Below, one piece after another: positions 1 through 64,000 of a stretch of DNA of 64,000 nucleotides. This DNA comes from Escherichia coli. GTDB lineage: Bacteria > Pseudomonadota > Gammaproteobacteria > Enterobacterales > Enterobacteriaceae. The DNA lies in assembly GCF_002854065.1 (NCBI RefSeq), contig NZ_CP024154.1, one strand, 5' to 3'. The position numbers were made by a program, and so were the translations under genes. How positions within the stretch are numbered: position 1 is the first letter of the stretch; each line of letters begins with the position of its first letter. The notes beneath the pieces were generated by a model. That model worked only from the letters and a program-made list of their open reading frames with translations, had not been told where the DNA came from and did no database searches.

Positions 1-66
1 TATGCGGTCGCCCGGTAACAGGTGCGGCACGGCCTGATGGAGGCCGCATGTGAGAGGAGAATTCCC

Positions 67-993
67 ATGCCAAACTGGTGCTCGAATCGTATGTATTTTT
101 CTGGTGAACCGGCACAGATCGCTGAGATTAAACGACTGGCCAGCGGTGCAGTTACACCGCTTTATCGCCGCGCCACAAATGAAGGTATTCAGCTGTTTCT
201 GGCCGGAAGTGCCGGACTTCTGCAGACCACTGAAGATGTGTGGTTTGAACCGTGCCCCGGACTGACGGCTGCCGGACGTGGCGTTGTATCGCCGGAGAAT
301 ATCGCGTTCACCCGCTGGCTGACACACCTGCAGAACGGTGTACTGCTGGATGAGCAAAACTGCCTGATGCTGCATGAACTCTGGCTGCAGAGCGGTACTG
401 GCCAGCGTCGCTGGGAAGGATTACCGGACGATGTCAGGGATACCATCACCGCGCTTTTCACCGCAAAAAGAGGTGACTGGTGTGGCTTCTGGAGTAACGA
501 GGATGTATCGGTGTGGTGGAACCGTCTGTGTGACAACGTACTGCCGGAAAAAACCATGCCGTTTGACCTGCTGACGGTTCTGCCCACCCGCCTTGATGTT
601 GAAGTGAATGGCTTTAACGGTGGTGTTCTGAACGGTGTTCCTTCTGCATATCACTGGTATACCGAACAGTATGGCGTGAAGTGGCCTTGTGGGTATGACC
701 TGAATATCAGCAGTCAGGGAGACAACTTCATTCAGGTTGATTTCGACACGCCGTGGTGTCAGCCGGAAAGCGACGTTATTGCAGAATTAAGCCGCCGTTT
801 CAGCTGCACGCTGGAGCACTGGTATGCCGAACAGGGCTGTGATTTCTGTGGCTGGCAGTTGTATGAGCGCGGAGAGCTCGTTGATGTGCTGTGGGGGGAG
901 CTGGAATGGTCTTCCCCGACAGATGACGATGAGCTGCCGGAAGTCACCGGACCTGCGTGGATAGTCGACAATGTGGCGCATTATGGCGGATGA
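67..993 (+). CDS. conserved leading-region protein of unknown function (about 308 aa; ORF open from window start, preferred start ATG 67)
   Basis: Long ORF with SD-like GAGAGGAGAA about 8 nt upstream of ATG 67; Trp/Cys-rich acidic protein; no catalytic motif recognised. Confidence 0.5.
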   Translation: MPNWCSNRMYFSGEPAQIAEIKRLASGAVTPLYRRATNEGIQLFLAGSAGLLQTTEDVWFEPCPGLTAAGRGVVSPENIAFTRWLTHLQNGVLLDEQNCLMLHELWLQSGTGQRRWEGLPDDVRDTITALFTAKRGDWCGFWSNEDVSVWWNRLCDNVLPEKTMPFDLLTVLPTRLDVEVNGFNGGVLNGVPSAYHWYTEQYGVKWPCGYDLNISSQGDNFIQVDFDTPWCQPESDVIAELSRRFSCTLEHWYAEQGCDFCGWQLYERGELVDVLWGELEWSSPTDDDELPEVTGPAWIVDNVAHYGG

Positions 994-1378
994 AGTATGA
1001 CGGAGACGGGCGGGCAACCGCCCGTTTCTTTTCCGGTAAAGGATGTCGCCGTGCTCCTCTTTATTACTGCGCCGGCTGACGCGGCGCGGCATAAACGCTG
1101 CCTGTGGTCAGTGTCCCGCGTCCGGCCGGGCACGGGACGGGCGCTTTTACCGCTCCCGGCTGGCGTCGGTGACAGTGTACGCCAGCCTGTCGCCCTTTTC
1201 TGATGAACGCCCTTCAAGCCGCTTTCGCGGCATAACCTTGCCGTCAAACAGACGACGGCTGCGGTATTCCACGGTCGGCCTGACCCGTTACCGGACGCGG
1301 TGAACAGCCCACAGGCAGCGGGGAACGGGCACCACAGGGGTGCCCTCCCGGTGCCCTCTGTAAGAGAAGGAGTTTTGT

Positions 1379-2062
1379 ATGTCCCGTTTTGTCCTCGGTA
1401 ACTGCATCGATGTTATGGCCCGTATCCCTGATAACGCCATTGATTTCATCCTCACCGACCCGCCGTACCTCGTCGGTTTCCGTGACCGTTCCGGGCGCAC
1501 CATCGCTGGCGATAAAACCGATGAATGGCTGCAACCGGCCTGTAATGAAATGTACCGCGTACTCAAAAAAGATGCGCTGATGGTCAGCTTCTATGGCTGG
1601 AACCGCGTCGATCGCTTTGTGGCCGCCTGGAAAAATGCGGGATTCAGCGTGGTTGGTCACCTGGTCTTCACCAAAAACTACACATCGAAGGCCGCATATG
1701 TGGGCTATCGCCACGAATGCGCCTACATCCTGGCAAAAGGCCGTCCACGTCTGCCACAAAACCCGCTGCCGGACGTGCTGGGCTGGAAATATTCGGGCAA
1801 TCGCCATCACCCGACGGAAAAGCCCGTTACCAGCCTGCAACCGCTGATTGAGAGCTTCACACACCCGAACGCAATTGTGCTGGACCCGTTTGCAGGCAGC
1901 GGCTCAACCTGCGTCGCCGCCCTCCAGTCCGGACGCCGGTATATCGGTATCGAGCTGCTTGAGCAGTATCACCGTGCCGGGCAGCAACGCCTTGCCGCCG
2001 TGCAACGGGCCATGCAGCAGGGGGCCGCGAATGATGACTGGTTTATGCCGGAGGCTGCGTAA
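1379..2062 (+). CDS. orphan DNA methyltransferase (N6-adenine/N4-cytosine type)
   Basis: DPPY motif (ILTDPPYLVGF) followed by FAGSGST AdoMet-binding motif; SD AGAAGGAG upstream; no adjacent restriction endonuclease. Confidence 0.8.
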   Translation: MSRFVLGNCIDVMARIPDNAIDFILTDPPYLVGFRDRSGRTIAGDKTDEWLQPACNEMYRVLKKDALMVSFYGWNRVDRFVAAWKNAGFSVVGHLVFTKNYTSKAAYVGYRHECAYILAKGRPRLPQNPLPDVLGWKYSGNRHHPTEKPVTSLQPLIESFTHPNAIVLDPFAGSGSTCVAALQSGRRYIGIELLEQYHRAGQQRLAAVQRAMQQGAANDDWFMPEAA

Positions 2063-2284
2063 ATGAACTATGCCGGACACGAAAAACTGCGCGCCGAAGT
2101 GGCGGAGGTGGCCAATGCCATGTGCGACCTGCGTACAACCATGAATGAGATGGAGCAGCGGTACAGCTTTAATGCCGACACCCTGCCGGAACGTCTGGTG
2201 CGTCAGACGCTGTTTCGCGCAAACCGCCTCCTGATGGAGGCATATACCGAAATTCTGGAACTGGATGCGTGCTTTAAAGATTGA
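2063..2284 (+). CDS. hypothetical small protein (73 aa), start abuts the methyltransferase stop
   Basis: ATG immediately after the TAA of the upstream gene (TAAATG); ORF only. Confidence 0.4.
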   Translation: MNYAGHEKLRAEVAEVANAMCDLRTTMNEMEQRYSFNADTLPERLVRQTLFRANRLLMEAYTEILELDACFKD

Positions 2285-2297
2285 GAAGGAGACGAGA

Positions 2298-2732
2298 ATG
2301 TACGGAACATGCGAAACGCTATGCCGGGAGCTGGCAGCAAAGTATCCGGGAGACACGCCGCTGATGCTGGTTATCTGGTCCCCGGAAGAAATTCAGGCCC
2401 TCGCTGACGGAATGGATATTTCCCTGTCCGATCATGAAATCAGGACTGTCCTGGCGCGCCTGGAGGACATCCCGGAAGACCAGCGGACTGAATCCGGTAT
2501 TTCTTCCGGTGCGGCGATGGAGATTATCAAATACGTGAGCGAAAACCGCCAGGTGACCGTCCCTGCTGAACTGCTGGCGTCCCTGATTCAGACCGCTGAA
2601 CAGGCACTGTGGAAACGTGAGTGGGCCGCCCGTGATAACGGCCTCGCCGTTCCGGAATGCGTCACCCGCCGACAGGCGGTGGTTAATCAGGCCCGCGCCC
2701 TGCTGAAAAACAACACACGCGAAAACGACTGA
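2298..2732 (+). CDS. hypothetical leading-region protein (145 aa), paralog of ORF 4435-4857
   Basis: SD GAGAAGGAGA upstream of ATG 2298; shares MY.T..E and R.VTVPA motifs with the 4435 product. Confidence 0.55.
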   Translation: MYGTCETLCRELAAKYPGDTPLMLVIWSPEEIQALADGMDISLSDHEIRTVLARLEDIPEDQRTESGISSGAAMEIIKYVSENRQVTVPAELLASLIQTAEQALWKREWAARDNGLAVPECVTRRQAVVNQARALLKNNTREND

Positions 2733-2776
2733 TGTTATCGCCGCCTCCGGGCGGCGATACAGGGAGACCATGAATC

Positions 2777-3547
2777 ATGAACGAAACGCTGAATGCACTG
2801 ATTTGTCGCCACGCCCGTAACCTGCTGCTGGCGCAGGGCTGGCCGGAAGAGACGGATGTTGACCAGCGAAATCCGAACTATCCGGGCTGGATCAGCATTT
2901 ACGTGCAGCTGGATGCGCCCCGGCTGGCGACGTTACTCGTTAACCGCCACGATGGCGTGCTGCCGCCGCACCTGGCCTCCGCCATTCAGAAACTGACCGG
3001 AACCGTGGCGGAACTTGTACTGTCCGGCAGCCAGTGGCAGGCGCTGCCGGTACTTCCGGCAGACGGAACGCAGGTGTCTTTCCCGTATGCCGGTGAATGG
3101 CTGACGGAGGAAGAAATCAGGGCCGTTCTTGATGCGGTGCACGATGCGGTACGCAGTGTCAGTTGCCGGGTGGCAGAAGATGCGCGGCGTATCAGGGCGG
3201 CGCTGACCACAACCGGTCAGACGTTGCTGACCCGCCAGACGCGCCGCTTTCGCCTGGTTGTGAAGGAAAGCGATTACCCCTGCTGGCTCGATGAAGACGA
3301 CGAAAACCTGCCCGTGGTGCTCGATGCCATCCTGAACCGGGGCGCTCGTTTTTCGTCGGTGGAAATGTATCTGGTCAGTGAGTGTGTGGAGCATATCCTG
3401 TCCAGTGGGCTGGCCTGCGATGTGCTGCGTATACCTGATGAACCGTCCCGTCGCTGGTTTGACCGGGATATTCTGCGGGAGGTGGTCCTGGAAGCCCGGA
3501 CTGAAATCCGCAGCATGGCGGATGCACTGGCGAAAATCCGGAAATGA
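2777..3547 (+). CDS. hypothetical leading-region protein (256 aa)
   Basis: Long ORF with SD AGGGAGA upstream; no recognised motif. Confidence 0.5.
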
Positions 3548-3619
3548 TGACGCTGGCGGGGAAAAATCTCCGCCTTTTCCAGCCGGTCCCCGGAAAGAGC
3601 AAAAGGATGTCGCCGCAGG

Positions 3620-3945
3620 CTCCGCTTTACCCGGCCATGCGGGGCATGGCCTTGTGGGTTTTCAGTTATGTGGCCTCAGCGCCGTGTGCGGGCTGTGCCG
3701 TGCCTCCATCGTAGCCGGGCTTCTGCGGGCGGGTTGCAAGGTAAGGTGAACCGCTGCGGTCACCCGGTCCCTCCTTCCCGTCTGCCGTGATTTTCCGGTC
3801 GTTCACCCGCTCAGATTTCGCGGTCTCACCCTTCAACTCCCGTCAGCCGTGCGCGTCAGGCTGCGGCTTCCCTTGCGCCCTTGCAACCCTGCAGGCCCGG
3901 CAAAGATGGAGGCACGGCACCGCCCGGTGTCGCGGAATATGTGAA
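3620..3945 (+). repeat. repeat family A copy 1: about 330-bp hairpin-rich element, putative single-strand promoter (Frpo/ssi-like)
   Basis: About 95 percent identical to 10567-10892; contains perfect hairpin GGCCATGC-GGG-GCATGGCC; ends about 20 nt before the klcA start. Confidence 0.6.
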
Positions 3946-3962
3946 CAACGGAGGAAAACATC

Positions 3963-4388
3963 ATGCAATATGCGAAACCTGTCACTCTGAACGTTGAAGA
4001 GTGCGACCGTCTGTCTTTTCTGCCTTACCTGTTTGGCCTGGATTTTCTGTATGCCGAAGCGTCTGTATACGCGCTGGCGAAAAAAATGATGCCGGAATAT
4101 GAAGGCGGATTCTGGCACTTCATCCGCCTGCCGGACGGTGGCGGTTACATGATGCCGGATGGCGACCGTTTCCACATGGTGAACGGTGCAAACTGGTTTG
4201 ACCGTACCGTGAGTGCTGATGCCGCAGGCATCATCCTTACCTCCCTTGTGATTAACCGCCAGTTGTGGCTGTACCACGACAGCGGGGATGCAGGGTTGAC
4301 ACACCTGTACAGGATGCGTGATGCGCAGTTGTGGAGCCACATCGAATTTCACCCCGAATGCAACGCGATTTACGCGGCACTTGACTGA
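3963..4388 (+). CDS. klcA: anti-restriction protein, KlcA/ArdB family
   Basis: 141-aa protein with KlcA/ArdB-like sequence and size; SD GGAGGA upstream; leading-region context. Confidence 0.75.
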
Positions 4389-4434
4389 TTAACGGACGGG
4401 GCGGCAATGCCGCCCCTGTAAAGGAGACGAGAAC

Positions 4435-4857
4435 ATGTACTGTACTGTTAAAGAAATCATCCGCGATGTACTGGATACAGACGTGCCGGACAGTGAATGC
4501 GTTTTTGCCGTGGTGCTGACCCGTGGGGATGTGCGTCACATAGCCCGGGACTGGAACCTGTCAGACGATGAGCTGGAAACCGTCATGCAGCGGCTGGACG
4601 ATGCTTTTGTATATGGCGCATGTGACAGAGTTGTTTCCGATATTGTCAATGAACTGATGGAAGAAAAGCGCGCCAGCCGTCATGTGACAGTCCCGGCGGT
4701 GATGCTGGAAAAAGTGATGGCGCTGGCAGGTAGTGAAATGAAGCGCCTGTATGCCGTCGGGAGTGAGAACGGGGGCGACGGTGACGCATTCGTCAGGGAG
4801 GAACTCGAAGCAATGGACGTTGTGTTGCAGGCGCTGGACGGGGAGACGATGTCATGA
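4435..4857 (+). CDS. hypothetical leading-region protein (140 aa), paralog of ORF 2298-2732
   Basis: SD AAAGGAGA upstream; shared MY.T..E, LSD.E..TV..RL.D and R.VTVPA motifs with the 2298 product. Confidence 0.5.
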   Translation: MYCTVKEIIRDVLDTDVPDSECVFAVVLTRGDVRHIARDWNLSDDELETVMQRLDDAFVYGACDRVVSDIVNELMEEKRASRHVTVPAVMLEKVMALAGSEMKRLYAVGSENGGDGDAFVREELEAMDVVLQALDGETMS

Positions 4858-5045
4858 ATATCAGCACAGAAACCCGCGAAATTCTGCGTAATTACAGGGC
4901 CGTGATTAATGCGCGGCGTCGTGAAATGGGGCAGAAACCGCTCACCACCGCGCAGATTGTTGATGAAATCTGCGATTTTGTGGCGAATCAGCAGGCGGTT
5001 TTCCTGGGCGGTCACTACATCCTTCAGGGCAGCAGAAACAGGTGA
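4854..5045 (+). CDS. hypothetical small protein (63 aa), start overlaps upstream stop (ATGA)
   Basis: ORF with translational coupling only. Confidence 0.35.
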   Translation: MNISTETREILRNYRAVINARRREMGQKPLTTAQIVDEICDFVANQQAVFLGGHYILQGSRNR

Positions 5046-5248
5046 TACAGGGGCAGGCGGTGGAGGCCGCCTGTCAGCCCGCGCGAAAACCCCTGGCAGG
5101 CTGACGCCTGCCGGAAACGAGGGGGGCAGCGCCTGCGGCGCTGCCGGCCCGGCTTTCCGGTCAGAAGGTAGTGTATGGCTGTATGCAGGGAACAGGAGTG
5201 ATATTCCGTGACACTGTCACCGTTTCTGGCTGTCTTTTATTGCGCCCA

Positions 5249-5745
5249 CTTCGGCTCCCGGCTGCCTGGCGGCATCCGGTCGTCAGGCCCGACTCCGACG
5301 GGCAGCTGCTGGCGCACCCGCCAGTCTCCGCCGAACCCGCTGGCGCGGTTTCGGGCTGCCGCTACGGTCCGATGCGTGAAAACCCGGCTTGCAGCGACCG
5401 TTCCGGTCGCGCCGCCCCTGTCGCGCCGTGACCTGCGCTCCCTGCACACCTGACGGTGTGTGAGGAAACTGCGCCTGATGGCGCAGCAGTCCTCCCTCCT
5501 GCCGCCACTCCTGCGGCCTGTTTCCCGCTGTGGACTTTCCGGGGGGCAGACGTAACCCCCTCCCGTTCCATCTGTCCAGGGTGAGATGCACCGGCCACAA
5601 AATTTTTAGCCATGAACCCGGCAAAAAATTTTGCGTCCGCCCCCGGACAGCTGCCCCGTGAGGCGGTAAACGGGCCCCCATCGGAAAGGTCCACTGCGGG
5701 GAGAAACCCCTGTGAAGTGGACGGCAGGAGGAGCTTTCGCTCCTC
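5249..5745 (+). repeat. repeat family B copy 1: about 500-bp hairpin-rich element, putative single-strand promoter/ssi
   Basis: Near-identical to 11592-12090 and partially to 14681-15010; multiple perfect hairpins (GCGACCG-TTC-CGGTCGC, ACACC-TGAC-GGTGT); ends about 70 nt before ssb. Confidence 0.6.
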
Positions 5746-5814
5746 TGAAGGGGCACATGAACGTCCCGTCGCCGGTATCCGGTTTATCTCACATCTTTCA
5801 GTCAGGAGGTTCTT

Positions 5815-6342
5815 ATGAGTGCACGTGGTATCAACAAGGTCATCCTCGTCGGGCGTCTGGGCAATGATCCGGAAGTCCGTTACATCCCCAACGGGGGCGC
5901 AGTGGCAAACCTGCAGGTGGCTACGTCAGAAAGCTGGCGCGACAAACAGACGGGGGAAATGAAGGAACAGACGGAATGGCACCGCGTGGTGCTGTTCGGC
6001 AAGCTCGCGGAAGTGGCTGGCGAATATCTGCGCAAGGGCGCGCAGGTCTACATCGAGGGGCAACTCCGTACCCGTAGCTGGGAAGATAACGGTATCACCC
6101 GTTACGTCACTGAAATTCTTGTTAAGACCACGGGCACCATGCAGATGCTGGGGAGTGCACCACAGCAGAACGCTCAGGCGCAACCGAAGCCTCAGCAGAA
6201 TGGGCAGCCACAGAGTGCTGACGCGACGAAAAAAGGTGGCGCGAAAACGAAAGGCCGTGGACGTAAGGCCGCGCAGCCCGAGCCTCAGCCGCAAACGCCG
6301 GAGGGGGAGGATTACGGGTTTTCAGACGACATCCCGTTCTGA
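5815..6342 (+). CDS. ssb: plasmid single-stranded DNA-binding protein
   Basis: OB-fold SSB N-terminus ([18 protein letters not shown]), Gly/Gln/Pro-rich linker and acidic C-terminal DDIPF tail; SD AGGAGG. Confidence 0.92.
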
Positions 6343-6393
6343 TCGGGCTGACTGTGACAACCGCCCCGCCCTGTGCGGGGCATCACCGGAGAT

Positions 6394-6633
6394 ATGAGGA
6401 TGAGCGAATATTTCAGAATACTTCAGGGACTGCCGGACGGCTCCTTTACCCGCGAACAGGCGGAAGCCGTTGCCGCACAGTACCGGAACGTCTTTATCGA
6501 GGATGATCAGGGAACGCATTTTCGCCTGGTTGTCCGCAATAACAGTGGTCTGGTCTGGCGTACCTGGAATTTTGAGGACGGTGCCGGGTACTGGATGAAC
6601 CATGCCATCCGTGATTTCGGGATTCTTAAGTAA
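6394..6633 (+). CDS. hypothetical small leading-region protein (about 79 aa)
   Basis: ORF with ATG at 6394/6400 and purine-rich upstream sequence. Confidence 0.45.
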
Positions 6634-6691
6634 GAGAGGTGCCGGACGCGCGAACGTCCGGCAGGACATAAGCAATTATAAGGGGATGATT

Positions 6692-8650
6692 ATGCCTGTA
6701 ACGAAGTGTGAACCAGAAACCACCCGCAAAGCAAGCCGTAAATCTGCAAAAACGCAGGAAACTGTCCTGTCTGCCCTGCTGGCGCAGACGGAGGAAGTGA
6801 GCGTGCCGCTGGCCTCGCTGATTAAATCACCGCTGAATGTGCGCACGGTGCCGTATTCTGCGGAGTCCGTCAGCGAACTGGCTGAGTCCATTAAGGGCGT
6901 TGGCCTGTTGCAGAATCTGGTCGTGCATACTCTGCCTGGTGACCGTTACGGTGTCGCCGCAGGTGGTCGCCGACTGGCTGCACTCAACATGCTGGCAGAG
7001 CGTGGCATCATTCCGGCTGACTGGCCTGTCCGTGTGAAGGTCATTCCGCAGGAGCTGGCGACGGCGGCATCAATGACTGAAAACGGTCATCGTCGGGATA
7101 TGCACCCTGCTGAACAGATTGCCGGATTCCGCGCAATGGCGCAGGAAGGCAAAACACCTGCACAAATCGGTGATTTGCTGGGCTATTCACCCCGCCACGT
7201 TCAGCGAATGCTGAAACTGGCTGACCTTGCGCCTGTCATCCTCGATGCGCTGGCAGAAGACCGCATCACCACCGAACACTGTCAGGCGCTGGCGCTGGAG
7301 AACGACACCGCGCGTCAGGTGCAGGTGTTTGAAGCTGCCTGTCAGTCGGGATGGGGCGGAAAACCGGATGTGCGGGTTATCCGCAATCTGATTACGGAAA
7401 GTGAAGTGGCGGTGGCGGGGAACAGTAAATTCCGCTTCGTGGGGGCTGATGCCTTCTCGCCAGACGAACTGCGCACCGATTTGTTCAGCGACGACGAGGG
7501 TGGCTATGTGGACTGCGTGGCGCTCGATGCCGCCCTGCTGGAAAAACTCCAGGCTGTCGCAGAGTTCCTTCGGGAAGCCGAAGGCTGGGGATGGTGCGCC
7601 GGACGCATGGAGCCTGTCGGTGAGTGCCGTGAGGATGCCGGAACATACCGCAACCTGCCGGAGCCGGAAGCGGTGCTGACCGAGGCGGAAGAAGAACGTC
7701 TGAACGAACTGATGACGCGTTACGACGCGCTGGAAAACCAGTGTGAGGAATCTGACCTGCTGGAAGCAGAAATGAAGCTGATGCGCTGCATGGCGAAGGT
7801 CAGAGCGTGGACGCCGGAGATGCGTGCCGGAGGTGGCGTGGTGGTGTCCTGGCGTTATGGCAATGTGTGTGTCCAGCGTGGTGTGCAGTTGCGCAGTGAG
7901 GATGATGCGGCTGACGACGCTGACCGCACGGAACAGGTGCAGGAAAAAGCATCAGTGGAGGAAATCAGTCTGCCACTGCTGACGAAAATGTCTTCCGAAC
8001 GCACGCTGGCAGTCCAGGCAGCACTGATGCAGCAACCGGACAAATCCCTGACACTGCTGGCATGGACGCTCTGCCTGAATGTGTTTGGCAGCGGAGCGTA
8101 CAGTAAACCAGCACAAATCAGCCTGGAATGTAAACATTATTCGCTGACCAGCGATGCGCCATCGGGGAAGGAAGGTACCGCATTCATGGCGCTGATGGCA
8201 GAAAAAGCCCGTCTTGCTGCCCTGTTACCGGAGGGATGGTCACGGGACATGACGACATTCCTGTCACTCAGTCAGGAGGTGCTGTTATCCCTGCTGAGTT
8301 TCTGCACCGCATGCAGCCTTAACGGTGTCCAGACCCGTGAGTGTGGTCACACGTCACGCAGTCCGCTTGACACGCTGGAAACCGCTATCGGATTCCACAT
8401 GCGCGACTGGTGGCAGCCGACAAAAGCAAACTTCTTCGGACACCTGAAAAAGCCGCAGATTATCGCAGCTCTGAATGAGGCAGGACTGTCCGGTGCCGCA
8501 CGGGATGCGGAGAAGATGAAGAAAGGCGATGCGGCTGAACATGCAGAGTTCCACATGAAAGACAACTGCTGGGTGCCTGGCTGGATGTGTGCACCACGTC
8601 CACAGACGGATACCACTGAACGCACCGATAACCTGGCTGATGCCGCCTGA
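6692..8650 (+). CDS. ParB-like nuclease-domain protein (about 653 aa)
   Basis: N-terminal ParB/Srx-like region (LIKSPLNVR, GLLQNLVV, AGGRRLAAL, HRRDMHPAEQ); long acidic C-terminal extension; between ssb and psiB. Confidence 0.7.
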   Translation: MPVTKCEPETTRKASRKSAKTQETVLSALLAQTEEVSVPLASLIKSPLNVRTVPYSAESVSELAESIKGVGLLQNLVVHTLPGDRYGVAAGGRRLAALNMLAERGIIPADWPVRVKVIPQELATAASMTENGHRRDMHPAEQIAGFRAMAQEGKTPAQIGDLLGYSPRHVQRMLKLADLAPVILDALAEDRITTEHCQALALENDTARQVQVFEAACQSGWGGKPDVRVIRNLITESEVAVAGNSKFRFVGADAFSPDELRTDLFSDDEGGYVDCVALDAALLEKLQAVAEFLREAEGWGWCAGRMEPVGECREDAGTYRNLPEPEAVLTEAEEERLNELMTRYDALENQCEESDLLEAEMKLMRCMAKVRAWTPEMRAGGGVVVSWRYGNVCVQRGVQLRSEDDAADDADRTEQVQEKASVEEISLPLLTKMSSERTLAVQAALMQQPDKSLTLLAWTLCLNVFGSGAYSKPAQISLECKHYSLTSDAPSGKEGTAFMALMAEKARLAALLPEGWSRDMTTFLSLSQEVLLSLLSFCTACSLNGVQTRECGHTSRSPLDTLETAIGFHMRDWWQPTKANFFGHLKKPQIIAALNEAGLSGAARDAEKMKKGDAAEHAEFHMKDNCWVPGWMCAPRPQTDTTERTDNLADAA

Positions 8651-8704
8651 TGAACAACCACACCGCCCCGCCGGAGACGGGGCGGCAGCAAGGGAGATAC
8701 CGTG

Positions 8705-9139
8705 ATGAAAACTGAACTGACCCTGAATGTATTACAGACCATGAGTGCACAGGAATATGAAGATATCCGGGCTGCCGGAAGTGATGAACGCCGTGAGCTG
8801 ACACACGCCGTGATGCGGGAACTGGATGCGCCGGACAACTGGACGATGAATGGCGAGTACGGCAGCGAGTTCGGCGGCTTTTTCCCCGTCCAGGTCCGTT
8901 TCACGCCTGCCCACGAACGTTTTCACCTGGCGTTATGTTCACCGGGCGATGTCTCTCAGGTCTGGGTGCTGGTTCTGGTGAATGCCGGTGGTGAGCCGTT
9001 TGCGGTGGTTCAGGTGCAGCGGCGGTTTGCACCGGAAGCTGTCAGCCATTCACTGGCACTGGCGGCGTCACTGGATGCGCAGGGGTACAGCGTTAACGAC
9101 ATCATTCATATCCTGATGGCGGAAGGAGGTCAGGCATGA
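8705..9139 (+). CDS. psiB: plasmid SOS inhibition protein B
   Basis: 144-aa product; position immediately upstream of and overlapping psiA; SD AGGGAGA. Confidence 0.85.
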
Positions 9140-9855
9140 GCGCACGTTCACGGGCACTGATCCCCCTCAGCGCAGAACAACAGGCCGCCATGCAGGCGGT
9201 GGCTGTCACAGAACAACGTCGTCGTCAGGGACGCACACTTTCAGCATGGCCTTATGCCACCGCTTTCTTTCGCTGCCTGAATGGCAGTCGCCGGATTTCG
9301 CTGACCGATCTCCGCTTTTTTGCCCCTGCGCTGACGAAGGAGGAATTTCATGGCAACCGTCTCCTGTGGCTGGCTGCCGTGGATAAACTGATTGAAAGTT
9401 TTGGGGAAGTCTGTGTTCTTCCCCTGCCATCCGATGCGGGGCACCGTCTGTTCCCGTCCCTGCCTTTTCGTGAAGGTGAGCGTCGTCGTCAGAAAACCAC
9501 GCTGACAGAGCAGAAATACAGCCGCCAGCGGGAACGTGAGGCAGAACGACGGGAACTGGAATACCAGACATGTTTTGCTCAGGCGCAGATTGACCTTGCG
9601 TTTCATACTCCCGCCACGGTCGGAAGCTGGTTGTCCCGCTGGTCTGGTGTTGTTGAGGAGCATGATCTGGAAACGATTTTCTGGGGGTGGTGCGGGCGTT
9701 TTCCATCACTGTCATCATTTGACCGGTTTTTCTGGCAGGAGGAACCACTCTGGCGGCTGATTTTTGAAGCCGGTGAGGCCGGTCGTGGTGCACCGGTACA
9801 GGTACGTGCACTTGAGCAGTGGATGATCCCGAACAAGCTGGAGAACGTAATATGA
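9136..9855 (+). CDS. psiA: plasmid SOS inhibition protein A
   Basis: 239-aa product, start overlaps psiB stop (ATGA); typical psiB-psiA pair. Confidence 0.85.
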
Positions 9856-10448
9856 TGAAATCAGACGAAAAATACCAGGTTCCCGCGTGGATGCGACCTC
9901 TGTTGCCGTTGCTCTGCAACACCGGGGGGAACGATCCGGAAGAACTGCTGAATGATACAGAAACCACTGCCAGTGCGAATGTTGTCCGTTATGTACTGAT
10001 AGTTGCTGTGCGGTCGCAGGTTGATCTGCTGCAGCTTCTGTACAGGAAAGGGCTGTTGCGCACAGAGATACCAGGTGGCTTTTCACCGGAAGAAGCGCAG
10101 GCACTCCTGGATAATCTGGTGCGCAGCCATATCAGCAGGGCGCTGTCGGGCGAGCGAATGGCAGCCCGTGACAGAAATGCCGATCTGGCCTGGATTGGAC
10201 AGCAACTGGTCGATGCCGCCTGGTTTGTCCGTGCCACACTGGAAGCGCATGGGATGAGCGTCGGAAATGAGAGCCCCCCTGCTCCGCCGGAGACAATGCC
10301 GGACATACAGACACGGGAACTGGTTATGTTGATCAAGCGACTGGCATCATCGCTGAAAGCGGTGAAACCCGACAGTAGCGTGGTGCGTGAAGCGCAGGAC
10401 TGGCTGTGCGACAGAAAACTTGTGGATATCACAGATATTCTCCGGTGA
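9852..10448 (+). CDS. hypothetical leading-region protein (198 aa)
   Basis: ATG 9852 overlaps psiA stop; SD GGAGAA upstream; no recognised motif. Confidence 0.5.
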   Translation: MMKSDEKYQVPAWMRPLLPLLCNTGGNDPEELLNDTETTASANVVRYVLIVAVRSQVDLLQLLYRKGLLRTEIPGGFSPEEAQALLDNLVRSHISRALSGERMAARDRNADLAWIGQQLVDAAWFVRATLEAHGMSVGNESPPAPPETMPDIQTRELVMLIKRLASSLKAVKPDSSVVREAQDWLCDRKLVDITDILR

Positions 10449-10566
10449 ACCAGACATGTATATTTTACGCAGGGACACGCCGATCATGATCGTTTCATAT
10501 CAGGGGTGGTCTGGAGGTCATGCGGCGTGTCCTCTGCACTCGCCGGAATAAGGAAGTCGCCGGCGG

Positions 10567-10892
10567 CTCCGCTTTTACCCGGCCATGCGGGGCATGGCCT
10601 TGTGGGTTTTCAGTTATGTGGCCGCCGTGTCGTGTGCGGGCTGTGCCGTGCCTCCATCGTAGCCGGGCTTCTGCGGGCGGGATGCAAGGTAAGATGAACC
10701 GCTGCGGTCACCCGGTCCCTCCTTCCCGTCTGCCGTGATTTTCCGGTCGTTCACCCGCTCAGATTTCGCGGTCTCACCCTCCAACTCCCGTCAGCCGTGC
10801 GCGTCGGGCTGCGGCTTTCCTTGCGCCCTTGCATCCCTGCAGGCCCGGCAAAGATGGAGGCACGGCACCGCCCGGTGTCGCAGAACATGTGA
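10567..10892 (+). repeat. repeat family A copy 2, putative single-strand promoter
   Basis: About 95 percent identical to 3620-3945; ends immediately upstream of the ardA SD. Confidence 0.6.
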
Positions 10893-10909
10893 CTATGGAG
10901 GATTCGGGA

Positions 10910-11410
10910 ATGTCTGTTGTTGCACCTGCTGTATACGTTGGAACCTGGCACAAATACAACTGTGGAAGCATCGCCGGACGCTGGTTTGACCTGACCACGT
11001 TTGATGATGAGCGCGACTTTTTCGCCGCCTGCCGTGCTCTTCACCAGGATGAAGCCGATCCTGAACTGATGTTTCAGGATTATGAGGGATTCCCGGGGAA
11101 TATGGCCTCTGAATGTCATATCAACTGGGCCTGGGTTGAAGGCTTCCGCCGGGCACGGGATGAAGGCTGCGAAGAGGCTTATCGTCTCTGGGTGGATGAT
11201 ACCGGTGAGACGGATTTTGACAGCTTCCGCGATGCCTGGTGGGGCGAGGCTGACAGTGAGGAGGCTTTTGCGGTTGAGTTCGCCAGTGATACCGGCCTGC
11301 TGGCTGACGTGCCGGAGACGGTGGCGCTCTATTTTGACTATGAGGCGTATGCGCGGGATTTATTCCTGGACTCCTTCACCTTTATTGACGGTCATGTGTT
11401 CCGTCGGTGA
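10910..11410 (+). CDS. ardA: anti-restriction protein ArdA (DNA mimic)
   Basis: 166-aa highly acidic protein (MSVVAPAVYVGTWHKYNCGSIAGRWFDL...); SD GGAGGA; leading-region position. Confidence 0.88.
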   Translation: MSVVAPAVYVGTWHKYNCGSIAGRWFDLTTFDDERDFFAACRALHQDEADPELMFQDYEGFPGNMASECHINWAWVEGFRRARDEGCEEAYRLWVDDTGETDFDSFRDAWWGEADSEEAFAVEFASDTGLLADVPETVALYFDYEAYARDLFLDSFTFIDGHVFRR

Positions 11411-11591
11411 TTTACTCCCCCGCTCCGGCGGGGGTATGGCCTGCCAGGCCGCCGGAAAACCCTGGCAGGCTTACGCCTGCCTGAAATGCAGGAGGGCCGC
11501 GCCTGCGGCGCTGCCCTTCCTGCCCGTCATGGTGTGAGGCATTTTTCTGTTATGTCGTTTCTGTTGTTCTGATTTCCGGAGGCGGGGACAC

Positions 11592-12090
11592 CTTCGGCTC
11601 CCGGCTGCCTGGCGGCATCCGGTCGTCAGGCCCGACTCCGACAGGCAGCTGCTGGCGCACCCGCCAGTCTCCGCCGAACCCGCTGGCGCGGTTTCGGGCT
11701 GCCGCTACGGTCCGATGTCTGAAAAACCAGGCTTGCAGCGACCGTTCCGGTCGCGCCGCCCCTGTCGCGCCGGAAACGGCGCTCCCTGCACACCTGACGG
11801 TGTGTAAGGCCACTGCGCCTGATGGCGCAGTTGTCTGCCCTTCCGCCGCCCCCCCTGCGGCCTGTTTCCCCGCTGTGGACTTTCCGGGGGCTGAAGCGGC
11901 CACAACACGTTTCAGCCGTCCAGGGGAGAGATGTACCAGCCACAAAACTTTTTGCCGCAGGCGTCAAAAACTTTTGCGTCTGCCCCCGGACAACTGCCCC
12001 GTGCCGTGGCAGTCGCTGCCCTATCGGAAAGGTCCACTGCGGGGAGAAACCCCGAAGAAGTGGACGGCAGAAGGGGCTTTCGCCCCTCCG
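11592..12090 (+). repeat. repeat family B copy 2, putative single-strand promoter
   Basis: Near-identical to 5249-5745; ends about 50 nt before ORF 12143. Confidence 0.6.
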
Positions 12091-12142
12091 GGGGAGCAAC
12101 CGGTCGGCCCGGCGACCTGATTCAGCAGAAGGAGACGTTTTC

Positions 12143-12577
12143 ATGACAGTCAGCAGCACGATTTCCGTTTTTTGCCGCGACGGGGTGTTCCGTACCGTTT
12201 ACTGCCACCTGCACGGTGAGCCGACCTGGAACGGTCGCATCCTGCATACCCACTATGCCACTGGTCAGCAGGCCGAAGCCCTGGTTGAACACGGTGATAT
12301 CCGTTGCCTCGGTCCCCGTTGCGACAAACCCGCCGGGCATACGCTTCAGAACCCGGTGGACGGTGTGACGGCTTATTACGGACGTGACAGTGGTTTCCGG
12401 ATGGACAGTGAGGCGCGTGAGTACCGTTCTTTCAGGGAGGCCATCGCCACGGAAAGCACTGAAGAGGTGCGCTTCCATTATGTGTTCATCGACGGCTACT
12501 GGAAGGTGATGTACCGCACGCCGGAAGGCTGGAAGATGAAGTCGCTTGCGCTGGCACTGCGCCGCTGTCCGAAATGA
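12143..12577 (+). CDS. hypothetical protein (144 aa) directly downstream of repeat B2
   Basis: SD AAGGAG 7 nt upstream of ATG; Cys/His-containing; rho-independent terminator hairpin downstream (about 12579-12606). Confidence 0.55.
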   Translation: MTVSSTISVFCRDGVFRTVYCHLHGEPTWNGRILHTHYATGQQAEALVEHGDIRCLGPRCDKPAGHTLQNPVDGVTAYYGRDSGFRMDSEAREYRSFREAIATESTEEVRFHYVFIDGYWKVMYRTPEGWKMKSLALALRRCPK

Positions 12578-12669
12578 AAAAAAGGCAGGGCGATAAACCC
12601 TGCCTCTCTCCGCCGCTGCTTCCCGGCCAGGAAGAGCGGCAGTCATCAACAACATAAGGAGAAATATTT

Positions 12670-12936
12670 GTGAGACCATCAATTATCTTTGCAACGGCTG
12701 AATATGTAAAGCGTCTGCGTGAAGAGTGCCTGCGGGAGAATAAACCCCTGCACCGCCATACCCGCTTCAGACGTCAGGAGCTGGCACAGGATGAGATTAA
12801 CCCGGACGTCCTGGCGATGAGCAGTCATATCGCCAGACGCTGCAGTAAGCAGAAGCGGGTGCGTATCCCCGCGATGAAAGCCAGCGAATGGGGCCACCTG
12901 CTCCGCGCGCTTGAAATTGAGCGGGTCTGCCACTGA
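12670..12936 (+). CDS. hypothetical small basic protein (88 aa, GTG start)
   Basis: ORF only; Arg/Lys-rich. Confidence 0.3.
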   Translation: MRPSIIFATAEYVKRLREECLRENKPLHRHTRFRRQELAQDEINPDVLAMSSHIARRCSKQKRVRIPAMKASEWGHLLRALEIERVCH

Positions 12937-13000
12937 TTAACCCTTGCCGTCTGCCTGTGCAGGCGGCAGGATACGTTCAGACATCTCACCAGGAGGAACC

Positions 13001-13951
13001 GTGAGTAAGAAGAAAAACACCACAACGCCCACGCCGCATGATGCCGCGTTCCGGTCGTTCCTGGCGAATCCCGACGTTGCCAGGGATTTTCTGGAACTGC
13101 ATCTTCCTGCGGAGCACCGGCAGTTGTGCGACCTGTCCACGCTGAAGCTGGAACCCGCCACCTTTGTTGAGCCGGACCTGCATCAGTACGCCAGCGATAT
13201 CCTCTGGAGCGTGAAAACCACCGGGGGTGAAGATGGTTATGTTTATACGCTCATCGAGCACCAGAGCACAGAAAATCTGTACATGCCTTTTCGCATGTTA
13301 CGCTACAGTGTGGCGGCGATGCAGAGACATCTGGAGCAGCACAAAACGTTGCCACTGGTGATTCCGGTGCTGTTCTATCACGGTGAGCGCAGCCCGTACC
13401 CGTACAGCATGAACTGGCTGGACTGTTTTGAGAATCCGGCACTTGCGGCTAAAATATACACAAAGCCGTTTCCGCTGGTTGATATCACTGTCGTTGATGA
13501 CAATGAAATCATGAACCATCGCCGGATGGCCGCACTGACGCTGCTGATGAAGCATATCCGCCATCGTGACATGATGGAGCTGCTGGACAAACTCCCGCAG
13601 GTCATGGTGGAAATTTCAGATGAACAGGTGCGTGTTCTGATTCATTACATCGTTAACGCAGGGGACTCTGTATCACCGGAATTTATGCGGGCGCTGGCTG
13701 AGCGTCTGCCGCAGCATGAGGATAAACTGATGACTATCGCAGAACGTCTTGAGCAAAAAGGTCGCCAGGAAGGCAGGATGGAAGGACGCATGGAAGGACG
13801 CATGGAAGGACGCATGGAAGGACGCATGGAAGGAGCGCTTGAAAAAGCCCTGGCTATTGCGTGCCAGCTTCAGAAAATGGGGATGACGCCGGAGCAGATT
13901 AAGCAGGCTACCGGACTTTCCGATGACGAACTGAAGAACATCACTCACTGA
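13001..13951 (+). CDS. Rpn-family (YhgA-like, transposase_31) PD-(D/E)XK recombination-promoting nuclease
   Basis: N-terminal YhgA-like motifs (HDAAFRSF, ASDILW, YTLIEHQS); SD CAGGAGGA before GTG 13001; C-terminal tail carries (EGRM)n repeat; terminator hairpin at about 13963-13990. Confidence 0.75.
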   Translation: MSKKKNTTTPTPHDAAFRSFLANPDVARDFLELHLPAEHRQLCDLSTLKLEPATFVEPDLHQYASDILWSVKTTGGEDGYVYTLIEHQSTENLYMPFRMLRYSVAAMQRHLEQHKTLPLVIPVLFYHGERSPYPYSMNWLDCFENPALAAKIYTKPFPLVDITVVDDNEIMNHRRMAALTLLMKHIRHRDMMELLDKLPQVMVEISDEQVRVLIHYIVNAGDSVSPEFMRALAERLPQHEDKLMTIAERLEQKGRQEGRMEGRMEGRMEGRMEGRMEGALEKALAIACQLQKMGMTPEQIKQATGLSDDELKNITH

Positions 13952-14013
13952 TGAGAACCACAAAGCCCGGCAAAATGCCGGGTTTTTTTGTCAGCAGGAG
14001 CAGAGCAAACAGC

Positions 14014-14196
14014 ATGACGATTGCAGAACGTCTTATACAGAAAGGTTTCGACGAAGGTTTTAAGAAAGGTGCGCTTGAAGTGGCGCGGGAAGCAGCCTGC
14101 CGGCTGCGGGATATGGGCTGGACGCCGGAACGGATTCAGGAGGCAACCGGACTTTCCGGTGAAGAACTGAAAAAGCTGTTTCCTGATGAGCAGTAG
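14014..14196 (+). CDS. free-standing paralog of the Rpn C-terminal tail domain (60 aa)
   Basis: MTIAERLIQKG...TPERIQEATGLSGEELKKLF aligns with the Rpn tail MTIAERLEQKG...TPEQIKQATGLSDDELKNI; weak SD; hairpin terminator downstream. Confidence 0.45.
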   Translation: MTIAERLIQKGFDEGFKKGALEVAREAACRLRDMGWTPERIQEATGLSGEELKKLFPDEQ

Positions 14197-14226
14197 CCTG
14201 GCATTCTGCCAGGCTGTGAATCACGC

Positions 14227-14478
14227 TCACACATTCCCTGCCGTTTCCCCCAGTTCATTTTCCAGTCGCCTGATGATATCTGCCTTACGCATCCCCTGCA
14301 TGTGAGGCAGCAGGTCACGGACTGAAAGTGCCTGGGTGGTCCTCCAGACGGTGACATCCACCTGTTCCGCATTTTCCCAGGCGTGCCATGTTCTCTGTGT
14401 CACGCCAAATTCTCTGGCCGCTTTTTCGCGTGACCAGAGCATGCTTTTTCGCCAGATTCGCAGTTCCCAGCCGGTCAT
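14227..14478 (-). CDS. helix-turn-helix (XRE/Cro-like) transcriptional regulator (83 aa)
   Basis: HTH signature SREKAAREFGVTQRTWHAWE; AT-rich upstream region with GTGAA-N5-TTCAC inverted repeat. Confidence 0.55.
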   Translation of the reverse strand: MTGWELRIWRKSMLWSREKAAREFGVTQRTWHAWENAEQVDVTVWRTTQALSVRDLLPHMQGMRKADIIRRLENELGETAGNV

Positions 14479-14680
14479 AAAACACCTTTGAAAAAGTGAA
14501 AAAACTTCACTTTATTTTATCATCATAGTCACCAAGTCAGCGCGATAAATAAGAGTGAAAAAGTAAAGAAATTTCATTTTTTTTAGTTGTAGGTGTCGTG
14601 CTGTTTTCTCTGTTTTCACCTGTGCGGGAGTGGGCGTCAGTGACCACCACATGCCATTGTTGTGCCGTCGTTTTTCTTCA

Positions 14681-15010
14681 GTCGCGCCGGATGCGGCGCT
14701 CCCTGCACACCTGACGGTGTGTAAGGCCACTGCGCCTGATGGCGCAGCTGTCTCTGCCTGTCTGCCGCCGCACTGCGGCCTGTTCTCCGCAGACGGACTT
14801 TCCGGGGGTGCATACACGACCACATCCCGTTTCAGTCGTCCAGGGGAGAGATGTACCAGCCACAAAACTTTTTACCGCAGGCGTCAAAAACTTTTGCGTC
14901 TGCCCCCGGACAACTGCCCCGTGACGTGGTGAGCGTCCCCCGTCGGAAAGGTCCACTGCGGGGAAATCCCCGAAGACCCGGACGGCAGAAGGAGCTTCGC
15001 TCCTCCGGGA
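14681..15010 (+). repeat. repeat family B copy 3 (5'-truncated), putative single-strand promoter
   Basis: Matches the 3' two-thirds of copies B1/B2; ends about 45 nt before ORF 15057. Confidence 0.55.
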
Positions 15011-15056
15011 AATGACCTGGCTGACCCGGCAGTCGTGACGATGAGGAGACAATGTG

Positions 15057-15905
15057 ATGAATCAGACTTTACCCACTGCTGACCTGAATACTGCCGGCAC
15101 GACAGATGTTATTCTGTCTGTGGCTATCGACCGCATCATAGCGCAGCGTAACGAAGGTATTGCACTGTTCATGCAGGCGATGGAATGCCTGGCGACAGCG
15201 CGCAGGATTCTGCTCGATGCTTCCGGTGACATTTTTCTCTACGGGTTTGAAGACTGCGTGACTGACTCCGTTCGGTGCATGGATAAACCGGAAGAAGCAA
15301 AAAAGAATATCACCCGTCTTGCCGACCGGAAAATCTGGGATCGCCTGATGACGGATACTGGCATGTACACCTTCATGAGTTCATGCCAGCGTGATGAGTG
15401 GAACAGCCAGCTGATGAGCGACACCTGTCCTGAAATCACCCTGGACAATGTACTGGCAACTTTTCGCTATCTGAATGCCAGCAAGATGCGGACGTTTGAA
15501 CAGGGACTGATTGATGTCTGGCGGAAATTGTCATGGGATTACAGAACCAATAATCCCTGCCGTCTGGGCAAGAAAATCATTATTGAAAACCTGCTGTACC
15601 GCTGGAGTAACGGGCGTGTGACGCTGGACTGCAGCGGACGGGAGGCACTGGATGACCTGGTATGTCCGTTTTATCTACTGGAGGGACGCAACGTTCCTGA
15701 CTTCAGGAACAGCATCGGGGCGCAGTATGGTGAATATCTCGGGAACGGCGATAATGTCGGTAAGCTGTTAGAAGGGGAATATTTTACGGTGCGTGGCTAC
15801 CAGAAAGGGACCGTACACATTGTCTTTAAGCGTCCTGACCTTGTTGAAAAACTGAATGATATTATTGCACGGCATTATCCTGGTGCATTGCCGCCACGAG
15901 TCTGA
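15057..15905 (+). CDS. hypothetical protein (283 aa); oriT-proximal plus-strand gene of the leading region
   Basis: SD GAGGAG 7 nt upstream of ATG 15057; directly behind repeat B3; terminator hairpin at about 15911-15945. Confidence 0.55.
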   Translation: MNQTLPTADLNTAGTTDVILSVAIDRIIAQRNEGIALFMQAMECLATARRILLDASGDIFLYGFEDCVTDSVRCMDKPEEAKKNITRLADRKIWDRLMTDTGMYTFMSSCQRDEWNSQLMSDTCPEITLDNVLATFRYLNASKMRTFEQGLIDVWRKLSWDYRTNNPCRLGKKIIIENLLYRWSNGRVTLDCSGREALDDLVCPFYLLEGRNVPDFRNSIGAQYGEYLGNGDNVGKLLEGEYFTVRGYQKGTVHIVFKRPDLVEKLNDIIARHYPGALPPRV

Positions 15906-15989
15906 TTAAACAGAAAAGCCCTGGTATTTATGCCGGGGCTTTTTTTCTGTAATCATCATAATCTCAGAACACGATGTGACATTGTCACA

Positions 15990-16331
15990 TCAATTGTTGT
16001 TCATATCGATGCCATCTTTCCTGCCTGAATCTGTCTTTTTAGGTGCTGTTTTAGAGGAAGAACGGCGGGATGGTTTTTTCGATTCTGCTTCCCGAATAAT
16101 GTCACGAAGTGCTTTCTCTCCTACTTCATACCCTGCATTTTTGAGCGTGTCACGAACATCTGCCAGTGTATAACCCTTTGTCCTTACCAGGACAATGATG
16201 TCATCACGAATGGCATCAAGAAAATCACGCAATGTTTTCCGTTGAGCGGTGAGGTCCGGCAATTCCGATAAGGCAGCTTTTGCCAGCTGGATGTCATCAT
16301 CTGAGTAAAATTTTTTAGAAGCCATTGGCAC
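15990..16331 (-). CDS. hypothetical small basic protein next to oriT (possible DNA-binding protein)
   Basis: ORF of 113 aa with Lys/Arg/Ser-rich C-terminus; stop codon lies within a perfect 20-bp palindrome. Confidence 0.4.
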   Translation of the reverse strand: MPMASKKFYSDDDIQLAKAALSELPDLTAQRKTLRDFLDAIRDDIIVLVRTKGYTLADVRDTLKNAGYEVGEKALRDIIREAESKKPSRRSSSKTAPKKTDSGRKDGIDMNNN

Positions 16332-16439
16332 TTTCTCTCTGTTTTATGTTGAAGCCTGATTTTATCACCAAAACTGCCCCTGGCAGGGCTGCGCCCTGCC
16401 TCTGCCGTCTGCATAAGACTATGATGCACAAAAATAACA

Positions 16440-16545
16440 GGCTATAATTGACCGAAAAACGGGACAGGATGTGGGAATGTCGGACCGCGCACGCGCACTC
16501 AGACATTCCCCACCTGGTCAGGGCTTTGCCCCGACACCCCGGTAA
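16440..16545. other. oriT: origin of transfer (oriT) with inverted repeats, immediately upstream of nikA
   Basis: GGGAATGTC...GACATTCCC inverted repeat flanking a GC-rich core, plus GGTCAGGGCTTTGCCCCGAC; position and orientation relative to nikA-nikB and the leading region. Confidence 0.65.
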
Positions 16546-16555
16546 GGAGCAGACC

Positions 16556-16888
16556 ATGAGTGAGAAGAAAACCCGAACGGGCAGTGAGAACAGGAAGAGA
16601 ATTGTAAAATTCACGGCGAGATTCACGGAGGATGAGGCTGAAATCGTAAGAGAAAAAGCGGAGTCAAGTGGACAGACGGTTTCAACATTTATACGAAGCT
16701 CTTCACTGGATAAGGTGGTTAACTGCCGTACTGACGACCGTATGATTGATGAGATTATGCGTCTTGGCCGCCTTCAGAAGCATCTGTTTGTGGAGGGAAA
16801 ACGCACTGGTGATAAGGAGTATGCAGAGGTTCTTGTTGCCATTACTGAATATGTCAATGCTCTGCGAAGAGACTTAATGGGACGCTGA
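16556..16888 (+). CDS. nikA: relaxosome accessory protein NikA (ribbon-helix-helix)
   Basis: 110-aa product immediately upstream of the relaxase; SD AAGGAG. Confidence 0.85.
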   Translation: MSEKKTRTGSENRKRIVKFTARFTEDEAEIVREKAESSGQTVSTFIRSSSLDKVVNCRTDDRMIDEIMRLGRLQKHLFVEGKRTGDKEYAEVLVAITEYVNALRRDLMGR

Positions 16889-16899
16889 GATAACTGCTG

Positions 16900-19611
16900 A
16901 TGAATGCCATTATTCCGCACAAAAGACGTGACGGCAGGTCTTCCTTTGAAGACCTGATTGCGTACACGTCTGTGCGGGATGATGTGCAGGAAAATGAGCT
17001 CACAGAAGACAGCGAAATCAAGAGTGATGTCCCTCACCGCAACCGTTTCAGACGGCTTGTTGATTATGCAACACGCCTGCGTAACGAAAAATTTGTCTCC
17101 CTGATTGATGTGATGAAAGACGGCAGTCAGTGGGTAAATTTCTATGGCGTAACCTGTTTCCATAACTGCAATTCACTGGAAACAGCTGCTGAAGAGATGC
17201 AGTACAAGGCGGACAAAGCTGTTTTTTCCCGTAATGATACAGACCCCGTTTTCCACTACATTCTTTCCTGGCCTGCGCATGAAAGCCCGCGTCCTGAGCA
17301 GCTTTTTGACTGTGTGCGTCACACACTGAAATCTCTTGAACTCTCAAAACATCAGTACGTGGCTGCCGTTCATACGGACACGGATAATCTGCATGTGCAT
17401 GTTGCCGTGAATCGTGTACATCCTGAAACTGGTTATATTAACTGGCTTTCCTGGAGCCAGGAAAAACTCAGCCGTGCATGTCGTGAACTTGAACTTAAGC
17501 ACGGATTCGCGCCTGATAATGGCTGCTTTGTGCATGCACCCGGCAACCGTATTGTGCGCAAAACAGCGCTGGTACGTGAGCGCCGTAATGCCTGGCGACG
17601 CGGGAAAAAGCAGACGTTCAGGGAATATATTGCGCAGATGTCGATTGCCGGGCTGCGTGAAGAGCCCGCACAAGACTGGTTGTCTTTGCATAAACGGCTG
17701 GCCAGTGATGGTCTGTATATCACGATGCAGGAAGGGGAACTGGTGGTGAAGGATGGCTGGGACAGAGCGCGGGAAGGTGTTGCACTCAGTTCGTTCGGAC
17801 CGTCATGGACAGCTGAAAAACTGGGGCGGAAACTGGGGGAATATCAGCCTGTACCGACAGATATTTTCAGTCAGGTGGGGACACCCGGTCGTTATGATCC
17901 GGAAGCCATAAACGTTGATATCCGGCCGGAAAAAGTGGCAGAAACGGAGAGTCTGAAACAGTACGCCTGCCGTTATTTTGCCGAACGCTTACCGGAAATG
18001 GCGAGAAATGGTGAGCTGGAAAGTTGCCTGGATGTGCACAGAACTCTGGCAAAGGCTGGATTATGGATGGGGATCCAGCACGGGCATCTGGTACTGCATG
18101 ATGGATTTGATAAACAACAGACACCAGTACGTGCAGACAGTGTGTGGCCGTTAATGACGCTGGATTATATGCAGGATCTGGATGGTGGATGGCAGCCTGT
18201 ACCGAAGGATATTTTTACTCAGGTTATACCCGGAGAACGATTCCGGGGACGTAATCTTGGTACTCAGGCTGTCAGTGATTACGAATGGTATCGTATGCGG
18301 ATGGGGACAGGTCCACAGGGAGCAATAAAGCGCGAACTGTTTTCTGATAAGGAAAGTCTGTGGGGGTACACGACTGTTCAGTGTGAGTCGTTGATTGAAG
18401 ATATGATCGCGGGCGGGAATTTCAGCTGGCAGGCGTGCCATGAGATGTTTGCGCGTAAAGGGCTTATGTTGCAGAAACAGCATCATGGTCTTGTGATTGT
18501 GGATGCGTTTAATCATGAGCTCACACCAGTGAAGGCCAGCAGTATCCACCCGGATTTGACGTTATCCAGGGCTGAGCTGCAGGCAGGGCCATTTGAGATT
18601 GCAGGTGCAGATATATTTGAACGGGTGAAGCCTGAATGTCGCTACAATCCGGAACTTGCTGCCAGCGATGAAGTGGAACCCGGCTTCCGGCGCGATCCTG
18701 TACTGCGTCGTGAACGCCGTGAAGCCCGTGCAGCTGCGCGGGAAGATTTGCGCGCGCGTTATCTTGCATGGAAGGAGCACTGGCGTAAACCCGACTTACG
18801 TTACGGAGAACGGTTACGGGAAATTCATGCTGCCTGCCGTCGGCGCAAGGCGTATATCCGTGTGCAGTTCCGGGATCCACAATTGCGTAAGCTGCATTAC
18901 CATATTGCGGAAGTGCAGCGTATGCAGGCGCTGATCAGGCTGAAGGAGAGTGTGAAGGAAGAGCGGTTGTCACTGATTGCGGAGGGTAAGTGGTATCCTT
19001 TGTCCTACCGGCAGTGGGTGGAGCAACAGGCGGTACAGGGAGACAGAGCTGCATTATCACAGTTACGTGGCTGGGATTATCGTGATCGTCGCAAAGACAA
19101 GCGACGAACAACGAATGCCGACCGCTGCGTGATTCTCTGTGAACCGGGAGGAACTCCACTTTATGAAGACACTGGCGTTCTCGAAGCCCGTCTGCAGAAA
19201 GATGGCAGTGTGCGTTTTCGTGATCGGAGGAATGGCGAGTTAGTCTGTGTGGATTATGGGGACCGTGTGGTGTTCTACCATCATCAGGACAGAAATGAAC
19301 TGGTGGATAAGCTGAATCTGATTGCTCCTGTATTGTTTGATCGTGAGCCAGGAATGGGTTTTGAACCGGAAGGCTCATATCAACAGTTTAATGATGTATT
19401 TGCGGAAATGGTGGCCTGGCATAATGCAGCTGGAATAACCGGAAATGGACACTTTGTAATCAGCCGCCCGGATGTGGATTTACATCGTCAGCGTAGTGAA
19501 CAGTACTACCACGAATATATCAGGCAACAGAAAAGCATATCCGGGGGGCATGGCGCATCTTATGCTCCAGTTCAGGATAATGAGTGGACGCCACCATCAC
19601 CTGGAATGTAG
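16900..19611 (+). CDS. nikB: conjugative relaxase NikB (MobP family)
   Basis: 903 aa; histidine-triad motif HTDTDNLHVHVAVNRV in the N-terminal relaxase domain; follows nikA; terminator hairpin at about 19631-19664. Confidence 0.9.
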   Translation: MNAIIPHKRRDGRSSFEDLIAYTSVRDDVQENELTEDSEIKSDVPHRNRFRRLVDYATRLRNEKFVSLIDVMKDGSQWVNFYGVTCFHNCNSLETAAEEMQYKADKAVFSRNDTDPVFHYILSWPAHESPRPEQLFDCVRHTLKSLELSKHQYVAAVHTDTDNLHVHVAVNRVHPETGYINWLSWSQEKLSRACRELELKHGFAPDNGCFVHAPGNRIVRKTALVRERRNAWRRGKKQTFREYIAQMSIAGLREEPAQDWLSLHKRLASDGLYITMQEGELVVKDGWDRAREGVALSSFGPSWTAEKLGRKLGEYQPVPTDIFSQVGTPGRYDPEAINVDIRPEKVAETESLKQYACRYFAERLPEMARNGELESCLDVHRTLAKAGLWMGIQHGHLVLHDGFDKQQTPVRADSVWPLMTLDYMQDLDGGWQPVPKDIFTQVIPGERFRGRNLGTQAVSDYEWYRMRMGTGPQGAIKRELFSDKESLWGYTTVQCESLIEDMIAGGNFSWQACHEMFARKGLMLQKQHHGLVIVDAFNHELTPVKASSIHPDLTLSRAELQAGPFEIAGADIFERVKPECRYNPELAASDEVEPGFRRDPVLRRERREARAAAREDLRARYLAWKEHWRKPDLRYGERLREIHAACRRRKAYIRVQFRDPQLRKLHYHIAEVQRMQALIRLKESVKEERLSLIAEGKWYPLSYRQWVEQQAVQGDRAALSQLRGWDYRDRRKDKRRTTNADRCVILCEPGGTPLYEDTGVLEARLQKDGSVRFRDRRNGELVCVDYGDRVVFYHHQDRNELVDKLNLIAPVLFDREPGMGFEPEGSYQQFNDVFAEMVAWHNAAGITGNGHFVISRPDVDLHRQRSEQYYHEYIRQQKSISGGHGASYAPVQDNEWTPPSPGM

Positions 19612-19714
19612 GGATGAGGAGTGGATATTAAAAATCTTAACTTGTATTAGTTAAGATTTTCTTTGCTCTGACAGAGCTATGGTACTGAGATCTATATGGA
19701 TTGAGGAGCAATAT

Positions 19715-20110
19715 ATGGGGGTAAAGAAAATCGTTATGCTGGCTATTTTAGTCAGCTTTGTGGCGGGATGTGCGCCATTACATCCTTCAAATTGCCATAA
19801 AACTACAGCCCTGGGTAGTTGCAGTTCAGGACGTTGGGATGATCAGGATGAATGGGGGGAGCAGGCACGGGGAATCAGGGATGCAATTAATGCTAAACTT
19901 GATGATCCGCAAAAATGGAAAAGGAAAAAATGCAGGTTGCATATGGAATTCTCCCGGGATGGCACGGCGTTAAAAATATCAACCAGTAATGGCGATAAAG
20001 CCTATTGCGAAGCGATAAAGTCAGCAGCCCATAAAGCTAAATTCCCGGCCTTCAACAATCCGGAAGTTTATAGAGATTTTCAAAAATCCGGCTTTGACAT
20101 GCGCGGTTAG
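19715..20110 (+). CDS. putative lipoprotein (131 aa)
   Basis: Signal peptide with lipobox (LVSFVAGC); SD GAGGAG upstream. Confidence 0.5.
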   Translation: MGVKKIVMLAILVSFVAGCAPLHPSNCHKTTALGSCSSGRWDDQDEWGEQARGIRDAINAKLDDPQKWKRKKCRLHMEFSRDGTALKISTSNGDKAYCEAIKSAAHKAKFPAFNNPEVYRDFQKSGFDMRG

Positions 20111-20497
20111 CTCCACGACATATCTGTAGGGCTAACAGAAGACTGTCAGGTTGGCTGATTACTACACTGGAACCTGAGGTACTTTGCCTCAGGTTATGTT
20201 GACATACTCAAAAATAGATTCTTACATTATCCCGGTAACGGCGTCTTTCATCGGCCTGCCAGTTACCATCAATGGTATTGGTACCCTCATTCTTTCTGTC
20301 TGTGATGTTAATAAGGGCAAAATTAATCAGCATGTCTGGCAGGATCTGGGAATTCATACCAATATCCATAGAAGTGAATCTATTACGAACGTGGGGAACC
20401 CTGGCACCATTTTTTGTGCTGCCCATATTTGTTTTCATGTATAATTCATAATCAAAGCGTTCATCCTGATTTAGCTTAACTGATTAAAATCCGTAGA

Positions 20498-20791
20498 TTA
20501 TGATTTTATCAGTGTTGTGACTTTATTTATTATGGGGAGCTTACCCAGTATTTCGAAATTATCGGGAGAACACTTGTACCATCTGTTTGAGCCTGCAAGT
20601 ATTTCTCTGTCCCATCGTCTGACCCTCTCCCCGTTTCTGAGTATGCATATCATATAGTTTTCGGGCACCATCAGTGTCCGGGCTGCCAGAAGACTATTTT
20701 TAAACGTCAGGGAAGTGATATTGATATCTTCTCCGGAATTTTTACGATAAATAACAGACCATGAGTTTTTTTCCGGGCTACTAATACACAT
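20498..20791 (-). CDS. hypothetical protein (97 aa) in AT-rich spacer
   Basis: ORF only. Confidence 0.3.
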   Translation of the reverse strand: MCISSPEKNSWSVIYRKNSGEDINITSLTFKNSLLAARTLMVPENYMICILRNGERVRRWDREILAGSNRWYKCSPDNFEILGKLPIINKVTTLIKS

Positions 20792-20904
20792 TTATTGTAC
20801 CTCTGGTGATGGATTGAAATCCTGAATCCTCCGCTTACTATGGTGAGCGGAGGAGATTAATAATCGCGTAAAGGTTGTTATTAAAATCAGCCATACAGGT
20901 GTTA

Positions 20905-23208
20905 TCAGAATCTTTTTTTACGACTCTCTTGTTTTCCACCTGATGGTGTCTGAGCGACATTTTTTTTATGGGGCGGGGATGCAGTTAGATCCGGTACAGG
21001 TAACAGCATCTCCAGGGGGAGCAGAGTATTCAGAATCGCCTTCACTGAAGGTATATCTTCAGGACCAGAGTGTTCCTCTTCCGGACGATTCAGTGTGATA
21101 TAACATACCCGGCGTTCTTCCCTGGTTGTGTTATTGATAGTGTGCACAGCCTTTTTCCACAGTTCGTTTGCCCGGGATTCGATATCTGTATCATATTGCG
21201 GAAGCAGATCCAGTGATGTCTGCGCTGTTGCCAACCGGCGCTGGAATGTATCAATGATACGGTAAGGCTCTGTACGGTTTTTACGACGTTTACGGGATGG
21301 TTTTGCTGTCAGTACACCGATGATGCTGCTGACATGCTCCGGTGTGGGGAGCCTGCGCTGCACTGTCCTGGGGACGAGACGGCGGAGACGCTCCAGCCGG
21401 GGGGCTTCAACGGAAATATAGCGGTTGATGACCACCGGATCACTGTCGCAACTTTTCTCGCTGTCCGGAATATACACAGAGGCTGACGGCACCACATCCC
21501 CCTGGAAAACGGTAAAGAACTCACCGGCATTCAGTCTGATCAAATCCTGCACGTCGATTTTGCTTTCCATCTGGATGGTGATCTGGTTACCGTCCACCCA
21601 GGACTCACCCATCACACCATCGTGGCGCTGCAGGCTGCCCATTCTGGCCCGTGCCTCTTCACCGGCGGCATTTTTCACCGTTCTTGCCGTTTTGTCGTCA
21701 CTGACAATGCGTCCGGCGAATTTGGTGCCGGCGTTCTGCATCAGTGTGGCGGTGTTGGTGGCGGAGGTCTGCCCTTCAATTCGCTCCTGATCCTGCGCCG
21801 TCATTATCAGGGAAAACTCCAGTGAACGTACCTGGGTGGCCTCCACAGCAATGCGGTCTGTGTAGTAGGCACCGACTTCATCAAGGATACAGATATAGGG
21901 GAAGCTGCCTTTGTATTTTTTGACTTCCAGGGTCTGTGCATCTGTGCCTTCCAGCCGGTAGCCCAGGTCACGGGCGAGGAGCATGCTCTGCTGGGTGACG
22001 AACATACGACCGAGTGCCGACGTGGTATGAGCCGATGTGTCCAGTGCAGGGATCATCACAATCAGAATGCGGTCGCTGTGAATACTGTCGCGAATATCGA
22101 TGTCGCCGGCATCTGCCGCAAAGACGTCCCCGAAGGTTTCGGCAAAGGTTGTGAACGTTTCCGAGAACTGACCGGAGAGATAAGCATGCTGTTTACGGGG
22201 CTCCTCAGTCCAGGCTGACGGCGTTCTCACCAGTGACATATCGAATCCCGGGACATCCTGCAGGTAGTTTCGCAGTGGTGCGATAGCTTCTTCCGGCCAC
22301 TGGTCATCAAGGCCACGGCAATAGAGTTTTGCCATCCCTTCCAGCGTCATATGTTCCCGTAACATCTGCAGGGACATGGTTTTACCTTCCCGGACGCACC
22401 AGAATTTTGTGCCAAAGACCAGGGCCTTGTTCATGGCTATCGCCCGTGACTGCCATTCTCCCCCCTGAACGTTCTGGGGTAGCATGGACTGCATGGTTTC
22501 GGCGGTGAAGGCTTCTGTGCTGAATGCGAACGGGTTCCAGGTGTTTGACTGTGGGCGGGATTTTTCGCCGCTCTGAATGATTTCACTGCGGGATTTTCCG
22601 CCGTTCATGAAGTTGATGACTTCGATATCATCCTCCCTGCCAAAACGTCGGGAGAGATACCAGATTGTCCTCGTGGTATCGTTCTGTGCCTTTCCGTCAA
22701 CAAAGGTAAAGCCTCTTCCCCAGCAGAGCGGGTTGAGCAGCCAGGCAAAGGTGGTTTCTGTTTTACCGCCACCGGTGGTGGCAAAAAACATGACATGCCG
22801 GGTGAGGTCATCCATGCTCAGCCAGAGCTCACGACCGATATCGTTGATACGGCGGTAACCGACATAAAAAATCCCCCGGGCGGGGAATGTTTCATCCGCT
22901 TCATACTGAAACAGGGTGGGCCAGAAGCTGAAGAGGCTTCTCCTGACCTTTCTGTCCTGGGAGGGGTCATCAAGGCTGAGTGTCATGGGCATACGCAGGG
23001 GGCATCGCCAGCGTTGCAGCATGAATATCACGGAGGTGACCAGGGTGAACAGCAGGCAGACAGGAAGGGCCAGTGGCCATATCAGCGCCGTAATGATACT
23101 GCCGGCCAGACACAGACCAGTGATGTTCAGGTTATGCAGTGCATTCCACAACGGGTTTCCCCAGGCCGTGCGGTGTATGAGGTCAGGATTAACGTGGTGC
23201 TGGCTCAT
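20905..23208 (-). CDS. trbC: TrbC-like conjugation ATPase (putative type IV coupling protein) with N-terminal transmembrane segments
   Basis: 767-aa ORF; Walker A FATTGGGKTETTF; position downstream of trbB. Confidence 0.75.
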   Translation of the reverse strand: MSQHHVNPDLIHRTAWGNPLWNALHNLNITGLCLAGSIITALIWPLALPVCLLFTLVTSVIFMLQRWRCPLRMPMTLSLDDPSQDRKVRRSLFSFWPTLFQYEADETFPARGIFYVGYRRINDIGRELWLSMDDLTRHVMFFATTGGGKTETTFAWLLNPLCWGRGFTFVDGKAQNDTTRTIWYLSRRFGREDDIEVINFMNGGKSRSEIIQSGEKSRPQSNTWNPFAFSTEAFTAETMQSMLPQNVQGGEWQSRAIAMNKALVFGTKFWCVREGKTMSLQMLREHMTLEGMAKLYCRGLDDQWPEEAIAPLRNYLQDVPGFDMSLVRTPSAWTEEPRKQHAYLSGQFSETFTTFAETFGDVFAADAGDIDIRDSIHSDRILIVMIPALDTSAHTTSALGRMFVTQQSMLLARDLGYRLEGTDAQTLEVKKYKGSFPYICILDEVGAYYTDRIAVEATQVRSLEFSLIMTAQDQERIEGQTSATNTATLMQNAGTKFAGRIVSDDKTARTVKNAAGEEARARMGSLQRHDGVMGESWVDGNQITIQMESKIDVQDLIRLNAGEFFTVFQGDVVPSASVYIPDSEKSCDSDPVVINRYISVEAPRLERLRRLVPRTVQRRLPTPEHVSSIIGVLTAKPSRKRRKNRTEPYRIIDTFQRRLATAQTSLDLLPQYDTDIESRANELWKKAVHTINNTTREERRVCYITLNRPEEEHSGPEDIPSVKAILNTLLPLEMLLPVPDLTASPPHKKNVAQTPSGGKQESRKKRF

Positions 23209-24313
23209 TGTGATACTCCTCGCTATCTGTTGCTTTCAGGAAGAGGCGAACGGAAGTGGCGTCTTTCAGGATGCCGGACGGCAGGTGCCAGCCGGTATCT
23301 GATAACACCCAGGGGGTTCCGCCAAAACCGAACTGGCGGAAAGCCTGGTTATTGACATCGATGGCAGCACGTGCGGCGGTCAGACACTGTCCATCCTGTG
23401 CGGCCGGTGCATCGCCGGTGGGGGCCATACCACTGTCAGCGGAATACAGCTGATGCCATCCGGTCGCCCGTTTTTGTGAGTCCGGTTCACACAGCAGCGG
23501 AGCAGTCCGCTTTGTACTGGACTCCCCGCCAATCACGGAGACCGGATAAATCACCACGCTGAATTCCCGGGCCAGTTGCTTAAGCGCGGGTTCCAGCAGA
23601 CGGCAGTTGATGCATGCGGGGTCAAGGAAGGCGTACAGCGTGCGTTCATGACCAGTGGACAGGTTAATGGTGAACATCCCCCGGTCTGCGTTGCGTTTAA
23701 GTACTGTGGCCAGATTACGGCGGGCCTCAGCGGCCTGAACGTGTTGTTCTTCCGTCACTGCCGTCGGGGCGGGGGCAGAAGAAGGTTCCTGCTGTGTGGG
23801 AGCCGGGCGGGCCGGGATGCTGTTAACATGATGTTCCGTATGTGGGCGTGGTGTCTCTGTGTCGGTTACTGGTTCAGCTCTCCATTCCTGAGATGTAGGG
23901 TAAGCCAGCGTGGAAGGGGACTCTGCCTTCATCCAGTGGTAACCTGCAACTGTCGCCGGCAGAGCAATTCCGGCGATAAAGCCACACATCAGTGTCCGCC
24001 AGAAGCCATTTTTCCGGGAGGGATGTTTTCCTTTTCCGGCATATTCGGCATCCAGGCAGGCATCAATCGCTGAGAGCATTCTGCCGATGTGATGTCCGGG
24101 ACGTTCTGCATCAACGGTATCAACAAGCACCGTTTCAGTTATTTCGCGAAAAGGGGAACTGAAGGACAGGTGCATCAGCCTGTTATTACGGTTAATCAGT
24201 GCGCCCAGTTCTGTTACCGGCAGGATGGCAATCACCTCCCGATTACCGTCAGGGTACAGGGCGGTCAGGGACAGGTGTTTATTATTCAGTGTTGCAGTGT
24301 AGTGGATGGTCAT
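23189..24313 (-). CDS. trbB: TrbB-like thioredoxin-fold disulfide isomerase
   Basis: CxxC motif (DPACINCRLLEP) in C-terminal half; Pro/Thr-rich linker; trbA-trbB-trbC order. Confidence 0.7.
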   Translation of the reverse strand: MTIHYTATLNNKHLSLTALYPDGNREVIAILPVTELGALINRNNRLMHLSFSSPFREITETVLVDTVDAERPGHHIGRMLSAIDACLDAEYAGKGKHPSRKNGFWRTLMCGFIAGIALPATVAGYHWMKAESPSTLAYPTSQEWRAEPVTDTETPRPHTEHHVNSIPARPAPTQQEPSSAPAPTAVTEEQHVQAAEARRNLATVLKRNADRGMFTINLSTGHERTLYAFLDPACINCRLLEPALKQLAREFSVVIYPVSVIGGESSTKRTAPLLCEPDSQKRATGWHQLYSADSGMAPTGDAPAAQDGQCLTAARAAIDVNNQAFRQFGFGGTPWVLSDTGWHLPSGILKDATSVRLFLKATDSEEYHNEPAPR

Positions 24314-25635
24314 TGTTCTTTTTCCTTGTCGGCGGGATGCTGTTTTTCGGTGGTTTCGGTGGTTTCGGTGGTTTCGGTGGTTTCGGTGGTTTCGGTGGTT
24401 TCGGTGGTTTCGGTGGTTTCACCAGTGTCAGTGTCTTCGTCGTTATCATGGCGGCGGGGTATCACGTCATCCGTGAGTGACCAGCGGGTCCTGATCTGAC
24501 GTTTACGATCGCGATCTGGCTGAGGTTCGTCCCATATCAGGCCCAGCCCCAGCATGTCCCGTCGAAGCCCTTCAATGGCCTCTTCCACACAGGGTTCCGG
24601 GCAGGGGAGGCCGAGACGGCTGGCTTCATTTTCTGCCCGGGCAACGGCCACCACGCCGGCCCCTTCGATGAAGCCTTTTGTGGTGTTTGCCCGGTGAAGG
24701 GCATAGAAGAGCGTCCGGTCAACGCCCTTGAGCCACAGCCAGTTGGGGGGCGTCAGGCGCAAATCATGTGCGTAAAGCCAGACAAGACCGCTGCGAACGT
24801 AACGGTGCTGCCTGAGCCACTGTTGTGCGTCTTCTGTTTTTATGACCCGGATAAAGGCGTTTCTGGCCAGTGAATACACTGGCGTGCTGAAACGCCCCTG
24901 GTCCCGCTTGCTTTTGAGTCTGCAGGAGAGGTTGAGGTTATTCATCAGGGAAACAGCCGATTTCCGGTCCCCAAGGAAGAACTGCAGGCCAAAGACGGCA
25001 AAGAGTGCTTTTTCATGTGGAGCCATGTCTTTCCAGGTGGTCAGAGGCTGGCCCAGTTGCGCCATAAAGCACTGGCGCGTGGCCGCAACATCGAGCTGCA
25101 TGTTGCGGATAAGGTTGTTCTGCTCCACAAAGGCTTCGGGGGTTAGAGCGACACGGCGCTCGGGACGTTTTTGTCCGTGGAAGAGTCTGTTGCTGTCTCC
25201 GTCAGCCAGAACGGGGGCGATCGCCGGTGACAGTGATGAAAACAGATGTGGCAGCGTGTGGATATTCAGTGGTCTGCGGGTGAAGCGGGGCTGGGCCGGA
25301 TGCTGAAACCACATCCACAGAAAGCCGATCGTCATGGGAAGCAGAATCAGCCAGAGGATCCCCACGGTCTGTGACATGACATCCAGCCACTGGCTGAAAG
25401 TGATCGTTGCAGCGTTGTTGGCGGTGTTGGCCAGCAGGTTATAACGGGGGGCGGCAAAATGGTGAAAAGGCCCCCAGTCAGTCATCCCCCACATTGTGTG
25501 CAGGATCAGGCAGGTGGCAAAGACGATGTCGGGTAAAAAGAGCCAGATGAGAAGCGCAAAGAGCAGACATATGGTGCCAACGATATACCATATGTTCATC
25601 GGGTCTTCTGTTGTGGGGGAGTGTTGGTAAGACAC
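24310..25635 (-). CDS. trbA: TrbA-like membrane protein with C-terminal (TET)n repeat
   Basis: 441-aa ORF with N-terminal TM segments; identity assigned by position upstream of trbB; 9-bp in-frame tandem repeat at 24349-24420. Confidence 0.6.
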   Translation of the reverse strand: MSYQHSPTTEDPMNIWYIVGTICLLFALLIWLFLPDIVFATCLILHTMWGMTDWGPFHHFAAPRYNLLANTANNAATITFSQWLDVMSQTVGILWLILLPMTIGFLWMWFQHPAQPRFTRRPLNIHTLPHLFSSLSPAIAPVLADGDSNRLFHGQKRPERRVALTPEAFVEQNNLIRNMQLDVAATRQCFMAQLGQPLTTWKDMAPHEKALFAVFGLQFFLGDRKSAVSLMNNLNLSCRLKSKRDQGRFSTPVYSLARNAFIRVIKTEDAQQWLRQHRYVRSGLVWLYAHDLRLTPPNWLWLKGVDRTLFYALHRANTTKGFIEGAGVVAVARAENEASRLGLPCPEPCVEEAIEGLRRDMLGLGLIWDEPQPDRDRKRQIRTRWSLTDDVIPRRHDNDEDTDTGETTETTETTETTETTETTETTETTEKQHPADKEKEQ

Positions 25636-25779
25636 GAGGATTCCTCCATCGATAAATAGATAAATTTCGGGATGAGGCTGAGTGGAATTAATGCGAACAA
25701 TCGCCGGTAATGACCGGGCAGGGCTGAATTCAGCAGGGCATTTTCACAGGAACAGCAGAAGGTGGTGAGAGACAGGCAC

Positions 25780-25810
25780 AAAAAAGCCGACTGGTGAGGC
25801 CGGCTTTTTT
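25780..25810. terminator. bidirectional rho-independent terminator-like hairpin (copy 1 of a duplicated element)
   Basis: AAAAAAGCCG-ACTGGTGAG-GCCGGCTTTTTT. Confidence 0.5.
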
Positions 25811-26083
25811 GCGATCCCAGGGAGAGTGGGTGGCTCTGGCCCGGAGGAAGTCTCTTTTCAACTAACGTTACCAGAATATCGTTATATTCACCTGATCGCA
25901 ATCTGTTCGTTACAGTCTATTGTTCCGGGAGTAGCGATATCGCCTGAAACAAGTATAATCAGCAAGTTAGCCTTGTCTGGAGACTTACCTTCGCATCAAT
26001 CCATTTGCCGTATTTTCGTAAAATTCAACAGGAAATATTCAACGGGAGTGAGAGAACTGCTGTCCGGGGAGGAGGTACAGACG

Positions 26084-26117
26084 CAAAAAAACCGACTGGT
26101 GAGGCCGGTTTTTTTGC
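26084..26117. terminator. bidirectional terminator-like hairpin (copy 2)
   Basis: AAAAAAACCG-ACTGGTGAG-GCCGGTTTTTTT, nearly identical to copy 1. Confidence 0.5.
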
Positions 26118-26431
26118 GATTCCGGATCGAAGTTGGTAGCCCTGACCGGAAGATAACTGCCTATAACTGACTATGAAATAATACGGCTGAAATAATATTT
26201 CTGCAAGCACAGTATAAGTATATACTCGGTGTGTCAGCTTTGAGGCACGTTCTTTCCGGCATATCGTTCACCGGGATGAACAGGTTGCAAGTCCTGGCCA
26301 AAACATCAGGTGGTGCTGGTTTTGGTGCTCTGGCCGGAGAAGAACTGTCTATAACTGACACTATAGAAAACGTGGCGACAGGCAATGTAAGGGCAAACCA
26401 CGGTGTTCTTTCTCCATTGATGGAGAAGCGG

Positions 26432-26527
26432 ATGATTAACCTGTTAATCATCGTTCTCAGGGCGGTTGTTGCTGTGGCTAACGCAGTGATAGCTCTCCTG
26501 GAACTGATCCGGGAACTGGTTGACTGA
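26432..26527 (+). CDS. small hydrophobic peptide (31 aa), candidate type I toxin-like membrane peptide
   Basis: SD GGAGAA 5 nt upstream of ATG 26432; MINLLIIVLRAVVAVANAVIALLELIRELVD; hairpin terminator downstream. Confidence 0.35.
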   Translation: MINLLIIVLRAVVAVANAVIALLELIRELVD

Positions 26528-26546
26528 TAATCCCGGAAACGTACTT

Positions 26547-26577
26547 AAGGGCAGAGGGTCACCGCCTTCTGCCCTTT
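26547..26577. terminator. bidirectional hairpin between convergent small ORFs
   Basis: GGGCAGA-N12-TCTGCCC followed by T-run. Confidence 0.5.
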
Positions 26578-26589
26578 AACAAAATATGC

Positions 26590-26766
26590 TCAGGTTAAAA
26601 ATCGAAAACCTTCCTGCACTTCCTGTGCCTGTTCCCGTGAGTCAAACATGAGCCGGCTTTTACCCGGAACTCCCCAGGAAATATATTCTACATCCACCCA
26701 CCATTTTCCGTATTCTTCATACGGTCCGGATATCACTTTAGTGACAAATGCATCAACCAGGTTCAT
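26590..26766 (-). CDS. hypothetical small protein (58 aa) downstream of the nuclease gene
   Basis: SD AAAGGTG upstream of ATG; MNLVDAFVTKVISGPYEEYGKWWVDVEY...; below the ORF-track size cutoff. Confidence 0.35.
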   Translation of the reverse strand: MNLVDAFVTKVISGPYEEYGKWWVDVEYISWGVPGKSRLMFDSREQAQEVQEGFRFLT

Positions 26767-26915
26767 TTTTACACCTTTCTGTTATTCTGCTTATTACGAC
26801 CAGCAGACAGCAAATATTAAAAATAACGCGGCGGTAAAAATGGCAATTTTTTCCATGCTGTATTTTTGCCATTTATTTTCTTTGAAATGGTTTTTTTCTT
26901 CATATCAGCAAATAA

Positions 26916-27383
26916 TTATTTCTTATTCTGTTTTCTCCAGGTCCATGGTGGTACCGGATTTTTATCTGCCCATAATCCCCGCTTCAGGGCGCGGGCATCA
27001 CGCTGGAGCGGCGGGAGAGTATAGTCATTATTGTAGTCCGGGTACACCCAGGCAGCGCCGTTACGGACCTGCCAGCGATTTGCTTCTGTGCCGTCAGCGG
27101 TATAGACCCGGCCGAGAATACGGCCATACCTGTCTGTCTGCGCGTATTGCACGGTTACGGGCTTTCCGGCCACCAGGTCCTTCAGCTGAGTGGCTGACCA
27201 GCGTCCAAAGGGCTGTTTCTTTTCCGGTGCATCAATATTAGCCAGACGGACCCTGACAGGCTTTTTGTCCTGTAATATTTCCAGCGTATCACCATCAAGA
27301 ACGCGGATGACGTGCCCCTGAATCTGTGCGGCACAGAGAGAAGCGGAAAAAATAATGGTGAGTGAAAAGATATATTTTATCAT
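26916..27383 (-). CDS. secreted thermonuclease (staphylococcal nuclease-like) family protein
   Basis: Signal peptide; SNase-like motifs (VIRVLDGDTLEI, RLANIDAPE, YGRILGRVY). Confidence 0.8.
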   Translation of the reverse strand: MIKYIFSLTIIFSASLCAAQIQGHVIRVLDGDTLEILQDKKPVRVRLANIDAPEKKQPFGRWSATQLKDLVAGKPVTVQYAQTDRYGRILGRVYTADGTEANRWQVRNGAAWVYPDYNNDYTLPPLQRDARALKRGLWADKNPVPPWTWRKQNKK

Positions 27384-27484
27384 TTCATCGTCTCCTTTTT
27401 ATTTATGAAAACAGGTGCAATTAATATTGCGAAATAATAACGTTCAGGTGTTTTTTTTTGGCAGTGTGATACTTCACGCAGGGC

Positions 27485-28165
27485 ATGAATTCCAGTACGC
27501 TGATATCCGTGATGATACGGCAACAGATATCCGGTGACGGTATGCAGGAACATATTGATTATCAGATTGAGAAATATCAGTTCAGGGCCAGGAATGAGTC
27601 ACCGCGACTGATGCGCCAGTGGGAAGATGTCATGCGTGAATGCCGTGATACCGGAGCAGGAGCCAGGGAGCGGCTGCGGATTGCCTTACTTAATGTTGAT
27701 TATGTGACCAGTTTTGAACTGCCGTTTCGTCTGCTGTTAACCCGGACACCGCAGATGATTGACAGCGTGCGGCGGGAATGGCAGCTCAGCCAGAAAAAAG
27801 TCGTATTCAATGAGCGGCAGCGGGGATGTGTATACAGTCTGCAGAATGACTTATCCGGCGTGCCGGATAGCTTCAGTTACAGTCTTGCGACGCGAATACG
27901 GCGGGTGGACAGCTATGGCATGACGACGCGTTGTTTCACTGATATAGCCGGGCAGGTTAAAGCCCCGACAGCACGGCTGAAACTGGCGCTGGAAAGCGGG
28001 TTAATTGTCACCGCGCTGGATGGTCTGTTCTGGCTTGGTATTCAACGTATTGCCGCAGATGTGCAGCGGCTGCGTCAGTCCGGAATGACAATCATCACCC
28101 GGGATGTTGAGGTCTCAGACTCGCTGACCGGAACCACACGGGTTGTTTCCGGGTACAGCCTTTGA
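27485..28165 (+). CDS. hypothetical protein (up to 226 aa), possible DNA-binding protein
   Basis: ORF; several candidate starts; C-terminal region resembles a winged-helix fold by composition only. Confidence 0.4.
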   Translation: MNSSTLISVMIRQQISGDGMQEHIDYQIEKYQFRARNESPRLMRQWEDVMRECRDTGAGARERLRIALLNVDYVTSFELPFRLLLTRTPQMIDSVRREWQLSQKKVVFNERQRGCVYSLQNDLSGVPDSFSYSLATRIRRVDSYGMTTRCFTDIAGQVKAPTARLKLALESGLIVTALDGLFWLGIQRIAADVQRLRQSGMTIITRDVEVSDSLTGTTRVVSGYSL

Positions 28166-28366
28166 TTTATGCAACAAAGTATCGCAGCGTCGAATATGAG
28201 CTATGGCCAGATTTTTGTTAATCGTGGTTGTTGCAACATGTAAGGCGAATGACCACACTATTCTGGCACGCTCGTAATCATGCTGAAATTCTGCTTCCTG
28301 TCCTGCCGTGATGAGTTCCGACCAGGACATACGGCGAAGTGTATGTCTGTCAGTAATATCCGTCAT
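28115..28366 (-). CDS. hypothetical small protein (83 aa)
   Basis: ORF whose start overlaps the stop of the upstream gene (ATGA); last gene of a three-gene minus-strand cluster. Confidence 0.4.
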   Translation of the reverse strand: MTDITDRHTLRRMSWSELITAGQEAEFQHDYERARIVWSFALHVATTTINKNLAIAHIRRCDTLLHKSKAVPGNNPCGSGQRV

Positions 28367-28578
28367 GAGCTCTCAGCCTCCTCCTTCGTATTTCCGTCAG
28401 AAACACAAACGCCCCGCAGAGAAAATTCGCCAACATTCTCCTTTTTAATGGCGCGCAATGCATCGCGGCAGGCCCGTTCGGTATGAAAGGCCTGGCTGTG
28501 CACCGCCAGTGTGGGCTGACGGGCATCACCGGAAGAGACATTAAAGGGCGATGAAAGCCAGAAAATCAGTAGCCACAT
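28363..28578 (-). CDS. hypothetical small protein with N-terminal hydrophobic segment (71 aa)
   Basis: ORF only. Confidence 0.4.
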   Translation of the reverse strand: MWLLIFWLSSPFNVSSGDARQPTLAVHSQAFHTERACRDALRAIKKENVGEFSLRGVCVSDGNTKEEAESS

Positions 28579-28581
28579 GCG

Positions 28582-28965
28582 TCACACCTCGTCCTTTTTA
28601 TGCGGGTATCTGGACAGAATATTGAGCGCCTGTAATGGCGCTTCATGCATTTCACGGATACAACGGGCATCGGTGATATTTTCCCGGTAATGTGTGGTTT
28701 CCAGCATCATATGATGCATATGGAGCATCCGGGCCAGGGCTGCGCGGAGTTCTTCAATATGTTGTTCATGGGAATGCTGGCGGGGCTGTATCCGGCAGAG
28801 AGGGATAACCTCCACATCATCCGGGTGCGCGCGAAGCCACGCGTCAGTGACTGCAATGTCGTCAGTGTAAAACCATGTGCCGGATGTCCCGTTGGCCAGA
28901 AAACGCATTTTCCAGGCTTCTGGGGTGGCGGTTGTGTTGTTATCTTTCATGGTGCCACCACTCAT
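28582..28965 (-). CDS. hypothetical protein (about 122-127 aa), His-rich
   Basis: ORF only; first gene of the three-gene cluster. Confidence 0.45.
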   Translation of the reverse strand: MSGGTMKDNNTTATPEAWKMRFLANGTSGTWFYTDDIAVTDAWLRAHPDDVEVIPLCRIQPRQHSHEQHIEELRAALARMLHMHHMMLETTHYRENITDARCIREMHEAPLQALNILSRYPHKKDEV

Positions 28966-29240
28966 TCAACAGGCTTAATGCTGTCCAGGCGCAGTCTGCT
29001 CAGACTGCCGTGGCTGCCACAGCGGCGTCCAGTGCTTTTGCTGTAGCACTCCTGCCCCCTGATACACCATGCCGTTGGCGTTTCGTAGAGGCTGACACGT
29101 CGGGTTTTATCTTTAATGATGAGAAGCCCGGTGTGAGTTTTTGTCTTTTTCATCGGTGGGGTACAAACGCAGAGATTTTGTTGTCATCAGTTTTTGCCTG
29201 CAGAGGCCTGAAAAGACAGCGTTTTCAGGCCCTGTTCAGG

Positions 29241-29483
29241 TTAGTGAATATTCTTGCCTGGCCTTTCGGCAATATCAATCCCCTGAAGTTGCATGGATAT
29301 CCCATGCCCATTGAGCATCTGGCTGTCCATGGAATTGATACCGCATGTCATCATCAGGTTGTAACAAAGCGTACTCAGCATGGTGAGCGCCTCTTCTGAG
29401 GATTTACAATGTGTATTCATAAGGGCCAGAAACTGCTCAACAACATCCGGGTTAATGCTGGTACTGTGTATTTCATCCTTCAT
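29241..29483 (-). CDS. hypothetical small protein (80 aa)
   Basis: SD AAGGA 6 nt upstream of ATG 29483. Confidence 0.4.
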   Translation of the reverse strand: MKDEIHSTSINPDVVEQFLALMNTHCKSSEEALTMLSTLCYNLMMTCGINSMDSQMLNGHGISMQLQGIDIAERPGKNIH

Positions 29484-29664
29484 GATGTGTCCTTGTTTTT
29501 TATTATTTTGCATTTCAGAAAATAACACGATGCCTGCAGCCCGGAAAACAGATGTGTGCACACGTAGTCACTTTCCGGCTTTATTTCTGTCCCTGACACA
29601 AAATACGTGGTGGCATGAAAAGGATTGTGGCGGACAGGAAAACGATTAGAATAGCGGCGGGCGC

Positions 29665-29958
29665 TTGAGGCTGTATGCCGAAAGCGTTTTGTGGACGGCA
29701 TGTAGCAGAAAGCCCCAGGCGATTTTTTTATCAATCAACCCAGGGCCCACTGTAATGCCTCAACAACATTATAGTAGCCCGATGACGGCCGAAAGGCAAT
29801 GGAGGGGCTGCGATGCCACAACGAACGTTTTTAATGATGTTAATCGTCGTCTGTGTGACGATACTGTGTTTTGTCTGGATGGTGAGGGATTCGCTTTGCG
29901 GATTTCGTATCGAGCAGGGAAATACGGTGCTTGTGGCAACGTTAGCCTACGAAGTTAA
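29665..29958 (+). CDS. pndC: pndC (mok-like) overlapping leader reading frame of the pnd locus
   Basis: Reading frame that overlaps and ends inside pndA in a different frame, as in hok/mok loci. Confidence 0.5.
   Translation: MRLYAESVLWTACSRKPQAIFLSINPGPTVMPQQHYSSPMTAERQWRGCDATTNVFNDVNRRLCDDTVFCLDGEGFALRISYRAGKYGACGNVSLRS
29690..29780 (-). ncRNA. pndB: expected position of PndB (Sok-like) antisense RNA; not delimited from sequence
   Basis: Placed by analogy to hok/sok architecture only. Confidence 0.25.
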
Positions 29959-29965
29959 ACGTTAA
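29813..29965 (+). CDS. pndA: PndA, Hok-family type I toxin (50 aa)
   Basis: MPQRTFLMMLIVVCVTILCFVWMVRDSLCGFRIEQGNTVLVATLAYEVKR; hairpin terminator at about 29975-30005. Confidence 0.85.
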   Translation: MPQRTFLMMLIVVCVTILCFVWMVRDSLCGFRIEQGNTVLVATLAYEVKR

Positions 29966-30102
29966 CGGGCAACACGGCGGCAGGACATCTGCCGCCGGAT
30001 TGTTGCGAAGGCTGACCTCAATGCGCCTTGTTTGTCTTTTTTACCGGACGACTGCTGGTTGCTGCTGTCCGGCAGCTATTATTTTTTCCGTCCTGTGCGT
30101 CA

Positions 30103-31689
30103 TCAATTATGACAGTCGCTCTCATTTGGTTGTCTCTGGTTAGATGTATTATTAGATATTTTCGGGGTAATTCGATAAAAGTTATCCACTTCAGCACCAG
30201 ACTGAATGATATATGCAATAAGATCTAAACGATGAATCTCGTATCGTGTACGTAACTCCATCATTTCACGCCATGCTAAAATCCTTGATGTTTTCAGTTC
30301 AGCCTCTATAAGTTTCCATGTGTTTGTTGAGATGGCATGTTCTTCCAGCTGACGTAACGAGAACCTATCACTAATGACCAACCATCCCCATCCTCGAGTA
30401 TGTGCCCATTTGCGACCTGCATTACTTTTTATTCTCGTGAGACTCAAGGTCATTCGGTCTGTTGGCTTCACTTCCATAAGTAGGCACCGACCATCAACTG
30501 TCGCAATGAGTAAATCTGGATAGTATTTTTTTGATTTGTTTTTAAAACAATATGGAATAGAAAATGGTTGTTCTTGATAGAAAAGAACCTGATCGCAACA
30601 TTCTAATAGATTCATTATTTTAAACTCAAGCCCTGATTCGTACTGGACTGTACGACCTAATTTTTGAGAGTAAAAGAATCCAGATATGTCAGTATCATTA
30701 ACCGCTCTCTGTGAACATAGCTGTTCTACGGGGGGAGGAGGTGCGATATATTTTGGCCAATGTGTATTGTCTAGCCATTTACTGAATATGAACTCAACTC
30801 TTTCTTTCTTGATTCGGGCTCTTTCCTGAGCGTGAGCGTGTGCTAATTCTGCTCTTCGTTCACGTAACTTCTGCTTTTGTAATTGTGATATTAATGAGAG
30901 CGAATTTTTTATTTCATCTCGTCTTGCTTTAGGAATGCCTGCGGCAAAAATGATGAATTTGGCGGCTAACTCAGAGGATGTAACGAAATCCCGATGAACA
31001 ATACGATAAATCCATACTGCTATATCATATGGTGAATTACCTATTGAGTTAATAAGGGCTTTAAGGCAAGCTCCAGGTGTCCCTTCATAGCGAGATTTAG
31101 CAGCTAGTAAGCCAAGGGCTCGTTCCTGAAGTTGTCTTACCCTTTCACGGGAAATTCCTAATTTGACGGCAATATCTGCCAGAGAATGAGGTGAATCATC
31201 TGTGCCGAGTCGCATTAGAAGAATATATTGATGTCGTTTATTAGATAAACTTTCGATAGCAGAATGAATTAGCATAATGACATCATGTTCATCGGCTATA
31301 TAATCTTTAAAATCTGTATTGGGTTGGCAGAGGGGGAGTGGGGTATTTTGTTTAAAACTATTCTTTTGTATTTCAACTTTATCATGAGCAATTGTTTTTG
31401 CAGTGCTCAATGATATTAAATTATTGATGATACTATTGTGTTCTTGGCGAGGAATCTTGTTGAAGTAATTGCTGAGGTCATTCACCGTGTTTATATCGTT
31501 GAACTCAAGAAACTCAGAAGGAAGCAGGCGTTTGATTGCTCCACGTATTCCCCCGGACGATCGTTGATGTGTTTGAGTAAGTTTTTTTAGCGAGACGCCC
31601 TCCGCTATGGATACGAGAAGACGCTGTAACTCTTCAGTATTCCATGGAGTACCATGTCGTGCTGGAAAATTGCTGCGGGATTCAGACAT
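30103..31689 (-). CDS. 528-aa protein with N-terminal HTH domains and C-terminal PD-(D/E)XK-like nuclease motif, in AT-rich DNA
   Basis: Sigma-70 region-4-like HTH (SLADIAVKLGISRERVRQLQERALGLL); Myb/GcrA-like N-terminus (PWNTEELQRL); C-terminal YYPD...LLMEVKP. Confidence 0.55.
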   Translation of the reverse strand: MSESRSNFPARHGTPWNTEELQRLLVSIAEGVSLKKLTQTHQRSSGGIRGAIKRLLPSEFLEFNDINTVNDLSNYFNKIPRQEHNSIINNLISLSTAKTIAHDKVEIQKNSFKQNTPLPLCQPNTDFKDYIADEHDVIMLIHSAIESLSNKRHQYILLMRLGTDDSPHSLADIAVKLGISRERVRQLQERALGLLAAKSRYEGTPGACLKALINSIGNSPYDIAVWIYRIVHRDFVTSSELAAKFIIFAAGIPKARRDEIKNSLSLISQLQKQKLRERRAELAHAHAQERARIKKERVEFIFSKWLDNTHWPKYIAPPPPVEQLCSQRAVNDTDISGFFYSQKLGRTVQYESGLEFKIMNLLECCDQVLFYQEQPFSIPYCFKNKSKKYYPDLLIATVDGRCLLMEVKPTDRMTLSLTRIKSNAGRKWAHTRGWGWLVISDRFSLRQLEEHAISTNTWKLIEAELKTSRILAWREMMELRTRYEIHRLDLIAYIIQSGAEVDNFYRITPKISNNTSNQRQPNESDCHN

Positions 31690-31962
31690 GATTTTATCTT
31701 TATGTTTTCTAGGTACTGCCTTGAGTGTGTGGATATGATAATTATTTATAATGATATTGTTATCTTTTATAGATAACTGATATGCAGAATTGTATTGATT
31801 TTGTCTACAGTGGGCAAGACAGTGCTAAGAATTTGTGGGGAAAACATAGAGACTCCATGCGGCGTCCTGAGATAGACGGCAGACAGGCATTCTGCCTGAA
31901 AAGAAAAAGCCGGTTCAGAGAAAACCGGCTGACGGATTATCGTCTAACAGTTGATAGCTACC

Positions 31963-32610
31963 TCAAAATACTTCTGCAACAGGAACACCGGCAACTTTTT
32001 CCCACTCTTTAACCCGATACCGGATCATCTGTGGGAAACGTTCCTTGTACTCATATCCACGTGCAGCCATGGTGTGCATGGTGTTGGCCAGCGTCCTTGA
32101 TGAGATGCCGGAGATTTCCAGTGGGATCATCGGCAGACTCACATATGTAGTGTGGATTTCCAGCTTGCCGTCTTCAGCAACCGTGCGGGTAAAGTTGTGA
32201 ATATCCAGACCAATCACATCCATCACATTGTTCGGATAAATGCGCACATACAGCATGGTGCCGTTTTTAATGTCGATCCCGAAATAACAACTCTTCGAGA
32301 ATGACAGTTGCTCATAATCGCTGGTTGGAGCAAAGTGACAGCTTTCTTTTATCTGCTGAACAACCTGCTGGACTTTCTTTTTTTTCGCTCTGGTTCTCAG
32401 ATATAGCCAGAGTAATGGGAGAATTATTAATGCCCAGCATCCATATGCAAAAATAAAATCCATTGTTTGAGATAAGGCTGAATCATGAACAATTAGTGTT
32501 CCGAAAAAAGCATAAAATAATAAGCATGGTATGCCAAATATGAAATACGCATTGCGAACAAGGTAATAATATGGCCACCAGGAAGGATATCTGCTTTTTG
32601 TTGTACTCAT
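31963..32610 (-). CDS. putative entry-exclusion inner-membrane protein (ExcA-like by position)
   Basis: 215-aa ORF with N-terminal TM segments directly downstream of the traY-like gene; AT-rich. Confidence 0.5.
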   Translation of the reverse strand: MSTTKSRYPSWWPYYYLVRNAYFIFGIPCLLFYAFFGTLIVHDSALSQTMDFIFAYGCWALIILPLLWLYLRTRAKKKKVQQVVQQIKESCHFAPTSDYEQLSFSKSCYFGIDIKNGTMLYVRIYPNNVMDVIGLDIHNFTRTVAEDGKLEIHTTYVSLPMIPLEISGISSRTLANTMHTMAARGYEYKERFPQMIRYRVKEWEKVAGVPVAEVF

Positions 32611-32697
32611 AATAAACCCCCATATTCACCTGAATATATTTTAATCTCTTCAGGTGAATATGGCAATAGTGTTTTATTGGTTTTTCGATATTTTTAT

Positions 32698-34857
32698 TTA
32701 TTGTTTTATTCCGTCTTTATCATCTCCATTAACATTTTTCAGTTTTTCTTCACGAACGCCAGGTGTTCTGCGCATATTGGTATTACCTCCGGCAATAATA
32801 TCTTTGACTGAAGAAACCATATTCCCCAGCATATTAACGCCGTCACGTCCGCCCAGAAAATTAATTACATGGTCAGGCAGATAAGCCTGAAGCGCAAAAA
32901 CGGCTGCAACCAGTGTGGTACAGACTCGGGCATAAATCAGCAAAAATCCAGCGATGCTGAATAACCCCGTAAGGGAGTCCGCCTGCACATTAACCAGAGC
33001 CGCGCCAAACAACGCATTCAGAATGGTGCCGCCGGCCACGATGGCGACCGATGCAAAAAAGAATCCGAACACCATCAGCAGCGGTCTGATCATGCTGTCT
33101 ATCAGGTAGATGTAACCGTAAGCAGCCCGGCTTCCCCTGTCCTGGCTTGTTCCCAGATGGGTGGCGGCCCACAGGGGGCCAGCAGCACATCCAATCAGTA
33201 CGCTGACTATCCAGTTGCCGATGCCGGTCATCCAGAAGATAAACGGGATAAACGGCAGGTAAATGGATAACGAAAAGCCGGCACAGAACAGCAAAAACAG
33301 CAGGAAGTAGAGTGGTGGTGCGGATGCTTCCAGAAAAGCCTTTGCGGCGTCAGATAATCCGCTGACGGCATTGACCAGTCGACCAAAAACGGAGTTGCTG
33401 CCGGCTGTGGAAAGTACCCTGACGGTGGTATAACCCGCCCATATGCTTTCAGTAATACCCATAGTGTAATCACCGATATTTTTCATTTTTATCAGTGGAT
33501 TTAGTTGGTCCGAGGATGTTCCTGTTCCAGATAAGGATGTCGCAATTTTGTCTGCAAAATTTTCACCCGACCATACTTTCATTATTATGCTTTTAGGTTC
33601 AGCGGCTTCCGCTGTTCTGTATTCAGTTGATGAAGTGTTTGTTCCCAGTGCAGGAGTATATGGTGAATTCTGCAGCTGTGCCTGGTAAGCCCCCTTGACT
33701 TCCTTCAGGAATTCCGTATCCCCGGCTTCGCCCAGTGACGAGACGCCACTCACGGTAGGGGCGCGGTTGGCCAGGTCTTCCAGTCGCTGGTTGGCGGTGG
33801 CAAAGGTCTGGTACCAGGCACCCAGGGCAACCCAGCCGTAGGTGGTCAGGTAGGATTTCAGCTGCTCCCTGCGCTCAGTTTCTGCGTTATCTGCCGGCAA
33901 CGCCTTCTGCACCGTTTCTTCATACCGGTTGGCTGCCTTCTGAATACGGCTTTCAATATCCGGCAGGTTGCCGTTACCCGTGTCGCGCCGGGTCCGGTAT
34001 GCCGACACAAATTCCTGCGCCGCGCTGTCCAGGTCACGGAGCATGGTATCCATGGCGGAGCGTTGTGCCGTCAGAACCCCCTGATATTCCGTTTCAATGA
34101 AGGGATTGAAAAAATGGGCCAGCGCGGACTGCTTGTTACTGCCGTTTCCTTTCACGGAGAGACTCACACTCCCGCAGGTGGCGCTGCCATTTGAGACGGT
34201 GACGGTATATCTGCCATTCTCTGTCCGTGAGGATTCGCTCATGGGCGGCGTTGATGAACGTGCGGTACGGTTAAAGTCATCGAGGCCCGTATTCATGGCG
34301 TGTTTGCACAGTTCCATCTCCAGAATTCCCCGTGCTGCCGTGCGGGTGGAGACATGTACTGGCTGTACGGTCATTGAATAGTCTTCAGCAATGTTTTCTG
34401 CCGCTGTCTGAACCATGATATTGGCGGAACCGATGCCCATGATGGATGCGCCCCACAGCATGACCAGTTGCGCCAGACTCCAGCCGGAAGCGGTGGGCAC
34501 AATCATCAAAAATCCACTCACGACACTGAGTATGCCGACGACGTCCCGTCCGTTGTTAAAGACACTGCCCTGGTGTCCCGTGCGGACAGCATGACGGATA
34601 CCAATAAACAGAAACCAGACTATCCCCATCGTGGCGATAATTGCGTTAAACACCATGAACAGGTTGCCAATGATGGTGTTGCTGCTGGCTGTCAGGGGAT
34701 TTGTGACCACATCACCAAAAATGGTGACCAGTGCCTGGCGCGACAGGTCATCCGGATTGGTGGCGGCACTCACAATGTCCTGATAGGTGACGAAAGCCTG
34801 TGCAGGTACGGCAGCCAGCGCCAGACCTGCACTCAGTGCTCTGGGTATGATTTTCAC
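32698..34857 (-). CDS. traY: TraY-like polytopic inner-membrane conjugation protein (DotA-like)
   Basis: 719 aa with signal peptide and multiple TM segments; gene order. Confidence 0.65.
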   Translation of the reverse strand: MKIIPRALSAGLALAAVPAQAFVTYQDIVSAATNPDDLSRQALVTIFGDVVTNPLTASSNTIIGNLFMVFNAIIATMGIVWFLFIGIRHAVRTGHQGSVFNNGRDVVGILSVVSGFLMIVPTASGWSLAQLVMLWGASIMGIGSANIMVQTAAENIAEDYSMTVQPVHVSTRTAARGILEMELCKHAMNTGLDDFNRTARSSTPPMSESSRTENGRYTVTVSNGSATCGSVSLSVKGNGSNKQSALAHFFNPFIETEYQGVLTAQRSAMDTMLRDLDSAAQEFVSAYRTRRDTGNGNLPDIESRIQKAANRYEETVQKALPADNAETERREQLKSYLTTYGWVALGAWYQTFATANQRLEDLANRAPTVSGVSSLGEAGDTEFLKEVKGAYQAQLQNSPYTPALGTNTSSTEYRTAEAAEPKSIIMKVWSGENFADKIATSLSGTGTSSDQLNPLIKMKNIGDYTMGITESIWAGYTTVRVLSTAGSNSVFGRLVNAVSGLSDAAKAFLEASAPPLYFLLFLLFCAGFSLSIYLPFIPFIFWMTGIGNWIVSVLIGCAAGPLWAATHLGTSQDRGSRAAYGYIYLIDSMIRPLLMVFGFFFASVAIVAGGTILNALFGAALVNVQADSLTGLFSIAGFLLIYARVCTTLVAAVFALQAYLPDHVINFLGGRDGVNMLGNMVSSVKDIIAGGNTNMRRTPGVREEKLKNVNGDDKDGIKQ

Positions 34858-34931
34858 GGTAACTCCGGAACCGAAGGGGATGCCCGGGCATCAGCCCCCG
34901 GAATGAGGAAAAGAAATTGCAGACCGGACAG

Positions 34932-35501
34932 TCAGTACTGCCGGTGGGTAATGGCCAGCCATGTGGCCTGTTTCCAGCCGTGCCGGGCCTGCAGGTAATC
35001 GGGGAATGTGCCCTGTTCGTCCTCGCTGACCCGACGTTCATTCAGCTGCCAGAGGCGGTATGACGCAATCAGGGCTTTTGAGGCACACAGTGCTGCAATG
35101 GTACTCATCAGTAACAGGCAGACCAGGATACGTATCAGGGTGATGACCGGCAGTGCGGTGGCCGCAAGGGCCATACCACACAGCAGAAGTACCGGTATCA
35201 TCATCAGCCAGAATCCTGTCCGCCAGAACATCCTGCGACGTCGCAGACGCCGGTCCAGTTCGTCGACCGTCAGTCCGCTGGCCCTGACCGCTTCCTCCCA
35301 GGTCATACAGACCGGACTCTCCGGTTGCCGGTCGGGCATGAGGCGCTTCAGGCGCGTTTTATGCTGGTCCAGCATATGGCGGCAGCTGCGCAGCATCCAG
35401 CGGGTTTCGGCCAGTGGTGCGAACAGATTTATCCCTATATCACCGATGCGGCGGAGACGGGGGGCCGGTTTTTTTTCGTCGATGCTGTTGTCGTCTTTCA
35501 T
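34932..35501 (-). CDS. TraX-like membrane protein
   Basis: 189 aa; TM segments; gene order. Confidence 0.5.
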   Translation of the reverse strand: MKDDNSIDEKKPAPRLRRIGDIGINLFAPLAETRWMLRSCRHMLDQHKTRLKRLMPDRQPESPVCMTWEEAVRASGLTVDELDRRLRRRRMFWRTGFWLMMIPVLLLCGMALAATALPVITLIRILVCLLLMSTIAALCASKALIASYRLWQLNERRVSEDEQGTFPDYLQARHGWKQATWLAITHRQY

Positions 35502-36703
35502 CTTACGCTCCCCTGGCTCATGGCCTGTGACAGTTCGCCAAGGCGCTGTCCGTAATACTGCCGTGCGGCCAGCGCAAGTTGCTGCCCGGCGATAACGTTA
35601 CCCTGACGAATCTGCTCTTTCAGATCGTTCATCTGCCAGTTCAGCAGGGCGGTGGTGCGCAGCAGCTCACGGAGAAGGTTATCGCCTTCCATGCCCTGCA
35701 GATCCTGCTGCCAGTCGGTGTTGGCATACCGTCTGCCGGCTTCAAAGGCCTCAAACTCCCGCTGGCTCATGTGGCCACGGGTGCGGGCTTCTGATGATGC
35801 GGTCCGGTCAAAATATGCCGCAGCTGACGGTGACTGCAGGGCTTCAGTCAGTGCCCCACGGGTGGCTTCATTAGGGGTACTGTCAGCAATCAGTGACAGC
35901 TGCGGATGAGAGGCGGCATCGATGATGCCGTTGTATTCATTCTGCAGGCCCACATACGTGCGCCCGGTCTGTGTGCCCACTTCTCCTTTCCCCGGGGCAC
36001 GACCCGCTGACGGTCTGGCGGTGTTTTTCATATAAGCCGTCGCAGCATCAATCTGTTTCTGATCCCAGGTGAGAGCGGCCGGGGTATCTGCTGTGCCTGC
36101 GCCCTGATAGAGCGATCGTACCTGGCTGTCTCCGCCCGGCAGATCGCCCACGGCAGGGCAGACATCAGTTCCGCCAAAGCGGGCATACTCCGCTTCCGTG
36201 CAGTAACCGGCGTGGATGCCGGCACTGTCATACGCCTCGCGGACCGGGGAGTCCGCAGCCCGGGAGAGACGTTCCCGGATGGGTTTACTGCTGACCCCTC
36301 CCCCCTGACTCAGACGTGCCGCTGCAGACGCTGCTGCCCGGCGGCTTTCTGCTGCAATGCCGGACGCGGATTCACTGCAGATGGAGTCCGGCACGCTGAA
36401 GCTTTTCCTGGCCTCCTCGAGGCGGTGTGTTTCATTACTGAATATCATCTGCTGACGGGTGGCCTGCCCGTCCTGGGCAATGACGGTGGCCAGTTTTTCT
36501 GAGTTCTGGGTGATGGCTGTGCCGGTGGCCGTCTGCATACGGACCATTTCCTCCATGATGCCCTGTATGGTGGCCAGCTCCGGCATGATCTGTCGGGTGA
36601 CCGGCTGACTGGACACAACATTCACAGAGTAGGCATGGGTGGCAGGGATAACCGCACAGCCTACAAGGAGTGCAAGCAGTGTGGTTGCAGATTGTCTTTG
36701 CAT
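35498..36703 (-). CDS. TraW-like secreted/lipoprotein component
   Basis: Signal peptide (LLALLVGCAVIPATHA); SD GGAGAA before ATG 36703; gene order. Confidence 0.55.
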   Translation of the reverse strand: MQRQSATTLLALLVGCAVIPATHAYSVNVVSSQPVTRQIMPELATIQGIMEEMVRMQTATGTAITQNSEKLATVIAQDGQATRQQMIFSNETHRLEEARKSFSVPDSICSESASGIAAESRRAAASAAARLSQGGGVSSKPIRERLSRAADSPVREAYDSAGIHAGYCTEAEYARFGGTDVCPAVGDLPGGDSQVRSLYQGAGTADTPAALTWDQKQIDAATAYMKNTARPSAGRAPGKGEVGTQTGRTYVGLQNEYNGIIDAASHPQLSLIADSTPNEATRGALTEALQSPSAAAYFDRTASSEARTRGHMSQREFEAFEAGRRYANTDWQQDLQGMEGDNLLRELLRTTALLNWQMNDLKEQIRQGNVIAGQQLALAARQYYGQRLGELSQAMSQGSVR

Positions 36704-37281
36704 TCTTTTTTCTCCGTTTTCGGGGGATACAGGATGTCTGGTACGCGATGACTGAGTGATTCCGGCAGCGGAGCCAGCGGGAAACACTGGAAGCGGCGCG
36801 TGATCCATCCCTGACGGTTACGGTTATCGATGAGCGTGAAGGTACGACGCTTCACGCGTTTCAGTGTCGGGGTGTCGCTTTCCATGACCGGCCAGTCTCC
36901 GGCTGTGAGTGCCGGTGTGCCGGGGACATCCGGCCACAGCCAGGTGTTGTCAGACATCAGCGCAGTGAGTGGTGCGGGCAGAAGCCAGTGAATGACATGC
37001 TGTATATCAAAAGGCGGTCGCTCCGGCACGTTAACCTGCCAGGTGGCCGTTGTTATCAGCGTGCCTGTCTCTCCGGGCAGGGCCAGGCGAATACCACTCA
37101 TCTCCCCGTCAGCCCGTCTGTCACTGGCAAAAATGACCCGGGGATTGGGGGACGGTCGCAGTGTGAAGCAGGCGGACGGCAGGGTGAAGCTGAAACTGTC
37201 ACCGTCCACGCGCAGTGTTTTCAGGAAGACCTGTCCCCGGGCAGGACGCCGGCAGCGGGGGGTGATATGAATGCTGTACAT
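36661..37281 (-). CDS. TraV-like protein
   Basis: 206-aa ORF, start coupled to the traU stop. Confidence 0.5.
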   Translation of the reverse strand: MYSIHITPRCRRPARGQVFLKTLRVDGDSFSFTLPSACFTLRPSPNPRVIFASDRRADGEMSGIRLALPGETGTLITTATWQVNVPERPPFDIQHVIHWLLPAPLTALMSDNTWLWPDVPGTPALTAGDWPVMESDTPTLKRVKRRTFTLIDNRNRQGWITRRFQCFPLAPLPESLSHRVPDILYPPKTEKKECKDNLQPHCLHSL

Positions 37282-40200
37282 CAGAGGTTATATCCCTGCT
37301 TACGGATGAGTTCTGCTGCCAGCTCATGGATGACGTTTTCACTGTCATGTGTGCGGGCGCGGTGTTCTATCAGTGAGGTGGCTGAACCCCGGGGAAAGTG
37401 TTCGGCCAGGATCTGGCGTGCCCGCAGTGACCCCACCTCCTGCGTCAGCGCACGTCGCAGGGCGCTGTCTTTAGGAGAGGAGTTCAGTGCCCACAGCTCC
37501 AGTGGACCGAGGGTGAATTTCAGGATCCGGGCCAGCGTGCCGTTTTTTACACGGAACACAGCCAGTACCGGGACACCGCTGCCGTCCGGTGCGGCCCCTT
37601 CCGGCATTTTCAGGAAGCGCCGCAGTGTGACTTCCGGGACGCCAAAGTTATCCCGCAGGAACGGAATTTCGTCAGGGCGGTAACGCAGCAGCCACAGGGT
37701 GTTGGCGGATTTGAGCACGGCCGGAGGATAATGCTGCAGCAGCTGGGTGCTCAGCACCGTGCGTATCCCGAACTTACGCTGCTCCAGCTCCTGGGTGTCC
37801 AGGGCTTCCCAGATGAAGTTGATCCCTTTTGCATTGTGCAGTTCGTCATAGACTTTGGTCTTGACCTCCTGATCAAGCTGTTCAATGCGGCGGAAAATCA
37901 CCTCATGGTAGCGTGGGTCGAGATTTTTCCGTATTTCCTCCTGATACTGCGGCAGGACAAAATCCCCGCCGGCGATCTGCCCGGCCAGCAGATACATGAT
38001 ACCGGTGCGCAGACGTCCGGCAGGTGTCTTGTCCCCGGCCACATTGTTCAGATCAACGGCGACCACGCGGGTGTCGGGGCTGAGCATAAACCGGGTACAG
38101 CCGGACATCATCGGGTAGTCACTGTGTCCCTGATCGAGGGCACGGCGGATGTAGTCCAGCAACCGCTCTTCCGAGTTATCACGCTGAACGGTGCCGAACA
38201 CATCCCGGATGGACGGCTGTCCCAGCAGGGCGGACATTTCAGCCAGCAGGGGCATGGCCTGGTAGTGTGCCCGCTGGGCGGCGGGGATATTCCCTGCAAT
38301 ATGCAGCATGTCCCTGATTTCAAACCAGGTGGCGGCATTCCACCATCCGGCATCATGTTGTTCAGCGATGCCGCTCTCTTCCAGGGCGAGATCCACCAGG
38401 GGTTCCGTACCTGCGCGGTAAAGTCTGGGGTTATTCTCGCCATATTCCCGGAAGGCCAGGTCCACCAGGCTGCTGATGATTTGCCGGGTGTCGCCGGGAT
38501 TACAGGGCTGACCGGTGCCGGTATCCACACACAATGCACAGAGGACGGAGACCATGAAGTTCTTTTCCGGTGTGACGGGTTTTCTGGCCCCGTACATCAC
38601 ATCAAACAGGTTGCGGGTGTGGTCCGGGTCATTACTCAGAATGATCCCCACGGCTTCGTCCTTTCTCTGCTCAGGCAGGCTGTCACGGATAAGCTGTACC
38701 AGTCCCTGTGCACTGAATCCCTTGTCGATATAGGCAATGAAAGGGAGATTCTTCTGGGCTGAGGCTATCTGGATCTCCGACAGTGCGTTGATGAGTACCG
38801 ATTTGCCCAGACCGGGTGCGCCGGGTGTCAGCTCCGTGTGCTTGTTCTGTTGTGATGACGCCAGCGCCACCTCCCATGCAGAGCCGTCTTCGGTGTGCAT
38901 CATCAGATTTCCCTGTCCCCGCCAGACAGAGCCTGCCCTGTTCAGGGGAAACAGGGAAAGGGCGTGTGAAAGGGGCGGGTAAAGGGGGATCGGGCCGGAG
39001 CTGTGGGAGGCTGCCAGAACCGTGTTCACCCAGGCACGTCTCGGATCACCGAAGGTTGTGGTGGTGCCGCATACCCCCCAGCCTTCCAGCGCAGATTTCA
39101 GGAGAGCCTGGTTACGGGTACAGACTTCCCGGCTGTTTCCCCATGTGGTGGCAACAATGGTCATGATACAGACCGGATCATGCTTGTTGATGTCATTCAG
39201 CATCATTACCGAGTCATACATGGGCCGGAGAGGAGGAATAAAGCTGCTGTAGGTCAGCAGGGTTTTCTTGACCCCCAGCGCCTTCATGCCGTCGGGCATC
39301 AGATCCATCCGGATACGCCAGGGGATTGCACGGGGCACATCCCTGACCAGCTGGTTGAATGTCCGCAGATTCTGAGGGGGCAGGGTAATGGCGACCATAC
39401 CGTGCCAGAGCTCACCGGCCTGAATCAGGCTGCCGTGTGTTTCAGGCTGTGTGGTGAATAACTGCAGATTCAGCGACGGTGCGTGGAATACAGAGGTATC
39501 CCCGCCCTGTCGCCAGCCGGCAGGACGGGCATCTTCGGGCAGATGAGGCTGCCATACTGCCGGTGTACTGTTGCGCTCCAGTTGGCGGCGGATTTCCCGT
39601 CCCACTTCATGGATATCCATCAGGCGAATCAGCAGGCCATCAGAATCATGTGTCAGGGCCTGCTCCAGCGTGTCCAGTAAGGCGTCATGCCGTATTTTGA
39701 GGGCGGAAAGTGTCCAGCGCCAGGGATCCTGCGCAAAACGGGCTGGCGGAGCGTGTTCAGCTAGTTTCCTGACACGGGTCTGATGGTCCTTGCGATCGGT
39801 CCGGCTCAGCAGTTCTTCAGAGCTCCAGACGGTCAGCCAGCAGCGCTCCCGGACAAGCCAGGGGGTGAGTGTGGTGACTTTTTCATCCAGGACGTCCTGA
39901 AGCAGGATCCCCGTGCGTGCGATGGATTTTCGCTGGGGTAAGAGCATGGCTTCGATTTCATCCCTTCCACGCTCCGGATCGCGTTCGAAAACAAAACTGA
40001 TTTTGTGGCCGGAATTTTTCCAGGCCGTGTTCATTCGCTCAGCCAGTGCTGCAATCAGTGACTCCAGTGTCCCGGGGGCCGTCTGGTCCGGGTTTTCATC
40101 CATTTCTTTCAGGGCACCGCTGATTTCAAAGACGGAAAGGTAATACCCCTGTTTTGTGGTGGCAATGTAGGGGGCTTTCAGCCAGGGGCGGCGTTCGCGG

Positions 40201-40349
40201 TCCTGCTGGTCCAGACCGATGACGGTGTGCAGATCACAGTAATCGGGGAAGAATGCGGAAACGGAATACCGTGACAGGGTACTGATACAGTCTTCAATGG
40301 CAAAAATAATGCGGTTGATATTCATGGCAGAGGTGGCTCCGGAAGACAA
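37281..40349 (-). CDS. traU: TraU conjugation ATPase (DotO/IcmB-like)
   Basis: 1022 aa; Walker A GAPGLGKSVLINAL. Confidence 0.85.
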   Translation of the reverse strand: MSSGATSAMNINRIIFAIEDCISTLSRYSVSAFFPDYCDLHTVIGLDQQDRERRPWLKAPYIATTKQGYYLSVFEISGALKEMDENPDQTAPGTLESLIAALAERMNTAWKNSGHKISFVFERDPERGRDEIEAMLLPQRKSIARTGILLQDVLDEKVTTLTPWLVRERCWLTVWSSEELLSRTDRKDHQTRVRKLAEHAPPARFAQDPWRWTLSALKIRHDALLDTLEQALTHDSDGLLIRLMDIHEVGREIRRQLERNSTPAVWQPHLPEDARPAGWRQGGDTSVFHAPSLNLQLFTTQPETHGSLIQAGELWHGMVAITLPPQNLRTFNQLVRDVPRAIPWRIRMDLMPDGMKALGVKKTLLTYSSFIPPLRPMYDSVMMLNDINKHDPVCIMTIVATTWGNSREVCTRNQALLKSALEGWGVCGTTTTFGDPRRAWVNTVLAASHSSGPIPLYPPLSHALSLFPLNRAGSVWRGQGNLMMHTEDGSAWEVALASSQQNKHTELTPGAPGLGKSVLINALSEIQIASAQKNLPFIAYIDKGFSAQGLVQLIRDSLPEQRKDEAVGIILSNDPDHTRNLFDVMYGARKPVTPEKNFMVSVLCALCVDTGTGQPCNPGDTRQIISSLVDLAFREYGENNPRLYRAGTEPLVDLALEESGIAEQHDAGWWNAATWFEIRDMLHIAGNIPAAQRAHYQAMPLLAEMSALLGQPSIRDVFGTVQRDNSEERLLDYIRRALDQGHSDYPMMSGCTRFMLSPDTRVVAVDLNNVAGDKTPAGRLRTGIMYLLAGQIAGGDFVLPQYQEEIRKNLDPRYHEVIFRRIEQLDQEVKTKVYDELHNAKGINFIWEALDTQELEQRKFGIRTVLSTQLLQHYPPAVLKSANTLWLLRYRPDEIPFLRDNFGVPEVTLRRFLKMPEGAAPDGSGVPVLAVFRVKNGTLARILKFTLGPLELWALNSSPKDSALRRALTQEVGSLRARQILAEHFPRGSATSLIEHRARTHDSENVIHELAAELIRKQGYNL

Positions 40350-40549
40350 AATAAATCGCGGGCTGCAACTGTATTCAAATGGGAACGCTATGCGTGTAAG
40401 TTGTGCTGAGTGAGTATTGCTGTCAGGATGTTTTTTGCTGAGAATAGTGTAGTTTCCCCGGCAGGGAAATTTAAAGTCATGATTTGTCCTCCAGGTTATG
40501 TGTAATGTTTTCCGTTTTTAATATGTTTCTTGGGAAATGAGGAAATAGA

Positions 40550-41095
40550 GTGAAGGCTGAAAATAAAATATTAAATCTTTTTCATGCGACAACAATGAGC
40601 AGAGGCCTGCAAATAATAAAAGATGGGAAAATAAGAACTGATGCTCCTTCTGTTATATGCTGGTCGTTAGAGACGACACCAGGATGGATTTATTTATCGG
40701 ATCAACTTGATAATGCGGTGCATTGGGGGAATAAAATAGCATGCTTTTCAAAAGATGAATTATTTTTCTATATTTTCAGAGTTCAGGTTCAGGAAGAAAA
40801 TTGTTATCCTGATACAGATGATTTGCAATATGTGTCGTGGTTATCTCCTGAGGAGGCAGAAAACACAGACCTGTATACATGTCTTTCTCTTTGCCATTCC
40901 TGCCGAACTGACAAAGAACTGTATACAGGTTGTGAAATATCAGATTATGCAGTCCTTCCTGCAACAACACTGTATACTGACAATTCAGGACATCCTCAAT
41001 ATGATATTGTTAATACGCTTAAAAAACATATAGGCAAAGATGAGTATAATCAGTATGAATCACTTCGTCAGCGTATTGAATGGGTTTGTTTATAA
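40550..41095 (+). CDS. AT-rich orphan ORF (181 aa, GTG start) on the strand opposite to the tra operon
   Basis: SD GAGGAA 6 nt upstream of GTG 40550; markedly lower GC than flanking tra genes; no recognised motif. Confidence 0.45.
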   Translation: MKAENKILNLFHATTMSRGLQIIKDGKIRTDAPSVICWSLETTPGWIYLSDQLDNAVHWGNKIACFSKDELFFYIFRVQVQEENCYPDTDDLQYVSWLSPEEAENTDLYTCLSLCHSCRTDKELYTGCEISDYAVLPATTLYTDNSGHPQYDIVNTLKKHIGKDEYNQYESLRQRIEWVCL

Positions 41096-41451
41096 GTGAT
41101 CTTATTAAGGTGTACAACAATAGATTTTCTTCTTTTGTTTTGTATAAATACCGGAGGAATATAAAAGAAACGGAGACTGCAGAGACAGAGATGAAGTTGT
41201 TTTCCCCGTTTCCTTAATGAAAATTCAGTCAGGGGGGTGGCCGGATAATTATGCCGCGCACTTAATTCCCTGTTGAACTGAAGTATTCCGGCAATATTCA
41301 GCAGTACGCCGGCCAGCCTGCCGTCATCATCCCGCAGGAAACGACGGAGTAGCCGGTGCTCTTCTTTGGCGGTACTGTCAGCTTTTCCGGCCAGGTGTGC
41401 GTGGATGAGTGTTATAAGCGTCTCCGGGGATATGCGGTGAATTTTCATCAT
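41068..41451 (-). CDS. hypothetical tra-region protein (127 aa)
   Basis: ORF only; 3' end runs into AT-rich DNA. Confidence 0.4.
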   Translation of the reverse strand: MMKIHRISPETLITLIHAHLAGKADSTAKEEHRLLRRFLRDDDGRLAGVLLNIAGILQFNRELSARHNYPATPLTEFSLRKRGKQLHLCLCSLRFFYIPPVFIQNKRRKSIVVHLNKITYKQTHSIR

Positions 41452-41852
41452 TCTTCTCCTGATTTTGTCGGGGGTACACCCGGATAAATAAACTGCTGGC
41501 GGCGAATGAAAAAATCACAGAAGGGCATATCCGGTAATTCCGGGAGACCGGACACGGCAATATCCATCCATGAGAGATAGTTATCGACGCTCACTGTGAC
41601 GGTGATGCTGTTATGGGTACGGGATCTTTCATGAATTTCTGCAGCCAGAAAGAGCAGCCAGCCGCCGTTAAATGCCGGGTGGCGGAGAATGAACCGGGCA
41701 ATCTCTTTTTCATCTCCGTCAGGCGGAATATCGTCAGTCAGCGTCCGGATAATAAAGCGCCGGAATGCATCTGCGGAAAACTGATATCCGGCAGTGAGGG
41801 TATCCATTTTTTGTTCCTCTGTCAGTTGGGGCCGGCAGAACGTCACCGGCAC
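41448..41852 (-). CDS. hypothetical tra-region protein (134 aa or shorter)
   Basis: ORF coupled to the downstream gene. Confidence 0.4.
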   Translation of the reverse strand: MPVTFCRPQLTEEQKMDTLTAGYQFSADAFRRFIIRTLTDDIPPDGDEKEIARFILRHPAFNGGWLLFLAAEIHERSRTHNSITVTVSVDNYLSWMDIAVSGLPELPDMPFCDFFIRRQQFIYPGVPPTKSGEE

Positions 41853-41861
41853 CGGTGTGTG

Positions 41862-42680
41862 TCACATGACGTACTTTTTATCAGGAAACGAATCCGGCAG
41901 CAGAATGAGCGCCACCCCGTCCATTTTCTCCCTCAACGTTTTACGCTGTGCCGGCGGCCAGCGGCGCAGGGCATCAGCAAAATCCGCCGGACGCCAGGTG
42001 CGGAATTTCTCCTCAACGGCCAGACGGTTCTGTACCAGGGCATTCAGGACTGCCCGTCCCTGCCTGACCCGCTGACGGTTATCGCTGAAAATCTCCTGCA
42101 GTGCCCGCGCATTGAGGGCAACCACCGAGGCCGGATGCAAATCGGGGAGCCAGACCATCACTCCCTGTGCGGCAGCATAGCCGTTCAGACAGTGCCAGGC
42201 ATGGCAGAAGGCACAGAGATGAAAGGGCGGGCCTTCCGGCTGCAGCAGGTCACTTTCATTTTCGCTGAGTGCATCCGTTGTGACGATTTGCGACTTTTCC
42301 ACATGACGCAGGGCCAGTCGCCTGGCCGACAGGCGGGCCTGTGCCAGGGACCGCTCCGCATCCTGCAGGGTTCGGGTGTGTTTCTTTTTTTCGTCAGCGT
42401 TTTCCGGTACCGGACGTTTTTTCAGGCGCATCACCCGGGTGAGGTTTTTTTCCAGCAGGACGACCGTATCCCGGCAGGTGTCAGCCATCTGCTGTAATGG
42501 CCATGAATCTTCCAGAATGAAGCGGTGGGTGACGGTCCTGCGACAGCAGGGGCAGCGTCCCTCTGTTGAGAGCACTGGCGGTGGTAACAGGGCTTCACCG
42601 CTGAATACCGTGTCCGGTTGCGGGAGCGGGAAAAGCCATCGTTCCCGGACCGGGGCGATGAGTGGCGGGGTCTTTTTCAT
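41862..42680 (-). CDS. TraT-like protein (by position), Cys-rich
   Basis: 272-aa ORF. Confidence 0.45.
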   Translation of the reverse strand: MKKTPPLIAPVRERWLFPLPQPDTVFSGEALLPPPVLSTEGRCPCCRRTVTHRFILEDSWPLQQMADTCRDTVVLLEKNLTRVMRLKKRPVPENADEKKKHTRTLQDAERSLAQARLSARRLALRHVEKSQIVTTDALSENESDLLQPEGPPFHLCAFCHAWHCLNGYAAAQGVMVWLPDLHPASVVALNARALQEIFSDNRQRVRQGRAVLNALVQNRLAVEEKFRTWRPADFADALRRWPPAQRKTLREKMDGVALILLPDSFPDKKYVM

Positions 42681-42879
42681 ACGCTTTTCTCTCTGTATAC
42701 AGGGTGACGGCAGCCAGAATCAGTGCTGCTATAGCGGTGGAGTAACACTCTGCAAACACAAACTCCTGATTATCCCGGTTGTCGCGGGCAATCACGTTGC
42801 CGTGCTCTGTTCTGAGCAGGGTGAAAGGGGGTAGCTCACAGGACATGGTCTGGTCCTCCTCATTGTGTGAAGACGGCAC
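42595..42879 (-). CDS. TraS-like small membrane protein (by position)
   Basis: ORF with TM segment. Confidence 0.35.
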   Translation of the reverse strand: MPSSHNEEDQTMSCELPPFTLLRTEHGNVIARDNRDNQEFVFAECYSTAIAALILAAVTLYTERKAYEKDPATHRPGPGTMAFPAPATGHGIQR

Positions 42880-42902
42880 CGGTTTCCCGGTGCCTTTGCG
42901 GA

Positions 42903-43301
42903 TTAACTGATTGAAACCGGAGAAAGACCGAGCGTTTTCTGTCCGCTGCCCATCAGTTCCGGTACGACGGCAAGGCAGACGCCGACCAGAATTGACAGCA
43001 GGCAGGCCAGCCCTGCACCGGGTTTTTTACCGATTTGTTTGAGGCCAAGCAGGCCGCCGATAAAGAGCACCAGGCCAATAACCTGACCGATAGCCACAAA
43101 CGAACTGCTGGAGCCTCTGGCACCATCGCCAACGGTTTTAATCATATCGAAGAGGGTATTTGCCATTGCGGTGTGGGGCAGCAGCATCACGGGAAGCAGC
43201 AGTAACAGGCGTACCAGCCGGTCACGGCAGGCCATCAGGCATAACTGAACATAAACAGATGCAGCGCGCAGACGCGCCGCCATGGCACGAAGTCGTGACA
43301 T
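42903..43301 (-). CDS. TraR-like membrane protein (by position)
   Basis: SD AAGGAG before ATG 43301; TM segments. Confidence 0.5.
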   Translation of the reverse strand: MSRLRAMAARLRAASVYVQLCLMACRDRLVRLLLLLPVMLLPHTAMANTLFDMIKTVGDGARGSSSSFVAIGQVIGLVLFIGGLLGLKQIGKKPGAGLACLLSILVGVCLAVVPELMGSGQKTLGLSPVSIS

Positions 43302-43347
43302 AGTGTCTCCTTTATTAACAGATTGATTTACTGAAAAAATACAGGGG

Positions 43348-43878
43348 TCAGAAGGCGATACCGAGGCTTGCCAGAGTGGCATCGATAACCCGGTCGTTGA
43401 AAACCAGCAGAACGCCGGCCACAAACTTGACGTTCCCTTTACTGATGGATTCACTGGCGCTCAGGGCGGTGTGCCCGTCCAGCAGTGATTTGCGCCAGAT
43501 GGATATGCCGTTCATGACAAAACCGACGCCGGCCAGTTTTGCCAGTGAGAGAATGGCATTGACGGCACCGGCAGCGGCACCAAAGGAGCCCGGCTGCACG
43601 TATGCGATGGGGGCGAAAGAATCTGCCCTGAAGCCCATCTGGGTACCACCGGCATTGATCATTGAGGGCAGACTGACCAGCATGCCGCAGATGAAGATAC
43701 CGGCAATAAATTTTCCCGGTCCCATACTGCGACGTCCTTCTGCCCGGGCGCGCATCAGATGACCGATAAGGCCGATAATCCCCAGCAGCTCTCCCCAGGT
43801 AAAGAGAAACTCCATGCCTGCACTGAAAATACCGCTGGCAAAGTTCTCTATGGCTGTCAGGGCATCAATGCTCATCAT
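43348..43878 (-). CDS. TraQ-like inner-membrane protein (by position)
   Basis: 176 aa, multiple TM segments. Confidence 0.5.
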   Translation of the reverse strand: MMSIDALTAIENFASGIFSAGMEFLFTWGELLGIIGLIGHLMRARAEGRRSMGPGKFIAGIFICGMLVSLPSMINAGGTQMGFRADSFAPIAYVQPGSFGAAAGAVNAILSLAKLAGVGFVMNGISIWRKSLLDGHTALSASESISKGNVKFVAGVLLVFNDRVIDATLASLGIAF

Positions 43879-44588
43879 CGTAATGTACCGGCAGAGGTGA
43901 TGACTGCCCGGCTGGACGGGTCAATCCGGGTGATGGTGATGTTTCCCAGACTGTCGCCTTCCCGTACTGCCCAGGCACTGCCCTGCCAGCGGATCCAGGC
44001 CATGCCTTTCTCCACCGACATGATTTTCATGCCCTGCAGAGGTGAAGGCAGGGTTTTCGCAGGCTGTCTGTTATTCCCGGTCGGGGCTGGCAGTGCTCCC
44101 TGCATCTGTAGGGTATGCACCTGCTTACGGGTCTCCTCAAGCAACTGACGGGTTTCCTGTGCCCAGGCCTCATCCTTCTGAATGGCGTTACTGAGGGTGG
44201 TGATACTGTCCTTCAGCATGGTCAGGGTGCGCCGGATTTCCTCATCCCGTCTGTCCAGCTCTGCTTTCAGATCACGGGCAAGTTGCTGCATGTCTGCCTG
44301 TGGGGTAACCGGCGGTGCGGGCATGTTGTTTCCGCTCCCGGACTCCGTCATGGTCATGGGCTCTGCCCAGCTCTCAGCAGCGGGCGGTGTGACAGCAAAG
44401 CCTGCATCTGCAGGGGGCTCTGAGGGTGTCCGCAGAAACTTGTACCAGATGGCGACCAGGATGATGAGGGCACAGCCGGCCCAGACCGGCAGGCTGTATC
44501 CCATATACTGGCGTTTCAGGAAGGATTTGCCGGATGCCGGTGCCGTCGTTTCGCCAAAGCTGCCGGGATCTTCATGTTCGTTTTTCAT
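43875..44588 (-). CDS. TraP-like protein (by position)
   Basis: 237 aa, one TM segment and coiled-coil-like region. Confidence 0.5.
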   Translation of the reverse strand: MKNEHEDPGSFGETTAPASGKSFLKRQYMGYSLPVWAGCALIILVAIWYKFLRTPSEPPADAGFAVTPPAAESWAEPMTMTESGSGNNMPAPPVTPQADMQQLARDLKAELDRRDEEIRRTLTMLKDSITTLSNAIQKDEAWAQETRQLLEETRKQVHTLQMQGALPAPTGNNRQPAKTLPSPLQGMKIMSVEKGMAWIRWQGSAWAVREGDSLGNITITRIDPSSRAVITSAGTLR

Positions 44589-45916
44589 GGATAACTTTCC
44601 TGTTGTATGCCGTAGCGTTGCTGCATTTCATTCTGTTTACGGAGGACCGCCGCCCGGATCCTGTCAGAGGCCTGGTGCTCTGCCTCCGCCTGGGTGAGCG
44701 GACGTCCGGAGGAGGGGGACTCAGAAGGGGCAGTGCCGGAGGACGGCGTACTGATATCGTTGCTCATGACCGGCTCAACAAACAGAATGGAGACGACCTC
44801 GCCCCGTGATACTGTCACCTGACGGTAAGGTTCGCTCTCTGCCTGGCGGGTCAGCAGCTGGCTGCCCCGTTCGGCCATGCCACCTGCAATGACGCCGGCC
44901 AGCGCCTCTCCATCAGGCATTCCCACCCTGCCGGTAATACTGCCGTAGTTTCCCTGAAGGATCTGTGTGTTGGCGTCTTTGTAAAGACTTCCGACATTGC
45001 CCACCCCGCCAAGTACGGACGGCAGAACGATGTGCTTAAACCAGCGGTGGTTCACGTCGCTGGCCACGGTTGACATTCCTGTTCGTTCATTCAGGGCATA
45101 TGCATTGACCTTCAGAAACATGCCCCGCCACATCATCCGGTCAAAGTGGATATCCATTCCCTGACCTGCGAGTCTGGCGTCCTGGCTGTAGAGAACGGCT
45201 CCGGCCCATGGCCCGGCAGGTACGGAGGCCACCACGCGGGAGACCGCATTGTCAGAGTCCACTGCGGTGTCGATGTAAGCCGGTACGCGGGTCAGTGCCG
45301 GTATCAGCTGGATCCCCTGACGTGTAGCCGGTGTTGCCAGACTCGTCTCCTGCAGACGGGGATGCTGTGATGTAACGGTACCGGACGGTGACGCATGAGG
45401 GGCTGTCCCGGGCGCGCCGGTGGTGCTCCACATGGCTGCTGCCACTATCGGTGGCCGGGCATCCTGATGCTGTGTGTTGATACGGGCAAGCAGTTTCTGT
45501 AATGCCTCACGCCGTTTTTCCCGGGCCGTCTGATCTTCCTGAGGAGGGGATGCGTTTTGCCCGGAAGTGCCTGACTGATCATCGGGGGGATTATCCCTTT
45601 TCTGATCGTTTCCGGTATCGGTATCCAGTCCCCGGGGCAGACTGGCGATAAACGTCTCGTTATTACGTAACGCTTCTGCAGCACCACGTTCATTGTCAGC
45701 CCGCAGTAAATCCCGGTAGTGCTGTGTCTCCATCACGTTCCGTCCGCCGCCGGACGTTGTGCTGTTGATATTGACTGACGAGAGCGATGCAGCGTTTTCG
45801 GGGGACAGCCAGGTGAGCAGCAGGTATCCGCCCCCGATAATAATCACGCCCCCCATAACCAGCAGGGCTGACAGCTTTTTGCCGGATTTTGCGGCTGTGT
45901 CCTGTTCTTCGCTCAT
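44585..45916 (-). CDS. TraO-like (DotG/VirB10-like) channel protein
   Basis: 443 aa; N-terminal TM segment, Pro/Gln-rich linker, conserved C-terminal domain. Confidence 0.6.
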   Translation of the reverse strand: MSEEQDTAAKSGKKLSALLVMGGVIIIGGGYLLLTWLSPENAASLSSVNINSTTSGGGRNVMETQHYRDLLRADNERGAAEALRNNETFIASLPRGLDTDTGNDQKRDNPPDDQSGTSGQNASPPQEDQTAREKRREALQKLLARINTQHQDARPPIVAAAMWSTTGAPGTAPHASPSGTVTSQHPRLQETSLATPATRQGIQLIPALTRVPAYIDTAVDSDNAVSRVVASVPAGPWAGAVLYSQDARLAGQGMDIHFDRMMWRGMFLKVNAYALNERTGMSTVASDVNHRWFKHIVLPSVLGGVGNVGSLYKDANTQILQGNYGSITGRVGMPDGEALAGVIAGGMAERGSQLLTRQAESEPYRQVTVSRGEVVSILFVEPVMSNDISTPSSGTAPSESPSSGRPLTQAEAEHQASDRIRAAVLRKQNEMQQRYGIQQESYP

Positions 45917-45919
45917 GAT

Positions 45920-46894
45920 TTACTCCAGTTCCGGGGTGACGTGAACGGACTGACCATTCACGGAGAAGGTGAGTAAGGGGGTCACCGGCAGTTTCCACAG
46001 CCGCGTACCATCAGCCGATGCCAGCGTCTGTTCAAATTCATCCCGCAGCATGGCCCGTGAGCGCACGAGAAGATCATCGCCGTGTTGCCAGATGGTGGTG
46101 TCCGGGACGTTACCGGAGAATTTCAGGCGGCGGATGGCGGGATCATCCGGTGGCACACCGTCCAGAAAGGCCTGCAGAGTGGCGTCATGCAGGGCAATTT
46201 TTTCTGACGGTATGGACACCACCGGGTTGGCAGGTCCCTGCCGGGGAATGCGCAGATCCAGACGACTGTCGATTTCCTGACTCAGGGTAGTGGTGTCTGT
46301 TTCACCACTGGTGATATTCAGGATGACCGGTACAGACAATCCTTTGAGATAGACCGTCACATTCCCGGCAGCCCAGGCGCGCAGGGGGGTGACGGACACC
46401 ATATTGCCGTTGAACTGCACGTCAAAGTGACCGGGCGCAGCGTTATAGGGCGGATCCGACTGTGGCCACGGACTGCCGTTGACGTCAGTGAAGGTCACCA
46501 CGCTGACGTTATGCAGAGCGGTACGGACAAGGGGCAGGCTGGCCCCCGGAGACAGATTCACCGTGAGGGAACTGATACGGGGCACCACACTGGTGAGCGG
46601 GGCACTGATGGCCCGTTCGTTATCGGCCATTATCCCACGGAGTTCACGAATTTCACCGGCATTCAGGGGAGAATCCAGCGATGCGCCTTCCTGTACAAGA
46701 GCAGCGCCGGGAGGCGGCAGGTTTCCCGGGAGTTGTGCGGCTGGCGGGGGACCGCCTGCCGGGGTGTTCCCGGTTGCCTGTGCGGTCTTTCCGCCGGTCT
46801 GCGGGCTTCGTGCATTTTTCCAGCCCGGGTTATCTGCAGCTGTGACAGTGCCGCACACAATAAGCAGTGCGCCAATAAGATGATGTATGTGCAT
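45920..46894 (-). CDS. TraN-like secreted protein (by position)
   Basis: Signal peptide after ATG 46894 (MHIHHLIGALLIVCGTVTA). Confidence 0.55.
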   Translation of the reverse strand: MHIHHLIGALLIVCGTVTAADNPGWKNARSPQTGGKTAQATGNTPAGGPPPAAQLPGNLPPPGAALVQEGASLDSPLNAGEIRELRGIMADNERAISAPLTSVVPRISSLTVNLSPGASLPLVRTALHNVSVVTFTDVNGSPWPQSDPPYNAAPGHFDVQFNGNMVSVTPLRAWAAGNVTVYLKGLSVPVILNITSGETDTTTLSQEIDSRLDLRIPRQGPANPVVSIPSEKIALHDATLQAFLDGVPPDDPAIRRLKFSGNVPDTTIWQHGDDLLVRSRAMLRDEFEQTLASADGTRLWKLPVTPLLTFSVNGQSVHVTPELE

Positions 46895-46904
46895 GATATG
46901 AGTC

Positions 46905-47600
46905 TCAGATTCCTGCTGCGGCGTTACGGGAAACCATCTGGCTGATTTCCATGCCGCCGGGTTTGATGCGGGGGTCAACGCGCCGGACAGTGATTTCAAA
47001 GGTGAAGGCCTGTTCGGGGCGGGTGCTGGTCTGACCGACCAGGCGCATCCTGACCGGATACTGGAATTTCCAGAACCAGACGCCGTTCTCCATCTGTCCC
47101 TGGTTGACCAGGGTACCTGCCCCGATAGTGGTTGTGAGGTTAAATTTCTCCTTTTTAATAGTGTCGAGAATGTTCGAGGCCTGAAGGGCATTCACATAGC
47201 CGGCAAAGCCGGCTTCGGAAAAGCGGGGGGCCTGTGTCGTGATTTGTTTTCGGTAGTGGACAAAATCGAGATTGAAGGCTTCGCTCAGCGTCATGCTGCC
47301 AAAGTTCATGACGTCGCTCTGACTCCAGGCCGGCTGGCTGGTTGGTGCCAGACGGACCAGTCGGCCATTGTCAGTGGCAAAGTATTCGCGCGTCACGCCG
47401 GTGGCATGCCAGTACTGTATGCCATTAGCCACCAGGCTGATGCAGAGTGCTGCGCCGCTGTACAGCAACGCCCTGACCAGACCGGGTACCAGCGCGGCCC
47501 GTTGTTCTGACTGTGCGATGGTTCTGAGCACGGGGTTATAAATATCTCCGCTGTTATCCGCTTCCGGTGAGACAGGGGAGGTGGGTTGTGCTTCGCTCAT
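46905..47600 (-). CDS. TraM-like membrane protein (by position)
   Basis: 231 aa with TM segment. Confidence 0.55.
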   Translation of the reverse strand: MSEAQPTSPVSPEADNSGDIYNPVLRTIAQSEQRAALVPGLVRALLYSGAALCISLVANGIQYWHATGVTREYFATDNGRLVRLAPTSQPAWSQSDVMNFGSMTLSEAFNLDFVHYRKQITTQAPRFSEAGFAGYVNALQASNILDTIKKEKFNLTTTIGAGTLVNQGQMENGVWFWKFQYPVRMRLVGQTSTRPEQAFTFEITVRRVDPRIKPGGMEISQMVSRNAAAGI

Positions 47601-47611
47601 GGTGCTCCTGT

Positions 47612-47962
47612 TCAGAGGTTGTAGTCTTTCCAGGGGTCGATATTCCCCGGAAGATGGTCATTCACCCGATCCACGACGGCATCACAGACCTGGTTTTCCA
47701 GGTCGCGGAGGAGCTTGTCCAGGCTGGGGAACTGCGGAAGAGTGATACTGATGTCCTTGATGCGGGACAGGCAGGACTGCAGGGAGGAGGCGACGTCATT
47801 CTCCCGCTGTGACCATGCCTGGCTGGCTGTGCGCGCCCGCTCCCAGGCGGCTCTGCTGCCGGCTTCGGCAGCGGCCCCCGCCCGGCAGGTGGCGGCACCT
47901 GCCACCGGTGATGCCAGGGTGATGCCGGTCAGTATGACCAGCAGCGTTTTTTTCATGTTCAT
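47612..47962 (-). CDS. TraL-like small secreted protein (by position)
   Basis: Signal peptide; SD AAGGA before ATG 47962. Confidence 0.5.
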   Translation of the reverse strand: MNMKKTLLVILTGITLASPVAGAATCRAGAAAEAGSRAAWERARTASQAWSQRENDVASSLQSCLSRIKDISITLPQFPSLDKLLRDLENQVCDAVVDRVNDHLPGNIDPWKDYNL

Positions 47963-47978
47963 GGTCGTCCTTACCGGC

Positions 47979-50900
47979 TCATCGGCCGGGGCTGTGGGAT
48001 TGTGCCTGTTGCAGAGTTTTTTCCTGCCTGTCCTCCGCCTTTTGGCTGTCAGACCACTCTTTCCAGGTCTGCTCAAAACCCAGAGAGCGGAAAAGCTTGT
48101 CCGGTTGCTCTTCCGGTTTGTGGATGGCGGCAAACAACGGGGAGTCCTGTTGCTTCAGGTGAAACTGCATTATTTGTGGGGACGGACGCTGATGATTATT
48201 CTCATCATGGTTAACAGCTTCACCGTAACCGGCAAACTGCAGACCGTTATCCGTCAGGGCATTGATAACCAGCTGACGGTTGTCAGCTGACGGGGTGGCC
48301 AGTGCCGGGTAAAGGGTGCCGTTCAGGCGGACCACGCCCTGCAGATGATCATCTGCGCTGTGGACCAGCAGAAGATTCAACTGACGATTGTCCTTATCGG
48401 CAGAGGCGATGGCTGGTATCAGTTCATTGGGGGCATTACCAGCGAGGGGGAGTCGCATTGATTGATCCTGAGGTGCTGATGCAGGTTGCCTGTCTTCACC
48501 AATGTACAGATTATTGGGAGGATTTTTGGGGGAGCGAACTTCCTGCATTATCTGTGGCCAGTGTTGTTGCATCTGTAACATCACCTGGCTGAATGTTGCC
48601 ATCGGAAACTCCAGGGTATGCTGACCCGCATGAGGTTGGTCATTATTAACGGTAATGCCGTTACTGACCGGGGTTATGGCCCAGATATTACGGATACGAT
48701 CCCGCGTTTCACCGGACAGCCGGAATGTTTCTCTCGCCTGCAGTGTCAGTGTGACGGGGTCACCCTTCTGATGGTTTTTGACCAGTTCTTCCAGGCCGTT
48801 TCCCCAGTATTCCCGTTTGCCACTGCGGTTGGTGAGCTCCACAAAAAAGCAGCGCCCTTTTCCGGGCGCATACTCTTTTTCTCCGTAGTTTGTCAGGACG
48901 GCAGTCACACTTTCACCGGGGCTGAGCTTGCCGGGCGGCTCTTCCACCGGTGTGTCGGGTTGCTGCGGCTGTGCACTGACAGGGGCTTTTTCTGGCGCAG
49001 ACGACGGGGCGGCGGGGTGTTCCGGTCTGTCGGCCCGGGGGGCTTCAGCTTTTGCCGTGACCGGCGCTTCCGGATGCGGTGTTTCAGCCGTACTGCCTGC
49101 TGTTTGTTCAGCCTCTGCCTTCGGTGACACAGGGGGGGCCGGTTGGGCCATTGTTGTCTCTTCCGGTGACTGGCGGTTGAGTTCCGGCGTGGGTCTGTGG
49201 GTGACAATGGCATCATGCGCCATCTCTTTTTCCTTGCGGAGTTTTTCCAGTGCTGCCCGCTGGGCCGGGAGTTTCATGCGAACCTTGATGTCGTATTCGA
49301 CAATCAGCTGCATGGCTTTTTGCTTAAAGGCATCACTGCCGGTCAGCTCGATAACGCCGCCATAGAAGTTGGTGGCCACAGCAAGGGCAGCCAGGACCTT
49401 TTTGTCATCCGCGCTGGCGCCATCCACCATTTCGAGACAGTAGAGTCTGTCCAGGAAGGCGGGTTCACCGTCAACGCTGTAGAGCGCAGTCCTGTCGGGA
49501 AACTCTTTGTGTGTAAGATTTTTAAGGATCTCGTCCAGGTTGTGCCGCTGCGGACTGTCGGGACGGCGGGGTGCAAAGATAATCGTGTCCGGTTCCGCTG
49601 ACGATGTGTCTTCCGGGCTGGTTTCCGGTGGTGATGGTGGTGCGACCTCCTCTGTTGCTGTTTCAGCCTCCGTGGGCTTTTTCTCCTGAATAACGGAAGG
49701 TTCTGAGGTGCGTGATTTCACACCGGTCAGAAAACGGCGCAGACGGCTGAAAAGCGATGGCGTTTCAGGGCGGGCTGCTTCATTCGCTGTGCTGGTCTCA
49801 GTGGCGGACACAAGACGCTCTTCCTGCAGTTTATCTTCAGCCGTCGGTTCAGCGGTGGCCTGCCGGACTGGCTGAGTTTCTGCAGGTTCAGAAGGTGAGG
49901 CTGTTTCTGCTGTGCCGGTGTTGTGAACAGCAACCGTGGCATCGGCATTGAGCTCCTCAGCGGGTGCGTTCCTGTTGTCATCGGTGATGTCAGAGGAGTG
50001 CTCTGCGCCGGTCTCAGCGGCAGACGCAACGCTCTTTTCCTGTGCTTTATCTTCTGCCGTCAGTTCAGTGGTCACCTGCTGAACTGGCCGCATCCCGGCC
50101 GGTTCAGAAACTGTATTTGTCTCCGCGTTGTCGGTGTTGTGAACAGTGGGGGCCCCCGGAGTGTCAGCGTTGAGATCTTCCGCAAATGCGCTCCAGTCGT
50201 CAGCGCTGGCCATGGAAACCTGCACTTGTTCTTCAGACTGCGTTGTGGTGGTGTGCTGTGTCCCGGCCGCGTCGGAGAGGGAGGTTTCCGGTGTGTCTTC
50301 ACTCCGGGGATGTTCTTCTGCCTGCGTGCTCTGGTTGTCAGCGGTGGTGGCAGAGGCATTTTCTTCACCGGTATCAGCGGTAGCCACAGAGGCATTTTCT
50401 TCTCTGGTATCGGCAGCGGAAACAACGTTCTCGTGTGGTTTATCTTCTGCGGTCGGTTCAGTGGTTGCCTGCTGCACGGACTGCATCCCGGCAGGTTCAG
50501 GAAGCGTTCCTGTTTCTGCTGTGTCGCTGTTGTGAGCGGTGTCTGTACCTGTGGCGTCTGTATTGAGGTCTTCCTGGTCGCCAGCGGTAGGCACAGAGGT
50601 ATTCTCTGTGCCGGTATCAGCGGCAGACGCAATATTCTCCAGTGGTTTATCCGGGGATAACGTCTCCGCAGTTACTGATTGCAGGGATGCATAGGCGGCA
50701 TAGTCATCTTCATATGCCTGGTTTTCTGTATCGTCGGAGTGGGTGTCATAAGGCGTATCCTGTGTCGCCAGCTCCGTTTCCGGGGCTGTGCTCTGTCTGT
50801 TTTCAGGGGACATTTGTGGCTTCTCATCTTTTACCGGTGTGAATATCAGGTTGTCGATCACGACAGCCTCACGATGGTCGGCAGTGTCACTGTTGGGTGT

Positions 50901-52040
50901 GGGGATACCGATATGTTTTAACTGTGCATTCATGGCATTCTGAAAGTTGTCCCGTCCCCGGCTGGCGTCCAGGTCATTGAAATCGGTCAGTCCCTGTGCT
51001 TTTTCCGCCTCCGTAAAGGCCGGAATAATGACTTCGCCATTCGTGACTTCTGCGGCCTTTGTTGCACTAAAAACCCCTTTGTTAATTTCCCGTTGATGAT
51101 CGTTGTCGGCACAGAAGACAAAGGGGCTGTCAGTCCAGATTTGGCGGGCATTTTCTGCCACGGCAATCATATTGCTGGCATCAACTGTCATCAGAACCGG
51201 AAGGCCGGTTGCTTCGTGCAGGGAGGCTGCAGTAGCGTAACCTTCCGCAAATAACAGGGGGCGGCCATTTTCCGGGGTTCCGAAGGTGAACCAGTTGCCG
51301 GTTTTCTCGGAGTCTTTCAGAATGCGGGCATCCTTCCCGCCGGTGACCGGAATACGCTGGTACGAACGTATTTCTCCCCGGCCGTTGCTGAAGGGAATAA
51401 CCAGCTCATTTTTATTGTTCAGCCGCACGCCAGGCGCGGCCCGGATGCCCTTGCGCGTCAGGTATTCATGTGCTGTTGCCTGTGGCAACCTGTTAATATA
51501 GGAGCGGGCATAGCCGGCCTGTTTGTTATACTGTTGCTGCAGTTTACGTGCGTTATCATCGCGCTGTTGCTGAGCGAATGCCCGCAGATGCAGTCTGGCC
51601 AGAGGATCGTGTTGTTCTCCGCCGGAAAATACCCAGTTTGTGGGACTGTCATCGGCGCTCCGGTAGTCGCGGTACCAGCCGGCGGGACGACCATCAAGAT
51701 AGGCCCTGTATGCGCCACTTTTGGCCCCTTTTTTGTCATCCCGGGTGGCCACTCTGTGTATGGCTCCGTCCATCTGTGGCAATCCCTGAATAACCAGCCC
51801 GGCGTTTTCCAGGACCTGAGCAAATTCAGTGACCGGATCGCCGGCATCCATCGACAGTTCCTGTGGCCGGGGTAACCAGCGCTCCAGCAGTGAAAGTTCG
51901 GTACCCGCCCGGGCATACCAGAGCTTTTTTTCTGGATCCCATGCGACAGCTTTGCGGCCATTTAACGGGGGAACCGCATTTTTTACGGCTTCTGTCTCCT
52001 CAGGCGGGACAGCAAGCCAGGTTCGATATCTGGACTTCAT
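47979..52040 (-). CDS. sogL: Sog DNA primase (SogL), transferred with the DNA during conjugation
   Basis: 1353 aa; N-terminal primase/Toprim-like region (EGYATAASLHEATGLPVLMTVDASN); long acidic repeat-containing linker. Confidence 0.85.
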   Translation of the reverse strand: MKSRYRTWLAVPPEETEAVKNAVPPLNGRKAVAWDPEKKLWYARAGTELSLLERWLPRPQELSMDAGDPVTEFAQVLENAGLVIQGLPQMDGAIHRVATRDDKKGAKSGAYRAYLDGRPAGWYRDYRSADDSPTNWVFSGGEQHDPLARLHLRAFAQQQRDDNARKLQQQYNKQAGYARSYINRLPQATAHEYLTRKGIRAAPGVRLNNKNELVIPFSNGRGEIRSYQRIPVTGGKDARILKDSEKTGNWFTFGTPENGRPLLFAEGYATAASLHEATGLPVLMTVDASNMIAVAENARQIWTDSPFVFCADNDHQREINKGVFSATKAAEVTNGEVIIPAFTEAEKAQGLTDFNDLDASRGRDNFQNAMNAQLKHIGIPTPNSDTADHREAVVIDNLIFTPVKDEKPQMSPENRQSTAPETELATQDTPYDTHSDDTENQAYEDDYAAYASLQSVTAETLSPDKPLENIASAADTGTENTSVPTAGDQEDLNTDATGTDTAHNSDTAETGTLPEPAGMQSVQQATTEPTAEDKPHENVVSAADTREENASVATADTGEENASATTADNQSTQAEEHPRSEDTPETSLSDAAGTQHTTTTQSEEQVQVSMASADDWSAFAEDLNADTPGAPTVHNTDNAETNTVSEPAGMRPVQQVTTELTAEDKAQEKSVASAAETGAEHSSDITDDNRNAPAEELNADATVAVHNTGTAETASPSEPAETQPVRQATAEPTAEDKLQEERLVSATETSTANEAARPETPSLFSRLRRFLTGVKSRTSEPSVIQEKKPTEAETATEEVAPPSPPETSPEDTSSAEPDTIIFAPRRPDSPQRHNLDEILKNLTHKEFPDRTALYSVDGEPAFLDRLYCLEMVDGASADDKKVLAALAVATNFYGGVIELTGSDAFKQKAMQLIVEYDIKVRMKLPAQRAALEKLRKEKEMAHDAIVTHRPTPELNRQSPEETTMAQPAPPVSPKAEAEQTAGSTAETPHPEAPVTAKAEAPRADRPEHPAAPSSAPEKAPVSAQPQQPDTPVEEPPGKLSPGESVTAVLTNYGEKEYAPGKGRCFFVELTNRSGKREYWGNGLEELVKNHQKGDPVTLTLQARETFRLSGETRDRIRNIWAITPVSNGITVNNDQPHAGQHTLEFPMATFSQVMLQMQQHWPQIMQEVRSPKNPPNNLYIGEDRQPASAPQDQSMRLPLAGNAPNELIPAIASADKDNRQLNLLLVHSADDHLQGVVRLNGTLYPALATPSADNRQLVINALTDNGLQFAGYGEAVNHDENNHQRPSPQIMQFHLKQQDSPLFAAIHKPEEQPDKLFRSLGFEQTWKEWSDSQKAEDRQEKTLQQAQSHSPGR

Positions 52041-52103
52041 GTCGTTCTCCGGGGATTAAAGATGAGGGCGTTGTGATACGCCGGGATGATGAACAAAAGA
52101 GGG

Positions 52104-52394
52104 TTATTCCGTTCCGCGCCATTCACGGGGTAATTCTGTGCGATGCCGGTACCACCAGGGACGGCCTGACGCCTGTTTACCCTGCACCAGGCTGTACAGA
52201 CGCCGGCAGAGCGTCCGGACAGTCCATCCTGAGTACCCCAGGAGCACAAAAAACAGCAGAATGCCGCTGCACACCCAGAATGTTGTTTTTGACGGATACG
52301 GAAACAGCAGCAGGTAAATCATGGTAAACGGCAACGGGACACCATAAATATTCAGTGGCGGAGTGACATCCCGCCAGAAGCCTTCGCGTTTCAT
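52104..52394 (-). CDS. TraK-like small membrane protein (by position)
   Basis: 96-aa ORF coupled to traJ. Confidence 0.45.
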   Translation of the reverse strand: MKREGFWRDVTPPLNIYGVPLPFTMIYLLLFPYPSKTTFWVCSGILLFFVLLGYSGWTVRTLCRRLYSLVQGKQASGRPWWYRHRTELPREWRGTE

Positions 52395-53539
52395 TTGGGG
52401 AATTCTCCGGCCGGGATGAAGAGCGCAGCTTCTGATGCCTCAATGCTGCCCGTCTGATACATGGTCAGAACCTGATCCCGTATCCGCCGTTTTTCCTTGC
52501 GAATGATTTCATCAATGTAATGCCCCCATGTCGCATGGGACTGCCGGGAGAGCGTATCACGCAGTTCGTCAGTTATGACGATGTATTCCCGGACGGCCTG
52601 TCTGCCACCGTCATTTGTTCTGACCAGGACCTGCACCAGAATGAACTGCACCAGGGAAAGGGTGGCGGCTGCCATTGAATCCCTGATTTCCGGTGGAAAT
52701 AACCCCAGCAGCCGGGCAAAGGTTTCACCGGGTGATTTGGTGTGCATGGTGCCGATGCAGAAGTGACCGGTGTTACCTGCCTGGACGGCTGCATCTGCCG
52801 TTTCATAATCCCTGATTTCACCGATACCGATGATGTCCGGGTTACGGCGAACGGCAGAGCGAAGTCCTGCCGCAAAACTTTCCACATCACGCCCGATTTC
52901 GGCCTGATGGGGTGGCAGAAGGTCATTCTCTCCCCCCAGAATGTATTCCACCGGATCTTCATAGGTCACCGTTTTGCGGTCGGGGAAATGCGTCTGAATG
53001 TAGCGGTACAGTGCCGCTGCCAGTGTGGATTTACCGGAGCCGGTCTCTCCGCAGATGAAACCCAGACCGGTTTTCCGGAGCATGGCATCCAGCAGGTCCG
53101 GTTCAATATTCATGGTGAGGATGTCCGGAATATCGGACGGGATCACCCGCATGGTGACGGAGATTACTTTTTCTTCTGTTGCTGATGTTCCCTGAATCAG
53201 ATGACAGCGCAGGCGAACACGCTGCCCCCGTTGCAGACCGTAGCGACCGGAGGCATCACCGCTGACCTGAATGGTACGGTCCACGGGATGACCGGACAGC
53301 ACCCGGGGAAGGACTTCCCGTCCAAACAATTCATCACTCAGCGCCATCATGATGGAGGACGGCAGAGGATGTGCGGACGAACGTACCCGCCGTCCAAAGC
53401 GACTGACAGATACCGGTGAGCCGCCTGTCAGATCGATATCACTGACGCGGTGTCGGGCACACCAGGCAAAAAAATAGCGAAACTCTTCGGCCGTGAAACG
53501 GGCGAAAGGGAATGTGCCGAACTCATCGGGTAATTTCAT
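52391..53539 (-). CDS. traJ: TraJ conjugation ATPase (DotB/PilT/VirB11-like)
   Basis: Walker A GETGSGKST; 382 aa. Confidence 0.85.
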   Translation of the reverse strand: MKLPDEFGTFPFARFTAEEFRYFFAWCARHRVSDIDLTGGSPVSVSRFGRRVRSSAHPLPSSIMMALSDELFGREVLPRVLSGHPVDRTIQVSGDASGRYGLQRGQRVRLRCHLIQGTSATEEKVISVTMRVIPSDIPDILTMNIEPDLLDAMLRKTGLGFICGETGSGKSTLAAALYRYIQTHFPDRKTVTYEDPVEYILGGENDLLPPHQAEIGRDVESFAAGLRSAVRRNPDIIGIGEIRDYETADAAVQAGNTGHFCIGTMHTKSPGETFARLLGLFPPEIRDSMAAATLSLVQFILVQVLVRTNDGGRQAVREYIVITDELRDTLSRQSHATWGHYIDEIIRKEKRRIRDQVLTMYQTGSIEASEAALFIPAGEFPK

Positions 53540-54359
53540 CGGGGGCTCCTTCCGTGCTGACGACCGGACGCCAGCGTGATTTCTGCAGGGTGAATTCCGC
53601 GTGTGTCTTCAGACGGCGGACGTGGTCTCCGGTGATGAGTTTCCTGCCGTTACCGGTGACGGTCTGCCGCTGTTCAGTCACATCCGGGCGTGTGATCATG
53701 CCCTGACGCCAGAGCAGGGCATAAAGCATCATTCCCCGGTAATCCCGGGTCAGGCGTTTCTGGTTGGCTTCCAGGGTGAGGTCAGCGTTGTCACGGCCTT
53801 CCTGCCAGCCCTGGCGGAGTGCGTTTTCCCAGAGTCTGCGCTGTGCGCGGTCTTCCGGTACAACACGGCCCTCAGTTCCCGGGGTGGCGGTAGTGGAAAG
53901 CCCCCGCAGAAGCCAGTCACGCCAGCCCGGCGGGTTACTGACAAAACGTTCGGGGCGCAGGATGGTCCAGACACGGGACGCGGTTCTTATCTGGTCAGGC
54001 TGAATGTGAGCAACATCCTGCGCTTCATCAATAACAGGGGGTAGCCAGCCTTCCCTGCTGATAAGGGGACGGAAGTCATACAGGGCATTCAGTGTACTTT
54101 CCCGGGCATTCAGTGCCTGAATCAGTTCCCATGAGCGCTGTGCTTTTCCGCCACGGAATCCCAGCGTTCGTCCGGCGTCCGTGAGCATCTGGCGACGGGT
54201 GTCTGAAATGCCGTCATCCTGGTTGTCAGTGGGCGTCAGCCATGCCCGGAGATCCGGCGGTGGTAAATTGCCTGCCATACCGGCAGGGGGGCGATGGTGC
54301 TGTCCGGCACAGCCTGCCAGCAGGAGCCCGGACAGCAGGAGACAGACCTGTTTTTTCAT
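53523..54359 (-). CDS. TraI-like lipoprotein (DotC-like)
   Basis: Lipobox LLLAGCAG; 278 aa. Confidence 0.6.
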   Translation of the reverse strand: MKKQVCLLLSGLLLAGCAGQHHRPPAGMAGNLPPPDLRAWLTPTDNQDDGISDTRRQMLTDAGRTLGFRGGKAQRSWELIQALNARESTLNALYDFRPLISREGWLPPVIDEAQDVAHIQPDQIRTASRVWTILRPERFVSNPPGWRDWLLRGLSTTATPGTEGRVVPEDRAQRRLWENALRQGWQEGRDNADLTLEANQKRLTRDYRGMMLYALLWRQGMITRPDVTEQRQTVTGNGRKLITGDHVRRLKTHAEFTLQKSRWRPVVSTEGAPDEITR

Positions 54360-54814
54360 TTTTTCTCCGTTGGCATATAGGAAAGATGTAAACGCCCGGC
54401 TGACTGTGAGAGGACTGCCCGCCAGGCAGTCTGGGCCTCTGTGAGACGAAGGGCATCAGCGAAGGTCATATCGCGTACATGGAGTGAGACGGGCAGGGGA
54501 AGACGCACGCCGCTGTAACTGAACTGTTGTCCGCGCAGACGGGCCAGCTCGCTCAGGAGCTCCAGAGCATCGCCTTCCCAGTCAAAGGAAACCCGCCCGC
54601 TGTGAGCCTGCAGGCTGCCTCCGGGCTGGCGGGAAGGCAGGGCTGCAGAATACGTGCCCTGCTCCCACAACTGATACTGTGCATGTCGTGTGACAGCGAC
54701 TTCAGAAGCTGCACCGTACTTCCTGGCCGGTGCGGTATTATCCGGGGGAAGATGACAGCCGCTCAGACAGAGCATGGCAACTCCCCCTGCAAGGGTGATA
54801 CGTTTTTTTTGCAT
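54356..54814 (-). CDS. TraH-like lipoprotein
   Basis: Lipobox LCLSGCHL; 152 aa. Confidence 0.55.
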   Translation of the reverse strand: MQKKRITLAGGVAMLCLSGCHLPPDNTAPARKYGAASEVAVTRHAQYQLWEQGTYSAALPSRQPGGSLQAHSGRVSFDWEGDALELLSELARLRGQQFSYSGVRLPLPVSLHVRDMTFADALRLTEAQTAWRAVLSQSAGRLHLSYMPTEKK

Positions 54815-54917
54815 GGTTTTATCCGGAAAATAATGAACAGGACTGGCGGTGAGTGGCCAGAAGAGCGGAAACGAGCAGATTCAGGTCAGAAGCCCCGGGC
54901 GTCCCGGGGCGTGATAA

Positions 54918-56120
54918 TCAGAAGGTGAACTGTAACTGAGCAATGGCACCGTAGTTGTTGTCGGTGCCCACGAGGCCGGCGACATCAATGTGAATCACAT
55001 CAAACGGTGAGAGCCCAATCCCGGCAGTGAATGCACTGCCGTTGTTGCTGGCCAGATTCTGGCGGTAACCGGTACGTAACTGTGCCCATTTCCAGGCATT
55101 AAACTCAGCACCTACGGCGGCAAACTGACGTTTGCTGTCTGATGTGAAGCCGCTGGCCGGGGTCAGATCCACATCCAGTGCCGTGGTGAACATGTCGTTG
55201 TGCCATGATACGCCGGTTGTTACCTGCGGACGGATCCTGAAGGTTTCAGTGACACCATGTACCTCTTTGGTCTCAATGCTGCGTGGGATCAGGTTCTGTG
55301 CGACCAGACCCAGCGTCCAGTTGTCATCCAGGTCCATGCTGGCACCGATATCAGCGTTAATACCGTTTTGGGTGTTGTGGTAACGGTCACCTTTGAATGC
55401 GCTGCTGTCATAGTTTTTGATCAGCGTATTGTAGTTAAACAGGTCAACACGCTGGAATTTTGGTGTGAAGCCCAGTGACCATTTTTGTCCGGCCGTTTCC
55501 AGTTCAGTGGCCAGCGCAACGCCCACATCGGTGATCAGTGCGGCACGGGCAAAAGCCTGTGAGGTCAGTCTGTTTTTATCCACATCCTGGCTGCCACTGT
55601 CTGCAATGCTTTCCAGATAGTTCAGGTCGGCATCGCTGACTTTACCGTCGACGCTGACAGTCCCGAGCGTTTTCAGCATCAGTGCAGCAGCGAGGGTATC
55701 ACCGGGAAGGGCCGCCACAGCAGATACCCCGGCCTGTGCGCTGGCATGGGTGTTCCGGAAGTCCTGCAGTCTCTCTTTCAGGCGGGCCGCTGTCTGCGGT
55801 ACCCCGGAGTGGCTGTCGACGGCACGGTCGAAGGCTTTCCAGTCATCGCTGATTTTGTCGGCGTTGTCGGCGATATTACCCGGATCGGACAGCTGCGCAC
55901 CCACGGACGGAAGCAGAAGACTGAAGTCATCTTTTGCACCGGATTTTGTCAGCAGTGCCGGGTTTGCCAGTGGGGCCACACCATAGTGAGAGGAGGCAAC
56001 CCCCGTTCCTCCCATCGCATCATTGCGGGCTTCAAAATATGACGTTGCTGCAGTCGAATTAAAGGAAAATAAAACGGCAGACGCGATGAGAGTACGGGTA
56101 ATATGCTTTTTCATCATCAT
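54918..56120 (-). CDS. outer-membrane beta-barrel protein (TraF/TraG-like by position)
   Basis: Signal peptide; C-terminal aromatic residue (QLQFTF) typical of outer-membrane proteins. Confidence 0.55.
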   Translation of the reverse strand: MMMKKHITRTLIASAVLFSFNSTAATSYFEARNDAMGGTGVASSHYGVAPLANPALLTKSGAKDDFSLLLPSVGAQLSDPGNIADNADKISDDWKAFDRAVDSHSGVPQTAARLKERLQDFRNTHASAQAGVSAVAALPGDTLAAALMLKTLGTVSVDGKVSDADLNYLESIADSGSQDVDKNRLTSQAFARAALITDVGVALATELETAGQKWSLGFTPKFQRVDLFNYNTLIKNYDSSAFKGDRYHNTQNGINADIGASMDLDDNWTLGLVAQNLIPRSIETKEVHGVTETFRIRPQVTTGVSWHNDMFTTALDVDLTPASGFTSDSKRQFAAVGAEFNAWKWAQLRTGYRQNLASNNGSAFTAGIGLSPFDVIHIDVAGLVGTDNNYGAIAQLQFTF

Positions 56121-56221
56121 TTCAGTTTCCTGTATTGAGGTATTTTGGGTATAACAACAGAGGGCACGGCTGTGCCATTAAAAACAGTTGGTGTATTATT
56201 CCAGTTTATTGCTCAGTATTA

Positions 56222-57043
56222 TTACCAGGGGGATAACGGAACCCTGAATAACGCAGTGGGTAATATTTTTCCTGTTATCAGATATTCTGCCTGTGCCGGA
56301 GTGAGTGTTACGGCGCGAACAGGGATATCCGGAGATATTTTTCGGGCCATCTGAAACCAGCCTTCTTTTTCTATATCCATTCTGGCCGGATATAACGAAA
56401 GTACCGGATAAATAATGGTGTTATTAATTTCTTTTTTCTGCCTGAGCAGAACGCCGCAATATTCTCCGGAATGCGTTCCGGCAAACGGAAAACCATGCCA
56501 GAGAATAATGTCCATATTCTCGCGGGCTGAAATAATCCTGCAGAATATCTCCTGTGTGGCTGGCCAGTCTCCCGGACGATACAGTGGATAATGCACCCTG
56601 CCGTTCAGCCATTCCGGACTGAGATAAAACCAGTCAGCCAGTGCTGCAAGAATCTCCCCGGTCAGATAGTCAGTGAGTCTGTCCGGCTCCCGGAAGACGG
56701 CAGGGCGGATATTCCAGGGGGCCAGTAATGCAGCCATCGTTGTTGCGCTGATATCATGTGCCTGCATGATGTGCTCCATCCTGCTGAGAAGACGGCGGAC
56801 GATGTTATCTGCAGGAAGAAACATTTCACTTAACGCGTCTTCGACCAGGATACGCGTCAGGTCAGAGACGGAAAGAGAAAGCTGTTCGCTCATGATACCA
56901 AGGGCATCCCTGACTCCCTGCGGATAACGAACCTGCAGGGGTGTGGACTGCAGCTGGCGATGACTGAGCAGGCATTCGCAAATTCGCTCCCTGTCCAGGG
57001 AGAGCATCATACGGGCGGCAATACCTGTGCTGTCAGTTTTCAT
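56222..57043 (-). CDS. hypothetical protein (273 aa), TraE-like by position
   Basis: ORF; no tyrosine-recombinase motifs. Confidence 0.4.
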   Translation of the reverse strand: MKTDSTGIAARMMLSLDRERICECLLSHRQLQSTPLQVRYPQGVRDALGIMSEQLSLSVSDLTRILVEDALSEMFLPADNIVRRLLSRMEHIMQAHDISATTMAALLAPWNIRPAVFREPDRLTDYLTGEILAALADWFYLSPEWLNGRVHYPLYRPGDWPATQEIFCRIISARENMDIILWHGFPFAGTHSGEYCGVLLRQKKEINNTIIYPVLSLYPARMDIEKEGWFQMARKISPDIPVRAVTLTPAQAEYLITGKILPTALFRVPLSPW

Positions 57044-57515
57044 TTCACCTCCATGCGGGTCAGCGTGTTTTGTTCATAAATTGAGTCTAAAGAGAGTGTT
57101 TTTTAAACGGAAGCGAGTTATTTCGATCGTTATGATCGAGTGTGTTTCAAGAGTGTTTGCAACTCTGTTTTAAGGGCGAATGAAAAGGATTCGGACAGGA
57201 GGTGACTGAGCATGCTGGCATGAGATATTGCCAGTCCCCGGGTTTCTGCACGGGTTTCAAGGTCGAAATCGTGCAGTGTCACGACAAACAGCCCGTTTCT
57301 GCACCCGACAGTTGCAGGGTAGGGAACAAAATAAGGGGAAATTTTGCTGGTCTGTTTACGCCTGGCATCGAGTTTGCTGACCAGCTGATATGCCCGGAGA
57401 TTTATTTCATTTGCCGTGCCAGTGGGAGCGTCATATCAAATCATCTCCAGACCAACACAAAATTACGCCTGTGGTAACGGTGTTTTCTCTGTGTATGCCT
57501 ATCAGATGTGAGTCC

Positions 57516-58877
57516 CTAGCTGGCTTTAACAATGTAGTTGAATGCAATGTTTTTGGGACGCATTTCTGTGGTACTCCCCTGTGCCCAGTATGGCATACCA
57601 CTATGATGCCCTTTCAGCCATCCGCCACGTTCGTGATAGACGCCTGATTGATCGGCCTGATAACTCAGGAGCTGTCTGTTCCGATCACCATCAAGTCCCT
57701 TCCCGTTATCCCAGCCACGGATAAAAACACCGCGCAGATCGGGTAACTTACAGCTAGGATAAGCACGGGCAAGCTGAGGATACCGGGAACAGGAAAACGA
57801 CTGGCCGTTCATCAACAGATAGCCTTGTGGAGGAGTGGCAGATGGCCACGGGATAGGGCTTCCCACAGGGTAGGATTCAAAGCCAACCCACACACCGGAT
57901 TGGCACGAAAGTATTGCCCCTTTGCTGTCGCGGCCTACAAGTCCATCTGGTGAACACTTTGTATTTGCTACGGCTGTTTTATCCAGCTGTAAATACTCAC
58001 CTGTGGAAAGGCGACCGTCAGACCGGACTGTCCCCCCACTGACTTTTCCTCCTTTGATTTCCCCTGTGGTTATAATTCCTTTACCACCGACTGCGCGTAT
58101 CCACTGGCTGTCTGTCATCGTAAAACCGCCACCATAGGTGATGTTCTTCCAGCCTTTATCATTTTTGGTGATTAACCAGCCGTTTTCGCTTGTAACATCA
58201 CCTTTCAGTGTTGCACTTTGTCCATTGACGTTTCCTGCATTGTTCAGGTTGTTCCCTCCCATATTGATGGCCGTGTTCATCTGGTTCAGCTCCGGTCGTC
58301 CCGGTACCTGAAAGCGATACAGGCGATCGCTTTCCTGCAGGTCATCACCCATCATTACGATGGCGATGTGCCCGCCATTGCAGCTGAGTCCATAGTCGCC
58401 GGGTTTATCTGTCCATCCACCAAAAACACCGGTTGCTGTGCCATTTTTTCCTATAAATCCGCCCAGACCGGGGAGCAGGCTGGCGATACTGCGCAGGGCA
58501 TCGTCTTTGATATTCTCCCCTCCGGTGGAGCAGGTCAGGGCCTCCAGACGACCGGTACTCGTGTTACGACGGATGCCGGTGGTATAACTCTGCCCAAAGG
58601 GCGAGCGGTTAAGACCCTTCAGATATCCTTTCCGGATTAACTCATCCGCCGTGAAGGTGGCAGGAAGCGTTCCGCTATGCAGGCGGGCATTGTTATCGGC
58701 GATGTAGGTCCTGGCTGCAGTATTGTAGGCATCTGCATGAAATGCGGCGCTCTGGTTGCGCATTTCATTCAGGTAGTCTTCAATGTAAGACCAGAACAGC
58801 GGCATGAGCAGGCTGATGACAACCAGTCCTCCCAGAATTTCAAGAAGTGCAAAACCTTTATCGTTGTCTTTTTGCAT
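57516..58877 (-). CDS. pilV: PilV thin-pilus minor pilin/adhesin
   Basis: Prepilin-like N-terminus (KGFALLEILGGLVVISLL); SD GGAGGGA before ATG 58877; shufflon-type site within the 3' part. Confidence 0.8.
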   Translation of the reverse strand: MQKDNDKGFALLEILGGLVVISLLMPLFWSYIEDYLNEMRNQSAAFHADAYNTAARTYIADNNARLHSGTLPATFTADELIRKGYLKGLNRSPFGQSYTTGIRRNTSTGRLEALTCSTGGENIKDDALRSIASLLPGLGGFIGKNGTATGVFGGWTDKPGDYGLSCNGGHIAIVMMGDDLQESDRLYRFQVPGRPELNQMNTAINMGGNNLNNAGNVNGQSATLKGDVTSENGWLITKNDKGWKNITYGGGFTMTDSQWIRAVGGKGIITTGEIKGGKVSGGTVRSDGRLSTGEYLQLDKTAVANTKCSPDGLVGRDSKGAILSCQSGVWVGFESYPVGSPIPWPSATPPQGYLLMNGQSFSCSRYPQLARAYPSCKLPDLRGVFIRGWDNGKGLDGDRNRQLLSYQADQSGVYHERGGWLKGHHSGMPYWAQGSTTEMRPKNIAFNYIVKAS

Positions 58878-58894
58878 AGTCGTTCCCTCCGGTA

Positions 58895-59521
58895 TTACCA
58901 AAGGCCACCGGGATAAAAAGTAAATGCGTACTGTGACGCGCAGAGAAACGGCCCAAAGGGAAGTTCTCTGGTAATGCGTCGTTGTCCGTTACACCACAGA
59001 TAAAGTAAGGCTCCGCCTGCTGCCGTTGCGACAATCCAGGGGATGTCTCCCGGCGGGGACCAGATGGCAATACCGGCAATCAGAAAAACATCGCCCAGGC
59101 CTATGGTTTCTGTTTTCCTGCGGTAAGAGGTGTATTGCCTGAACAGAAGCAACAGCAGGAACCAGAACCCTGCACTGCACAGGCCTGTCAGCCAGTCTCC
59201 CTGCCAGAGACGAAATGCGCTGCCGCTTATCAGATACATGATGGTGAAGGGCCGGGGAAGACGGCAGGATGCAGCATCCGTCAGGGTCATCAGTGTCATA
59301 CATCCGGTCATTATCGTCATAAACAGCACCCCGACAGCGCTGTCATTCTGATAAAGACGCAGGATAATGGCGGCAGCTGCAAGCATCCCGCTCATCAGCG
59401 CCAGCCCATGGTGAGGGGGGCGGGCATTCATCCGGGAGAGTCGATAGCGACTCATCTGAACGGCCAGACACTGTATTACCACGGTTATGGCGACCAGCAG
59501 TGCCGGGATTATCTGGAGCAT
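58895..59521 (-). CDS. pilU: PilU prepilin peptidase (A24 family)
   Basis: 208-aa polytopic membrane protein between pilT and pilV. Confidence 0.75.
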   Translation of the reverse strand: MLQIIPALLVAITVVIQCLAVQMSRYRLSRMNARPPHHGLALMSGMLAAAAIILRLYQNDSAVGVLFMTIMTGCMTLMTLTDAASCRLPRPFTIMYLISGSAFRLWQGDWLTGLCSAGFWFLLLLLFRQYTSYRRKTETIGLGDVFLIAGIAIWSPPGDIPWIVATAAGGALLYLWCNGQRRITRELPFGPFLCASQYAFTFYPGGLW

Positions 59522-59536
59522 GGCAGTTCTCCCGGA

Positions 59537-60022
59537 CTAACGTCCCTGCATGTAAGCGCTGTAAATCTGCCGGGCGTATTTCATCCGGCGGTGAGTGTTA
59601 CTTTTACTGAAGCCGGCGTTATAACTGCCGAGGCATTCCCAGTTTACGCCGCATCGCTGAAAATGCCGGGCGAGGATCCATGCTCCGGTCTGAATATTCA
59701 GGCAGACATTATTCAACAGATCTTTCTCACTCCGGATAATGCCCATTTTTTTCAGCCCGGGAATATGTGTGGAGTTAATCTGCATTATCCCGTAATCGGT
59801 ACTGATAATTTTTCCTCTGTCATTCCTGTTATGATTAATGGCCCGGGGATTCAGACTGCTTTCCCTGCGGGCAATAATTTTGAGTAATCCTGGATCAATG
59901 GAATAACGTTTTCCGGCGGTAATAAAACAACGATCATATTGTTTGTCCTGTGGGGATGCCTGTGCGGAAGGAAGTGAGCATAACAGTGAAAAAATCACTG
60001 TCAGGATAAATAACCTGTTCAT
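59537..60022 (-). CDS. pilT: PilT lytic transglycosylase
   Basis: Signal peptide and SLT-like motif (GIMQINSTH). Confidence 0.8.
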   Translation of the reverse strand: MNRLFILTVIFSLLCSLPSAQASPQDKQYDRCFITAGKRYSIDPGLLKIIARRESSLNPRAINHNRNDRGKIISTDYGIMQINSTHIPGLKKMGIIRSEKDLLNNVCLNIQTGAWILARHFQRCGVNWECLGSYNAGFSKSNTHRRMKYARQIYSAYMQGR

Positions 60023-60066
60023 ACAGTGACCTTAAATAAAGCGCCCGGGCGGGCGCTGATGAATGA

Positions 60067-60603
60067 TTAACTGTTGGTTTCCAGTTTGATAGTAGTTTTA
60101 TCTGCGTTACATACTGTAGACGGGTCAACTTTATTCGTCACATTGCCGTTGATTTTTGTAAACATGGATGAACTGCGCAGGCTGGTGACCAGATCAATAC
60201 AGTTTTTCTTCGGCACATTGCTGGATTCAATAACGTAGGAGTATTTATCTGAACTGACTTTGATGGTTACCGCACCACCCCAGGCATTTTTCGCCTTATT
60301 ACCACCGGCGATCATATCGGCAGGCAGGCCACCACTTTCGGTCAGGATTTTGACGTAGTCAGTACCTGTATACTGCCCCTGGAATTTCTGGGCTTTCATT
60401 TTGGTGGCGATTGTCTGCAGGTTTTTGAGTTCCTTCTGGTTGTCTGAAGAGGACAGGGTATCGGACATCAGTCCCATCACGGCACCAATAACAATGGCAG
60501 CGACGACCAGAACACCGAGAACTTCCAGCAGGGTCATGCCTTTATCATCGTTCTGAAGGTGACGAATATTATGTTCTGAATACGAAGAGGTTATGACGCT
60601 CAT
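60067..60603 (-). CDS. pilS: PilS type IV (thin pilus) major prepilin
   Basis: Leader followed by G/MTLLEV and hydrophobic helix. Confidence 0.85.
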   Translation of the reverse strand: MSVITSSYSEHNIRHLQNDDKGMTLLEVLGVLVVAAIVIGAVMGLMSDTLSSSDNQKELKNLQTIATKMKAQKFQGQYTGTDYVKILTESGGLPADMIAGGNKAKNAWGGAVTIKVSSDKYSYVIESSNVPKKNCIDLVTSLRSSSMFTKINGNVTNKVDPSTVCNADKTTIKLETNS

Positions 60604-60664
60604 ATTAGCTCCTGAGATTGGTAAAACAGAATTTGGATCGAGGGGAATATAAAGGATGCTGTGT

Positions 60665-61759
60665 TTACTGCTTCAGCATGTCACTGATGCCGTAAATGGC
60701 ACTGACCATATTGATGATGAAGAGAAATACCAGCAGACCTGATATAGCAGTAATAATAATGCCGCTTTTTCTGACATTCTTTTTTGCTTCTTCCAGCCAG
60801 CGGTCTGCATAAAGCGCCATACTGGCAACACTGTCCTCCCTTTCTGAATTTAAAAGAAGATTATTCACACAGGATTTTGACGGAAAGTCATAACCACAGT
60901 TTTTCATGGCCAGTGCCAGTGACTGACCGGATAAGACATTTTTTCTGATAGCACTTATTCGTGATTTTAACCATCGGTTATGTTCTGCATGTTTTTCTAT
61001 TCTGGTAAGGGCATGAGATAAAGGAATATTTATCTGCAGCATGGATGAAATATTAAAAAGGTAATTCACGCCATGGAAAGTCTGATACAGGGACCATGGC
61101 GGGATGCGATCAAGATACCGTCGTCGGGGACCGGTATACAGACTGAATGACATCCTGATGAGAATTGCCAGCAGCAGCAGTCCTGCCAGCAGCCACAAAC
61201 CATAACCGATAACCAGTCCGGAGGATTTGGCCAGAATGACCATCTGTACTGACCAGCGTTCTTCCGGTGCAAAGGCGCTGATCATCGGAATAACCCGGGT
61301 ATGAACGTTATACATATTCACCACACAGAGTGTCAGCAGGATGAGCGGATAGAGGCAGACACTCACCAGACTGCTAATCATCTCCTGTCGTCCTTTTGCC
61401 GTTTTGACGACCTGAAACATGGCTTCAGCGATATCACCTCGTTCTTCACCGTTACGGATCAGGGCAATTTCATCTTTGGGTACCCAGTCCTTCAGGGCCG
61501 GAGAGAGCTGACCACTGCTGCGTATGCTGGCGATACAGTCTGTCGCCAGAAAATACAGGCCGGACTGCCCTTTCTTTTTACCAAAATCCGTTTCCACATC
61601 GCAGATGAACTCCAGTGCCCGCATAACCGGTGTGCCGTCCCGGATCATGCCTGCAAGGGACTCGTAAAACGTAGTCCGCCTGAACGTCTTTTTGCCCAGC
61701 CAGCGGTTAAGGCCGGACAGTTCCAGTTCCGTATTGTTGAGTCTTTCCAGAATTTTCAT
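60665..61759 (-). CDS. pilR: PilR inner-membrane platform protein (GspF/PilC-like)
   Basis: 364 aa polytopic protein downstream of the pilQ ATPase. Confidence 0.8.
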   Translation of the reverse strand: MKILERLNNTELELSGLNRWLGKKTFRRTTFYESLAGMIRDGTPVMRALEFICDVETDFGKKKGQSGLYFLATDCIASIRSSGQLSPALKDWVPKDEIALIRNGEERGDIAEAMFQVVKTAKGRQEMISSLVSVCLYPLILLTLCVVNMYNVHTRVIPMISAFAPEERWSVQMVILAKSSGLVIGYGLWLLAGLLLLAILIRMSFSLYTGPRRRYLDRIPPWSLYQTFHGVNYLFNISSMLQINIPLSHALTRIEKHAEHNRWLKSRISAIRKNVLSGQSLALAMKNCGYDFPSKSCVNNLLLNSEREDSVASMALYADRWLEEAKKNVRKSGIIITAISGLLVFLFIINMVSAIYGISDMLKQ

Positions 61760-61760
61760 A

Positions 61761-63269
61761 TCAGTGCAGCAGCGTATAGCTGTCCTCGTCTACAGGGGAT
61801 ATGTAATGCGCAGCCAGCGGATCGACCTGACCACTGTTGATTTTGCCCAGCAGGTGCTGATTTCGTGTCATACCGCCGAGCTCCCGGTGCCAGTAGGTTT
61901 TTGCCTCAATCCGGCCTTTTTCCCGGTAAATCTGGAAAAACTTCGCATCCGGGGAAATCACTTCTGCAATGACGGTCCGGCCGTTCACTCCACGCCAGCA
62001 GTGTGGGCAGCCGTTATGGTTACGAAGATACACGGCATCGGGCTGGCAGAAGTTTTCCACCAGGCGTCGTTCTTCATCCGTCCGGGAGCTCTCCACCTCA
62101 TGCCAGGGGAGGCGGCAGTGGGGACATATCACCTGAACCAGACGCTGGCTGAGCAGGCCGATAAATAACTGCGGATCTGCAATCATCCTTGCCTGAACGC
62201 CCTCCATTTCCAGACGCTCAAGAATATTTATCGGGTCGTTAGCATGAAGGGTGGTCAGCATCAGGTGACCGGTCATGGCGGCTTTTATCGCCGTGATGGC
62301 GGAGGCATGGTCACGTATCTCCCCGTTCAGGATAGCGTCAGGATCAAGGCGCAGGGCGGACTTAACAGAATCGACCCAGCCCTGAGCGGTATCCATAACG
62401 GCCGTCTGAATTGCACCGGGGATACGCCCCTCTGGTGGTGATTCTATTGTGAACAGACGTCGCCGGGGGAGCAGGATCCCTCCGGTATCGTTGAAGCCAT
62501 ACTGTTCCAGATAGGCGGCAGAAGCCGTCCTCAGCGTGGTGGATTTTCCGGAACCGGTGGGGCCAGAGAGGATCACGATGCCCTCCGGTCGCTGCAGCAT
62601 CCTTCGGACAGCGCGCTCCTGCTCAGGGTGATACCCCAGCATACTGAATGTCGGTATATGCTGACTGTCATCCTTGATCAGACGCAGTACGGCATAGAGT
62701 CCGCCCACACACGGATAGTGGGAGTAGCGCGCACCAAACAGTCCGGCCAGTTTCAGGAATCTTTCAGCCAGACGGGCATCCTGGGGGACACCGGGATCAA
62801 ACTGTGTTCCCTTTATGACGTCAGTCATTCCGGAATAGGTGGCCCCCAGTAATTCCAGCCCCTCATCTTTTCTGACGATATCGAGCAGCTCCAGCTCTCC
62901 GTGGACACGGGCCTCCAGATACGTGAAATCCGTACTGTCACGCCCCGGCGTGATGTGAAGATCTGAGGCGCTGAGGGTGGCCGCATGGCTGATATACCCG
63001 AGCATTTTTTGCTGTACGGGGTTAATTCCGTTTTCCACCCCGGAAATGACCGTCTCCTGCCTGAGTCGGGCGATCACATCAAGTGTGGTGAACTCAAACG
63101 GGGATACTTTACCCGGATAGCGGGAGCACAGGCGGGTCAGATAATCCTGGACGGCACGAAGGTGTTTTTTTCCTTCCACCACTCTGACATGAATTTGTCC
63201 TGTTTTATCTGTATCAACAACCACGTATTCCAGAATGTCATCAGGTGGCTGGTCTGCAGGTGCCAGCAT
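61761..63269 (-). CDS. pilQ: PilQ pilus assembly ATPase (GspE/PilB family)
   Basis: Walker A SGPTGSGKSTTL; tetracysteine motif (CPHC...CPHC). Confidence 0.85.
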   Translation of the reverse strand: MLAPADQPPDDILEYVVVDTDKTGQIHVRVVEGKKHLRAVQDYLTRLCSRYPGKVSPFEFTTLDVIARLRQETVISGVENGINPVQQKMLGYISHAATLSASDLHITPGRDSTDFTYLEARVHGELELLDIVRKDEGLELLGATYSGMTDVIKGTQFDPGVPQDARLAERFLKLAGLFGARYSHYPCVGGLYAVLRLIKDDSQHIPTFSMLGYHPEQERAVRRMLQRPEGIVILSGPTGSGKSTTLRTASAAYLEQYGFNDTGGILLPRRRLFTIESPPEGRIPGAIQTAVMDTAQGWVDSVKSALRLDPDAILNGEIRDHASAITAIKAAMTGHLMLTTLHANDPINILERLEMEGVQARMIADPQLFIGLLSQRLVQVICPHCRLPWHEVESSRTDEERRLVENFCQPDAVYLRNHNGCPHCWRGVNGRTVIAEVISPDAKFFQIYREKGRIEAKTYWHRELGGMTRNQHLLGKINSGQVDPLAAHYISPVDEDSYTLLH

Positions 63270-63371
63270 AAAATCTCCTTACGGGCAGCGGTACCCGGAA
63301 ACGATTTTTTTGTGATTAAGGGCCGGGGGAATAATCTGTTCCGACAGCCGGCTGTAAATGGCGGCACTGAG

Positions 63372-63830
63372 TCAGGGTTGTAGTGTTGTTCTGATACCAT
63401 TTTGTTCAAGGACAACACTGTCAGTGGTGATCTTTTCCACGCGGAATGTGGTGCCGGGAATGTGTTGCCCTTCTTTTACATCAGCAGTTTGTCCGCCCGG
63501 CAGTTGTATCCTGGCGGTTATCTGGGGGTGAACTCCGGATATCTCTGTCAGCCGGGGAATACCGGTAATGGGGGCAGGGGTATCTGTCGTGACGGCTGAA
63601 CTGCTTTCCTGTGAATGCACAGGCTCAGCTGGTTCTCCCTGCTCCAGGGTTCTGAGTTCATGTCGCACCTTTTCTCTTGCCAGCATGGCTTCATACAGTG
63701 CAGTTTCTTCCTGAATCTGTTCCACCTGGAGTTGCCGGTTATTCTGTTGCATGTTGCTGATGGTGCTGGCCGCGACCGTTGTCGGCAGGATCAGGACGGA
63801 AAGCAGAAGAGCTTTTGTTTTACTGGACAT
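63372..63830 (-). CDS. pilP: PilP-like pilus biogenesis protein
   Basis: 152 aa with signal peptide; position upstream of pilQ. Confidence 0.6.
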   Translation of the reverse strand: MSSKTKALLLSVLILPTTVAASTISNMQQNNRQLQVEQIQEETALYEAMLAREKVRHELRTLEQGEPAEPVHSQESSSAVTTDTPAPITGIPRLTEISGVHPQITARIQLPGGQTADVKEGQHIPGTTFRVEKITTDSVVLEQNGIRTTLQP

Positions 63831-63999
63831 AATATTTACCTGTGAATTGATAACGGAAACGACCCTCTTCCAGTTGCCTTGTTACGGAGATAAAACGGAC
63901 GGAGGGTTCACTGAAATGCTCTGCCACCTGGTGCGCCGGAAGTGTCGTCAGTATCTGCAGGTCATACTCCTTCCAGGGGGGCTGGATGGTATTTCCGTC
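63820..63999 (-). CDS. 3' end of upstream pil gene (pilO-like), partial at window edge
   Basis: Open frame to the window end; stop overlaps the pilP start (ATGTCCAGTAA). Confidence 0.45.
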   Translation of the reverse strand, partial: DGNTIQPPWKEYDLQILTTLPAHQVAEHFSEPSVRFISVTRQLEEGRFRYQFTGKYYVQ

Positions 64000-64000
64000 T

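Follow-up and report, generated by a model that had tools for sequence, protein, structure and literature searches.

The 198-codon reading frame that follows psiA in the leading region of this IncI-complex conjugative plasmid is a genuine protein-coding gene, ygaA, the last cistron of its operon and translationally coupled to psiA. On sequence comparison, YgaA is a mosaic: its three modules occur independently of each other and, outside this protein, mostly in accessory proteins encoded by the early operons of temperate phages and phage-plasmids. This three-module make-up is the new result, and it links plasmid establishment to the early host takeover of phages. We infer, with a probability of about 0.45, that YgaA is a non-enzymatic protein, produced at an early stage in the recipient, which binds to a host factor and supports establishment of the plasmid. 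Plasmids of the IncI complex are important vehicles of resistance genes, including those for ESBL, and most leading-region genes are functionally blank. ygaA is found in about 1,700 sequenced plasmids, and its product, together with PsiB and ArdA, would appear during the first minutes that follow plasmid entry.

The ygaA gene and its coupling to psiA

Positions are those of the window, i.e., the whole stretch of 64,000 nt that was analysed. The features at the junction of the two genes are as follows.

8702–9139, plus strand: psiB (PF06290, E=1.6e-63)
9136–9855, plus strand: psiA (PF06952, E=5.5e-41; NF010258, E=1.4e-112)
9840–9855, plus strand: translational coupling signals (GGAG 9840–9843, ATG 9852–9854, psiA TGA 9853–9855)
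9852–10448, plus strand: ygaA coding sequence (198 aa, 22.1 kDa, pI 5.3), named as annotated in pN441

The original prediction was of a real 198-aa gene whose start overlaps the psiA stop, and both parts hold. The frame, 198 codons and a stop, is read directly from the window and is annotated as ygaA elsewhere; its counterpart in pESBL is annotated YgaA/Hp15 (locus O3K_25907). The psiA TGA shares bases with the ygaA ATG in an ATGA, giving a 4-nt overlap that is annotated identically in other plasmids (L001, L017 and L018), and the GGAG lies 8 nt 5' of the ATG. The overlap of psiB and psiA is likewise 4 nt. Unrelated proteins of phages and plasmids contain homologues of each of the three segments of YgaA, at 43–60% amino-acid identity. 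Thus, the plasmid records, the retained psiA overlap, the dN/dS values given below and the segment homologues make ygaA more than a chance open reading frame. It should be noted that in some papers "ygaA" presumably denotes an unrelated chromosomal gene of E. coli.

Distribution and selection

At 90% DNA identity or more, ygaA matches 1,719 plasmid records, 1,690 of which cover at least 80% of the query. At this identity the gene is limited to the IncI complex (IncI1, IncI-gamma/K and B/O plasmids), and the psiA junction is always alike. Pairwise dN/dS is 0.22–0.29 at dS of about 0.09–0.13, clear evidence, at the level of sequence, of purifying selection; it is above that of the adjoining genes at the same loci (ssb, 0.04–0.10; the parB-like gene, 0.14; psiA, 0.11–0.19). 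The commonest allele is the intact 198-aa frame (cluster P0004, 2,438 members), and frameshifted and truncated alleles are present in several lineages. TnSeq of pESBL scored ygaA, like psiB and ardA, as "non-essential" with a probability of 1.00; the gene is therefore not required for laboratory transfer.

Operon and presumed single-strand promoters

The following elements and neighbours frame the unit.

5249–5771, plus strand: putative Frpo/ssi-type class 1 repeat upstream of ssb (repeat families D2–D5 and D8)
10560–10900, minus strand: long hairpin element (the "ardA repeat") between ygaA and ardA, from repeat identity and folding
10910–11410, same strand as ssb and psiB: ardA (PF07275, E=1.9e-29)

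The unit has the order ssb, ykfF-like gene, parB-like gene, psiB, psiA, ygaA, and the ssi3 single-strand-promoter operon has been listed as ykfF, parB-like, psiB, psiA and ygaA (bioRxiv 10.1101/2022.07.06.498992). The gene lies between oriT and the maintenance region, is transcribed towards oriT and shares its strand with ssb, psiB and ardA; the window agrees in gene order and strand with pN441, where nikA and nikB follow downstream. Neighbourhoods of the ygaA type also hold genes with non-defence roles, such as ssb and the ParB-like gene; the ParB-like protein in F is the host reprogrammer HerB (PMC13370423).

In the window, the unit lies between a class 1 and a class 2 repeat element. The repeat families of 5249–5771 recur at 11592–12114 and 14681–14929, places where such promoters are expected, and the first copy is presumed to be the single-strand promoter of the ssb-to-ygaA unit, its ssi/Frpo identity (ssi1–3) being taken from the literature. 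In pESBL, a near-identical IncI1 plasmid, RNA-seq at the level of operons showed six leading-region operons to be driven by ssDNA promoters and induced up to about 500-fold, with class 2 promoters located 5' of klcA and ardA (PMC12672017). That the gene sits directly before the ardA repeat, as first noticed, is borne out: the repeat copy begins 126 nt past the ygaA stop, window positions 10574–10873 are 97% identical to 3626–3925, and the minus strand of 10560–10900 folds at -92 kcal/mol (z=-5.1). The hairpin closes the ygaA transcription unit at its 3' end and is, according to the pESBL literature, the class 2 ssDNA promoter of ardA. An Rfam scan of 3000–17000 gave no RNA match in or around ygaA.

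Co-expression of ygaA with psiB and psiA, also part of the original prediction, is an inference that is well founded, because the 4-nt overlap is confirmed and kept in relatives and because ygaA is listed in the ssi3 operon. The description of the psi genes as an anti-SOS pair fits PsiB only; PsiA has no anti-SOS activity, and SOS induction by mating falls slightly when psiA is deleted (PMC8406263).

Modules of YgaA

The modules are delimited as follows.

9852–10067, plus strand: N module, aa 1–72, with a conserved motif and three helices (12–20, 29–33, 44–65)
10068–10256, plus strand: M module, aa 73–135, a helical hairpin (helices 79–93 and 105–132)
10257–10301, plus strand: acidic proline-rich linker, aa 136–150, predicted to be disordered
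10302–10445, plus strand: C module, aa 151–198, two predicted helices, mildly basic

The N motif of YgaA reads P11-x-W13-M14 ... N23-T24-G25-G26-N27 ... E30 ... D35 ... N43 ... R46 ... Q56 ... L59-L60, and all invariant or near-invariant columns of the gp43 type are kept, L32 included. Judged by these columns, YgaA belongs to an unnamed family of gp43-type N modules, named here after gp43 of phage N15 and including stand-alone phage proteins of about 70 aa (some of exactly 70 aa), with at least 588 members in a profile search. The domain is strongly conserved across this large family, and its NTGGN loop is invariant. The module is predicted to form a compact fold of its own; a PDB search with the N-module profile gave no usable match, and PHROG at E<=1e-3 had no match even for N15 gp43. 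The N module is thus an uncharted family that has neither annotation nor a known fold.

The M motif is PGGF(S/T)xEEA...LVRSHIS+ALSGE+M...DADLxWI...AAWFV+A, and AF2 models a helix-loop-helix at aa 79–132 with pLDDT of 68–79 for the module. Residues 134–150 fall below a pLDDT of 50, and the linker differs in length between homologues; the C module reaches only 51–59. YgaA matches phrog_660 (E=1e-7) and phrog_924 (E=4e-6) through the C-termini of the profiles only, over the C-terminal 48–99 aa, which makes its membership in these groups, as read from profile matches, partial and confined to the module level. The C module also weakly matches the C-terminus of P22-like EaA.

The modules occur separately and in several combinations. 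In a phmmer domain map of cluster representatives, 76 had N only, 54 M only, 16 M with C and 4 N with C; P0098 is an N+C protein that skips M. Lambdoid prophage proteins P0091–P0095 have M+C at 47–49% identity over about 128 aa, and a lambdoid nin-type region encodes M+C. The early-left region of Stx phage P13374 carries an M module between ssb and xis/int, adjoined by Ead/Ea22-like genes, an anti-repressor and a methyltransferase. An internal duplication of N and M was considered when MAFFT aligned "NTGGNDxEEL" onto "LPGGFSxEEA"; it was rejected since hhalign gave a probability of only 3% over 9 columns, i.e., a short common motif only.

The N module is encoded by 42 IMG/VR viral contigs. In phage-plasmids and other viral contigs, Lar-type restriction-alleviation domains and orphan methyltransferases are encoded 1–4 genes away from N-module genes, and in metagenomic phage contigs some N-module genes are immediately followed by a primase-helicase gene. 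Among 51 N-module loci the recurrent neighbours were an RNase T-Lar fusion, Q-like, Cro and repressor genes, and many of these loci are N15-like relatives. The neighbour association is not independent evidence, because related N15-like elements account for most of the viral contexts.

Family and fold searches

As a single-sequence query, YgaA found nothing significant in Pfam, NCBIfam or the PDB sequences, and none of the defence-component families of PADLOC-DB matched it at E<=1. A TilS_C match (E=0.09 over 16 residues) was judged to be noise. The PsiA (PF06952) and PsiB (PF06290) profiles did not match YgaA at E<=1, while they match the neighbouring genes at 1e-41 to 1e-112; the known anti-restriction families (ArdA PF07275, ArdB/KlcA, ArdC, Lar) had no match to it in Pfam and NCBIfam, and neither a helix-turn-helix or other DNA-binding signature nor an enzymatic signature was found in the protein. 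Foldseek with the full-length AF2 model against the PDB gave a best E of 1.9, i.e., no significant fold match. The input to this model consisted of chimeric rows, in which N, M and C fragments of different proteins were joined because alignments of plain and X-padded fragments were out of register; since the rows are chimeric, the inter-domain geometry of the model (pTM 0.39) is meaningless. YgaA is a 22-kDa, acidic protein; that it is all-helical and non-enzymatic is supported by the AF2 models and the absence of any family match.

The homology and structure searches proposed with the original prediction thus return phage-module relatives, no family or significant fold match and no assignment to a known non-defence family. 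The earlier view that function cannot be read from the sequence stands as regards family and fold; a mosaic of phage early-protein modules can nevertheless be read from it.

Proposed role and alternatives

In the reading that we prefer, the ygaA transcript would start at the presumed Frpo/ssi-type promoter that precedes ssb, and the recipient would produce YgaA in the minutes after the DNA enters. The protein would act stoichiometrically, through binding of a host protein, with the highly conserved N domain and its invariant NTGGN loop as the proposed effector surface; the M hairpin may serve as an oligomerisation scaffold, by analogy, not homology, to the coiled coil of lambda Ea22. The net effect would be that establishment is eased in some recipients, and YgaA would be a conditionally useful establishment or counter-defence accessory, like PsiB, ArdA and the ParB-like protein. 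Its usefulness is taken to be conditional because the TnSeq score is that of psiB and ardA and because frameshifted and truncated alleles exist. The dN/dS above that of the neighbours, the pseudogenised alleles, the non-defence genes in neighbourhoods of this type and the modest to low model confidence of the M and C modules speak against this reading.

A specific anti-defence role is possible. In its strict form, YgaA would be a dedicated protein against one recipient immune system, restriction-modification or another system directed at mobile elements, and phages would use the modules likewise. The surroundings of the gene form an anti-defence island of KlcA/ArdB-like, methylase, PsiB and ArdA genes, the leading region as a whole is enriched in anti-defence genes (PMC11541004), and N-module genes lie near Lar-type domains and orphan methyltransferases in viral contigs; a dN/dS somewhat above that of the neighbours and dispensability in permissive laboratory matings, as for ArdA, are consistent with such a role. 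However, the association of ygaA with anti-defence genes is guilt by association only and, as noted above, not independent; the protein has no likeness to known anti-restriction or anti-CRISPR families in Pfam, and with a pI of 5.3 and a net charge of about -5 it is only mildly acidic, hence not a strongly acidic, Ocr-like DNA mimic. We therefore regard the strict form as doubtful. We also consider it doubtful that the N-module family, as early proteins of about 70 aa in phages, phage-plasmids and IncI plasmids, is a new class of inhibitors acting against host defence or a pathway sensing ssDNA or foreign DNA, with YgaA as the conjugative-plasmid version, extended by a hairpin for oligomerisation and a further tail for binding. 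In our opinion, the 70-aa domain with its NTGGN loop is nevertheless a concrete and tractable target: if it neutralises a host system, this would annotate hundreds of phage proteins in a single step, and if it does not, ygaA would be an ordinary, conditionally dispensable accessory gene.

It is unlikely that YgaA is instead a functional partner of PsiA, PsiB or SSB that tunes RecA, SSB or SOS signalling on the incoming strand. The psiB-psiA pair is, to our knowledge, widespread in IncF and other plasmids without ygaA, and in F-like plasmids other genes come after psiA. At 90% identity or more ygaA is found only in the IncI complex, and each of the three modules is also present in phages lacking psi genes. 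These points weigh against the strict and conserved translational coupling to psiA, the operon common to ygaA, ssb and psiB, the position of some N-module genes directly upstream of a primase-helicase gene, and the room for partners that PsiA, which has no assigned activity and whose deletion slightly lowers mating-induced SOS, would leave (PMC8406263).

A regulator that damps transfer or leading-region expression through protein-protein or protein-DNA contacts would fit the finding that transfer rates rose in one host strain when the ssi3 operon carried loss-of-function mutations or engineered deletions, for which polar effects on ygaA are predicted (bioRxiv 10.1101/2022.07.06.498992). Those mutations, however, were centred on the parB-like gene and not on ygaA alone, the acidic YgaA carries no helix-turn-helix or other DNA-binding signature, and TnSeq of pESBL classed the gene as neither enriched nor required, and we consider this role very unlikely. 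That YgaA is a selfish mosaic passenger, made of recombined phage accessory modules that hitch-hike in the operon and bring the plasmid no benefit, would agree with the extreme mosaicism, in which modules are joined in many combinations, with the defective alleles and with the non-essential TnSeq score, but it is highly improbable given the clear purifying selection, the dominance of the intact frame, the position and psiA coupling kept across IncI1, I-gamma/K and B/O backbones, and the strong conservation of the N domain.

Comparison with known systems

The closest parallel to the N module is N15 gp43, whose N-terminal 70 aa are 57% identical to YgaA and share the W-M / NTGGN / N..R / Q..LL motif. 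In gp43-type proteins, as in YgaA, the module is always N-terminal, whereas the C-terminal half of YgaA is unrelated to that of N15 gp43. The tail is exchangeable at the N15 locus (N15 gp43; P0098, N+C; P0297, N with a coiled coil). N15 gp43 and its counterparts are encoded by phage-plasmids, while ygaA is a gene of conjugative plasmids. N15 gene 43 stands in an early operon, downstream of cro and a Q-like activator, and in N15-like phage-plasmids the gene lies beside an RNase T-Lar (restriction alleviation) fusion, YubE and orphan methyltransferases.

The "Ea22-position" proteins of Stx-converting and other lambdoid phages (phrog_60/660/924) share with YgaA a tripartite layout of N part, helical middle and C part, and their central M is 55–60% identical over about 67–79 aa; their genes lie in early-left or nin regions, and the N part of YgaA, unlike theirs, is of the gp43 type. 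ORF12 of Stx phage P13374, a DUF551 protein, is 60% identical to the M module over 67 aa, and an M-module protein of phage PhiR5_1 is annotated "Ea22". The Ead/Ea22 (PF13935) and DUF551 (PF04448) domains are present in the M-only relatives P0104, P0115, P0122 and P0138, while YgaA itself had no match to either in Pfam. A 108-aa ORF of IncI2 plasmids (WP_063078684.1-type) has an M module 58.6% identical to that of YgaA and, like ygaA, lies on a conjugative plasmid close to relaxosome genes. It differs in that an Ea22-type N-peptide (MTTFT...ALASLEAEAPN) replaces the gp43-type domain and the C module is missing, and its backbone (IncI2, MPF_T) and neighbourhood (TraL, mobC) are other ones.

The Ea22 proteins of lambda and Phi24B are early, modular and non-enzymatic, with a short N part, a coiled-coil middle and a C-terminal domain; they belong to the pro-lysogenic exo-xis proteins, favour host survival and are thought to act via a host partner (PMC10834534, PMC7093339). 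Lambda Ea22 is tetrameric through a central coiled coil. Ea22 proteins are described with a C-terminal K/RGE tripeptide (PMC7093339), whereas YgaA ends in ...ITDILR. Comparison of both Ea22 proteins with YgaA gave no detectable sequence similarity (best E=0.73), so the likeness is one of architecture and context only; transfer of the pro-lysogenic phenotype, considered for Phi24B Ea22 (vb_24B_6c), was rejected for this reason.

With PsiB, ArdA and HerB/YfjB, to which it has no sequence or fold kinship, YgaA shares the region and the presumed zygotic expression from ssDNA promoters. These leading-region proteins act on host proteins or the chromosome soon after entry (PMC11541004, PMC13370423, PMC8406263), and they are, like YgaA, dispensable for transfer in permissive laboratory matings.

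Genetic setting of ygaA

ygaA is a real, conserved gene that is coupled to psiA and belongs to a unit flanked by elements of the ssDNA-promoter type.

Features of the window around ygaA (coordinates, strand where assigned, description)
8702-9139, +, psiB (strong Pfam or NCBIfam match)
9136-9855, +, psiA (strong Pfam or NCBIfam match)
9840-9843, +, GGAG, 8 nt 5' of the ygaA ATG
9852-10448, +, ygaA ORF, 198 codons plus stop (ORF calling and translation)
9852-9854, +, ygaA start ATG, overlapping the psiA stop TGA (9853-9855)
10910-11410, +, ardA (strong Pfam or NCBIfam match)
10574-10873 and 3626-3925, the "ardA repeat", 97% identical
5249-5771, 11592-12114 and 14681-14929, Frpo/ssi-like repeat in three copies, blocks 80-97% identical

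The original prediction placed the gene between psiA and ardA, with its start on the psiA stop. Both statements are borne out, the first by the Pfam/NCBIfam assignment of psiB, psiA and ardA and the second by the ATG lying across the TGA. A 4-nt overlap is also present at the psiB/psiA junction; thus, psiB, psiA and ygaA form a translationally coupled chain. The same psiA/ygaA overlap is found in independent annotations of IncI-gamma/K1 and IncI1/B/O plasmids.

In plasmid pESBL, according to work from 2025, six leading-region operons are upregulated by at most about 500-fold in new transconjugants via single-strand DNA promoters, of which class 1 comprises the Frpo-like ssi1-3, class 2 precedes klcA and ardA, and class 3 precedes M.EcoGIX (PMC12672017). 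The three Frpo/ssi-like copies, one directly 5' of ssb (5249-5771) and two nearer oriT, are presumably ssi1-3. The ardA repeat matches class 2 of pESBL (PMC12672017): the repeat pair, of ~330 nt (10560-10900 and 3612-3950), lies 5' of ardA and of a KlcA/ArdB-like ORF beginning at about 3968, and a single long hairpin is formed by its minus (template) strand (-92 kcal/mol, z=-5.1). The end of ygaA is 126 nt from the next promoter element. The flanking elements therefore put ygaA at the 3' end of the ssb...psiA unit, as its last cistron, and the co-expression with psiB and psiA that had been proposed holds as a strong inference.

Three other features of the region should be mentioned. Between ssb and psiB lies a 682-aa ParB-like protein (ParB_N plus HTH_ParB; 6602-8650), in the same position as the ParB-like YfjB of F, which a recent study describes under the name HerB as a transient reprogrammer of host transcription (PMC13370423). 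An antisense ORF of 253 codons (9206-9967, -) spans most of psiA and the ygaA start; no support for it was found, and in GC-rich coding DNA such a frame has most likely arisen by chance. An Rpn-family ORF (recombination-promoting nuclease/transposase_31; 12944-13951) contains an (EGRM)x5 run, and its C-terminal segment recurs at 72-77% DNA identity in the adjoining small ORF 13951-14196 (repeat families D7 and D10).

Modular composition of YgaA

It had been held that the function cannot be read from sequence, and in agreement with this, YgaA has no significant match in Pfam, NCBIfam, PADLOC or PDB sequences. Profile tests for Psi, Ard, Ead/Ea22 (PF13935) and DUF551 were also negative and place YgaA outside these families. 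In PHROGs, matches were confined to the C-terminal 48-99 residues, through two function-unassigned families (phrog_660, E=1e-7; phrog_924, E=4e-6).

When 1.84 billion cluster representatives were searched exhaustively with phmmer (E<=0.001), 255 matches were obtained, which divide into distinct blocks along the query. YgaA is a three-module mosaic: the retrieved proteins carry the N, M and C modules as N only (76), M only (54), NM (19), MC (16), NMC (15), C only (10) and NC (4). At the level of modules, YgaA belongs to an unnamed gp43-type N family, to an M-module group of Ea22-position proteins and, through its C-terminus, to phrog_660/924. The main source of these modules is the early accessory proteins that temperate phages encode.

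The N module (aa ~3-72) and the N-terminus of phage N15 gp43 share 57% identity across 70 aa. At the gp43 locus of N15-like phage-plasmids this module is kept and the C-terminal half exchanged, as in N15 gp43 itself, P0098 (N+C) and P0297 (N plus a coiled coil). At least 588 proteins with the module were recovered by a profile search, mostly stand-alone, metagenomic and 66-100 aa long. Their genes belong to extended runs of short ORFs in the same orientation, as is typical of phage early regions, and the module is present on 42 IMG/VR viral contigs. Among 97 sequences, T24, G25, G26 and N43 are invariant, and P11, W13, M14, N23, N27, E30, L32, D35, R46, Q56, L59 and L60 are at least 90% conserved. 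The module has no match in PHROGs v4, where N15 gp43 likewise lacks a PHROG at E<=1e-3.

In two independent metagenomic phage contigs (L014 871-3717, L015 198-3005), the N module is encoded alone, by a gene of 76 codons whose stop is separated by just 0-1 nt from the start of the gene for an 871-aa primase-polymerase/AAA_25 helicase. In N15 and N15-like phage-plasmids (L003-L005, L009, L025-L027), the early operon that follows cro and a Q-like gene holds several gene families that conjugative leading regions also have. These are an RNase T-Lar fusion, the N-module gene with its exchangeable C-terminus, YubE (PF27407, a family of the F leading region) and orphan DNA methyltransferases.

Over 67 aa, the M module (aa ~73-135) shares 60% identity with ORF12 of Stx phage P13374. 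ORF12 has 298 aa, is labeled "DUF551 domain-containing protein" and belongs to the early-left region, where it is located between ssb and xis/int and adjoins Ead/Ea22-like genes. Phage PhiR5_1 has the M segment under the annotation "Ea22", and in relatives DUF551 usually comes after it. A 108-aa ORF of ~514 IncI2 plasmids joins it to an Ea22-type N-peptide (MTTFT...ALASLEAEAPN); in pE15017_00 this ORF (L019 5863-6189) lies beside TraL and mobC.

The C module (aa ~151-198) occurs together with M in lambdoid prophage proteins of the nin-type region (47-49% identity), accompanies N in P0098, where M is missing, and weakly matches P22-like EaA C-termini. An internal duplication, prompted by MAFFT aligning NTGGNDxEEL on LPGGFSxEEA, was rejected (hhalign probability 3%).

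Predicted structure

YgaA is modular and helical, without a catalytic or DNA-binding signature. The full-length AF2 model, from an alignment of chimeric rows that stay in register, is all-helical, with pLDDT of 84-93 in N, 68-79 in M (helix-loop-helix) and 51-59 in C, and a disordered linker (134-150); at a pTM of 0.39, its domain arrangement is uninformative. In this model the M module resembles a hairpin of the coiled-coil type. Modeled alone with 97 natural sequences, the N domain reaches pLDDT 92.3 and pTM 0.79 (helices 12-20, 29-33 and 44-65). Foldseek of the YgaA model against PDB found nothing (best E=1.9), and the N-module profile retrieved no PDB entry. Thus, the N domain is a confidently predicted small fold without a recognisable solved relative.

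Conservation and selection

ygaA is not a chance reading frame. Its DNA is found at >=90% identity in 1,719 plasmid records, with at least 80% of the query covered in 1,690 and 1,620 typed as conjugative; hosts are mostly Escherichia, Salmonella and Shigella. Pairwise dN/dS is 0.22-0.29 at dS ~0.09-0.13 (Nei-Gojobori), compared with 0.04-0.10 for ssb, 0.14 for the parB-like gene and 0.11-0.19 for psiA at the same loci, which indicates purifying selection on the protein, with constraint somewhat below that of its neighbours.

The matches of a word-indexed protein search were limited to close relatives and numerous truncated alleles. Truncated or frame-shifted forms make up clusters P0029, P0032 and P0046 (e.g., a 156-aa form with 187 members), and in pO145-13514 (L016 4501-5098) a frameshifted, unannotated ygaA remains as a 598-nt match. 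Such alleles suggest repeated loss in some lineages.

Proposed role

The reading we favor, with a probability of about 0.45, is that YgaA binds a host protein, is made in the recipient and aids establishment in some hosts. YgaA would be produced transiently there, alongside SSB, the ParB-like protein, PsiB and PsiA. The conserved N domain would act as the effector and the M hairpin as a scaffold, by analogy with lambda Ea22, which is oligomerised by its coiled coil (PMC10834534), and plasmid establishment would become easier in some hosts. It should be noted that the phage contexts of the modules are largely those of N15-like relatives and, being kin, do not count as independent evidence. A sharper version, in which YgaA is a dedicated anti-defence inhibitor, is in our opinion doubtful.

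YgaA might instead modulate RecA/SOS in connection with PsiA, PsiB and SSB, with which it shares its unit; anti-SOS activity has been demonstrated for PsiB only, PsiA being without it (PMC8406263), and we regard this alternative as rather unlikely. Still less probable is a regulator that damps transfer. Benz et al. (bioRxiv 10.1101/2022.07.06.498992) observed higher transfer, in one host strain, upon loss-of-function mutations somewhere in the "ssi3 operon" (ykfF, parB-like, psiB, psiA, ygaA), with ygaA not singled out. Transposon sequencing of pESBL scored ygaA 1.00 for non-essential, 0.00 for essential for maintenance and 0.00 for required for transfer, identical to psiB, psiA and ardA. A selfish passenger, for which one may cite the disrupted alleles and against which one may cite purifying selection, is equally improbable.

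Comparison with known systems

The gene had been annotated before and is correctly delimited: it bears the R64-style name "ygaA" in pN441, corresponds to O3K_25907 ("YgaA/Hp15") in pESBL of E. coli O104:H4, and is labeled "eaa" in one record. What is new is the module-level link between YgaA and phage early proteins, together with recognition of the N module as a large family without annotation or assigned structure; both make ygaA a reasonable, not exceptional, candidate for functional work.

YgaA is grouped with the accessory proteins of leading regions and of the early phase of phages. Its resemblance to PsiB, ArdA and HerB is limited to place and presumed expression timing, and its resemblance to lambda Ea22 to architecture and genomic role, the experimentally studied Ea22 proteins sharing no sequence with it.

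Follow-up and report, generated by a model that had tools for sequence, protein, structure and literature searches.

The DNA analysed here, called the window below, is a stretch of 64,000 nucleotides in which lies the leading region of a plasmid that belongs to the IncI complex and is IncK2/Z-like. Plasmids of the IncI complex are major carriers of ESBL genes, and the genes of their leading regions decide survival in the first minutes in a new host. Megablast searches with the region under study and with the first 20 kb matched thousands of enterobacterial conjugative plasmids, the best match being the IncK2/Z plasmid pSTEC2018_607-b (97.5% over 20 kb). According to the annotated records, the gene order is identical in pSTEC2018_607-b, the IncI-gamma plasmid R621a and the IncI1 plasmid pESBL-EA11. 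The shared order starts with a methylase gene and leads through a klcA-like antirestriction gene to ssb, a parB-like gene, psiB, psiA and ardA; a 144-aa hypothetical, an 88-aa hypothetical and rpn come after ardA, and farther on lie DUF4942, a mobC-like gene, oriT, nikA and nikB. Dataset S3 of Benz & Hall 2023 gives the order ardA, ssi2, 'PndC', ygdA, ygdB (Rpn), t2 and, after further entries, ygeA, ssi1, ygfB (DUF4942), t1, yggA and oriT. The DUF4942 gene (15054-15905) was considered as a candidate for M.EcoGIX and rejected; M.EcoGIX is YfbB, a 227-aa methylase encoded at 1378-2061 of the window (PMC4288162). The features of the locus are as follows.

11592-12114, strand not given: second full copy of repeat family B, with the ssi2 core at its right; the left 170 nt are an extension common to the copy before ssb.
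11762-12090, minus (transferred) strand: ssi2 core, 329 nt, a Frpo-type (class 1) ssDNA promoter by homology to ColIb-P9 ssi2.
11867-12045, minus strand: long imperfect ssi2 hairpin, from the DNA fold and the pairing map, with its loop at about 11959-11960.
11927-11936, minus strand: unpaired 10-nt bulge GTACATCTCT in the 3' arm, from the pairing map and the consensus structure.
11983-11990, plus strand: predicted transcription start zone, from the hairpin geometry; it lies a little downstream of the bulge, on the template arm that faces CCCC.
12129-12134, plus strand: Shine-Dalgarno sequence AAGGAG of ygcA, 8 nt before the ATG at 12143.
12143-12577, plus strand: ygcA (Hp16 of pESBL; often mislabelled 'PndC'), encoding a 144-aa soluble alpha/beta protein of pI 8.3.
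12580-12675, minus strand: predicted AS-pc01-like antisense sRNA of three stem-loops, its terminator being the hairpin 12604-12584 plus U7.
12670-12936, plus strand: ORF88 (ygdA of R64), which follows ygcA in the presumed ssi2 operon; its product is basic (pI 10.3).
12682-12710, minus strand: sigma-70-like promoter TTTACA-17-GATAAT (10/12 matches), which would start the antisense RNA at about 12675.
12944-13951, plus strand: ygdB, a gene for an Rpn-family nuclease (TIGR01784, 179 bits), downstream of ORF88 in the same orientation, the order being that of Dataset S3 of Benz & Hall.
16464-16471, minus strand: IncP/IncI-type nick-region motif CATCCTG/T (slash, nick) at oriT, in the yggA-nikA intergenic region.

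Nick regions of the IncP/IncI type are well established, as is transfer of the nicked strand with its 5' end first. At oriT of this plasmid, the inverted repeat GGAATGTC...GACATTCC immediately precedes the nick motif. Because the motif lies on the minus strand and transfer proceeds 5' first, it is the minus strand that enters the recipient. This strand is the template for the plus-strand genes, and the coordinates of ssi2 and ygcA are reached early. ORF88 matched no protein family; it was found still adjoining ygcA in two other contigs, L012 and L015, which are described below.

Repeat family B has two full-length copies in the window (5249-5771 and 11592-12114), which are 87% identical over 500 nt (E 1e-171; 5249-5745 in the first copy), and a third copy at 14679-15009 that consists of the core only. 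The left extension (11592-11763) is missing from the third copy and is present upstream of both F Frpo copies. An earlier note on this DNA had placed the end of the repeat about 50 nt before the ORF, and this was confirmed: the core ends at about 12090, 52 nt before the ATG, and the full copy at 12114, 28 nt before it. That note had also seen in this arrangement the same layout as at klcA and ardA, which is right only loosely. A repeat does precede each of those genes, but it belongs there to family A (3626-3925 and 10574-10873), a different element from family B. Family A fits what Wen et al. 2025 (PMC12672017) describe as 'class 2' ssDNA promoters.

The core of the second copy was compared with the ssi and Frpo references that Samuel et al. 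2024 give in Supplementary file 4. It is 87.9% identical over 326 nt to ssi2 of ColIb-P9 (AJ238399:4353-4678), 87% to ssi1 and 82% to ssi3, and 74% identical to F ssiD (Frpo) over the 135 nt of the central hairpin. The three cores of the window correspond to the three ColIb-P9 ssi elements, which were named by Bates et al. 1999: 14679-15007 is ssi1 (98.8%), 11762-12090 is ssi2 (87.9%) and 5418-5748 is ssi3 (98.8%). The core at 11762-12090 thus has the homology to ColIb-P9 ssi1-3 and F Frpo that marks class 1 ssDNA promoters, and its place in the leading region, its strand (the transferred one) and its orientation toward the downstream gene agree with that class. Unlike ssi1, the second copy carries the 170-nt left extension. 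The tip of its hairpin (the loop and the A/T-rich stem) is of the ssi1 type and not of the ColIb ssi2 or ssi3 type. Since the second copy is nearly as close to ssi1 (87%) as to ssi2 (88%) and has this ssi1-type tip, comparison of the sequences suggests that exchange has occurred between copies of repeat B.

Single-stranded folding supports the same assignment. When the minus strand between 11560 and 12142 was folded as DNA, the free energy was -172 kcal/mol (z -7.4), and none of 100 shuffled sequences was as stable. A consensus structure was built from nine aligned copies, taken from this window, ColIb-P9, F (three sequences), Serratia and L012, an IncI contig with the rare allele. The long imperfect stem-loop was retained, with compensatory changes in 11 of 42 pairs, so it has been maintained in evolution. 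The bulge GTACATCTCT is unpaired in every aligned copy and its sequence is conserved (T[A/G]CAT[C/T]). By our own assignment of the boxes, the bulge would hold a pre-melted -10 element, TACATC (11935-11930), and a weak -35-like element, GCGGCA (11958-11953), would stand 17 nt upstream of it, near the tip of the hairpin. In the resulting GCGGCA-17-TACATC each hexamer agrees with the consensus at only three of six positions, and a scan of both strands of the repeat for consensus sigma-70 promoters gave no site at 8/12 matches. If transcription starts in the predicted zone at 11983-11990, the 5' untranslated region of ygcA would be about 155 nt long.

Activity of such elements on transfer has been described for pESBL, an IncI1 plasmid. 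According to Wen et al. 2025 (PMC12672017), induction of six pESBL operons reaches about 500-fold at 15 min after mating, the operons behind ssi1-3 being among those strongly induced within 15 min of conjugation by RNA-seq; transcription starts were mapped by 5' RACE at all six ssDNA promoters; and ssi1-3 make up class 1, for which the highest transcription rates were reported. The pESBL ssi2 (L004 15171-15496) ends about 50 nt before Hp16 (15546-15980), and over the ssi2-ygcA locus pESBL and the window share about 95% DNA identity, with two residues different in the protein. From its place as the first gene behind ssi2, we infer that Hp16 (ygcA) is itself induced early. The claim of the earlier note that the ORF is expressed early is in this way well, though indirectly, supported: ssi2 belongs to class 1, its strand is the transferred one, it is correctly oriented and directly precedes the gene, and induction behind ssi1-3 is reported for pESBL. 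Class 1 ssDNA promoters are known from Masai & Arai 1997, Bates et al. 1999, Nasim et al. 2004 and Wen et al. 2025, and the promoter part of the present finding, that is, ssi2 as a ssDNA promoter, is already in the literature.

The gene behind this promoter was described in the earlier note as a 144-aa ORF (12143-12577) with a strong Shine-Dalgarno sequence; AAGGAG was found 8 nt before the ATG, as stated there. R64-style annotations name it ygcA. An upstream in-frame ATG gives a 251-aa product, which is present in some databases. However, the N-termini of the family align at the methionine of the 144-aa form and not at the upstream ATG, and the true start is therefore taken to be 12143. A tblastn search of PLSDB found ygcA in 2,013 plasmids, in 1,971 of them at 95% or higher amino acid identity. 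The gene is under purifying selection, with dN/dS values of 0.07-0.23 against four homologues, namely those of R621a and pESBL, that of L015 (79% DNA identity, outside the IncI backbone) and the rare allele of L012. Judged by these sequence comparisons, ygcA is a real, conserved gene.

Many source records attach the name 'post-segregation killing protein PndC' to the YgcA protein, which would make the ORF the mok-like frame of the pnd post-segregational killing system. A real hok/sok-type locus does exist in the window, but 17 kb away, with a sok RNA at 29659-29815 (124.7 bits) and a Hok/PndA toxin gene at 29813-29962, whose product is 94% identical to that of pESBL. No toxin ORF overlaps ygcA, and there is no hok/sok locus near 12143-12577, so that the coupling to a pndA toxin and a sok-like RNA is absent from the gene. 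In addition, RefSeq now labels the protein hypothetical, and the family reaches phages in which no hok genes lie nearby. The chance that ygcA is PndC is negligible, and the label is treated here as a mis-annotation. It is both widespread and wrong, and it has been repeated in at least two recent papers that interpret plasmid evolution experiments.

The insertion data for the same gene in pESBL bear on its importance. By TnSeq, Hp16 scored 0.76 for non-essential, 0.24 for maintenance and 0.00 for transfer (Yamaichi et al. 2015, PMC4288162), and ArdA, PsiB and the other leading genes scored 1.00 for non-essential. Hp16, like ardA, is dispensable for transfer into the laboratory strain E. coli K-12 (PMC4288162). 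These scores would suit a view in which the chief task of ssi2 is to prime synthesis of the complementary strand or, as a roadblock, to hold it back, and in which ygcA is a dispensable passenger without an important part in the early phase. Elements of the Frpo type were first described as primer-RNA promoters (Masai & Arai 1997, as cited in later work), and a 2026 preprint reports that one ssDNA promoter of F is a roadblock to conversion. A passenger would, however, be expected to decay, and ygcA stands at 95% or higher amino acid identity in about 2,000 plasmids, under purifying selection and with a strong Shine-Dalgarno sequence. The block ygcA-ygdA-rpn is also found outside IncI backbones and travels there as well.

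The history of the ORF itself speaks against a passenger too. In some IncI-type contigs (L012-L014), the ygcA slot holds a protein that is 52% identical to YgcA, between flanks that are about 94% identical to those of the window. Homology in blastn was lost only between window positions 12198 and 12551, which lie inside the ORF. Where the body of the ORF was replaced, the replacement is thus a member of the same family, and this swap argues against a meaningless passenger. The rare allele was not found in PLSDB at the tblastn threshold used. Taking both sides together, we regard the primer or roadblock explanation with a passenger gene as very unlikely.

The region behind ygcA required a different reading from that first given. 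The ORF had been credited with its own terminator, which the sequence does not bear out for the plus strand: the hairpin at 12584-12604 (GGCAGGG-N7-CCCTGCC) is preceded there by A7 and followed by TCTCTCC. The canonical form, a stem and then U7, occurs only on the minus strand, where it can be read directly from the sequence; a terminator scan listed the hairpin on neither strand. The hairpin is better read as the end of the predicted antisense RNA, which may silence ygdA once the plasmid is double-stranded, and it may still attenuate transcription of the plus strand. The predicted RNA folds into three hairpins (-48.7 kcal/mol, z -6.4), and its first loop carries CUCCUU, an anti-Shine-Dalgarno sequence opposite the Shine-Dalgarno sequence of ORF88 (ygdA). 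The Rfam family RF02875 (AS-pc01) aligns with it from end to end at 27.3 bits (E 0.005 in a search of 261 nt), below the gathering score of 79, and the RNA is therefore not assigned to the family. AS-pc01, the antisense RNA of the IncF plasmid pHK01, has in common with the predicted RNA the layout of three hairpins, the CUCC anti-Shine-Dalgarno loop and the terminator, and in the IncF plasmid pO26_2 the site of its consensus also covers the beginning of a leading-region operon's first gene. With 27.3 against 79 bits and a different target gene, ygdA, the RNA of the window would be at best a distant relative.

The function of the YgcA protein was approached through its family and its fold. No Pfam model was matched by the protein or by two alignments, nor was any NCBIfam or PADLOC model matched by YgcA. 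Searches of the PDB sequences by phmmer and by profile gave no match. The one family recovered was PHROG 1987, whose function is not known (phrog_1987, E 5e-21). YgcA matches the profile over its full length and shares the motifs of the family (YCHxDG, GH, Y-x-RD and a Y/W near the C-terminus), although the allele of the window lacks T3, D24, S54 and R83. An exhaustive HMMER search returned 1,983 cluster representatives at E values of 1e-3 or lower. Judged by these matches, the family is a large group of uncharacterised phage, plasmid and ICE proteins that has no Pfam model. Domain fusions, which might serve as functional hints, are few and heterogeneous (WYL_2, gp32-like and a SWIM-like tail), and a literature search on ygcA, on PndC in leading regions and on anti-defence screens found no functional study.

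AlphaFold2, run with a 75-sequence alignment, gave a confident model (pLDDT 96.2, pTM 0.90). In it, a beta-hairpin at the N-terminus is followed by two helices, a long loop and, at the C-terminus, a sheet of three strands with helices. Matching models exist in AFDB, with TM up to 0.86 at 23-35% identity; among solved structures the predicted fold has no match. YgcA showed no sequence-profile or fold similarity to the characterised anti-defence families ArdA, ArdB/KlcA, ArdC, Acr, Acb, Tad and others. Acb3 was considered as a relative and rejected, the one weak match (one of 75 members, E 0.05) being at chance level. Because it is mildly basic (pI 8.3), YgcA is not a DNA mimic of the ArdA kind. 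The check by remote homology and structure prediction proposed in the earlier note thus uncovered no known function, whether in defence or outside it, and yielded a confident fold and a family; nor did any evidence appear that the ORF is not expressed.

The residues that are near-invariant in the family are T3, Y20, H22, D24, G25, G31, Y38, G51, S54, H66, Y79, R81, D82, R83, Y113 and W120. In the predicted secondary structure T3 starts strand 1, and H22 and D24 end strand 2, which pairs with it; therefore, the N-terminus probably adjoins the His/Asp pair. Argued from these positions in the model, T3, H22, D24, H66 and R81-D82 look like one polar pocket, as might serve an enzyme or bind a ligand. 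Four of the near-invariant residues are substituted in the common IncI allele (T3V, D24H, S54R and R83S), while the rare allele keeps T3 and D24, together with Y26. If the family is one of enzymes, the common IncI copy may, by these substitutions, not be one.

Several Cys and His residues are present in the window protein, as had been pointed out, but most are not conserved in the family: only C21 (79%), H22 (99%) and H66 (100%) are, whereas C55 and C60 of the CLGPRC motif, H24, H35 and H112 are not conserved across the family alignment. A conserved set of Cys/His ligands of the zinc-finger kind is not found in the family, and the lack of conservation of the Cys residues makes the idea of metal binding through Cys and His a weak one; a site of the His/Asp type may still exist. 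Another way in which a protein of this kind could help establishment is by acting on the plasmid's own nucleic acid, as a small RNA- or ssDNA-binding factor that, for example, protects or processes the incoming strand or the early transcripts. We hold this to be unlikely, and prefer the reading set out below.

The neighbours of the relatives were also considered. A homologue with 43% identity in a Salmonella contig adjoins two ArdC-type genes, and another lies between a DNA ligase gene and a DHFR gene in a phage-like contig. In a phage collection, members of the family were found in Rak2-like jumbo phages, KVP40-like vibriophages and T4-like cyanophages. In KVP40 and S-PM2 the homologue is inside long arrays of small unidirectional hypothetical ORFs, which, from what is known of T4-like phages, we take to be early-gene regions. 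By association, these neighbourhoods are consistent with a gene for early host takeover or counter-defence.

These observations can be combined into a sequence of events. Nicking at CATCCTG/T sends the minus strand into the recipient with its 5' end first, and the region, oriented as described above, arrives early as a template. The single-stranded ssi2 core then folds into the long imperfect hairpin, which mimics a duplex promoter and leaves the -10-like bulge unpaired; on near-identical DNA studied elsewhere, transcription by the host RNA polymerase begins on the arm leading into the gene, and it would do so here for ygcA. Translation of the transcript, with its 5' untranslated region of about 155 nt, from the strong Shine-Dalgarno sequence would yield YgcA, and the transcript probably runs on into ygdA and rpn. 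Synthesis of the complementary strand should, by the principle known from the literature, iron out the hairpin and shut the promoter off, and in the duplex the predicted minus-strand antisense RNA (12675-12580) probably blocks the ribosome-binding site of ygdA. We consider it likely that the locus is in this sense a zygotically induced unit, ssi2-ygcA, of the leading region of the IncI complex, and this is our best explanation of the whole.

What YgcA would do in the first minutes after entry can be stated only tentatively. It might neutralise a host barrier or otherwise aid establishment through the conserved polar pocket (Thr3, His22, Asp24, His66 and Arg81-Asp82), which is partly altered in the common IncI allele; we see this as possible, at somewhat less than even chances. 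An anti-defence or establishment role is a plausible guess by association, with which the ArdC-type neighbours, the phage ORF arrays and a dispensability like that of ardA are consistent. The regulatory half of the earlier interpretation is right and was already known, and its anti-defence half is a reasonable guess. A bolder and rather doubtful version would make YgcA the plasmid member of a new class of early counter-defence enzymes or signal sponges, belonging to an unnamed family with a fold absent from the PDB and a Thr/His/Asp/His/Arg pocket; the common IncI allele would then be retargeted or catalytically dead, and the 52%-identical replacement would be what an arms race has left behind. 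With a phenotype for ygcA, the whole family could be named, which reaches from plasmids to jumbo phages and marine cyanophages and has been given neither a function nor a Pfam entry.

Several known systems can be set beside the locus. The genes ygeA and ygeB of F, which lie behind Frpo1, were considered as counterparts of ygcA and ygdA and were rejected: F YgeA is a protein of 95 aa, F YgeB belongs to DUF932, and ORF88 gave no BLASTP alignment with F YgeA. Deletion of F ygeA lowers conjugation (PMC9849209). The closest counterpart of the promoter is ssi2 of ColIb-P9, which, like the element in the window, follows ardA and precedes ygcA on the transferred strand in the same orientation. Both it and F Frpo have in common with the window copy the core of 329 nt, the long hairpin and a bulge that is conserved and unpaired. 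For the gene, Hp16 of pESBL-EA11 (O3K_25917) is ygcA of R64 and the same gene as that of the window, with two residues different and with the same flanks and Shine-Dalgarno sequence; the backbone of pESBL-EA11 is IncI1 and that of the window plasmid IncK2/Z-like, and in other respects the gene shows no substantive difference. For the protein, the comparison is with ArdA, KlcA/ArdB, PsiB and M.EcoGIX. YgcA has no sequence or fold similarity to them and, with a pI of 8.3, is not strongly acidic. All of them are nevertheless small like YgcA, and their genes share its strand and region; each stands behind a ssDNA promoter and is dispensable in laboratory matings, and YgcA would share with them a burst of expression on entry.

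A rare allele of ygcA, the 144-aa ORF at 12143-12577, was found at 8001-8432 of the IncI-type contig L012 and also in L013 and L014. It shares 52% identity with the common allele and fills the same slot (compared with window 12198-12551), while the remaining backbone is about 94% identical and the homology breakpoints fall within the ORF ends. It looks as if one member of the YgcA family had been exchanged for another in the manner of a cassette. The common IncI YgcA allele has V3, H24, R54 and S83 at positions where 90-96% of the family have T, D, S and R, respectively. T3 and D24 are kept in the rare allele, in which R54 and S83 are as in the common one. Because the common allele departs at residues 3, 24, 54 and 83, its sequence suggests retargeting or lost catalysis.

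Further features of the window are:

12580-12710, including a promoter-like site, minus strand: antisense sRNA (about 95 nt), predicted from a promoter-like site, fold and Rfam alignment
12944-14196: Rpn-family nuclease gene and an 81-aa ORF behind it (EGRM repeat, TIGR01784 match)
29659-29962: true pnd (hok/sok-type) post-segregational killing locus (sok RNA and Hok toxin)
3626-3925 and 10574-10873: repeat family A, before a klcA-like gene and ardA

The predicted antisense sRNA has the promoter-like sequence TTTACA-17-GATAAT and three stem-loops ending in a U7 terminator, and its anti-SD loop faces the SD of ORF88 (ygdA), the gene next to ygcA. Rfam AS-pc01 aligned with it end to end, with a score below the gathering threshold. 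The hairpin that the earlier note had assigned to ygcA as its own terminator would serve this minus-strand RNA as the stem of its U7 terminator.

At the pnd locus, the sok RNA was matched with 124.7 bits, and the Hok toxin shares 94% identity with its counterpart in the IncI1 plasmid pESBL. The antisense RNA family AgrB (RF02891) matched 26083-26170, minus strand, with 47.7 bits, above the Rfam gathering score of 40. M.EcoGIX (R64 YfbB) is a single-strand methyltransferase that shields pESBL from restriction (PMC4288162). Its counterpart is the 227-aa methylase at 1378-2061; the oriT-proximal DUF4942 gene located behind ssi1 (15054-15905) was rejected for this role.

The Rpn-family nuclease carries a six-fold EGRM repeat close to its C-terminus. 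Its C-terminal domain (TIGR01784 positions 215-273) occurs a second time, free-standing, as the 81-aa ORF. At the DNA level the repeat is 13817-13938/14053-14174. The pair resembles the long/short toxin-antitoxin arrangement known from E. coli Rpn proteins.

Long ORFs traverse the GC-rich repeats, on the minus strand at 11550-12159 and as a 251-aa ORF at 11822-12577. Some are labelled DUF1472 or 251-aa 'PndC' in databases; they arise from the repeat sequence as by-products and are not genes.

The hairpin tip of ssi2, the Frpo-type ssDNA promoter preceding ygcA (11884-12013; compared with 14806-14929 and 5540-5670), is of the ssi1 type and differs from the ColIb-P9 ssi2/ssi3 type, which suggests that the dispersed ssi repeats have exchanged sequence. 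To the left of the 329-nt ssi core, the copies preceding ygcA and ssb share a GC-rich extension of 170 nt (11592-11763 and 5249-5417, respectively), which is missing from ssi1. Since this extension was also found upstream of both Frpo copies of the F plasmid, the functional ssi unit may extend beyond the classical 328 nt. Each family A copy contains an internal inverted repeat, and these repeats fit the description of the pESBL 'class 2' ssDNA promoters in a 2025 report (PMC12672017).

Follow-up and report, generated by a model that had tools for sequence, protein, structure and literature searches.

The locus studied here very probably encodes an RpnL/RpnS toxin–antitoxin (defense) module of the published Rpn family, accompanied by one spare tail cassette, RpnSs, as judged from sequence. 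It is a rediscovery of the published Rpn system in a plasmid copy, to which stacked and swapped spare copies of the tail add new detail. In the published system, Rpn genes encode a toxic nuclease, RpnL, together with an antitoxin, RpnS, made from an in-frame internal start (Zhong et al. 2023, PNAS, PMC10400941), while four-residue repeats that vary between strains set L/S specificity and a separate downstream gene, RpnSs, is sometimes present (Zhong et al. 2023, PMC10400941). The original prediction had likened the locus to a toxin/antitoxin arrangement, which is right, is already published for Rpn (Zhong et al. 2023, PMC10400941), and is reached here by homology; a subtle, recently published gene-within-gene architecture had thus been recovered from raw sequence.

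The window—i.e., the whole stretch of 64,000 nucleotides of Escherichia coli DNA that was analyzed—belongs to a conjugative plasmid of the IncI complex and lies in its leading region; an initial guess to that effect was correct, given the gene context next to nikA/oriT. The rpn locus lies ∼2.5 kb from oriT, between ardA/psiB/ssb and nikA, on the strand that it shares with ssb, psiB, and ardA and that is transcribed toward oriT. In PLSDB, we found it in ∼2,000 plasmids, at one fixed position, and it is present in 1,378 of 5,426 complete E. coli genomes (25%). In pESBL-EA11 (NC_018659.1), for which transconjugant RNA-seq has been published (PMC12672017), rpn occupies 66903–67817 and Ss 67879–68085. 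Upstream, an ssi/Frpo-like single-strand promoter element (11592..12114, minus strand) is the middle member of a three-copy repeat family; the minus strand of 11700–12120 folds as single-stranded DNA with −130 kcal/mol (z −7.7), and three ssi promoters of this type have been reported for IncI plasmids. This element is the putative driver of an operon orf144-orf88-rpn, from which rpn may be expressed early after transfer. The two leading genes are a 144-aa open reading frame (ORF) 5′ of rpn (12143..12577, plus strand; PHROG 1987, unknown function), kept upstream of rpn in related loci, and an 88-aa ORF directly 5′ of rpn (12670..12936, plus strand), which is also a conserved neighbor and had no family match among TIGR/NCBIfam, PADLOC-DB 2.0, and PHROG profiles.

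A nuclease gene with a predicted internal antitoxin

The predicted toxin gene, rpnL (13001..13951, plus strand), encodes a full-length Rpn (YhgA-like) PD-(D/E)XK nuclease of 316 aa, starts with GTG, and is preceded by the Shine–Dalgarno sequence AGGAGG (12991..12996, plus strand). The YhgA/Rpn nuclease motifs that the original prediction had seen in this ORF are present: residues 11–207 match Pfam Transposase_31 (YhgA-like, PF04754) with an E-value of 4e-78, and TIGR01784 (“Rpn family”) scores 179 bits (cut-off, 52.1) in a match that extends to residue 314. Missing catalytic residues had been named as a finding that would speak against an active nuclease. In the alignment, D11, D63, E82, and Q84 of RpnA, whose mutation abolishes activity (Kingston et al. 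2017, PMC5350276), correspond to D14, D66, E86, and Q88, and R94 corresponds to R98, all of them kept; the position of RpnA D165 is occupied by Asn. The protein is 53–55% identical to RpnA/RpnB, and its scores of 320–333 bits fall below the NCBIfam equivalog cut-offs of RpnA and PRK09956 (583), which makes it a paralogue in its own right. We also saw alleles whose nuclease domain is split or deleted (loci L020 and L037), which indicates that rpn is dispensable. PADLOC-DB 2.0 contains no Rpn model, and its lack of an Rpn match is uninformative; a PDB sequence search with Rpn and the free-standing tail did not return RpnA-S; PDB sequence matches to IcmE/DotG and to designed repeat proteins were discarded as compositional (low-complexity).

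Within rpnL, a ribosome-binding site, GAGGA (13718..13722, plus strand), stands 7 nt upstream of an in-frame ATG (13730..13732), as had been noticed at the outset. The methionine that it encodes, Met244, aligns with Met244 of RpnA, an experimentally verified internal start (Zhong et al. 2023, PMC10400941), and the GAGGA motif is conserved across all tail types described below. Initiation here would give rpnS (13730..13951, plus strand), a 73-aa C-terminal tail that, by homology to RpnS of RpnA-E, is predicted to be the antitoxin and dimerization domain; it aligns with the RpnA-E tails, and PF27070 (HTH_Rpn_C) is precomputed for homologous Rpn products. A candidate internal promoter for a short rpnS transcript, sigma-70-like (TTGAGA-16-TAAAAT; 13428..13455, plus strand), was identified inside rpn by consensus match only, and every rpn gene of E. 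coli has been reported to have an internal transcription start (Zhong et al. 2023, PMC10400941).

The tail carries a 12-bp tandem repeat (13769..13834, plus strand) encoding (EGRM)x5, which begins at RpnS residue 14, inside the published 8–20 window. Tandem Repeats Finder reported a 12-bp unit in 4.8 copies with 100% matches at 13778–13834, and a synonymous variant unit, GAAGGCAGGATG, at 13769–13780 brings the EGRM count to five. The original prediction of a perfect 12-bp repeat from 13769 thus holds for the repeat and for its EGRM product, but only four units match perfectly, the remaining one being a synonymous variant. It had also proposed a comparison of copy number across related plasmids, and the repeat proved to be hypervariable, with repeat-region spans equal to 0–5 units among PLSDB plasmids. 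In the sampled loci, S alleles are 49–73 aa and Ss alleles 60–76 aa long, and in our census of 71 loci the repeat number of the in-frame tail varied on an otherwise identical downstream haplotype.

By analogy with RpnA, RpnB, RpnC, and RpnP2, the 316-aa RpnL would be a PD-(D/E)XK DNA endonuclease that is toxic alone, and ribosomes initiating also at the internal GAGGA/ATG (13718–13732) would produce the 73-aa RpnS. By way of its long first helix, RpnS would bind the identical tail in RpnL and block cutting. The (EGRM)n repeat is predicted to lengthen that helix, and the number of repeats would decide which S fits which L, so that gain or loss of a 12-bp unit would create new private specificities. 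The module may serve in abortive-infection-type phage defense and/or in plasmid addiction.

A free-standing tail and its relatives on other plasmids

Downstream of rpnL, a second ORF, rpnSs (14014..14196, plus strand), encodes a free-standing 60-aa tail cassette by homology to RpnS, of the type that we call D, with (EGFK)x1. It had been described as a tail paralog devoid of a nuclease domain, and it is indeed 60% identical to the in-frame tail in protein and 72% in DNA over 122 nt. Its start, MTIAERL, aligns with the internal start of rpn, and its product matches the C-terminal 55 positions of TIGR01784 (E 9e-8). When the 60-aa tail was compared with Pfam-A, no match reached significance, PF27070 appearing only in precomputed annotations, and a representative library clustered at 50% identity, a clustering that hides tail variation, held no full-length relative of it. 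The AlphaFold2 model (pLDDT 72.8) has three helices (3–33, 38–45, and 49–55); in a Foldseek search, the top probability, 0.87, went to 7TH0 (E. coli RpnA-S), with a target-normalized TM-score of 0.70 and an E-value of 1.2, which for a domain this small is not significant.

Between rpn and the free tail, a GC-rich hairpin followed by a T-run (13962..13989, plus strand; 11-bp stem, z −2.9 by RNA folding) is a predicted intrinsic terminator or attenuator, and its stem shows compensatory changes in related loci. An 81-aa ORF annotated by NCBI from an ATG at 13951 was rejected as the true product because its translation would pass through this hairpin with its compensatory changes. An AGGAG lies 13 nt upstream of the rpnSs start, and with this Shine–Dalgarno spacing and the hairpin upstream, expression may be very low. 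Segregating sites in rpnSs comprised 12 synonymous and 8 nonsynonymous changes, giving an ω of ∼0.21 (binomial P = 7e-4 against neutrality), equal to that of the in-frame tail (0.20). These values (ω ≈ 0.2) point to purifying selection on the free tail, although they could stem in part from recent recombination with in-frame copies rather than from selection on the free copy. In the census, the free-tail ORF was intact in all sampled loci carrying one, and the start codon and 5′ box were conserved; frameshifted Ss alleles occur occasionally (e.g., P0090). The free cassette appears to be retained as a functional coding sequence, and its expression, probably low, would come from read-through of the hairpin.

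Among related plasmids, one nuclease domain occurs with at least four tail types. The 71 loci of the census were picked by exact variants of the Ss protein and do not represent independent lineages; their arrays hold one to three tails, and type D always occupies the last place. Each cassette opens with a conserved 21-nt box, ATGACNATNGC(A/C)GAACGTCTT, and types A–C have a common 3′ junction. Type D, free-standing in the window, forms the in-frame tail of the same nuclease on plasmids of the R621a type. R621a and Shigella plasmids lack a free copy and have type D in frame, with the in-frame variant of the 5′ box, which fits a deletion by crossover. Type A was found both in frame and free-standing, and S×Ss hybrids exist, the tail of locus L051 combining an A head with a D end. 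A tblastn search of PLSDB with a chimeric query (nuclease end plus free tail) matched 264 records at 90–95% identity. The chimeric query recovered only fragments from a 5.8-billion protein index, with no full-length Rpn of any kind, and that search is hence uninformative on fusions, a question that the tblastn search did settle.

The sampled loci included five combinations of type A with type D, and in none of them did the helix length of the free tail equal that of the in-frame tail; in the window, S and Ss differ by four units, or 16 residues. Published RpnS proteins give no cross-protection between paralogues, nor between RpnC variants one repeat apart (Zhong et al. 2023, PMC10400941). Given the unequal helix lengths and this one-repeat specificity rule, the free tail should not neutralize its own RpnL.

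A convergent gene, 30 nt past the last tail in the sampled loci, encodes an 83-aa XRE-type helix-turn-helix (HTH) protein (14227..14478, minus strand; PHROG 6962), whose matches to HTH_31 (Pfam, E 1e-4) and HTH_3 (E 0.02) are weak but consistent with its NCBI annotation. Both this gene and the palindromic AT-rich region upstream of it, as originally described, are present. The latter contains a perfect, operator-like 8-bp inverted repeat, AAAGTGAA-5-TTCACTTT (14493..14513), 15–35 nt upstream of the HTH start, with related half-sites at 14551–14570, and we infer that it is a putative operator for HTH autoregulation. A perfect 9-bp inverted repeat from our inverted-repeat search (14195..14215), present behind every type D cassette, separates the convergent rpnSs and HTH genes and is a candidate shared terminator. 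Distant homologues of the HTH gene (∼32% identity) occur on plasmids such as pOXA-48, in another context and with no Rpn gene nearby; the gene is a constant neighbor of the Rpn module, and the link shown between them is one of adjacency.

What the free tail might do

By this comparison, the downstream ORF is a second tail cassette of another type. Recombination at the 21-nt box or within tails would add cassettes, delete them, or fuse them to the nuclease, and in doing so would change L and S together in one step. We put forward, as a tentative proposal, that free tails are spare specificity cassettes: recombination at the 21-nt box might bring a stored tail in frame or shelve the current one, switching toxin and antitoxin together through a step that is never toxic, in an operon that would fire behind a single-strand promoter on entry into a new cell, and the switch might be of use when related plasmids compete or in evading phage inhibitors of RpnS. 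If true, this would be a cassette-switching toxin–antitoxin system, one at which the Rpn literature hints (Ss fusion and loss) without describing it.

Another role would be that of a second antitoxin for the RpnL of the same locus, providing extra dosage, for example in an expression burst after transfer. The predicted RpnS-like fold, the 60% identity to RpnS, and the purifying selection would all suit such a role, and for YpaA (RpnESs), the K-12 counterpart of the free tail, production of the protein is on record (Zhong et al. 2023, PMC10400941). This is nonetheless unlikely, as the S and Ss helix lengths never match in the sampled type A plus type D loci and one extra repeat abolishes protection in RpnC (Zhong et al. 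2023, PMC10400941), while R621a-type plasmids manage without a free copy.

Free tails could be orphan immunity genes against an RpnL with the matching tail type on competing IncI-complex plasmids, the stack being a record of earlier alleles and a safeguard against them, as in CDI or bacteriocin loci. Here, the circulation of type D in frame in R621a-type plasmids (the 264 PLSDB records in the 90–95% band), the occurrence of type A both in frame and free, and the purifying selection on the free cassettes are favorable. But RpnL is not known to pass between cells, and a benefit would need co-residence or displacement of related plasmids. Co-residence of related IncI-complex plasmids is limited by incompatibility and exclusion. 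We regard this role, too, as doubtful.

The free tail might instead be a decaying remnant of recombination with no present function, and the upstream terminator and poor Shine–Dalgarno spacing would be expected of such a remnant. Its counterpart in K-12, ypaA, carries a pseudogene annotation, frameshifted alleles such as P0090 turn up, and some plasmids have no free tail at all. Decay is improbable, however, in view of the ORF that stays intact throughout the sampled loci having one, the low ω, with its departure from neutrality, and the retention of the start codon and 5′ box.

The original prediction had suggested that the free tail could inhibit Rpn-type nucleases of the host, which in the setting of conjugation would make it an antidefense decoy, produced early in the recipient, that binds chromosomal RpnL and protects the incoming plasmid. 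The location in the leading region, close to oriT, would suit such a decoy; antidefense genes and orphan antitoxins are enriched in leading regions according to the literature, and conjugal matings showed more RecA-independent recombination when Rpn nucleases were overexpressed (Kingston et al. 2017, PMC5350276). Yet the free tail is only 32–41% identical to the tails of K-12 RpnA, B, C, E, and YpaA, compared with 60% to its neighbor, and in complete E. coli genomes its DNA was located at 2,618 places on plasmids vs. 30 on chromosomes. R621a-type plasmids carry the same tail in frame, cross-protection by published RpnS proteins fails between paralogues and across a difference of one repeat, and the free tail sits behind a terminator rather than directly after the single-strand promoter. 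These comparisons do not support the suggestion, and we consider it very unlikely.

Finally, it is scarcely credible that rpn is a transposase or recombination enzyme for plasmid DNA processing, as its former annotation, “putative transposase,” implies: the names given to it by Pfam (Transposase_31) and PHROG (“transposase”) and the RecA-independent recombination promoted by overexpressed RpnA (Kingston et al. 2017, PMC5350276) are in its favor, but neither terminal inverted repeats nor target duplications nor autonomous transposition were found for the family (Zhong et al. 2023, PMC10400941), and the gene keeps one fixed position in the ∼2,000 plasmids and is dispensable, as its split and deleted alleles indicate.

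The allelic series described here—stacks of one to three tails, the same tail both free and in frame, hybrids, and 0–5 repeats—amounts to a natural set of constructs, with which two questions left by the 2023 paper, the role of RpnSs and the origin of tail diversity, could be addressed. About one-quarter of complete E. coli genomes have the module, which IncI-complex resistance plasmids carry within the first few kilobases that enter a recipient. A toxic nuclease placed in the leading region could affect plasmid establishment, plasmid–plasmid competition, and the phage resistance of plasmid carriers.

Comparison with known systems

The window gene shares with K-12 RpnA, RpnB, and RpnC (PMC10400941, PMC5350276) its domain architecture, catalytic residues, and aligned internal methionine, as well as a three-helix tail, here a prediction, with four-residue repeats near the tail N terminus. 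Unlike them, it is plasmid-borne, lies in a conjugative leading region, and is known here from sequence alone. A plasmid-encoded RpnL/S pair has also been described in E. coli ECOR13, RpnP2LS, in which RpnP2L shows strong toxicity on its own and the pair confers protection from T-even phages (Zhong et al. 2023, PMC10400941); within Rpn, phage protection has been shown for RpnP2LS only (Zhong et al. 2023, PMC10400941). Given the presence of our locus in a quarter of complete E. coli genomes, it is plausible that the window gene is RpnP2 or its close kin.

A tail-only gene directly downstream on the same strand, with variation in four-residue repeats, is a feature in common with RpnE-YpaA (RpnESs) and RpnC-RpnCSs. 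Whereas each published Ss copy groups with the S upstream of it, a pattern that points to local duplication (Zhong et al. 2023), the free tail of the window is a distinct type with 60% identity to S. In contrast to those pairs, its type is also in frame in other plasmids and can be one of two stacked free cassettes.

In cdiA/rhs loci, orphan toxin-tip/immunity cassettes lie downstream. Such loci and the one described here appear alike in having a constant N-terminal part and a variable C-terminal part that would determine specificity, with displaced or spare cassettes downstream that might be swapped at a short conserved junction. The likeness is one of arrangement, with no sequence relationship: in the window, the cassette is a predicted antitoxin/dimerization tail rather than a toxic tip, and the toxin is intracellular. 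A parallel for the repeat itself is the TAEL repeat in HsdS of EcoR124I/EcoR124II (cited by Zhong et al. 2023, PMC10400941), where, likewise, the number of four-residue helix repeats changes the specificity of a DNA-enzyme complex; the HsdS repeat sets the spacing of DNA recognition, whereas the Rpn repeat sets protein–protein pairing.

The rpn nuclease gene and its predicted internal start

The plus-strand ORF at 13001-13951 (rpn), which the original prediction had read as encoding an Rpn-type nuclease, has a GTG start codon four bases past AGGAGG (12991-12996) and a 316-residue product, of which residues 11-207 matched Pfam Transposase_31 (YhgA-like; E 4e-78). This reading was borne out by the NCBIfam subfamily model 'Rpn family recombination-promoting nuclease/putative transposase' (179 bits, cut-off 52); the protein fell below the equivalog cut-offs of NCBIfam RpnA and PRK09956, and its identity to Escherichia coli K-12 RpnA, RpnB, RpnC and RpnE was 53%, 55%, 44% and 49%, respectively. 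In RpnA, mutation of D11, D63, E82 or Q84 abolishes all activities, and R94 is also listed (Kingston et al. 2017). All five residues are present in the aligned plasmid protein, as D14, D66, E86, Q88 and R98, and because they are conserved we predict an active nuclease rather than the inactive one that missing catalytic residues would imply. The equivalent of RpnA D165 is Asn168 (13502-13504; motif DDNE vs. PDDE in RpnA). Since a D165A change renders RpnA hyperactive and far more toxic (Kingston et al. 2017), the plasmid Rpn may naturally be highly active.

Within rpn, GAGGA (13718-13722) is followed seven bases later by an in-frame ATG at 13730, on the plus strand. The encoded Met244 shares an alignment column with RpnA Met244, at which combined mutation of the start codon and ribosome-binding site led to loss of the small RpnA-S protein (Zhong et al., PNAS 2023, PMC10400941), and this alignment supports the internal tail start proposed at this position. 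The predicted 73-residue product (RpnS, the predicted antitoxin; the full-length nuclease being RpnL) begins with MTIAERLEQKGRQ, followed by five EGRM units. Tandem Repeats Finder reported 4.8 copies of a 12-bp unit with 100% matches at 13778-13834, and the fifth EGRM unit (13769-13780) encodes the identical four residues with other codons. We also compared repeat copy number across related plasmids, as had been suggested. A 211-nt query spanning the repeat matched 1,636 plasmids, and in a rank-spread sample (n = 60) the matched spans were 211, 199, 187, 175, 163 and 151 nt, i.e., five down to zero EGRM units. The five-unit allele is a minority, since only 30 records were ≥99% identical to the query.

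The free-standing tail ORF

Just 3' of the rpn stop codon lies a GC-rich hairpin with a T-run (13962-13989; 11-bp stem, z -2.9), and beyond it the plus-strand ORF 14014-14196, predicted to be a free-standing paralog of the tail. Its 60-residue product starts with MTIAERL, as does the in-frame tail, and identity between the two is indeed 60% in protein and, over 122 nt, 72% in DNA. The NCBI/RefSeq annotation is an 81-residue form from ATG 13951 (13951-14196), which would be translated through the hairpin. Because the hairpin shows compensatory changes in related plasmids (a G·T pair replaced by G-C, plus an extra G-C pair), we set this form aside as reading through a conserved terminator and take ATG 14014 as the likely start; many database entries for this protein would thus be over-extended. 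An AGGAG lies 13 nt from this ATG, and both that spacing and the upstream terminator would count against strong expression.

Free tail proteins of 60, 64, 68, 72 and 76 residues were found, the difference consisting of (EGFK)n units. Among 13 distinct haplotypes of the free tail (repeat excluded), there were 12 synonymous and 8 non-synonymous segregating sites (ω ~0.21; binomial p 7e-4 against neutrality), the same as for the tail type that is in frame in the window (type A, see below; 10 synonymous and 7 non-synonymous sites; ω 0.20). An AlphaFold2 model (pLDDT 72.8) had a long helix at 3-33 and short helices at 38-45 and 49-55. The highest-probability PDB entry in a Foldseek search was 7TH0, E. 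coli RpnA-S (0.87; target-normalized TM-score 0.70), with E-values not significant for so small a domain. Given this constraint, equal to that on the in-frame tail, and the predicted three-helix model, the free tail resembles a protein-coding gene under maintenance, whose product may have the RpnS fold. Separately, phmmer matches of 14014-14193 (E 4e-10) to the Legionella IcmE/DotG repeat region and to designed repeat proteins were rejected as compositional, reflecting helical repeats and not homology.

Tail cassettes in related plasmids and the role of the free tail

We parsed the tail arrays of 70 related loci and found at least four tail types on one nearly invariant nuclease domain: type A, with the EGRM repeat (the in-frame tail of the window); types B and C, with GIQQ-like repeats; and type D, with the EGFK repeat (its free tail). 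One-tail arrays, in plasmid R621a and Shigella sonnei plasmids, carry D in frame; two-tail arrays carry A, B or C in frame and then a free D, the window having A of 73 residues and D of 60; and three-tail arrays carry B or C in frame, then a free A, then a free D. Type D is last in every array, 30 nt from the convergent helix-turn-helix (HTH) gene. Every cassette is headed by one shared 21-nt box, ATGACNATNGC(A/C)GAACGTCTT, and types A-C share a 3' junction of stop codon, hairpin and then GCCAGCAGGAGCAGAGCAAACAGCATG. Repeat number in the in-frame tail varies (e.g., type C tails of 65, 69 and 77 residues) over an identical downstream haplotype of A (53 residues) and D (60 residues), making the in-frame tail the fastest-changing part of the locus. 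In some plasmids (loci L020, L037 and L045), the nuclease domain is split (212 + 87 aa) or largely deleted while the tail ORFs are intact, as would be expected of antitoxins outlasting a decaying toxin.

Our preferred reading is that the free tail is a spare cassette, which recombination could bring into frame with the nuclease, so that L and S would change together. When the nuclease end was joined to the window's free tail and this chimera used as a tblastn query, single-piece full-length matches were obtained at 92-93% under annotated Rpn genes, with 264 records in the 90-95% band. In R621a, the in-frame type D tail bears the form of the 5' box usually seen in in-frame cassettes (ACT ATC), which is what loss of an A cassette by crossover inside the box would leave. 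A further plasmid, L051, carries a hybrid tail that begins as type A and finishes as type D. A rival to the spare cassette is that the free tail might confer immunity to type D-tailed RpnL alleles of competing plasmids. Neutralization of its own RpnL is unlikely, because in-frame and free tail helix lengths were never equal in the five combinations of types A and D sampled (they differ by 16 residues in the window), and one extra repeat is published to abolish protection unless present in both partners (Zhong et al., PMC10400941). The original suggestion that the free tail inhibits Rpn nucleases of the host fits the data poorly and is not supported: its protein shares 32-41% identity with the chromosomal tails of K-12, type D DNA was found in complete E. 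coli genomes at 2,618 sites on plasmids vs. 30 on chromosomes, and RpnS proteins give no cross-protection between paralogues (Zhong et al., PMC10400941).

Leading-region setting and comparison with the published Rpn family

The predicted convergent HTH gene with a palindromic upstream region (14227-14478, minus strand) held up: it has a weak but consistent HTH_31 match (E 1e-4) and is preceded, at 15-35 nt from its start, by an 8-bp perfect inverted repeat. Its close homologues (≥80% identity) occur in ~2,020 plasmids, co-extensive with the rpn locus, and its position in related loci is constant whatever the number of tails; it is probably an autoregulated neighbour of the Rpn module. Distant homologues (~32% identity) are found in pOXA-48-type plasmids (IncL/M), where the surroundings differ and there is no neighbouring Rpn gene. 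In one such plasmid (L076; NZ_CP039947.1, 22391-23219), the homologue (32% identity) overlaps the 5' end of a small gene with the annotation 'restriction endonuclease', which may be a different regulator-nuclease pair.

The locus lies in the leading region of an IncI-complex conjugative plasmid, the best-matching record being an IncK2/Z plasmid (97.7% identity). The gene order is ssb, parB-like, psiB, psiA, ardA, a 144-aa ORF, an 88-aa ORF, rpn, the free tail and HTH (opposite strand), followed by DUF4942, a MobC-like gene (opposite strand), nikA and the relaxase, with ~2.5 kb between oriT and rpn. A 2.1-kb segment matched 2,038 PLSDB plasmids, 1,901 of them typed conjugative, and, with few exceptions on a plasmid, was present in 1,378 of 5,426 complete E. 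coli genomes. A long repeat occurs in three copies, at ~5249-5771, 11592-12114 and 14681-14929 (80-97% identical), and the minus strand of the middle copy folds very strongly as single-stranded DNA (-130 kcal/mol, z -7.7). These copies would fit the three Frpo-like single-strand promoters (ssi1-3) reported to drive early leading-region operons in IncI plasmids. Shortly downstream of the middle copy come the 144-aa ORF, the 88-aa ORF and rpn, and no terminator-like site was found between these elements on the plus strand; we infer that rpn is co-transcribed from this ssi-like element. Plasmid pESBL-EA11, used in published transconjugant RNA-seq, carries the same rpn locus.

Other features of the plasmid were also noted. 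A 300-nt direct repeat (3626-3925 and 10574-10873, 97% identical) has one copy just upstream of a klcA-like antirestriction gene and the other just upstream of ardA, in agreement with the 'class 2' single-strand promoters reported to precede klcA and ardA in pESBL (PMC12672017). The 144-aa ORF (12143-12577) is named 'post-segregation killing protein PndC' in one RefSeq record, a doubtful name since no such match was found in NCBIfam (none) or PHROG (1987, unknown function). The DUF4942 gene (15054-15905), the first after the oriT-proximal ssi element, has PHROG matches that include a DNA-methyltransferase-annotated family (E 3e-19) and is split or frameshifted in several related plasmids. Rfam matches above the gathering score to sok antitoxin RNA (29659-29815; 124.7 bits) and an AgrB-type antisense RNA (26083-26170; 47.7 bits) mark type I toxin-antitoxin loci at other sites on the plasmid.

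The elements originally described are thus real, and their main interpretation, a toxin/antitoxin-type arrangement, is right and already published. In that work (Zhong et al., PMC10400941), RpnL by itself is toxic and cleaves DNA; its complex with RpnS is consistent with an L2S2 tetramer, in which RpnS binding blocks cleavage; and the tail is a three-helix bundle dimerizing through its long first helix, with four-residue repeats of strain-variable number starting 8-20 residues past the S methionine. RpnS also occurs as a separate downstream gene (RpnSs, e.g., ypaA), on chromosomes and plasmids, which can disappear through deletion or when fused to the nuclease part, and protection against T-even phages is provided by RpnP2LS, a plasmid-encoded pair of ECOR13 (Zhong et al., PMC10400941). 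Judged by sequence, every feature singled out in the original prediction is a documented hallmark of this family, of which the locus is a further predicted member, to which we add, modestly, the series of stacked cassettes in plasmids of the IncI complex and the placement in a leading region.

Follow-up and report, generated by a model that had tools for sequence, protein, structure and literature searches.

Analysis of a 64,000-nucleotide stretch of DNA from Escherichia coli (contig NZ_CP024154.1 of assembly GCF_002854065.1; hereafter the window) points to ygfB as an oriT-proximal gene of I-complex plasmids that has a dedicated promoter of the Frpo type and encodes a product for establishment or anti-defence in the recipient; we give this account as a whole a probability of about 0.5. 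Earlier work has described the gene together with its position and promoter, and has flagged its family, DUF4942, as an uncharacterised family of leading regions. New here are a confident AlphaFold model that finds no match among solved structures, fusions of the family to a methyltransferase domain, the context of the family in island arrays and a dN/dS ratio of ~0.17. ygfB is a legitimate experimental target rather than a new discovery. Plasmids of the I-complex rank among the main vehicles of resistance genes, including those for ESBL, and ygfB is the first protein-coding information that they can express on reaching a new host; the gene is conserved in ~2,000 sequenced plasmids and in many phages and chromosomal islands. 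Knowledge of what YgfB does would close one of the widest gaps left in the set of leading-region genes, and it might uncover a so far unrecognised route by which bacterial immunity is evaded.

Position of ygfB next to the origin of transfer

The window belongs to a plasmid of the I-complex (IncI1/K/Z-type) and is collinear with pESBL. A megablast search of PLSDB with positions 14400-16600 matched 2,170 plasmids from Escherichia, Salmonella, Shigella and Klebsiella, 1,915 of them with at least 80% query coverage, and nearly all are conjugative, with a MOBP relaxase and MPF_I transfer. The closest match, an IncK2/Z plasmid with 98.5% identity, carries, on the plus strand unless marked otherwise, genes for a DNA methylase, an antirestriction protein (ArdB/KlcA-type), Ssb, DUF905, a ParB-like protein and PsiB, followed by psiA, ardA, an Rpn nuclease gene, a helix-turn-helix gene (minus), the DUF4942 gene, 'MobC' (minus), nikA and nikB. 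The pESBL gene table of Yamaichi et al. 2014 lists Hp21 (252 nt, minus), Hp22 (849 nt, plus) and Hp23/YggA (336 nt, minus), and oriT at 70354-70436 with nikA and nikB next. Because gene sizes and spacings in the window agree with this table, the open reading frame under study is Hp22 of pESBL. Entries in AFDB give its product the name YgfB. The features of the region are collected in Table 1.

Table 1 Features around ygfB and related elements in the window
Feature	Position	Strand	Remarks
oriT	~16460-16542	-	Placed by collinearity with pESBL oriT 70354-70436
yggA (pESBL Hp23)	15990-16331	-	Sole ORF between the predicted nick and ygfB
Intrinsic-terminator-like hairpin (AAAAGCCCTGG...CCGGGGCTTTTTTT)	15914-15946		Bidirectional; between convergent ygfB and yggA
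ygfB (pESBL Hp22)	15057-15905	+	282-aa stand-alone DUF4942 protein, soluble
ygfB Shine-Dalgarno sequence GAGGAG	15043-15048	+	8 nt 5' of ATG; read from the sequence
Class-1 (Frpo/ssi-type) element, copy 3, before ygfB	14681-15010	-	Direct repeat; RNA plus-sense toward ygfB
Hairpin-apex core of the element	14802-14912	-	Common to Frpo-type elements of other plasmid groups
Helix-turn-helix gene (pESBL Hp21)	14227-14478	-	Divergent neighbour, outside the ygfB transcription unit
Class-1 element, copy 2, downstream of ardA	11764-12100	-	Shared 5' extension from 11592
Class-1 element, copy 1, upstream of ssb	5420-5760	-	Shared 5' extension from 5249

The origin of transfer contains an 18-nt inverted repeat at 16473-16510; reading along the minus strand, ACATCCTG/T comes next. 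Origins of the MOBP type consist of an inverted repeat, 8 nt and the nick, and we take ACATCCTG/T at this repeat to be a nick region of the MOBP type. Because the layout of the inverted repeat and ACATCCTG/T fits MOBP origins, the predicted nick site is between 16465 and 16464, and the minus strand would leave toward lower coordinates. The same direction had been proposed in the original prediction, and the collinearity with pESBL and the structure of oriT both agree with it. Consistently, ardA, psiB and ssb are established as leading-region genes of IncI1 plasmids that are transcribed from the transferred strand, and oriT-inversion experiments in pESBL also agree with transfer of the minus strand.

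Measured from the predicted nick, the template of ygfB occupies nucleotides 560-1,407 and its promoter element nucleotides 1,454-1,783. The only intervening gene, yggA, lies on the minus strand and is not transcribable from the transferred strand, so ygfB is the first gene that the transferred strand (T-strand) can express; the open reading frame was thus correctly named as the first plus-strand gene to reach the recipient. Its position had also been given correctly, but the predicted length of 283 residues is obtained only from an in-frame GTG at 15054: translation from the ATG at 15057 to the stop codon at 15903-15905 yields 282 residues, and this ATG start (849 nt, 282 aa) is the one used in PGAP-annotated homologues. 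The strong Shine-Dalgarno sequence of the original prediction is present as well. Downstream of the stop codon, two inverted-repeat arms (15914-15927 and 15930-15943) and a T run form the terminator-like hairpin, and because this hairpin separates ygfB from yggA, ygfB constitutes a monocistronic unit. A transcription unit that comprises ygfB alone, with a single-strand promoter and a strong Shine-Dalgarno sequence ahead of it and a terminator behind, and that lies within the first ~1.8 kb to enter, is well supported.

The product had been proposed as an undescribed factor, which does not hold: ygfB is annotated in ~2,000 PLSDB plasmids (1,972 near-full-length copies), and DUF4942 is family 24 in the leading-region survey of Samuel et al. 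2024. In that survey, the family is uncharacterised, has a median position of 1 from oriT, is enriched in leading regions with an FDR p of 0 and keeps the T-strand orientation across thousands of elements; the anti-defence screen returned 'NA' for all of its 2,171 members. The window copy is 96-98% identical over its full length to the annotated copies of I-complex plasmids, which share its oriT-adjacent position and its T-strand orientation without any material difference. Judged from its sequence, the ygfB of the window is a typical member of its family. Among the alleles of I-complex plasmids, dN/dS is 0.16-0.18, and one copy, located in a cointegrate plasmid, is frameshifted.

The Frpo-type element upstream of ygfB

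The ~330-nt element in front of ygfB belongs to a repeat family with exactly three copies in the window, which are 80-87% identical in pairwise comparison; repeat search, MAFFT and blastn gave 87% identity of the ygfB copy to 11764-12092 of copy 2 and 80% to 5420-5745 of copy 1, and a search for further class-1 copies within the window found none besides these three. The ygfB copy had been described as a truncated form of the repeat that also precedes ssb. The repeat is real, and a ~171-nt 5' extension present in copies 1 and 2 (5249-5419 and 11592-11763) is missing from copy 3, but the ~330-nt core of copy 3 is complete.

When the minus strand from 14660 to 15056 is folded as single-stranded DNA, it forms a long imperfect hairpin of -105.6 kcal/mol (z = -7.7). 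None of 100 shuffled sequences folded as stably, and the plus strand gave z = -4.5. The apex core of the hairpin (~14802-14912) has counterparts of 75-78% identity in ~2,700 other plasmids, where ssb is typically the neighbouring gene. Inspection of the fold gave no convincing placement of -35 and -10 hexamers in the hairpin, a scan for double-stranded promoters ahead of ygfB found no strong sigma-70 site, and an Rfam scan of 14200-16600 returned no significant match.

Elements of this kind are known from related plasmids. Three Frpo-like repeats, R1-R3, have been described in leading regions of the IncI type, together with a natural R1/R3 recombinant that has lost the intervening 9.7-kb module (Venturini et al. 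2013); the size of this module matches the spacing of 9.26 kb between copies 1 and 3 in the window. In the study of Wen et al. 2025, six operons of pESBL are induced up to ~500-fold in transconjugant RNA at 15 min, and ahead of each lies a hairpin promoter whose start site was mapped by 5'RACE. These promoters include the three elements ssi1-3 of ColIb-P9 ('class 1', Frpo-like), with one promoter before the methylase, and a second class with two copies, before klcA and ardA. The window also contains a 300-nt pair of 97% identity at 3626-3925 and 10574-10873, which by collinearity with the locus L001 lies before the antirestriction gene and ardA, and its inventory of three class-1 copies and one 300-nt pair fits the set of Wen et al. 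Because the window has exactly three class-1 copies, the ygfB copy must be one of ssi1-3. From this promoter count we infer that ygfB is among the six induced operons, although the main text of Wen et al. does not use the name Hp22.

The single-strand promoter of the original prediction is borne out to the extent that the element shares homology with the ssi/R1-R3 elements of the Frpo type known from the literature, forms its hairpin on the transferred strand and is oriented to read through into a co-oriented gene. Early expression of ygfB from a single-strand promoter is therefore very probable.

The DUF4942 family and its genomic company

The original prediction assigned no motif to the protein. 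Pfam places residues 90-275 in DUF4942 (PF13708; E = 1.2e-48, model positions 5-189 of 190), and an in-house profile of the family covers residues 19-285 of the open reading frame. An exhaustive search of representatives collected 1,928 clusters of the DUF4942 family, mostly stand-alone proteins of 250-300 aa. This is also the length of most of the best 150 representatives, and YgfB with its 282 residues fits the stand-alone architecture. The close relatives of YgfB are all DUF4942 proteins of Enterobacterales, and a second DUF4942 paralogue was sought in the window and not found. W94, G150, L158, D200, H254 and N267 are invariant in the family.

YgfB has a mass of 32 kDa and a pI of 5.6 (family median 7.7), with an acidic N-terminal half and a basic C-terminal half. 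It has no transmembrane segment, the maximum of the Kyte-Doolittle profile (window 19) being 1.25. The AlphaFold model, built from 88 sequences (pLDDT 88.7, pTM 0.80), has a helical bundle at its N-terminus and an alpha/beta domain at its C-terminus. Neither a search of PDB chains with the YgfB sequence and the 88-sequence profile nor a fold comparison of the model with solved structures gave a match. On the basis of this model, YgfB is taken to be a soluble two-domain protein whose fold is not among the solved structures. NCBIfam has no family for it, and the best PADLOC result, a 35-residue match to a 2TM 'Effector' model at E = 0.007, is not convincing. Across NCBIfam, PADLOC, PDB sequences and folds, no homology to known anti-restriction, anti-CRISPR or SOS-inhibitor proteins was detected. 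The homology and structure searches that had been suggested as a check thus assigned the protein to DUF4942, matched no solved fold and gave no clear sign of homology with housekeeping or partition proteins.

A few relatives of 460-559 aa, together with PHROG 6263, carry DUF4942 as their N-terminal half, followed by a class-I methyltransferase domain of ~190 aa with the motifs FxTP, EPSAGxG and NPPF and by no other accessory domain. PHROG 6263 is labelled 'DNA methyltransferase', and the fusion genes are located on short phage- or MGE-like contigs. The N-terminal ~270 residues of the fusion proteins (PHROG 6263; for example UniProt A2SNG5, P0212, P0256) are homologous to full-length YgfB, whereas YgfB has no catalytic domain and none of the three motifs. 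Consistently, SAM-binding motif I and catalytic motif IV (D/N/S-PP-Y/F) are absent from YgfB, and Pfam finds no methyltransferase domain in it. YgfB was therefore rejected as a methyltransferase, because the catalytic motifs are confined to the additional C-terminal domain that the fused relatives carry, and legacy labels such as 'methyltransferase' or 'restriction methylase' on copies of YgfB are misleading, since the catalytic domain is missing. Because DUF4942 is the sole non-catalytic domain of the fusions, the architecture suggests that it serves there as a substrate-recognition or binding module. The fused methyltransferase domain itself gives weak and generic matches in NCBIfam, including weak ones to Erm/KsgA. 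Its best solved matches are also weak (M.TaqI, E = 0.04; HemK, E = 0.24), and because even M.TaqI reaches no better value, action of YgfB on DNA is something that we infer.

Plasmids of Pantoea and Salmonella encode relatives with ~50% identity, whose genes likewise belong to leading regions but occupy other positions, co-oriented with ParB-like and antirestriction genes, ssb and psiAB. The DUF4942 gene of the Salmonella plasmid closes an operon that starts after a match to the initial 46 nt of the element. A scan of one genome per species with 19 closer sequences as query gave 80 loci, to which three were added. The neighbouring open reading frames of these 83 loci were clustered de novo, the clusters were named with Pfam and NCBIfam, and loci of the plasmid type were recognised by ParB-like, PsiA and NikB clusters. 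The classification yielded 57 island-type loci, 12 of the plasmid leading-region type and 14 others. In the 57 island-type loci, DUF4942 closes an array in which all genes are co-oriented, in the order GTPase, WYL regulator, DUF932, Antirestrict (KlcA), RadC, DUF987, CbeA, CbtA, DUF5983 and DUF4942. The published table of the SRL island has the same gene arrangement. One E. albertii locus is an island edge adjoining tRNA-Sec. More distant relatives are found in early regions of phages. Across genomes, DUF4942 genes are thus co-oriented with genes for KlcA/ArdB antirestriction proteins, RadC, DUF932, Ssb and PsiAB.

Proposed function and comparison with known systems

The following sequence of events would account for these features; its anatomy is taken from the window and its promoter activity from published work on the collinear pESBL. 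The relaxase would nick the minus strand at ~16464, and the nicked strand would enter the recipient with its 5' end first. The ygfB template would arrive within the first 0.6-1.4 kb, and the 330-nt promoter element would follow at 1.45-1.8 kb. On the single strand, the element would fold into its long imperfect hairpin and be used as a promoter by the host RNA polymerase. The resulting plus-sense, monocistronic ygfB mRNA would end at the hairpin at 15914-15946, and the strong Shine-Dalgarno sequence would allow efficient translation. Synthesis of the complementary strand would then remove the hairpin, and expression of ygfB would stop.

An establishment or anti-defence role of some kind, useful under certain conditions, has in our estimate an even chance of being correct. 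This reading is based on the fusion architecture and on the antirestriction and DNA-handling neighbours that accompany the family on three kinds of mobile element, as well as on purifying selection and on the fact that permissive matings in the laboratory bring out no phenotype. In the Tn-seq data of Yamaichi et al. 2014 on pESBL, Hp22 is classed as neutral for transfer with a probability of 1.00. TraDIS of the I-complex plasmid pMS7163B, with a recipient carrying EcoKI, picked out ardA, ardB and ssb among other genes; ygfB is not among the hits, a result that is informative only if pMS7163B carries the gene. In the literature DUF4942 is mentioned by name only, and no protein of the family has been assigned an experimental function. 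If YgfB does act in establishment, its target would be a nucleic acid, likeliest the incoming DNA or the restriction-modification complex of the host, and YgfB itself would not methylate. A mechanism that targets nucleic acids independently of any methyltransferase is, taken by itself, rather unlikely. The fuller proposal, in which YgfB and DUF4942 represent a new establishment or anti-defence class with a novel fold, independent of methyltransferases, directed at nucleic acids or restriction-modification complexes, made seconds after entry and acting against a barrier that standard matings do not probe, is possible but doubtful.

The fusions also allow another interpretation, that YgfB serves a DNA methyltransferase, either the orphan methylase of the plasmid or a host enzyme, as an accessory or targeting subunit, and that it helps to methylate incoming DNA before restriction. 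Besides the joining of DUF4942 to an NPPF amino-methyltransferase and the label of PHROG 6263, this interpretation can draw on the plasmid L018, in which the same small methyltransferase domain is encoded by a separate, co-oriented gene 7.2 kb from the DUF4942 gene, and on the orphan methylase that protects against restriction in leading regions of the I-complex. However, a stand-alone copy of the fused domain was sought in the window and not found, an amino-methyltransferase is recognisable within 10 kb of DUF4942 at only ~2 of the 83 loci, and none of the 57 island-type arrays has a methyltransferase as a recurrent neighbour. The plasmid methylase (a homologue of M.EcoGIX, near 1.7-2.4 kb of the window) belongs to another class (PF01555) and lies ~13 kb away in another operon. 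An obligate methyltransferase partner encoded in cis is unsupported, because such genes occur at ~2 of the 83 loci and have no counterpart in the window, and a role as methyltransferase subunit is unlikely.

Two further readings start from the location of the gene and from its promoter. If YgfB took part in DNA processing in the new host, namely in recircularisation at oriT, priming of the complementary strand or turnover of the relaxosome, its place beside oriT would be explained: ygfB is the T-strand-oriented gene closest to oriT, and Frpo-type transcripts have been proposed as primers of complementary-strand synthesis. Insertions in Hp22 are nevertheless neutral for transfer in the pESBL data, most relatives reside in islands or at other leading-region positions with no oriT or relaxase nearby, and relatives exist in phages, which makes such a role very unlikely. 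Alternatively, the element may prime or promote in its own right, with ygfB as a passenger of marginal or host-directed function, linked for instance to toxin-antitoxin systems or host physiology. The neutral Tn-seq phenotype, the frameshifted copy, the CbtA/CbeA toxin-antitoxin pairs adjoining the island relatives and the natural R1/R3 recombinant, which retains a Frpo element at the position of the ygfB promoter, are all in line with a passenger. We regard it as decidedly unlikely against a dN/dS of ~0.17, the retention of ygfB in ~2,000 plasmids and of the family in its 1,928 representatives, the strong Shine-Dalgarno sequence and terminator that ygfB has of its own, and the consistent co-orientation with the T-strand across thousands of elements.

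Among known systems, the element in front of ygfB closely resembles Frpo of plasmid F and ssi1-3/R1-R3 of ColIb-P9, R64 and pESBL (PMC12672017, PMC3817090). The ssi/R elements likewise are ~330 nt long and occur in three dispersed copies in the leading region, on the transferred strand they fold into a long imperfect hairpin that lies ahead of early genes in the same orientation, as at ygfB, and the core of the ygfB copy is common to the IncF-type elements beside ssb. The ygfB element differs from the other two copies of the window by the missing 5' extension, and from the Frpo and ssi/R elements used for comparison, which serve multi-gene operons, in that it serves a single gene. At the level of the product, ArdA, KlcA/ArdB, PsiB and the orphan methylase M.EcoGIX are encoded in the same region, in the same orientation and with the same expression logic as YgfB, and genes of the KlcA type frequently co-occur with DUF4942 genes. 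YgfB resembles none of these proteins in sequence or structure, and shares with them its place in the leading region and its mode of early expression.

Genes flanking ygfB

On the oriT side, ygfB, which encodes the DUF4942 protein, is followed by yggA (Hp23 of pESBL), whose orientation does not allow it to be transcribed from the transferred strand. PGAP names its product 'molybdopterin-guanine dinucleotide biosynthesis protein MobC', which, for a plasmid protein, is apparently a confusion of names, and searches of NCBIfam, PHROG and PADLOC gave no match for it. Hp23 was neutral in the published pESBL Tn-seq.

On the other side, within 14227-14680, lies the divergent HTH gene Hp21, which matches PHROG 6962 and, weakly, the PADLOC mad1 (mads_1) model. 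It is followed by an AT-rich spacer, whose inverted repeats and palindrome could be operators; in the equivalent spacer of plasmid L094, PGAP calls a 65-aa minus-strand ORF. Further out, the Rpn-family nuclease ORF carries a perfect 12-nt tandem repeat (4.8 copies, 13778-13834) that codes for MEGR repeats, and its C-terminal region, corresponding to TIGR01784 positions 215-273, is duplicated in the ORF that follows (repeats 13817-13938 and 14053-14174).

Features of the leading region
Feature	Position	Strand	Remarks
300-nt repeat, class-2-like	3626-3925 and 10574-10873		97% identity; collinearity with L001
Rpn-family nuclease ORF	12944-13951		
ORF after Rpn	13951-14196		81 aa
Inverted repeats in Hp21 spacer	14506-14521 / 14544-14559		
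Palindrome in Hp21 spacer	14559-14584		
yggA (pESBL Hp23)	15990-16331	-	between ygfB and oriT

Loss of a ygfB copy and a 'split' form of the fusion

In a 318-kb IncFIB/MPF_I cointegrate plasmid (L095, NZ_CP149208.1), the ygfB copy at 601-1449 is frameshifted, contains 15 in-frame stops and has no CDS annotation; it is an instance of ygfB loss. A Hafnia paralvei locus (L018), which marker genes assign to the plasmid leading-region type, has a stand-alone gene at 2833-3462 whose 209-aa product is homologous (E = 1e-20, ~33% identity) to the methyltransferase domain fused to DUF4942 in a few relatives. Because this homologue is encoded apart from DUF4942, 7.2 kb upstream on the same strand, the arrangement is a 'split' version of the fusion.

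Probable single-strand promoter elements

Of the three copies of the class-1 element (Frpo/ssi type), the first two share a 5' extension of ~171 nt with 97% identity (5249-5419 and 11592-11763), which is absent from the copy preceding ygfB. The first 46 nt of the element (GTCGCGCC...CCTGACGGTGTGT) occur four times, at 6211, 9042, 12742 and 14845, in the leading region of a Salmonella plasmid (L005) that is diverged outside these matches. This recurrence amid diverged sequence suggests a conserved 5' box within otherwise divergent single-strand promoters.

Collinearity with L001, an annotated plasmid, places the two copies of the 300-nt direct repeat 5' of a KlcA/ArdB-type antirestriction gene and of ardA, respectively. 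Wen et al. (2025) described two 'class 2' single-strand promoters for pESBL, to which this pair corresponds.
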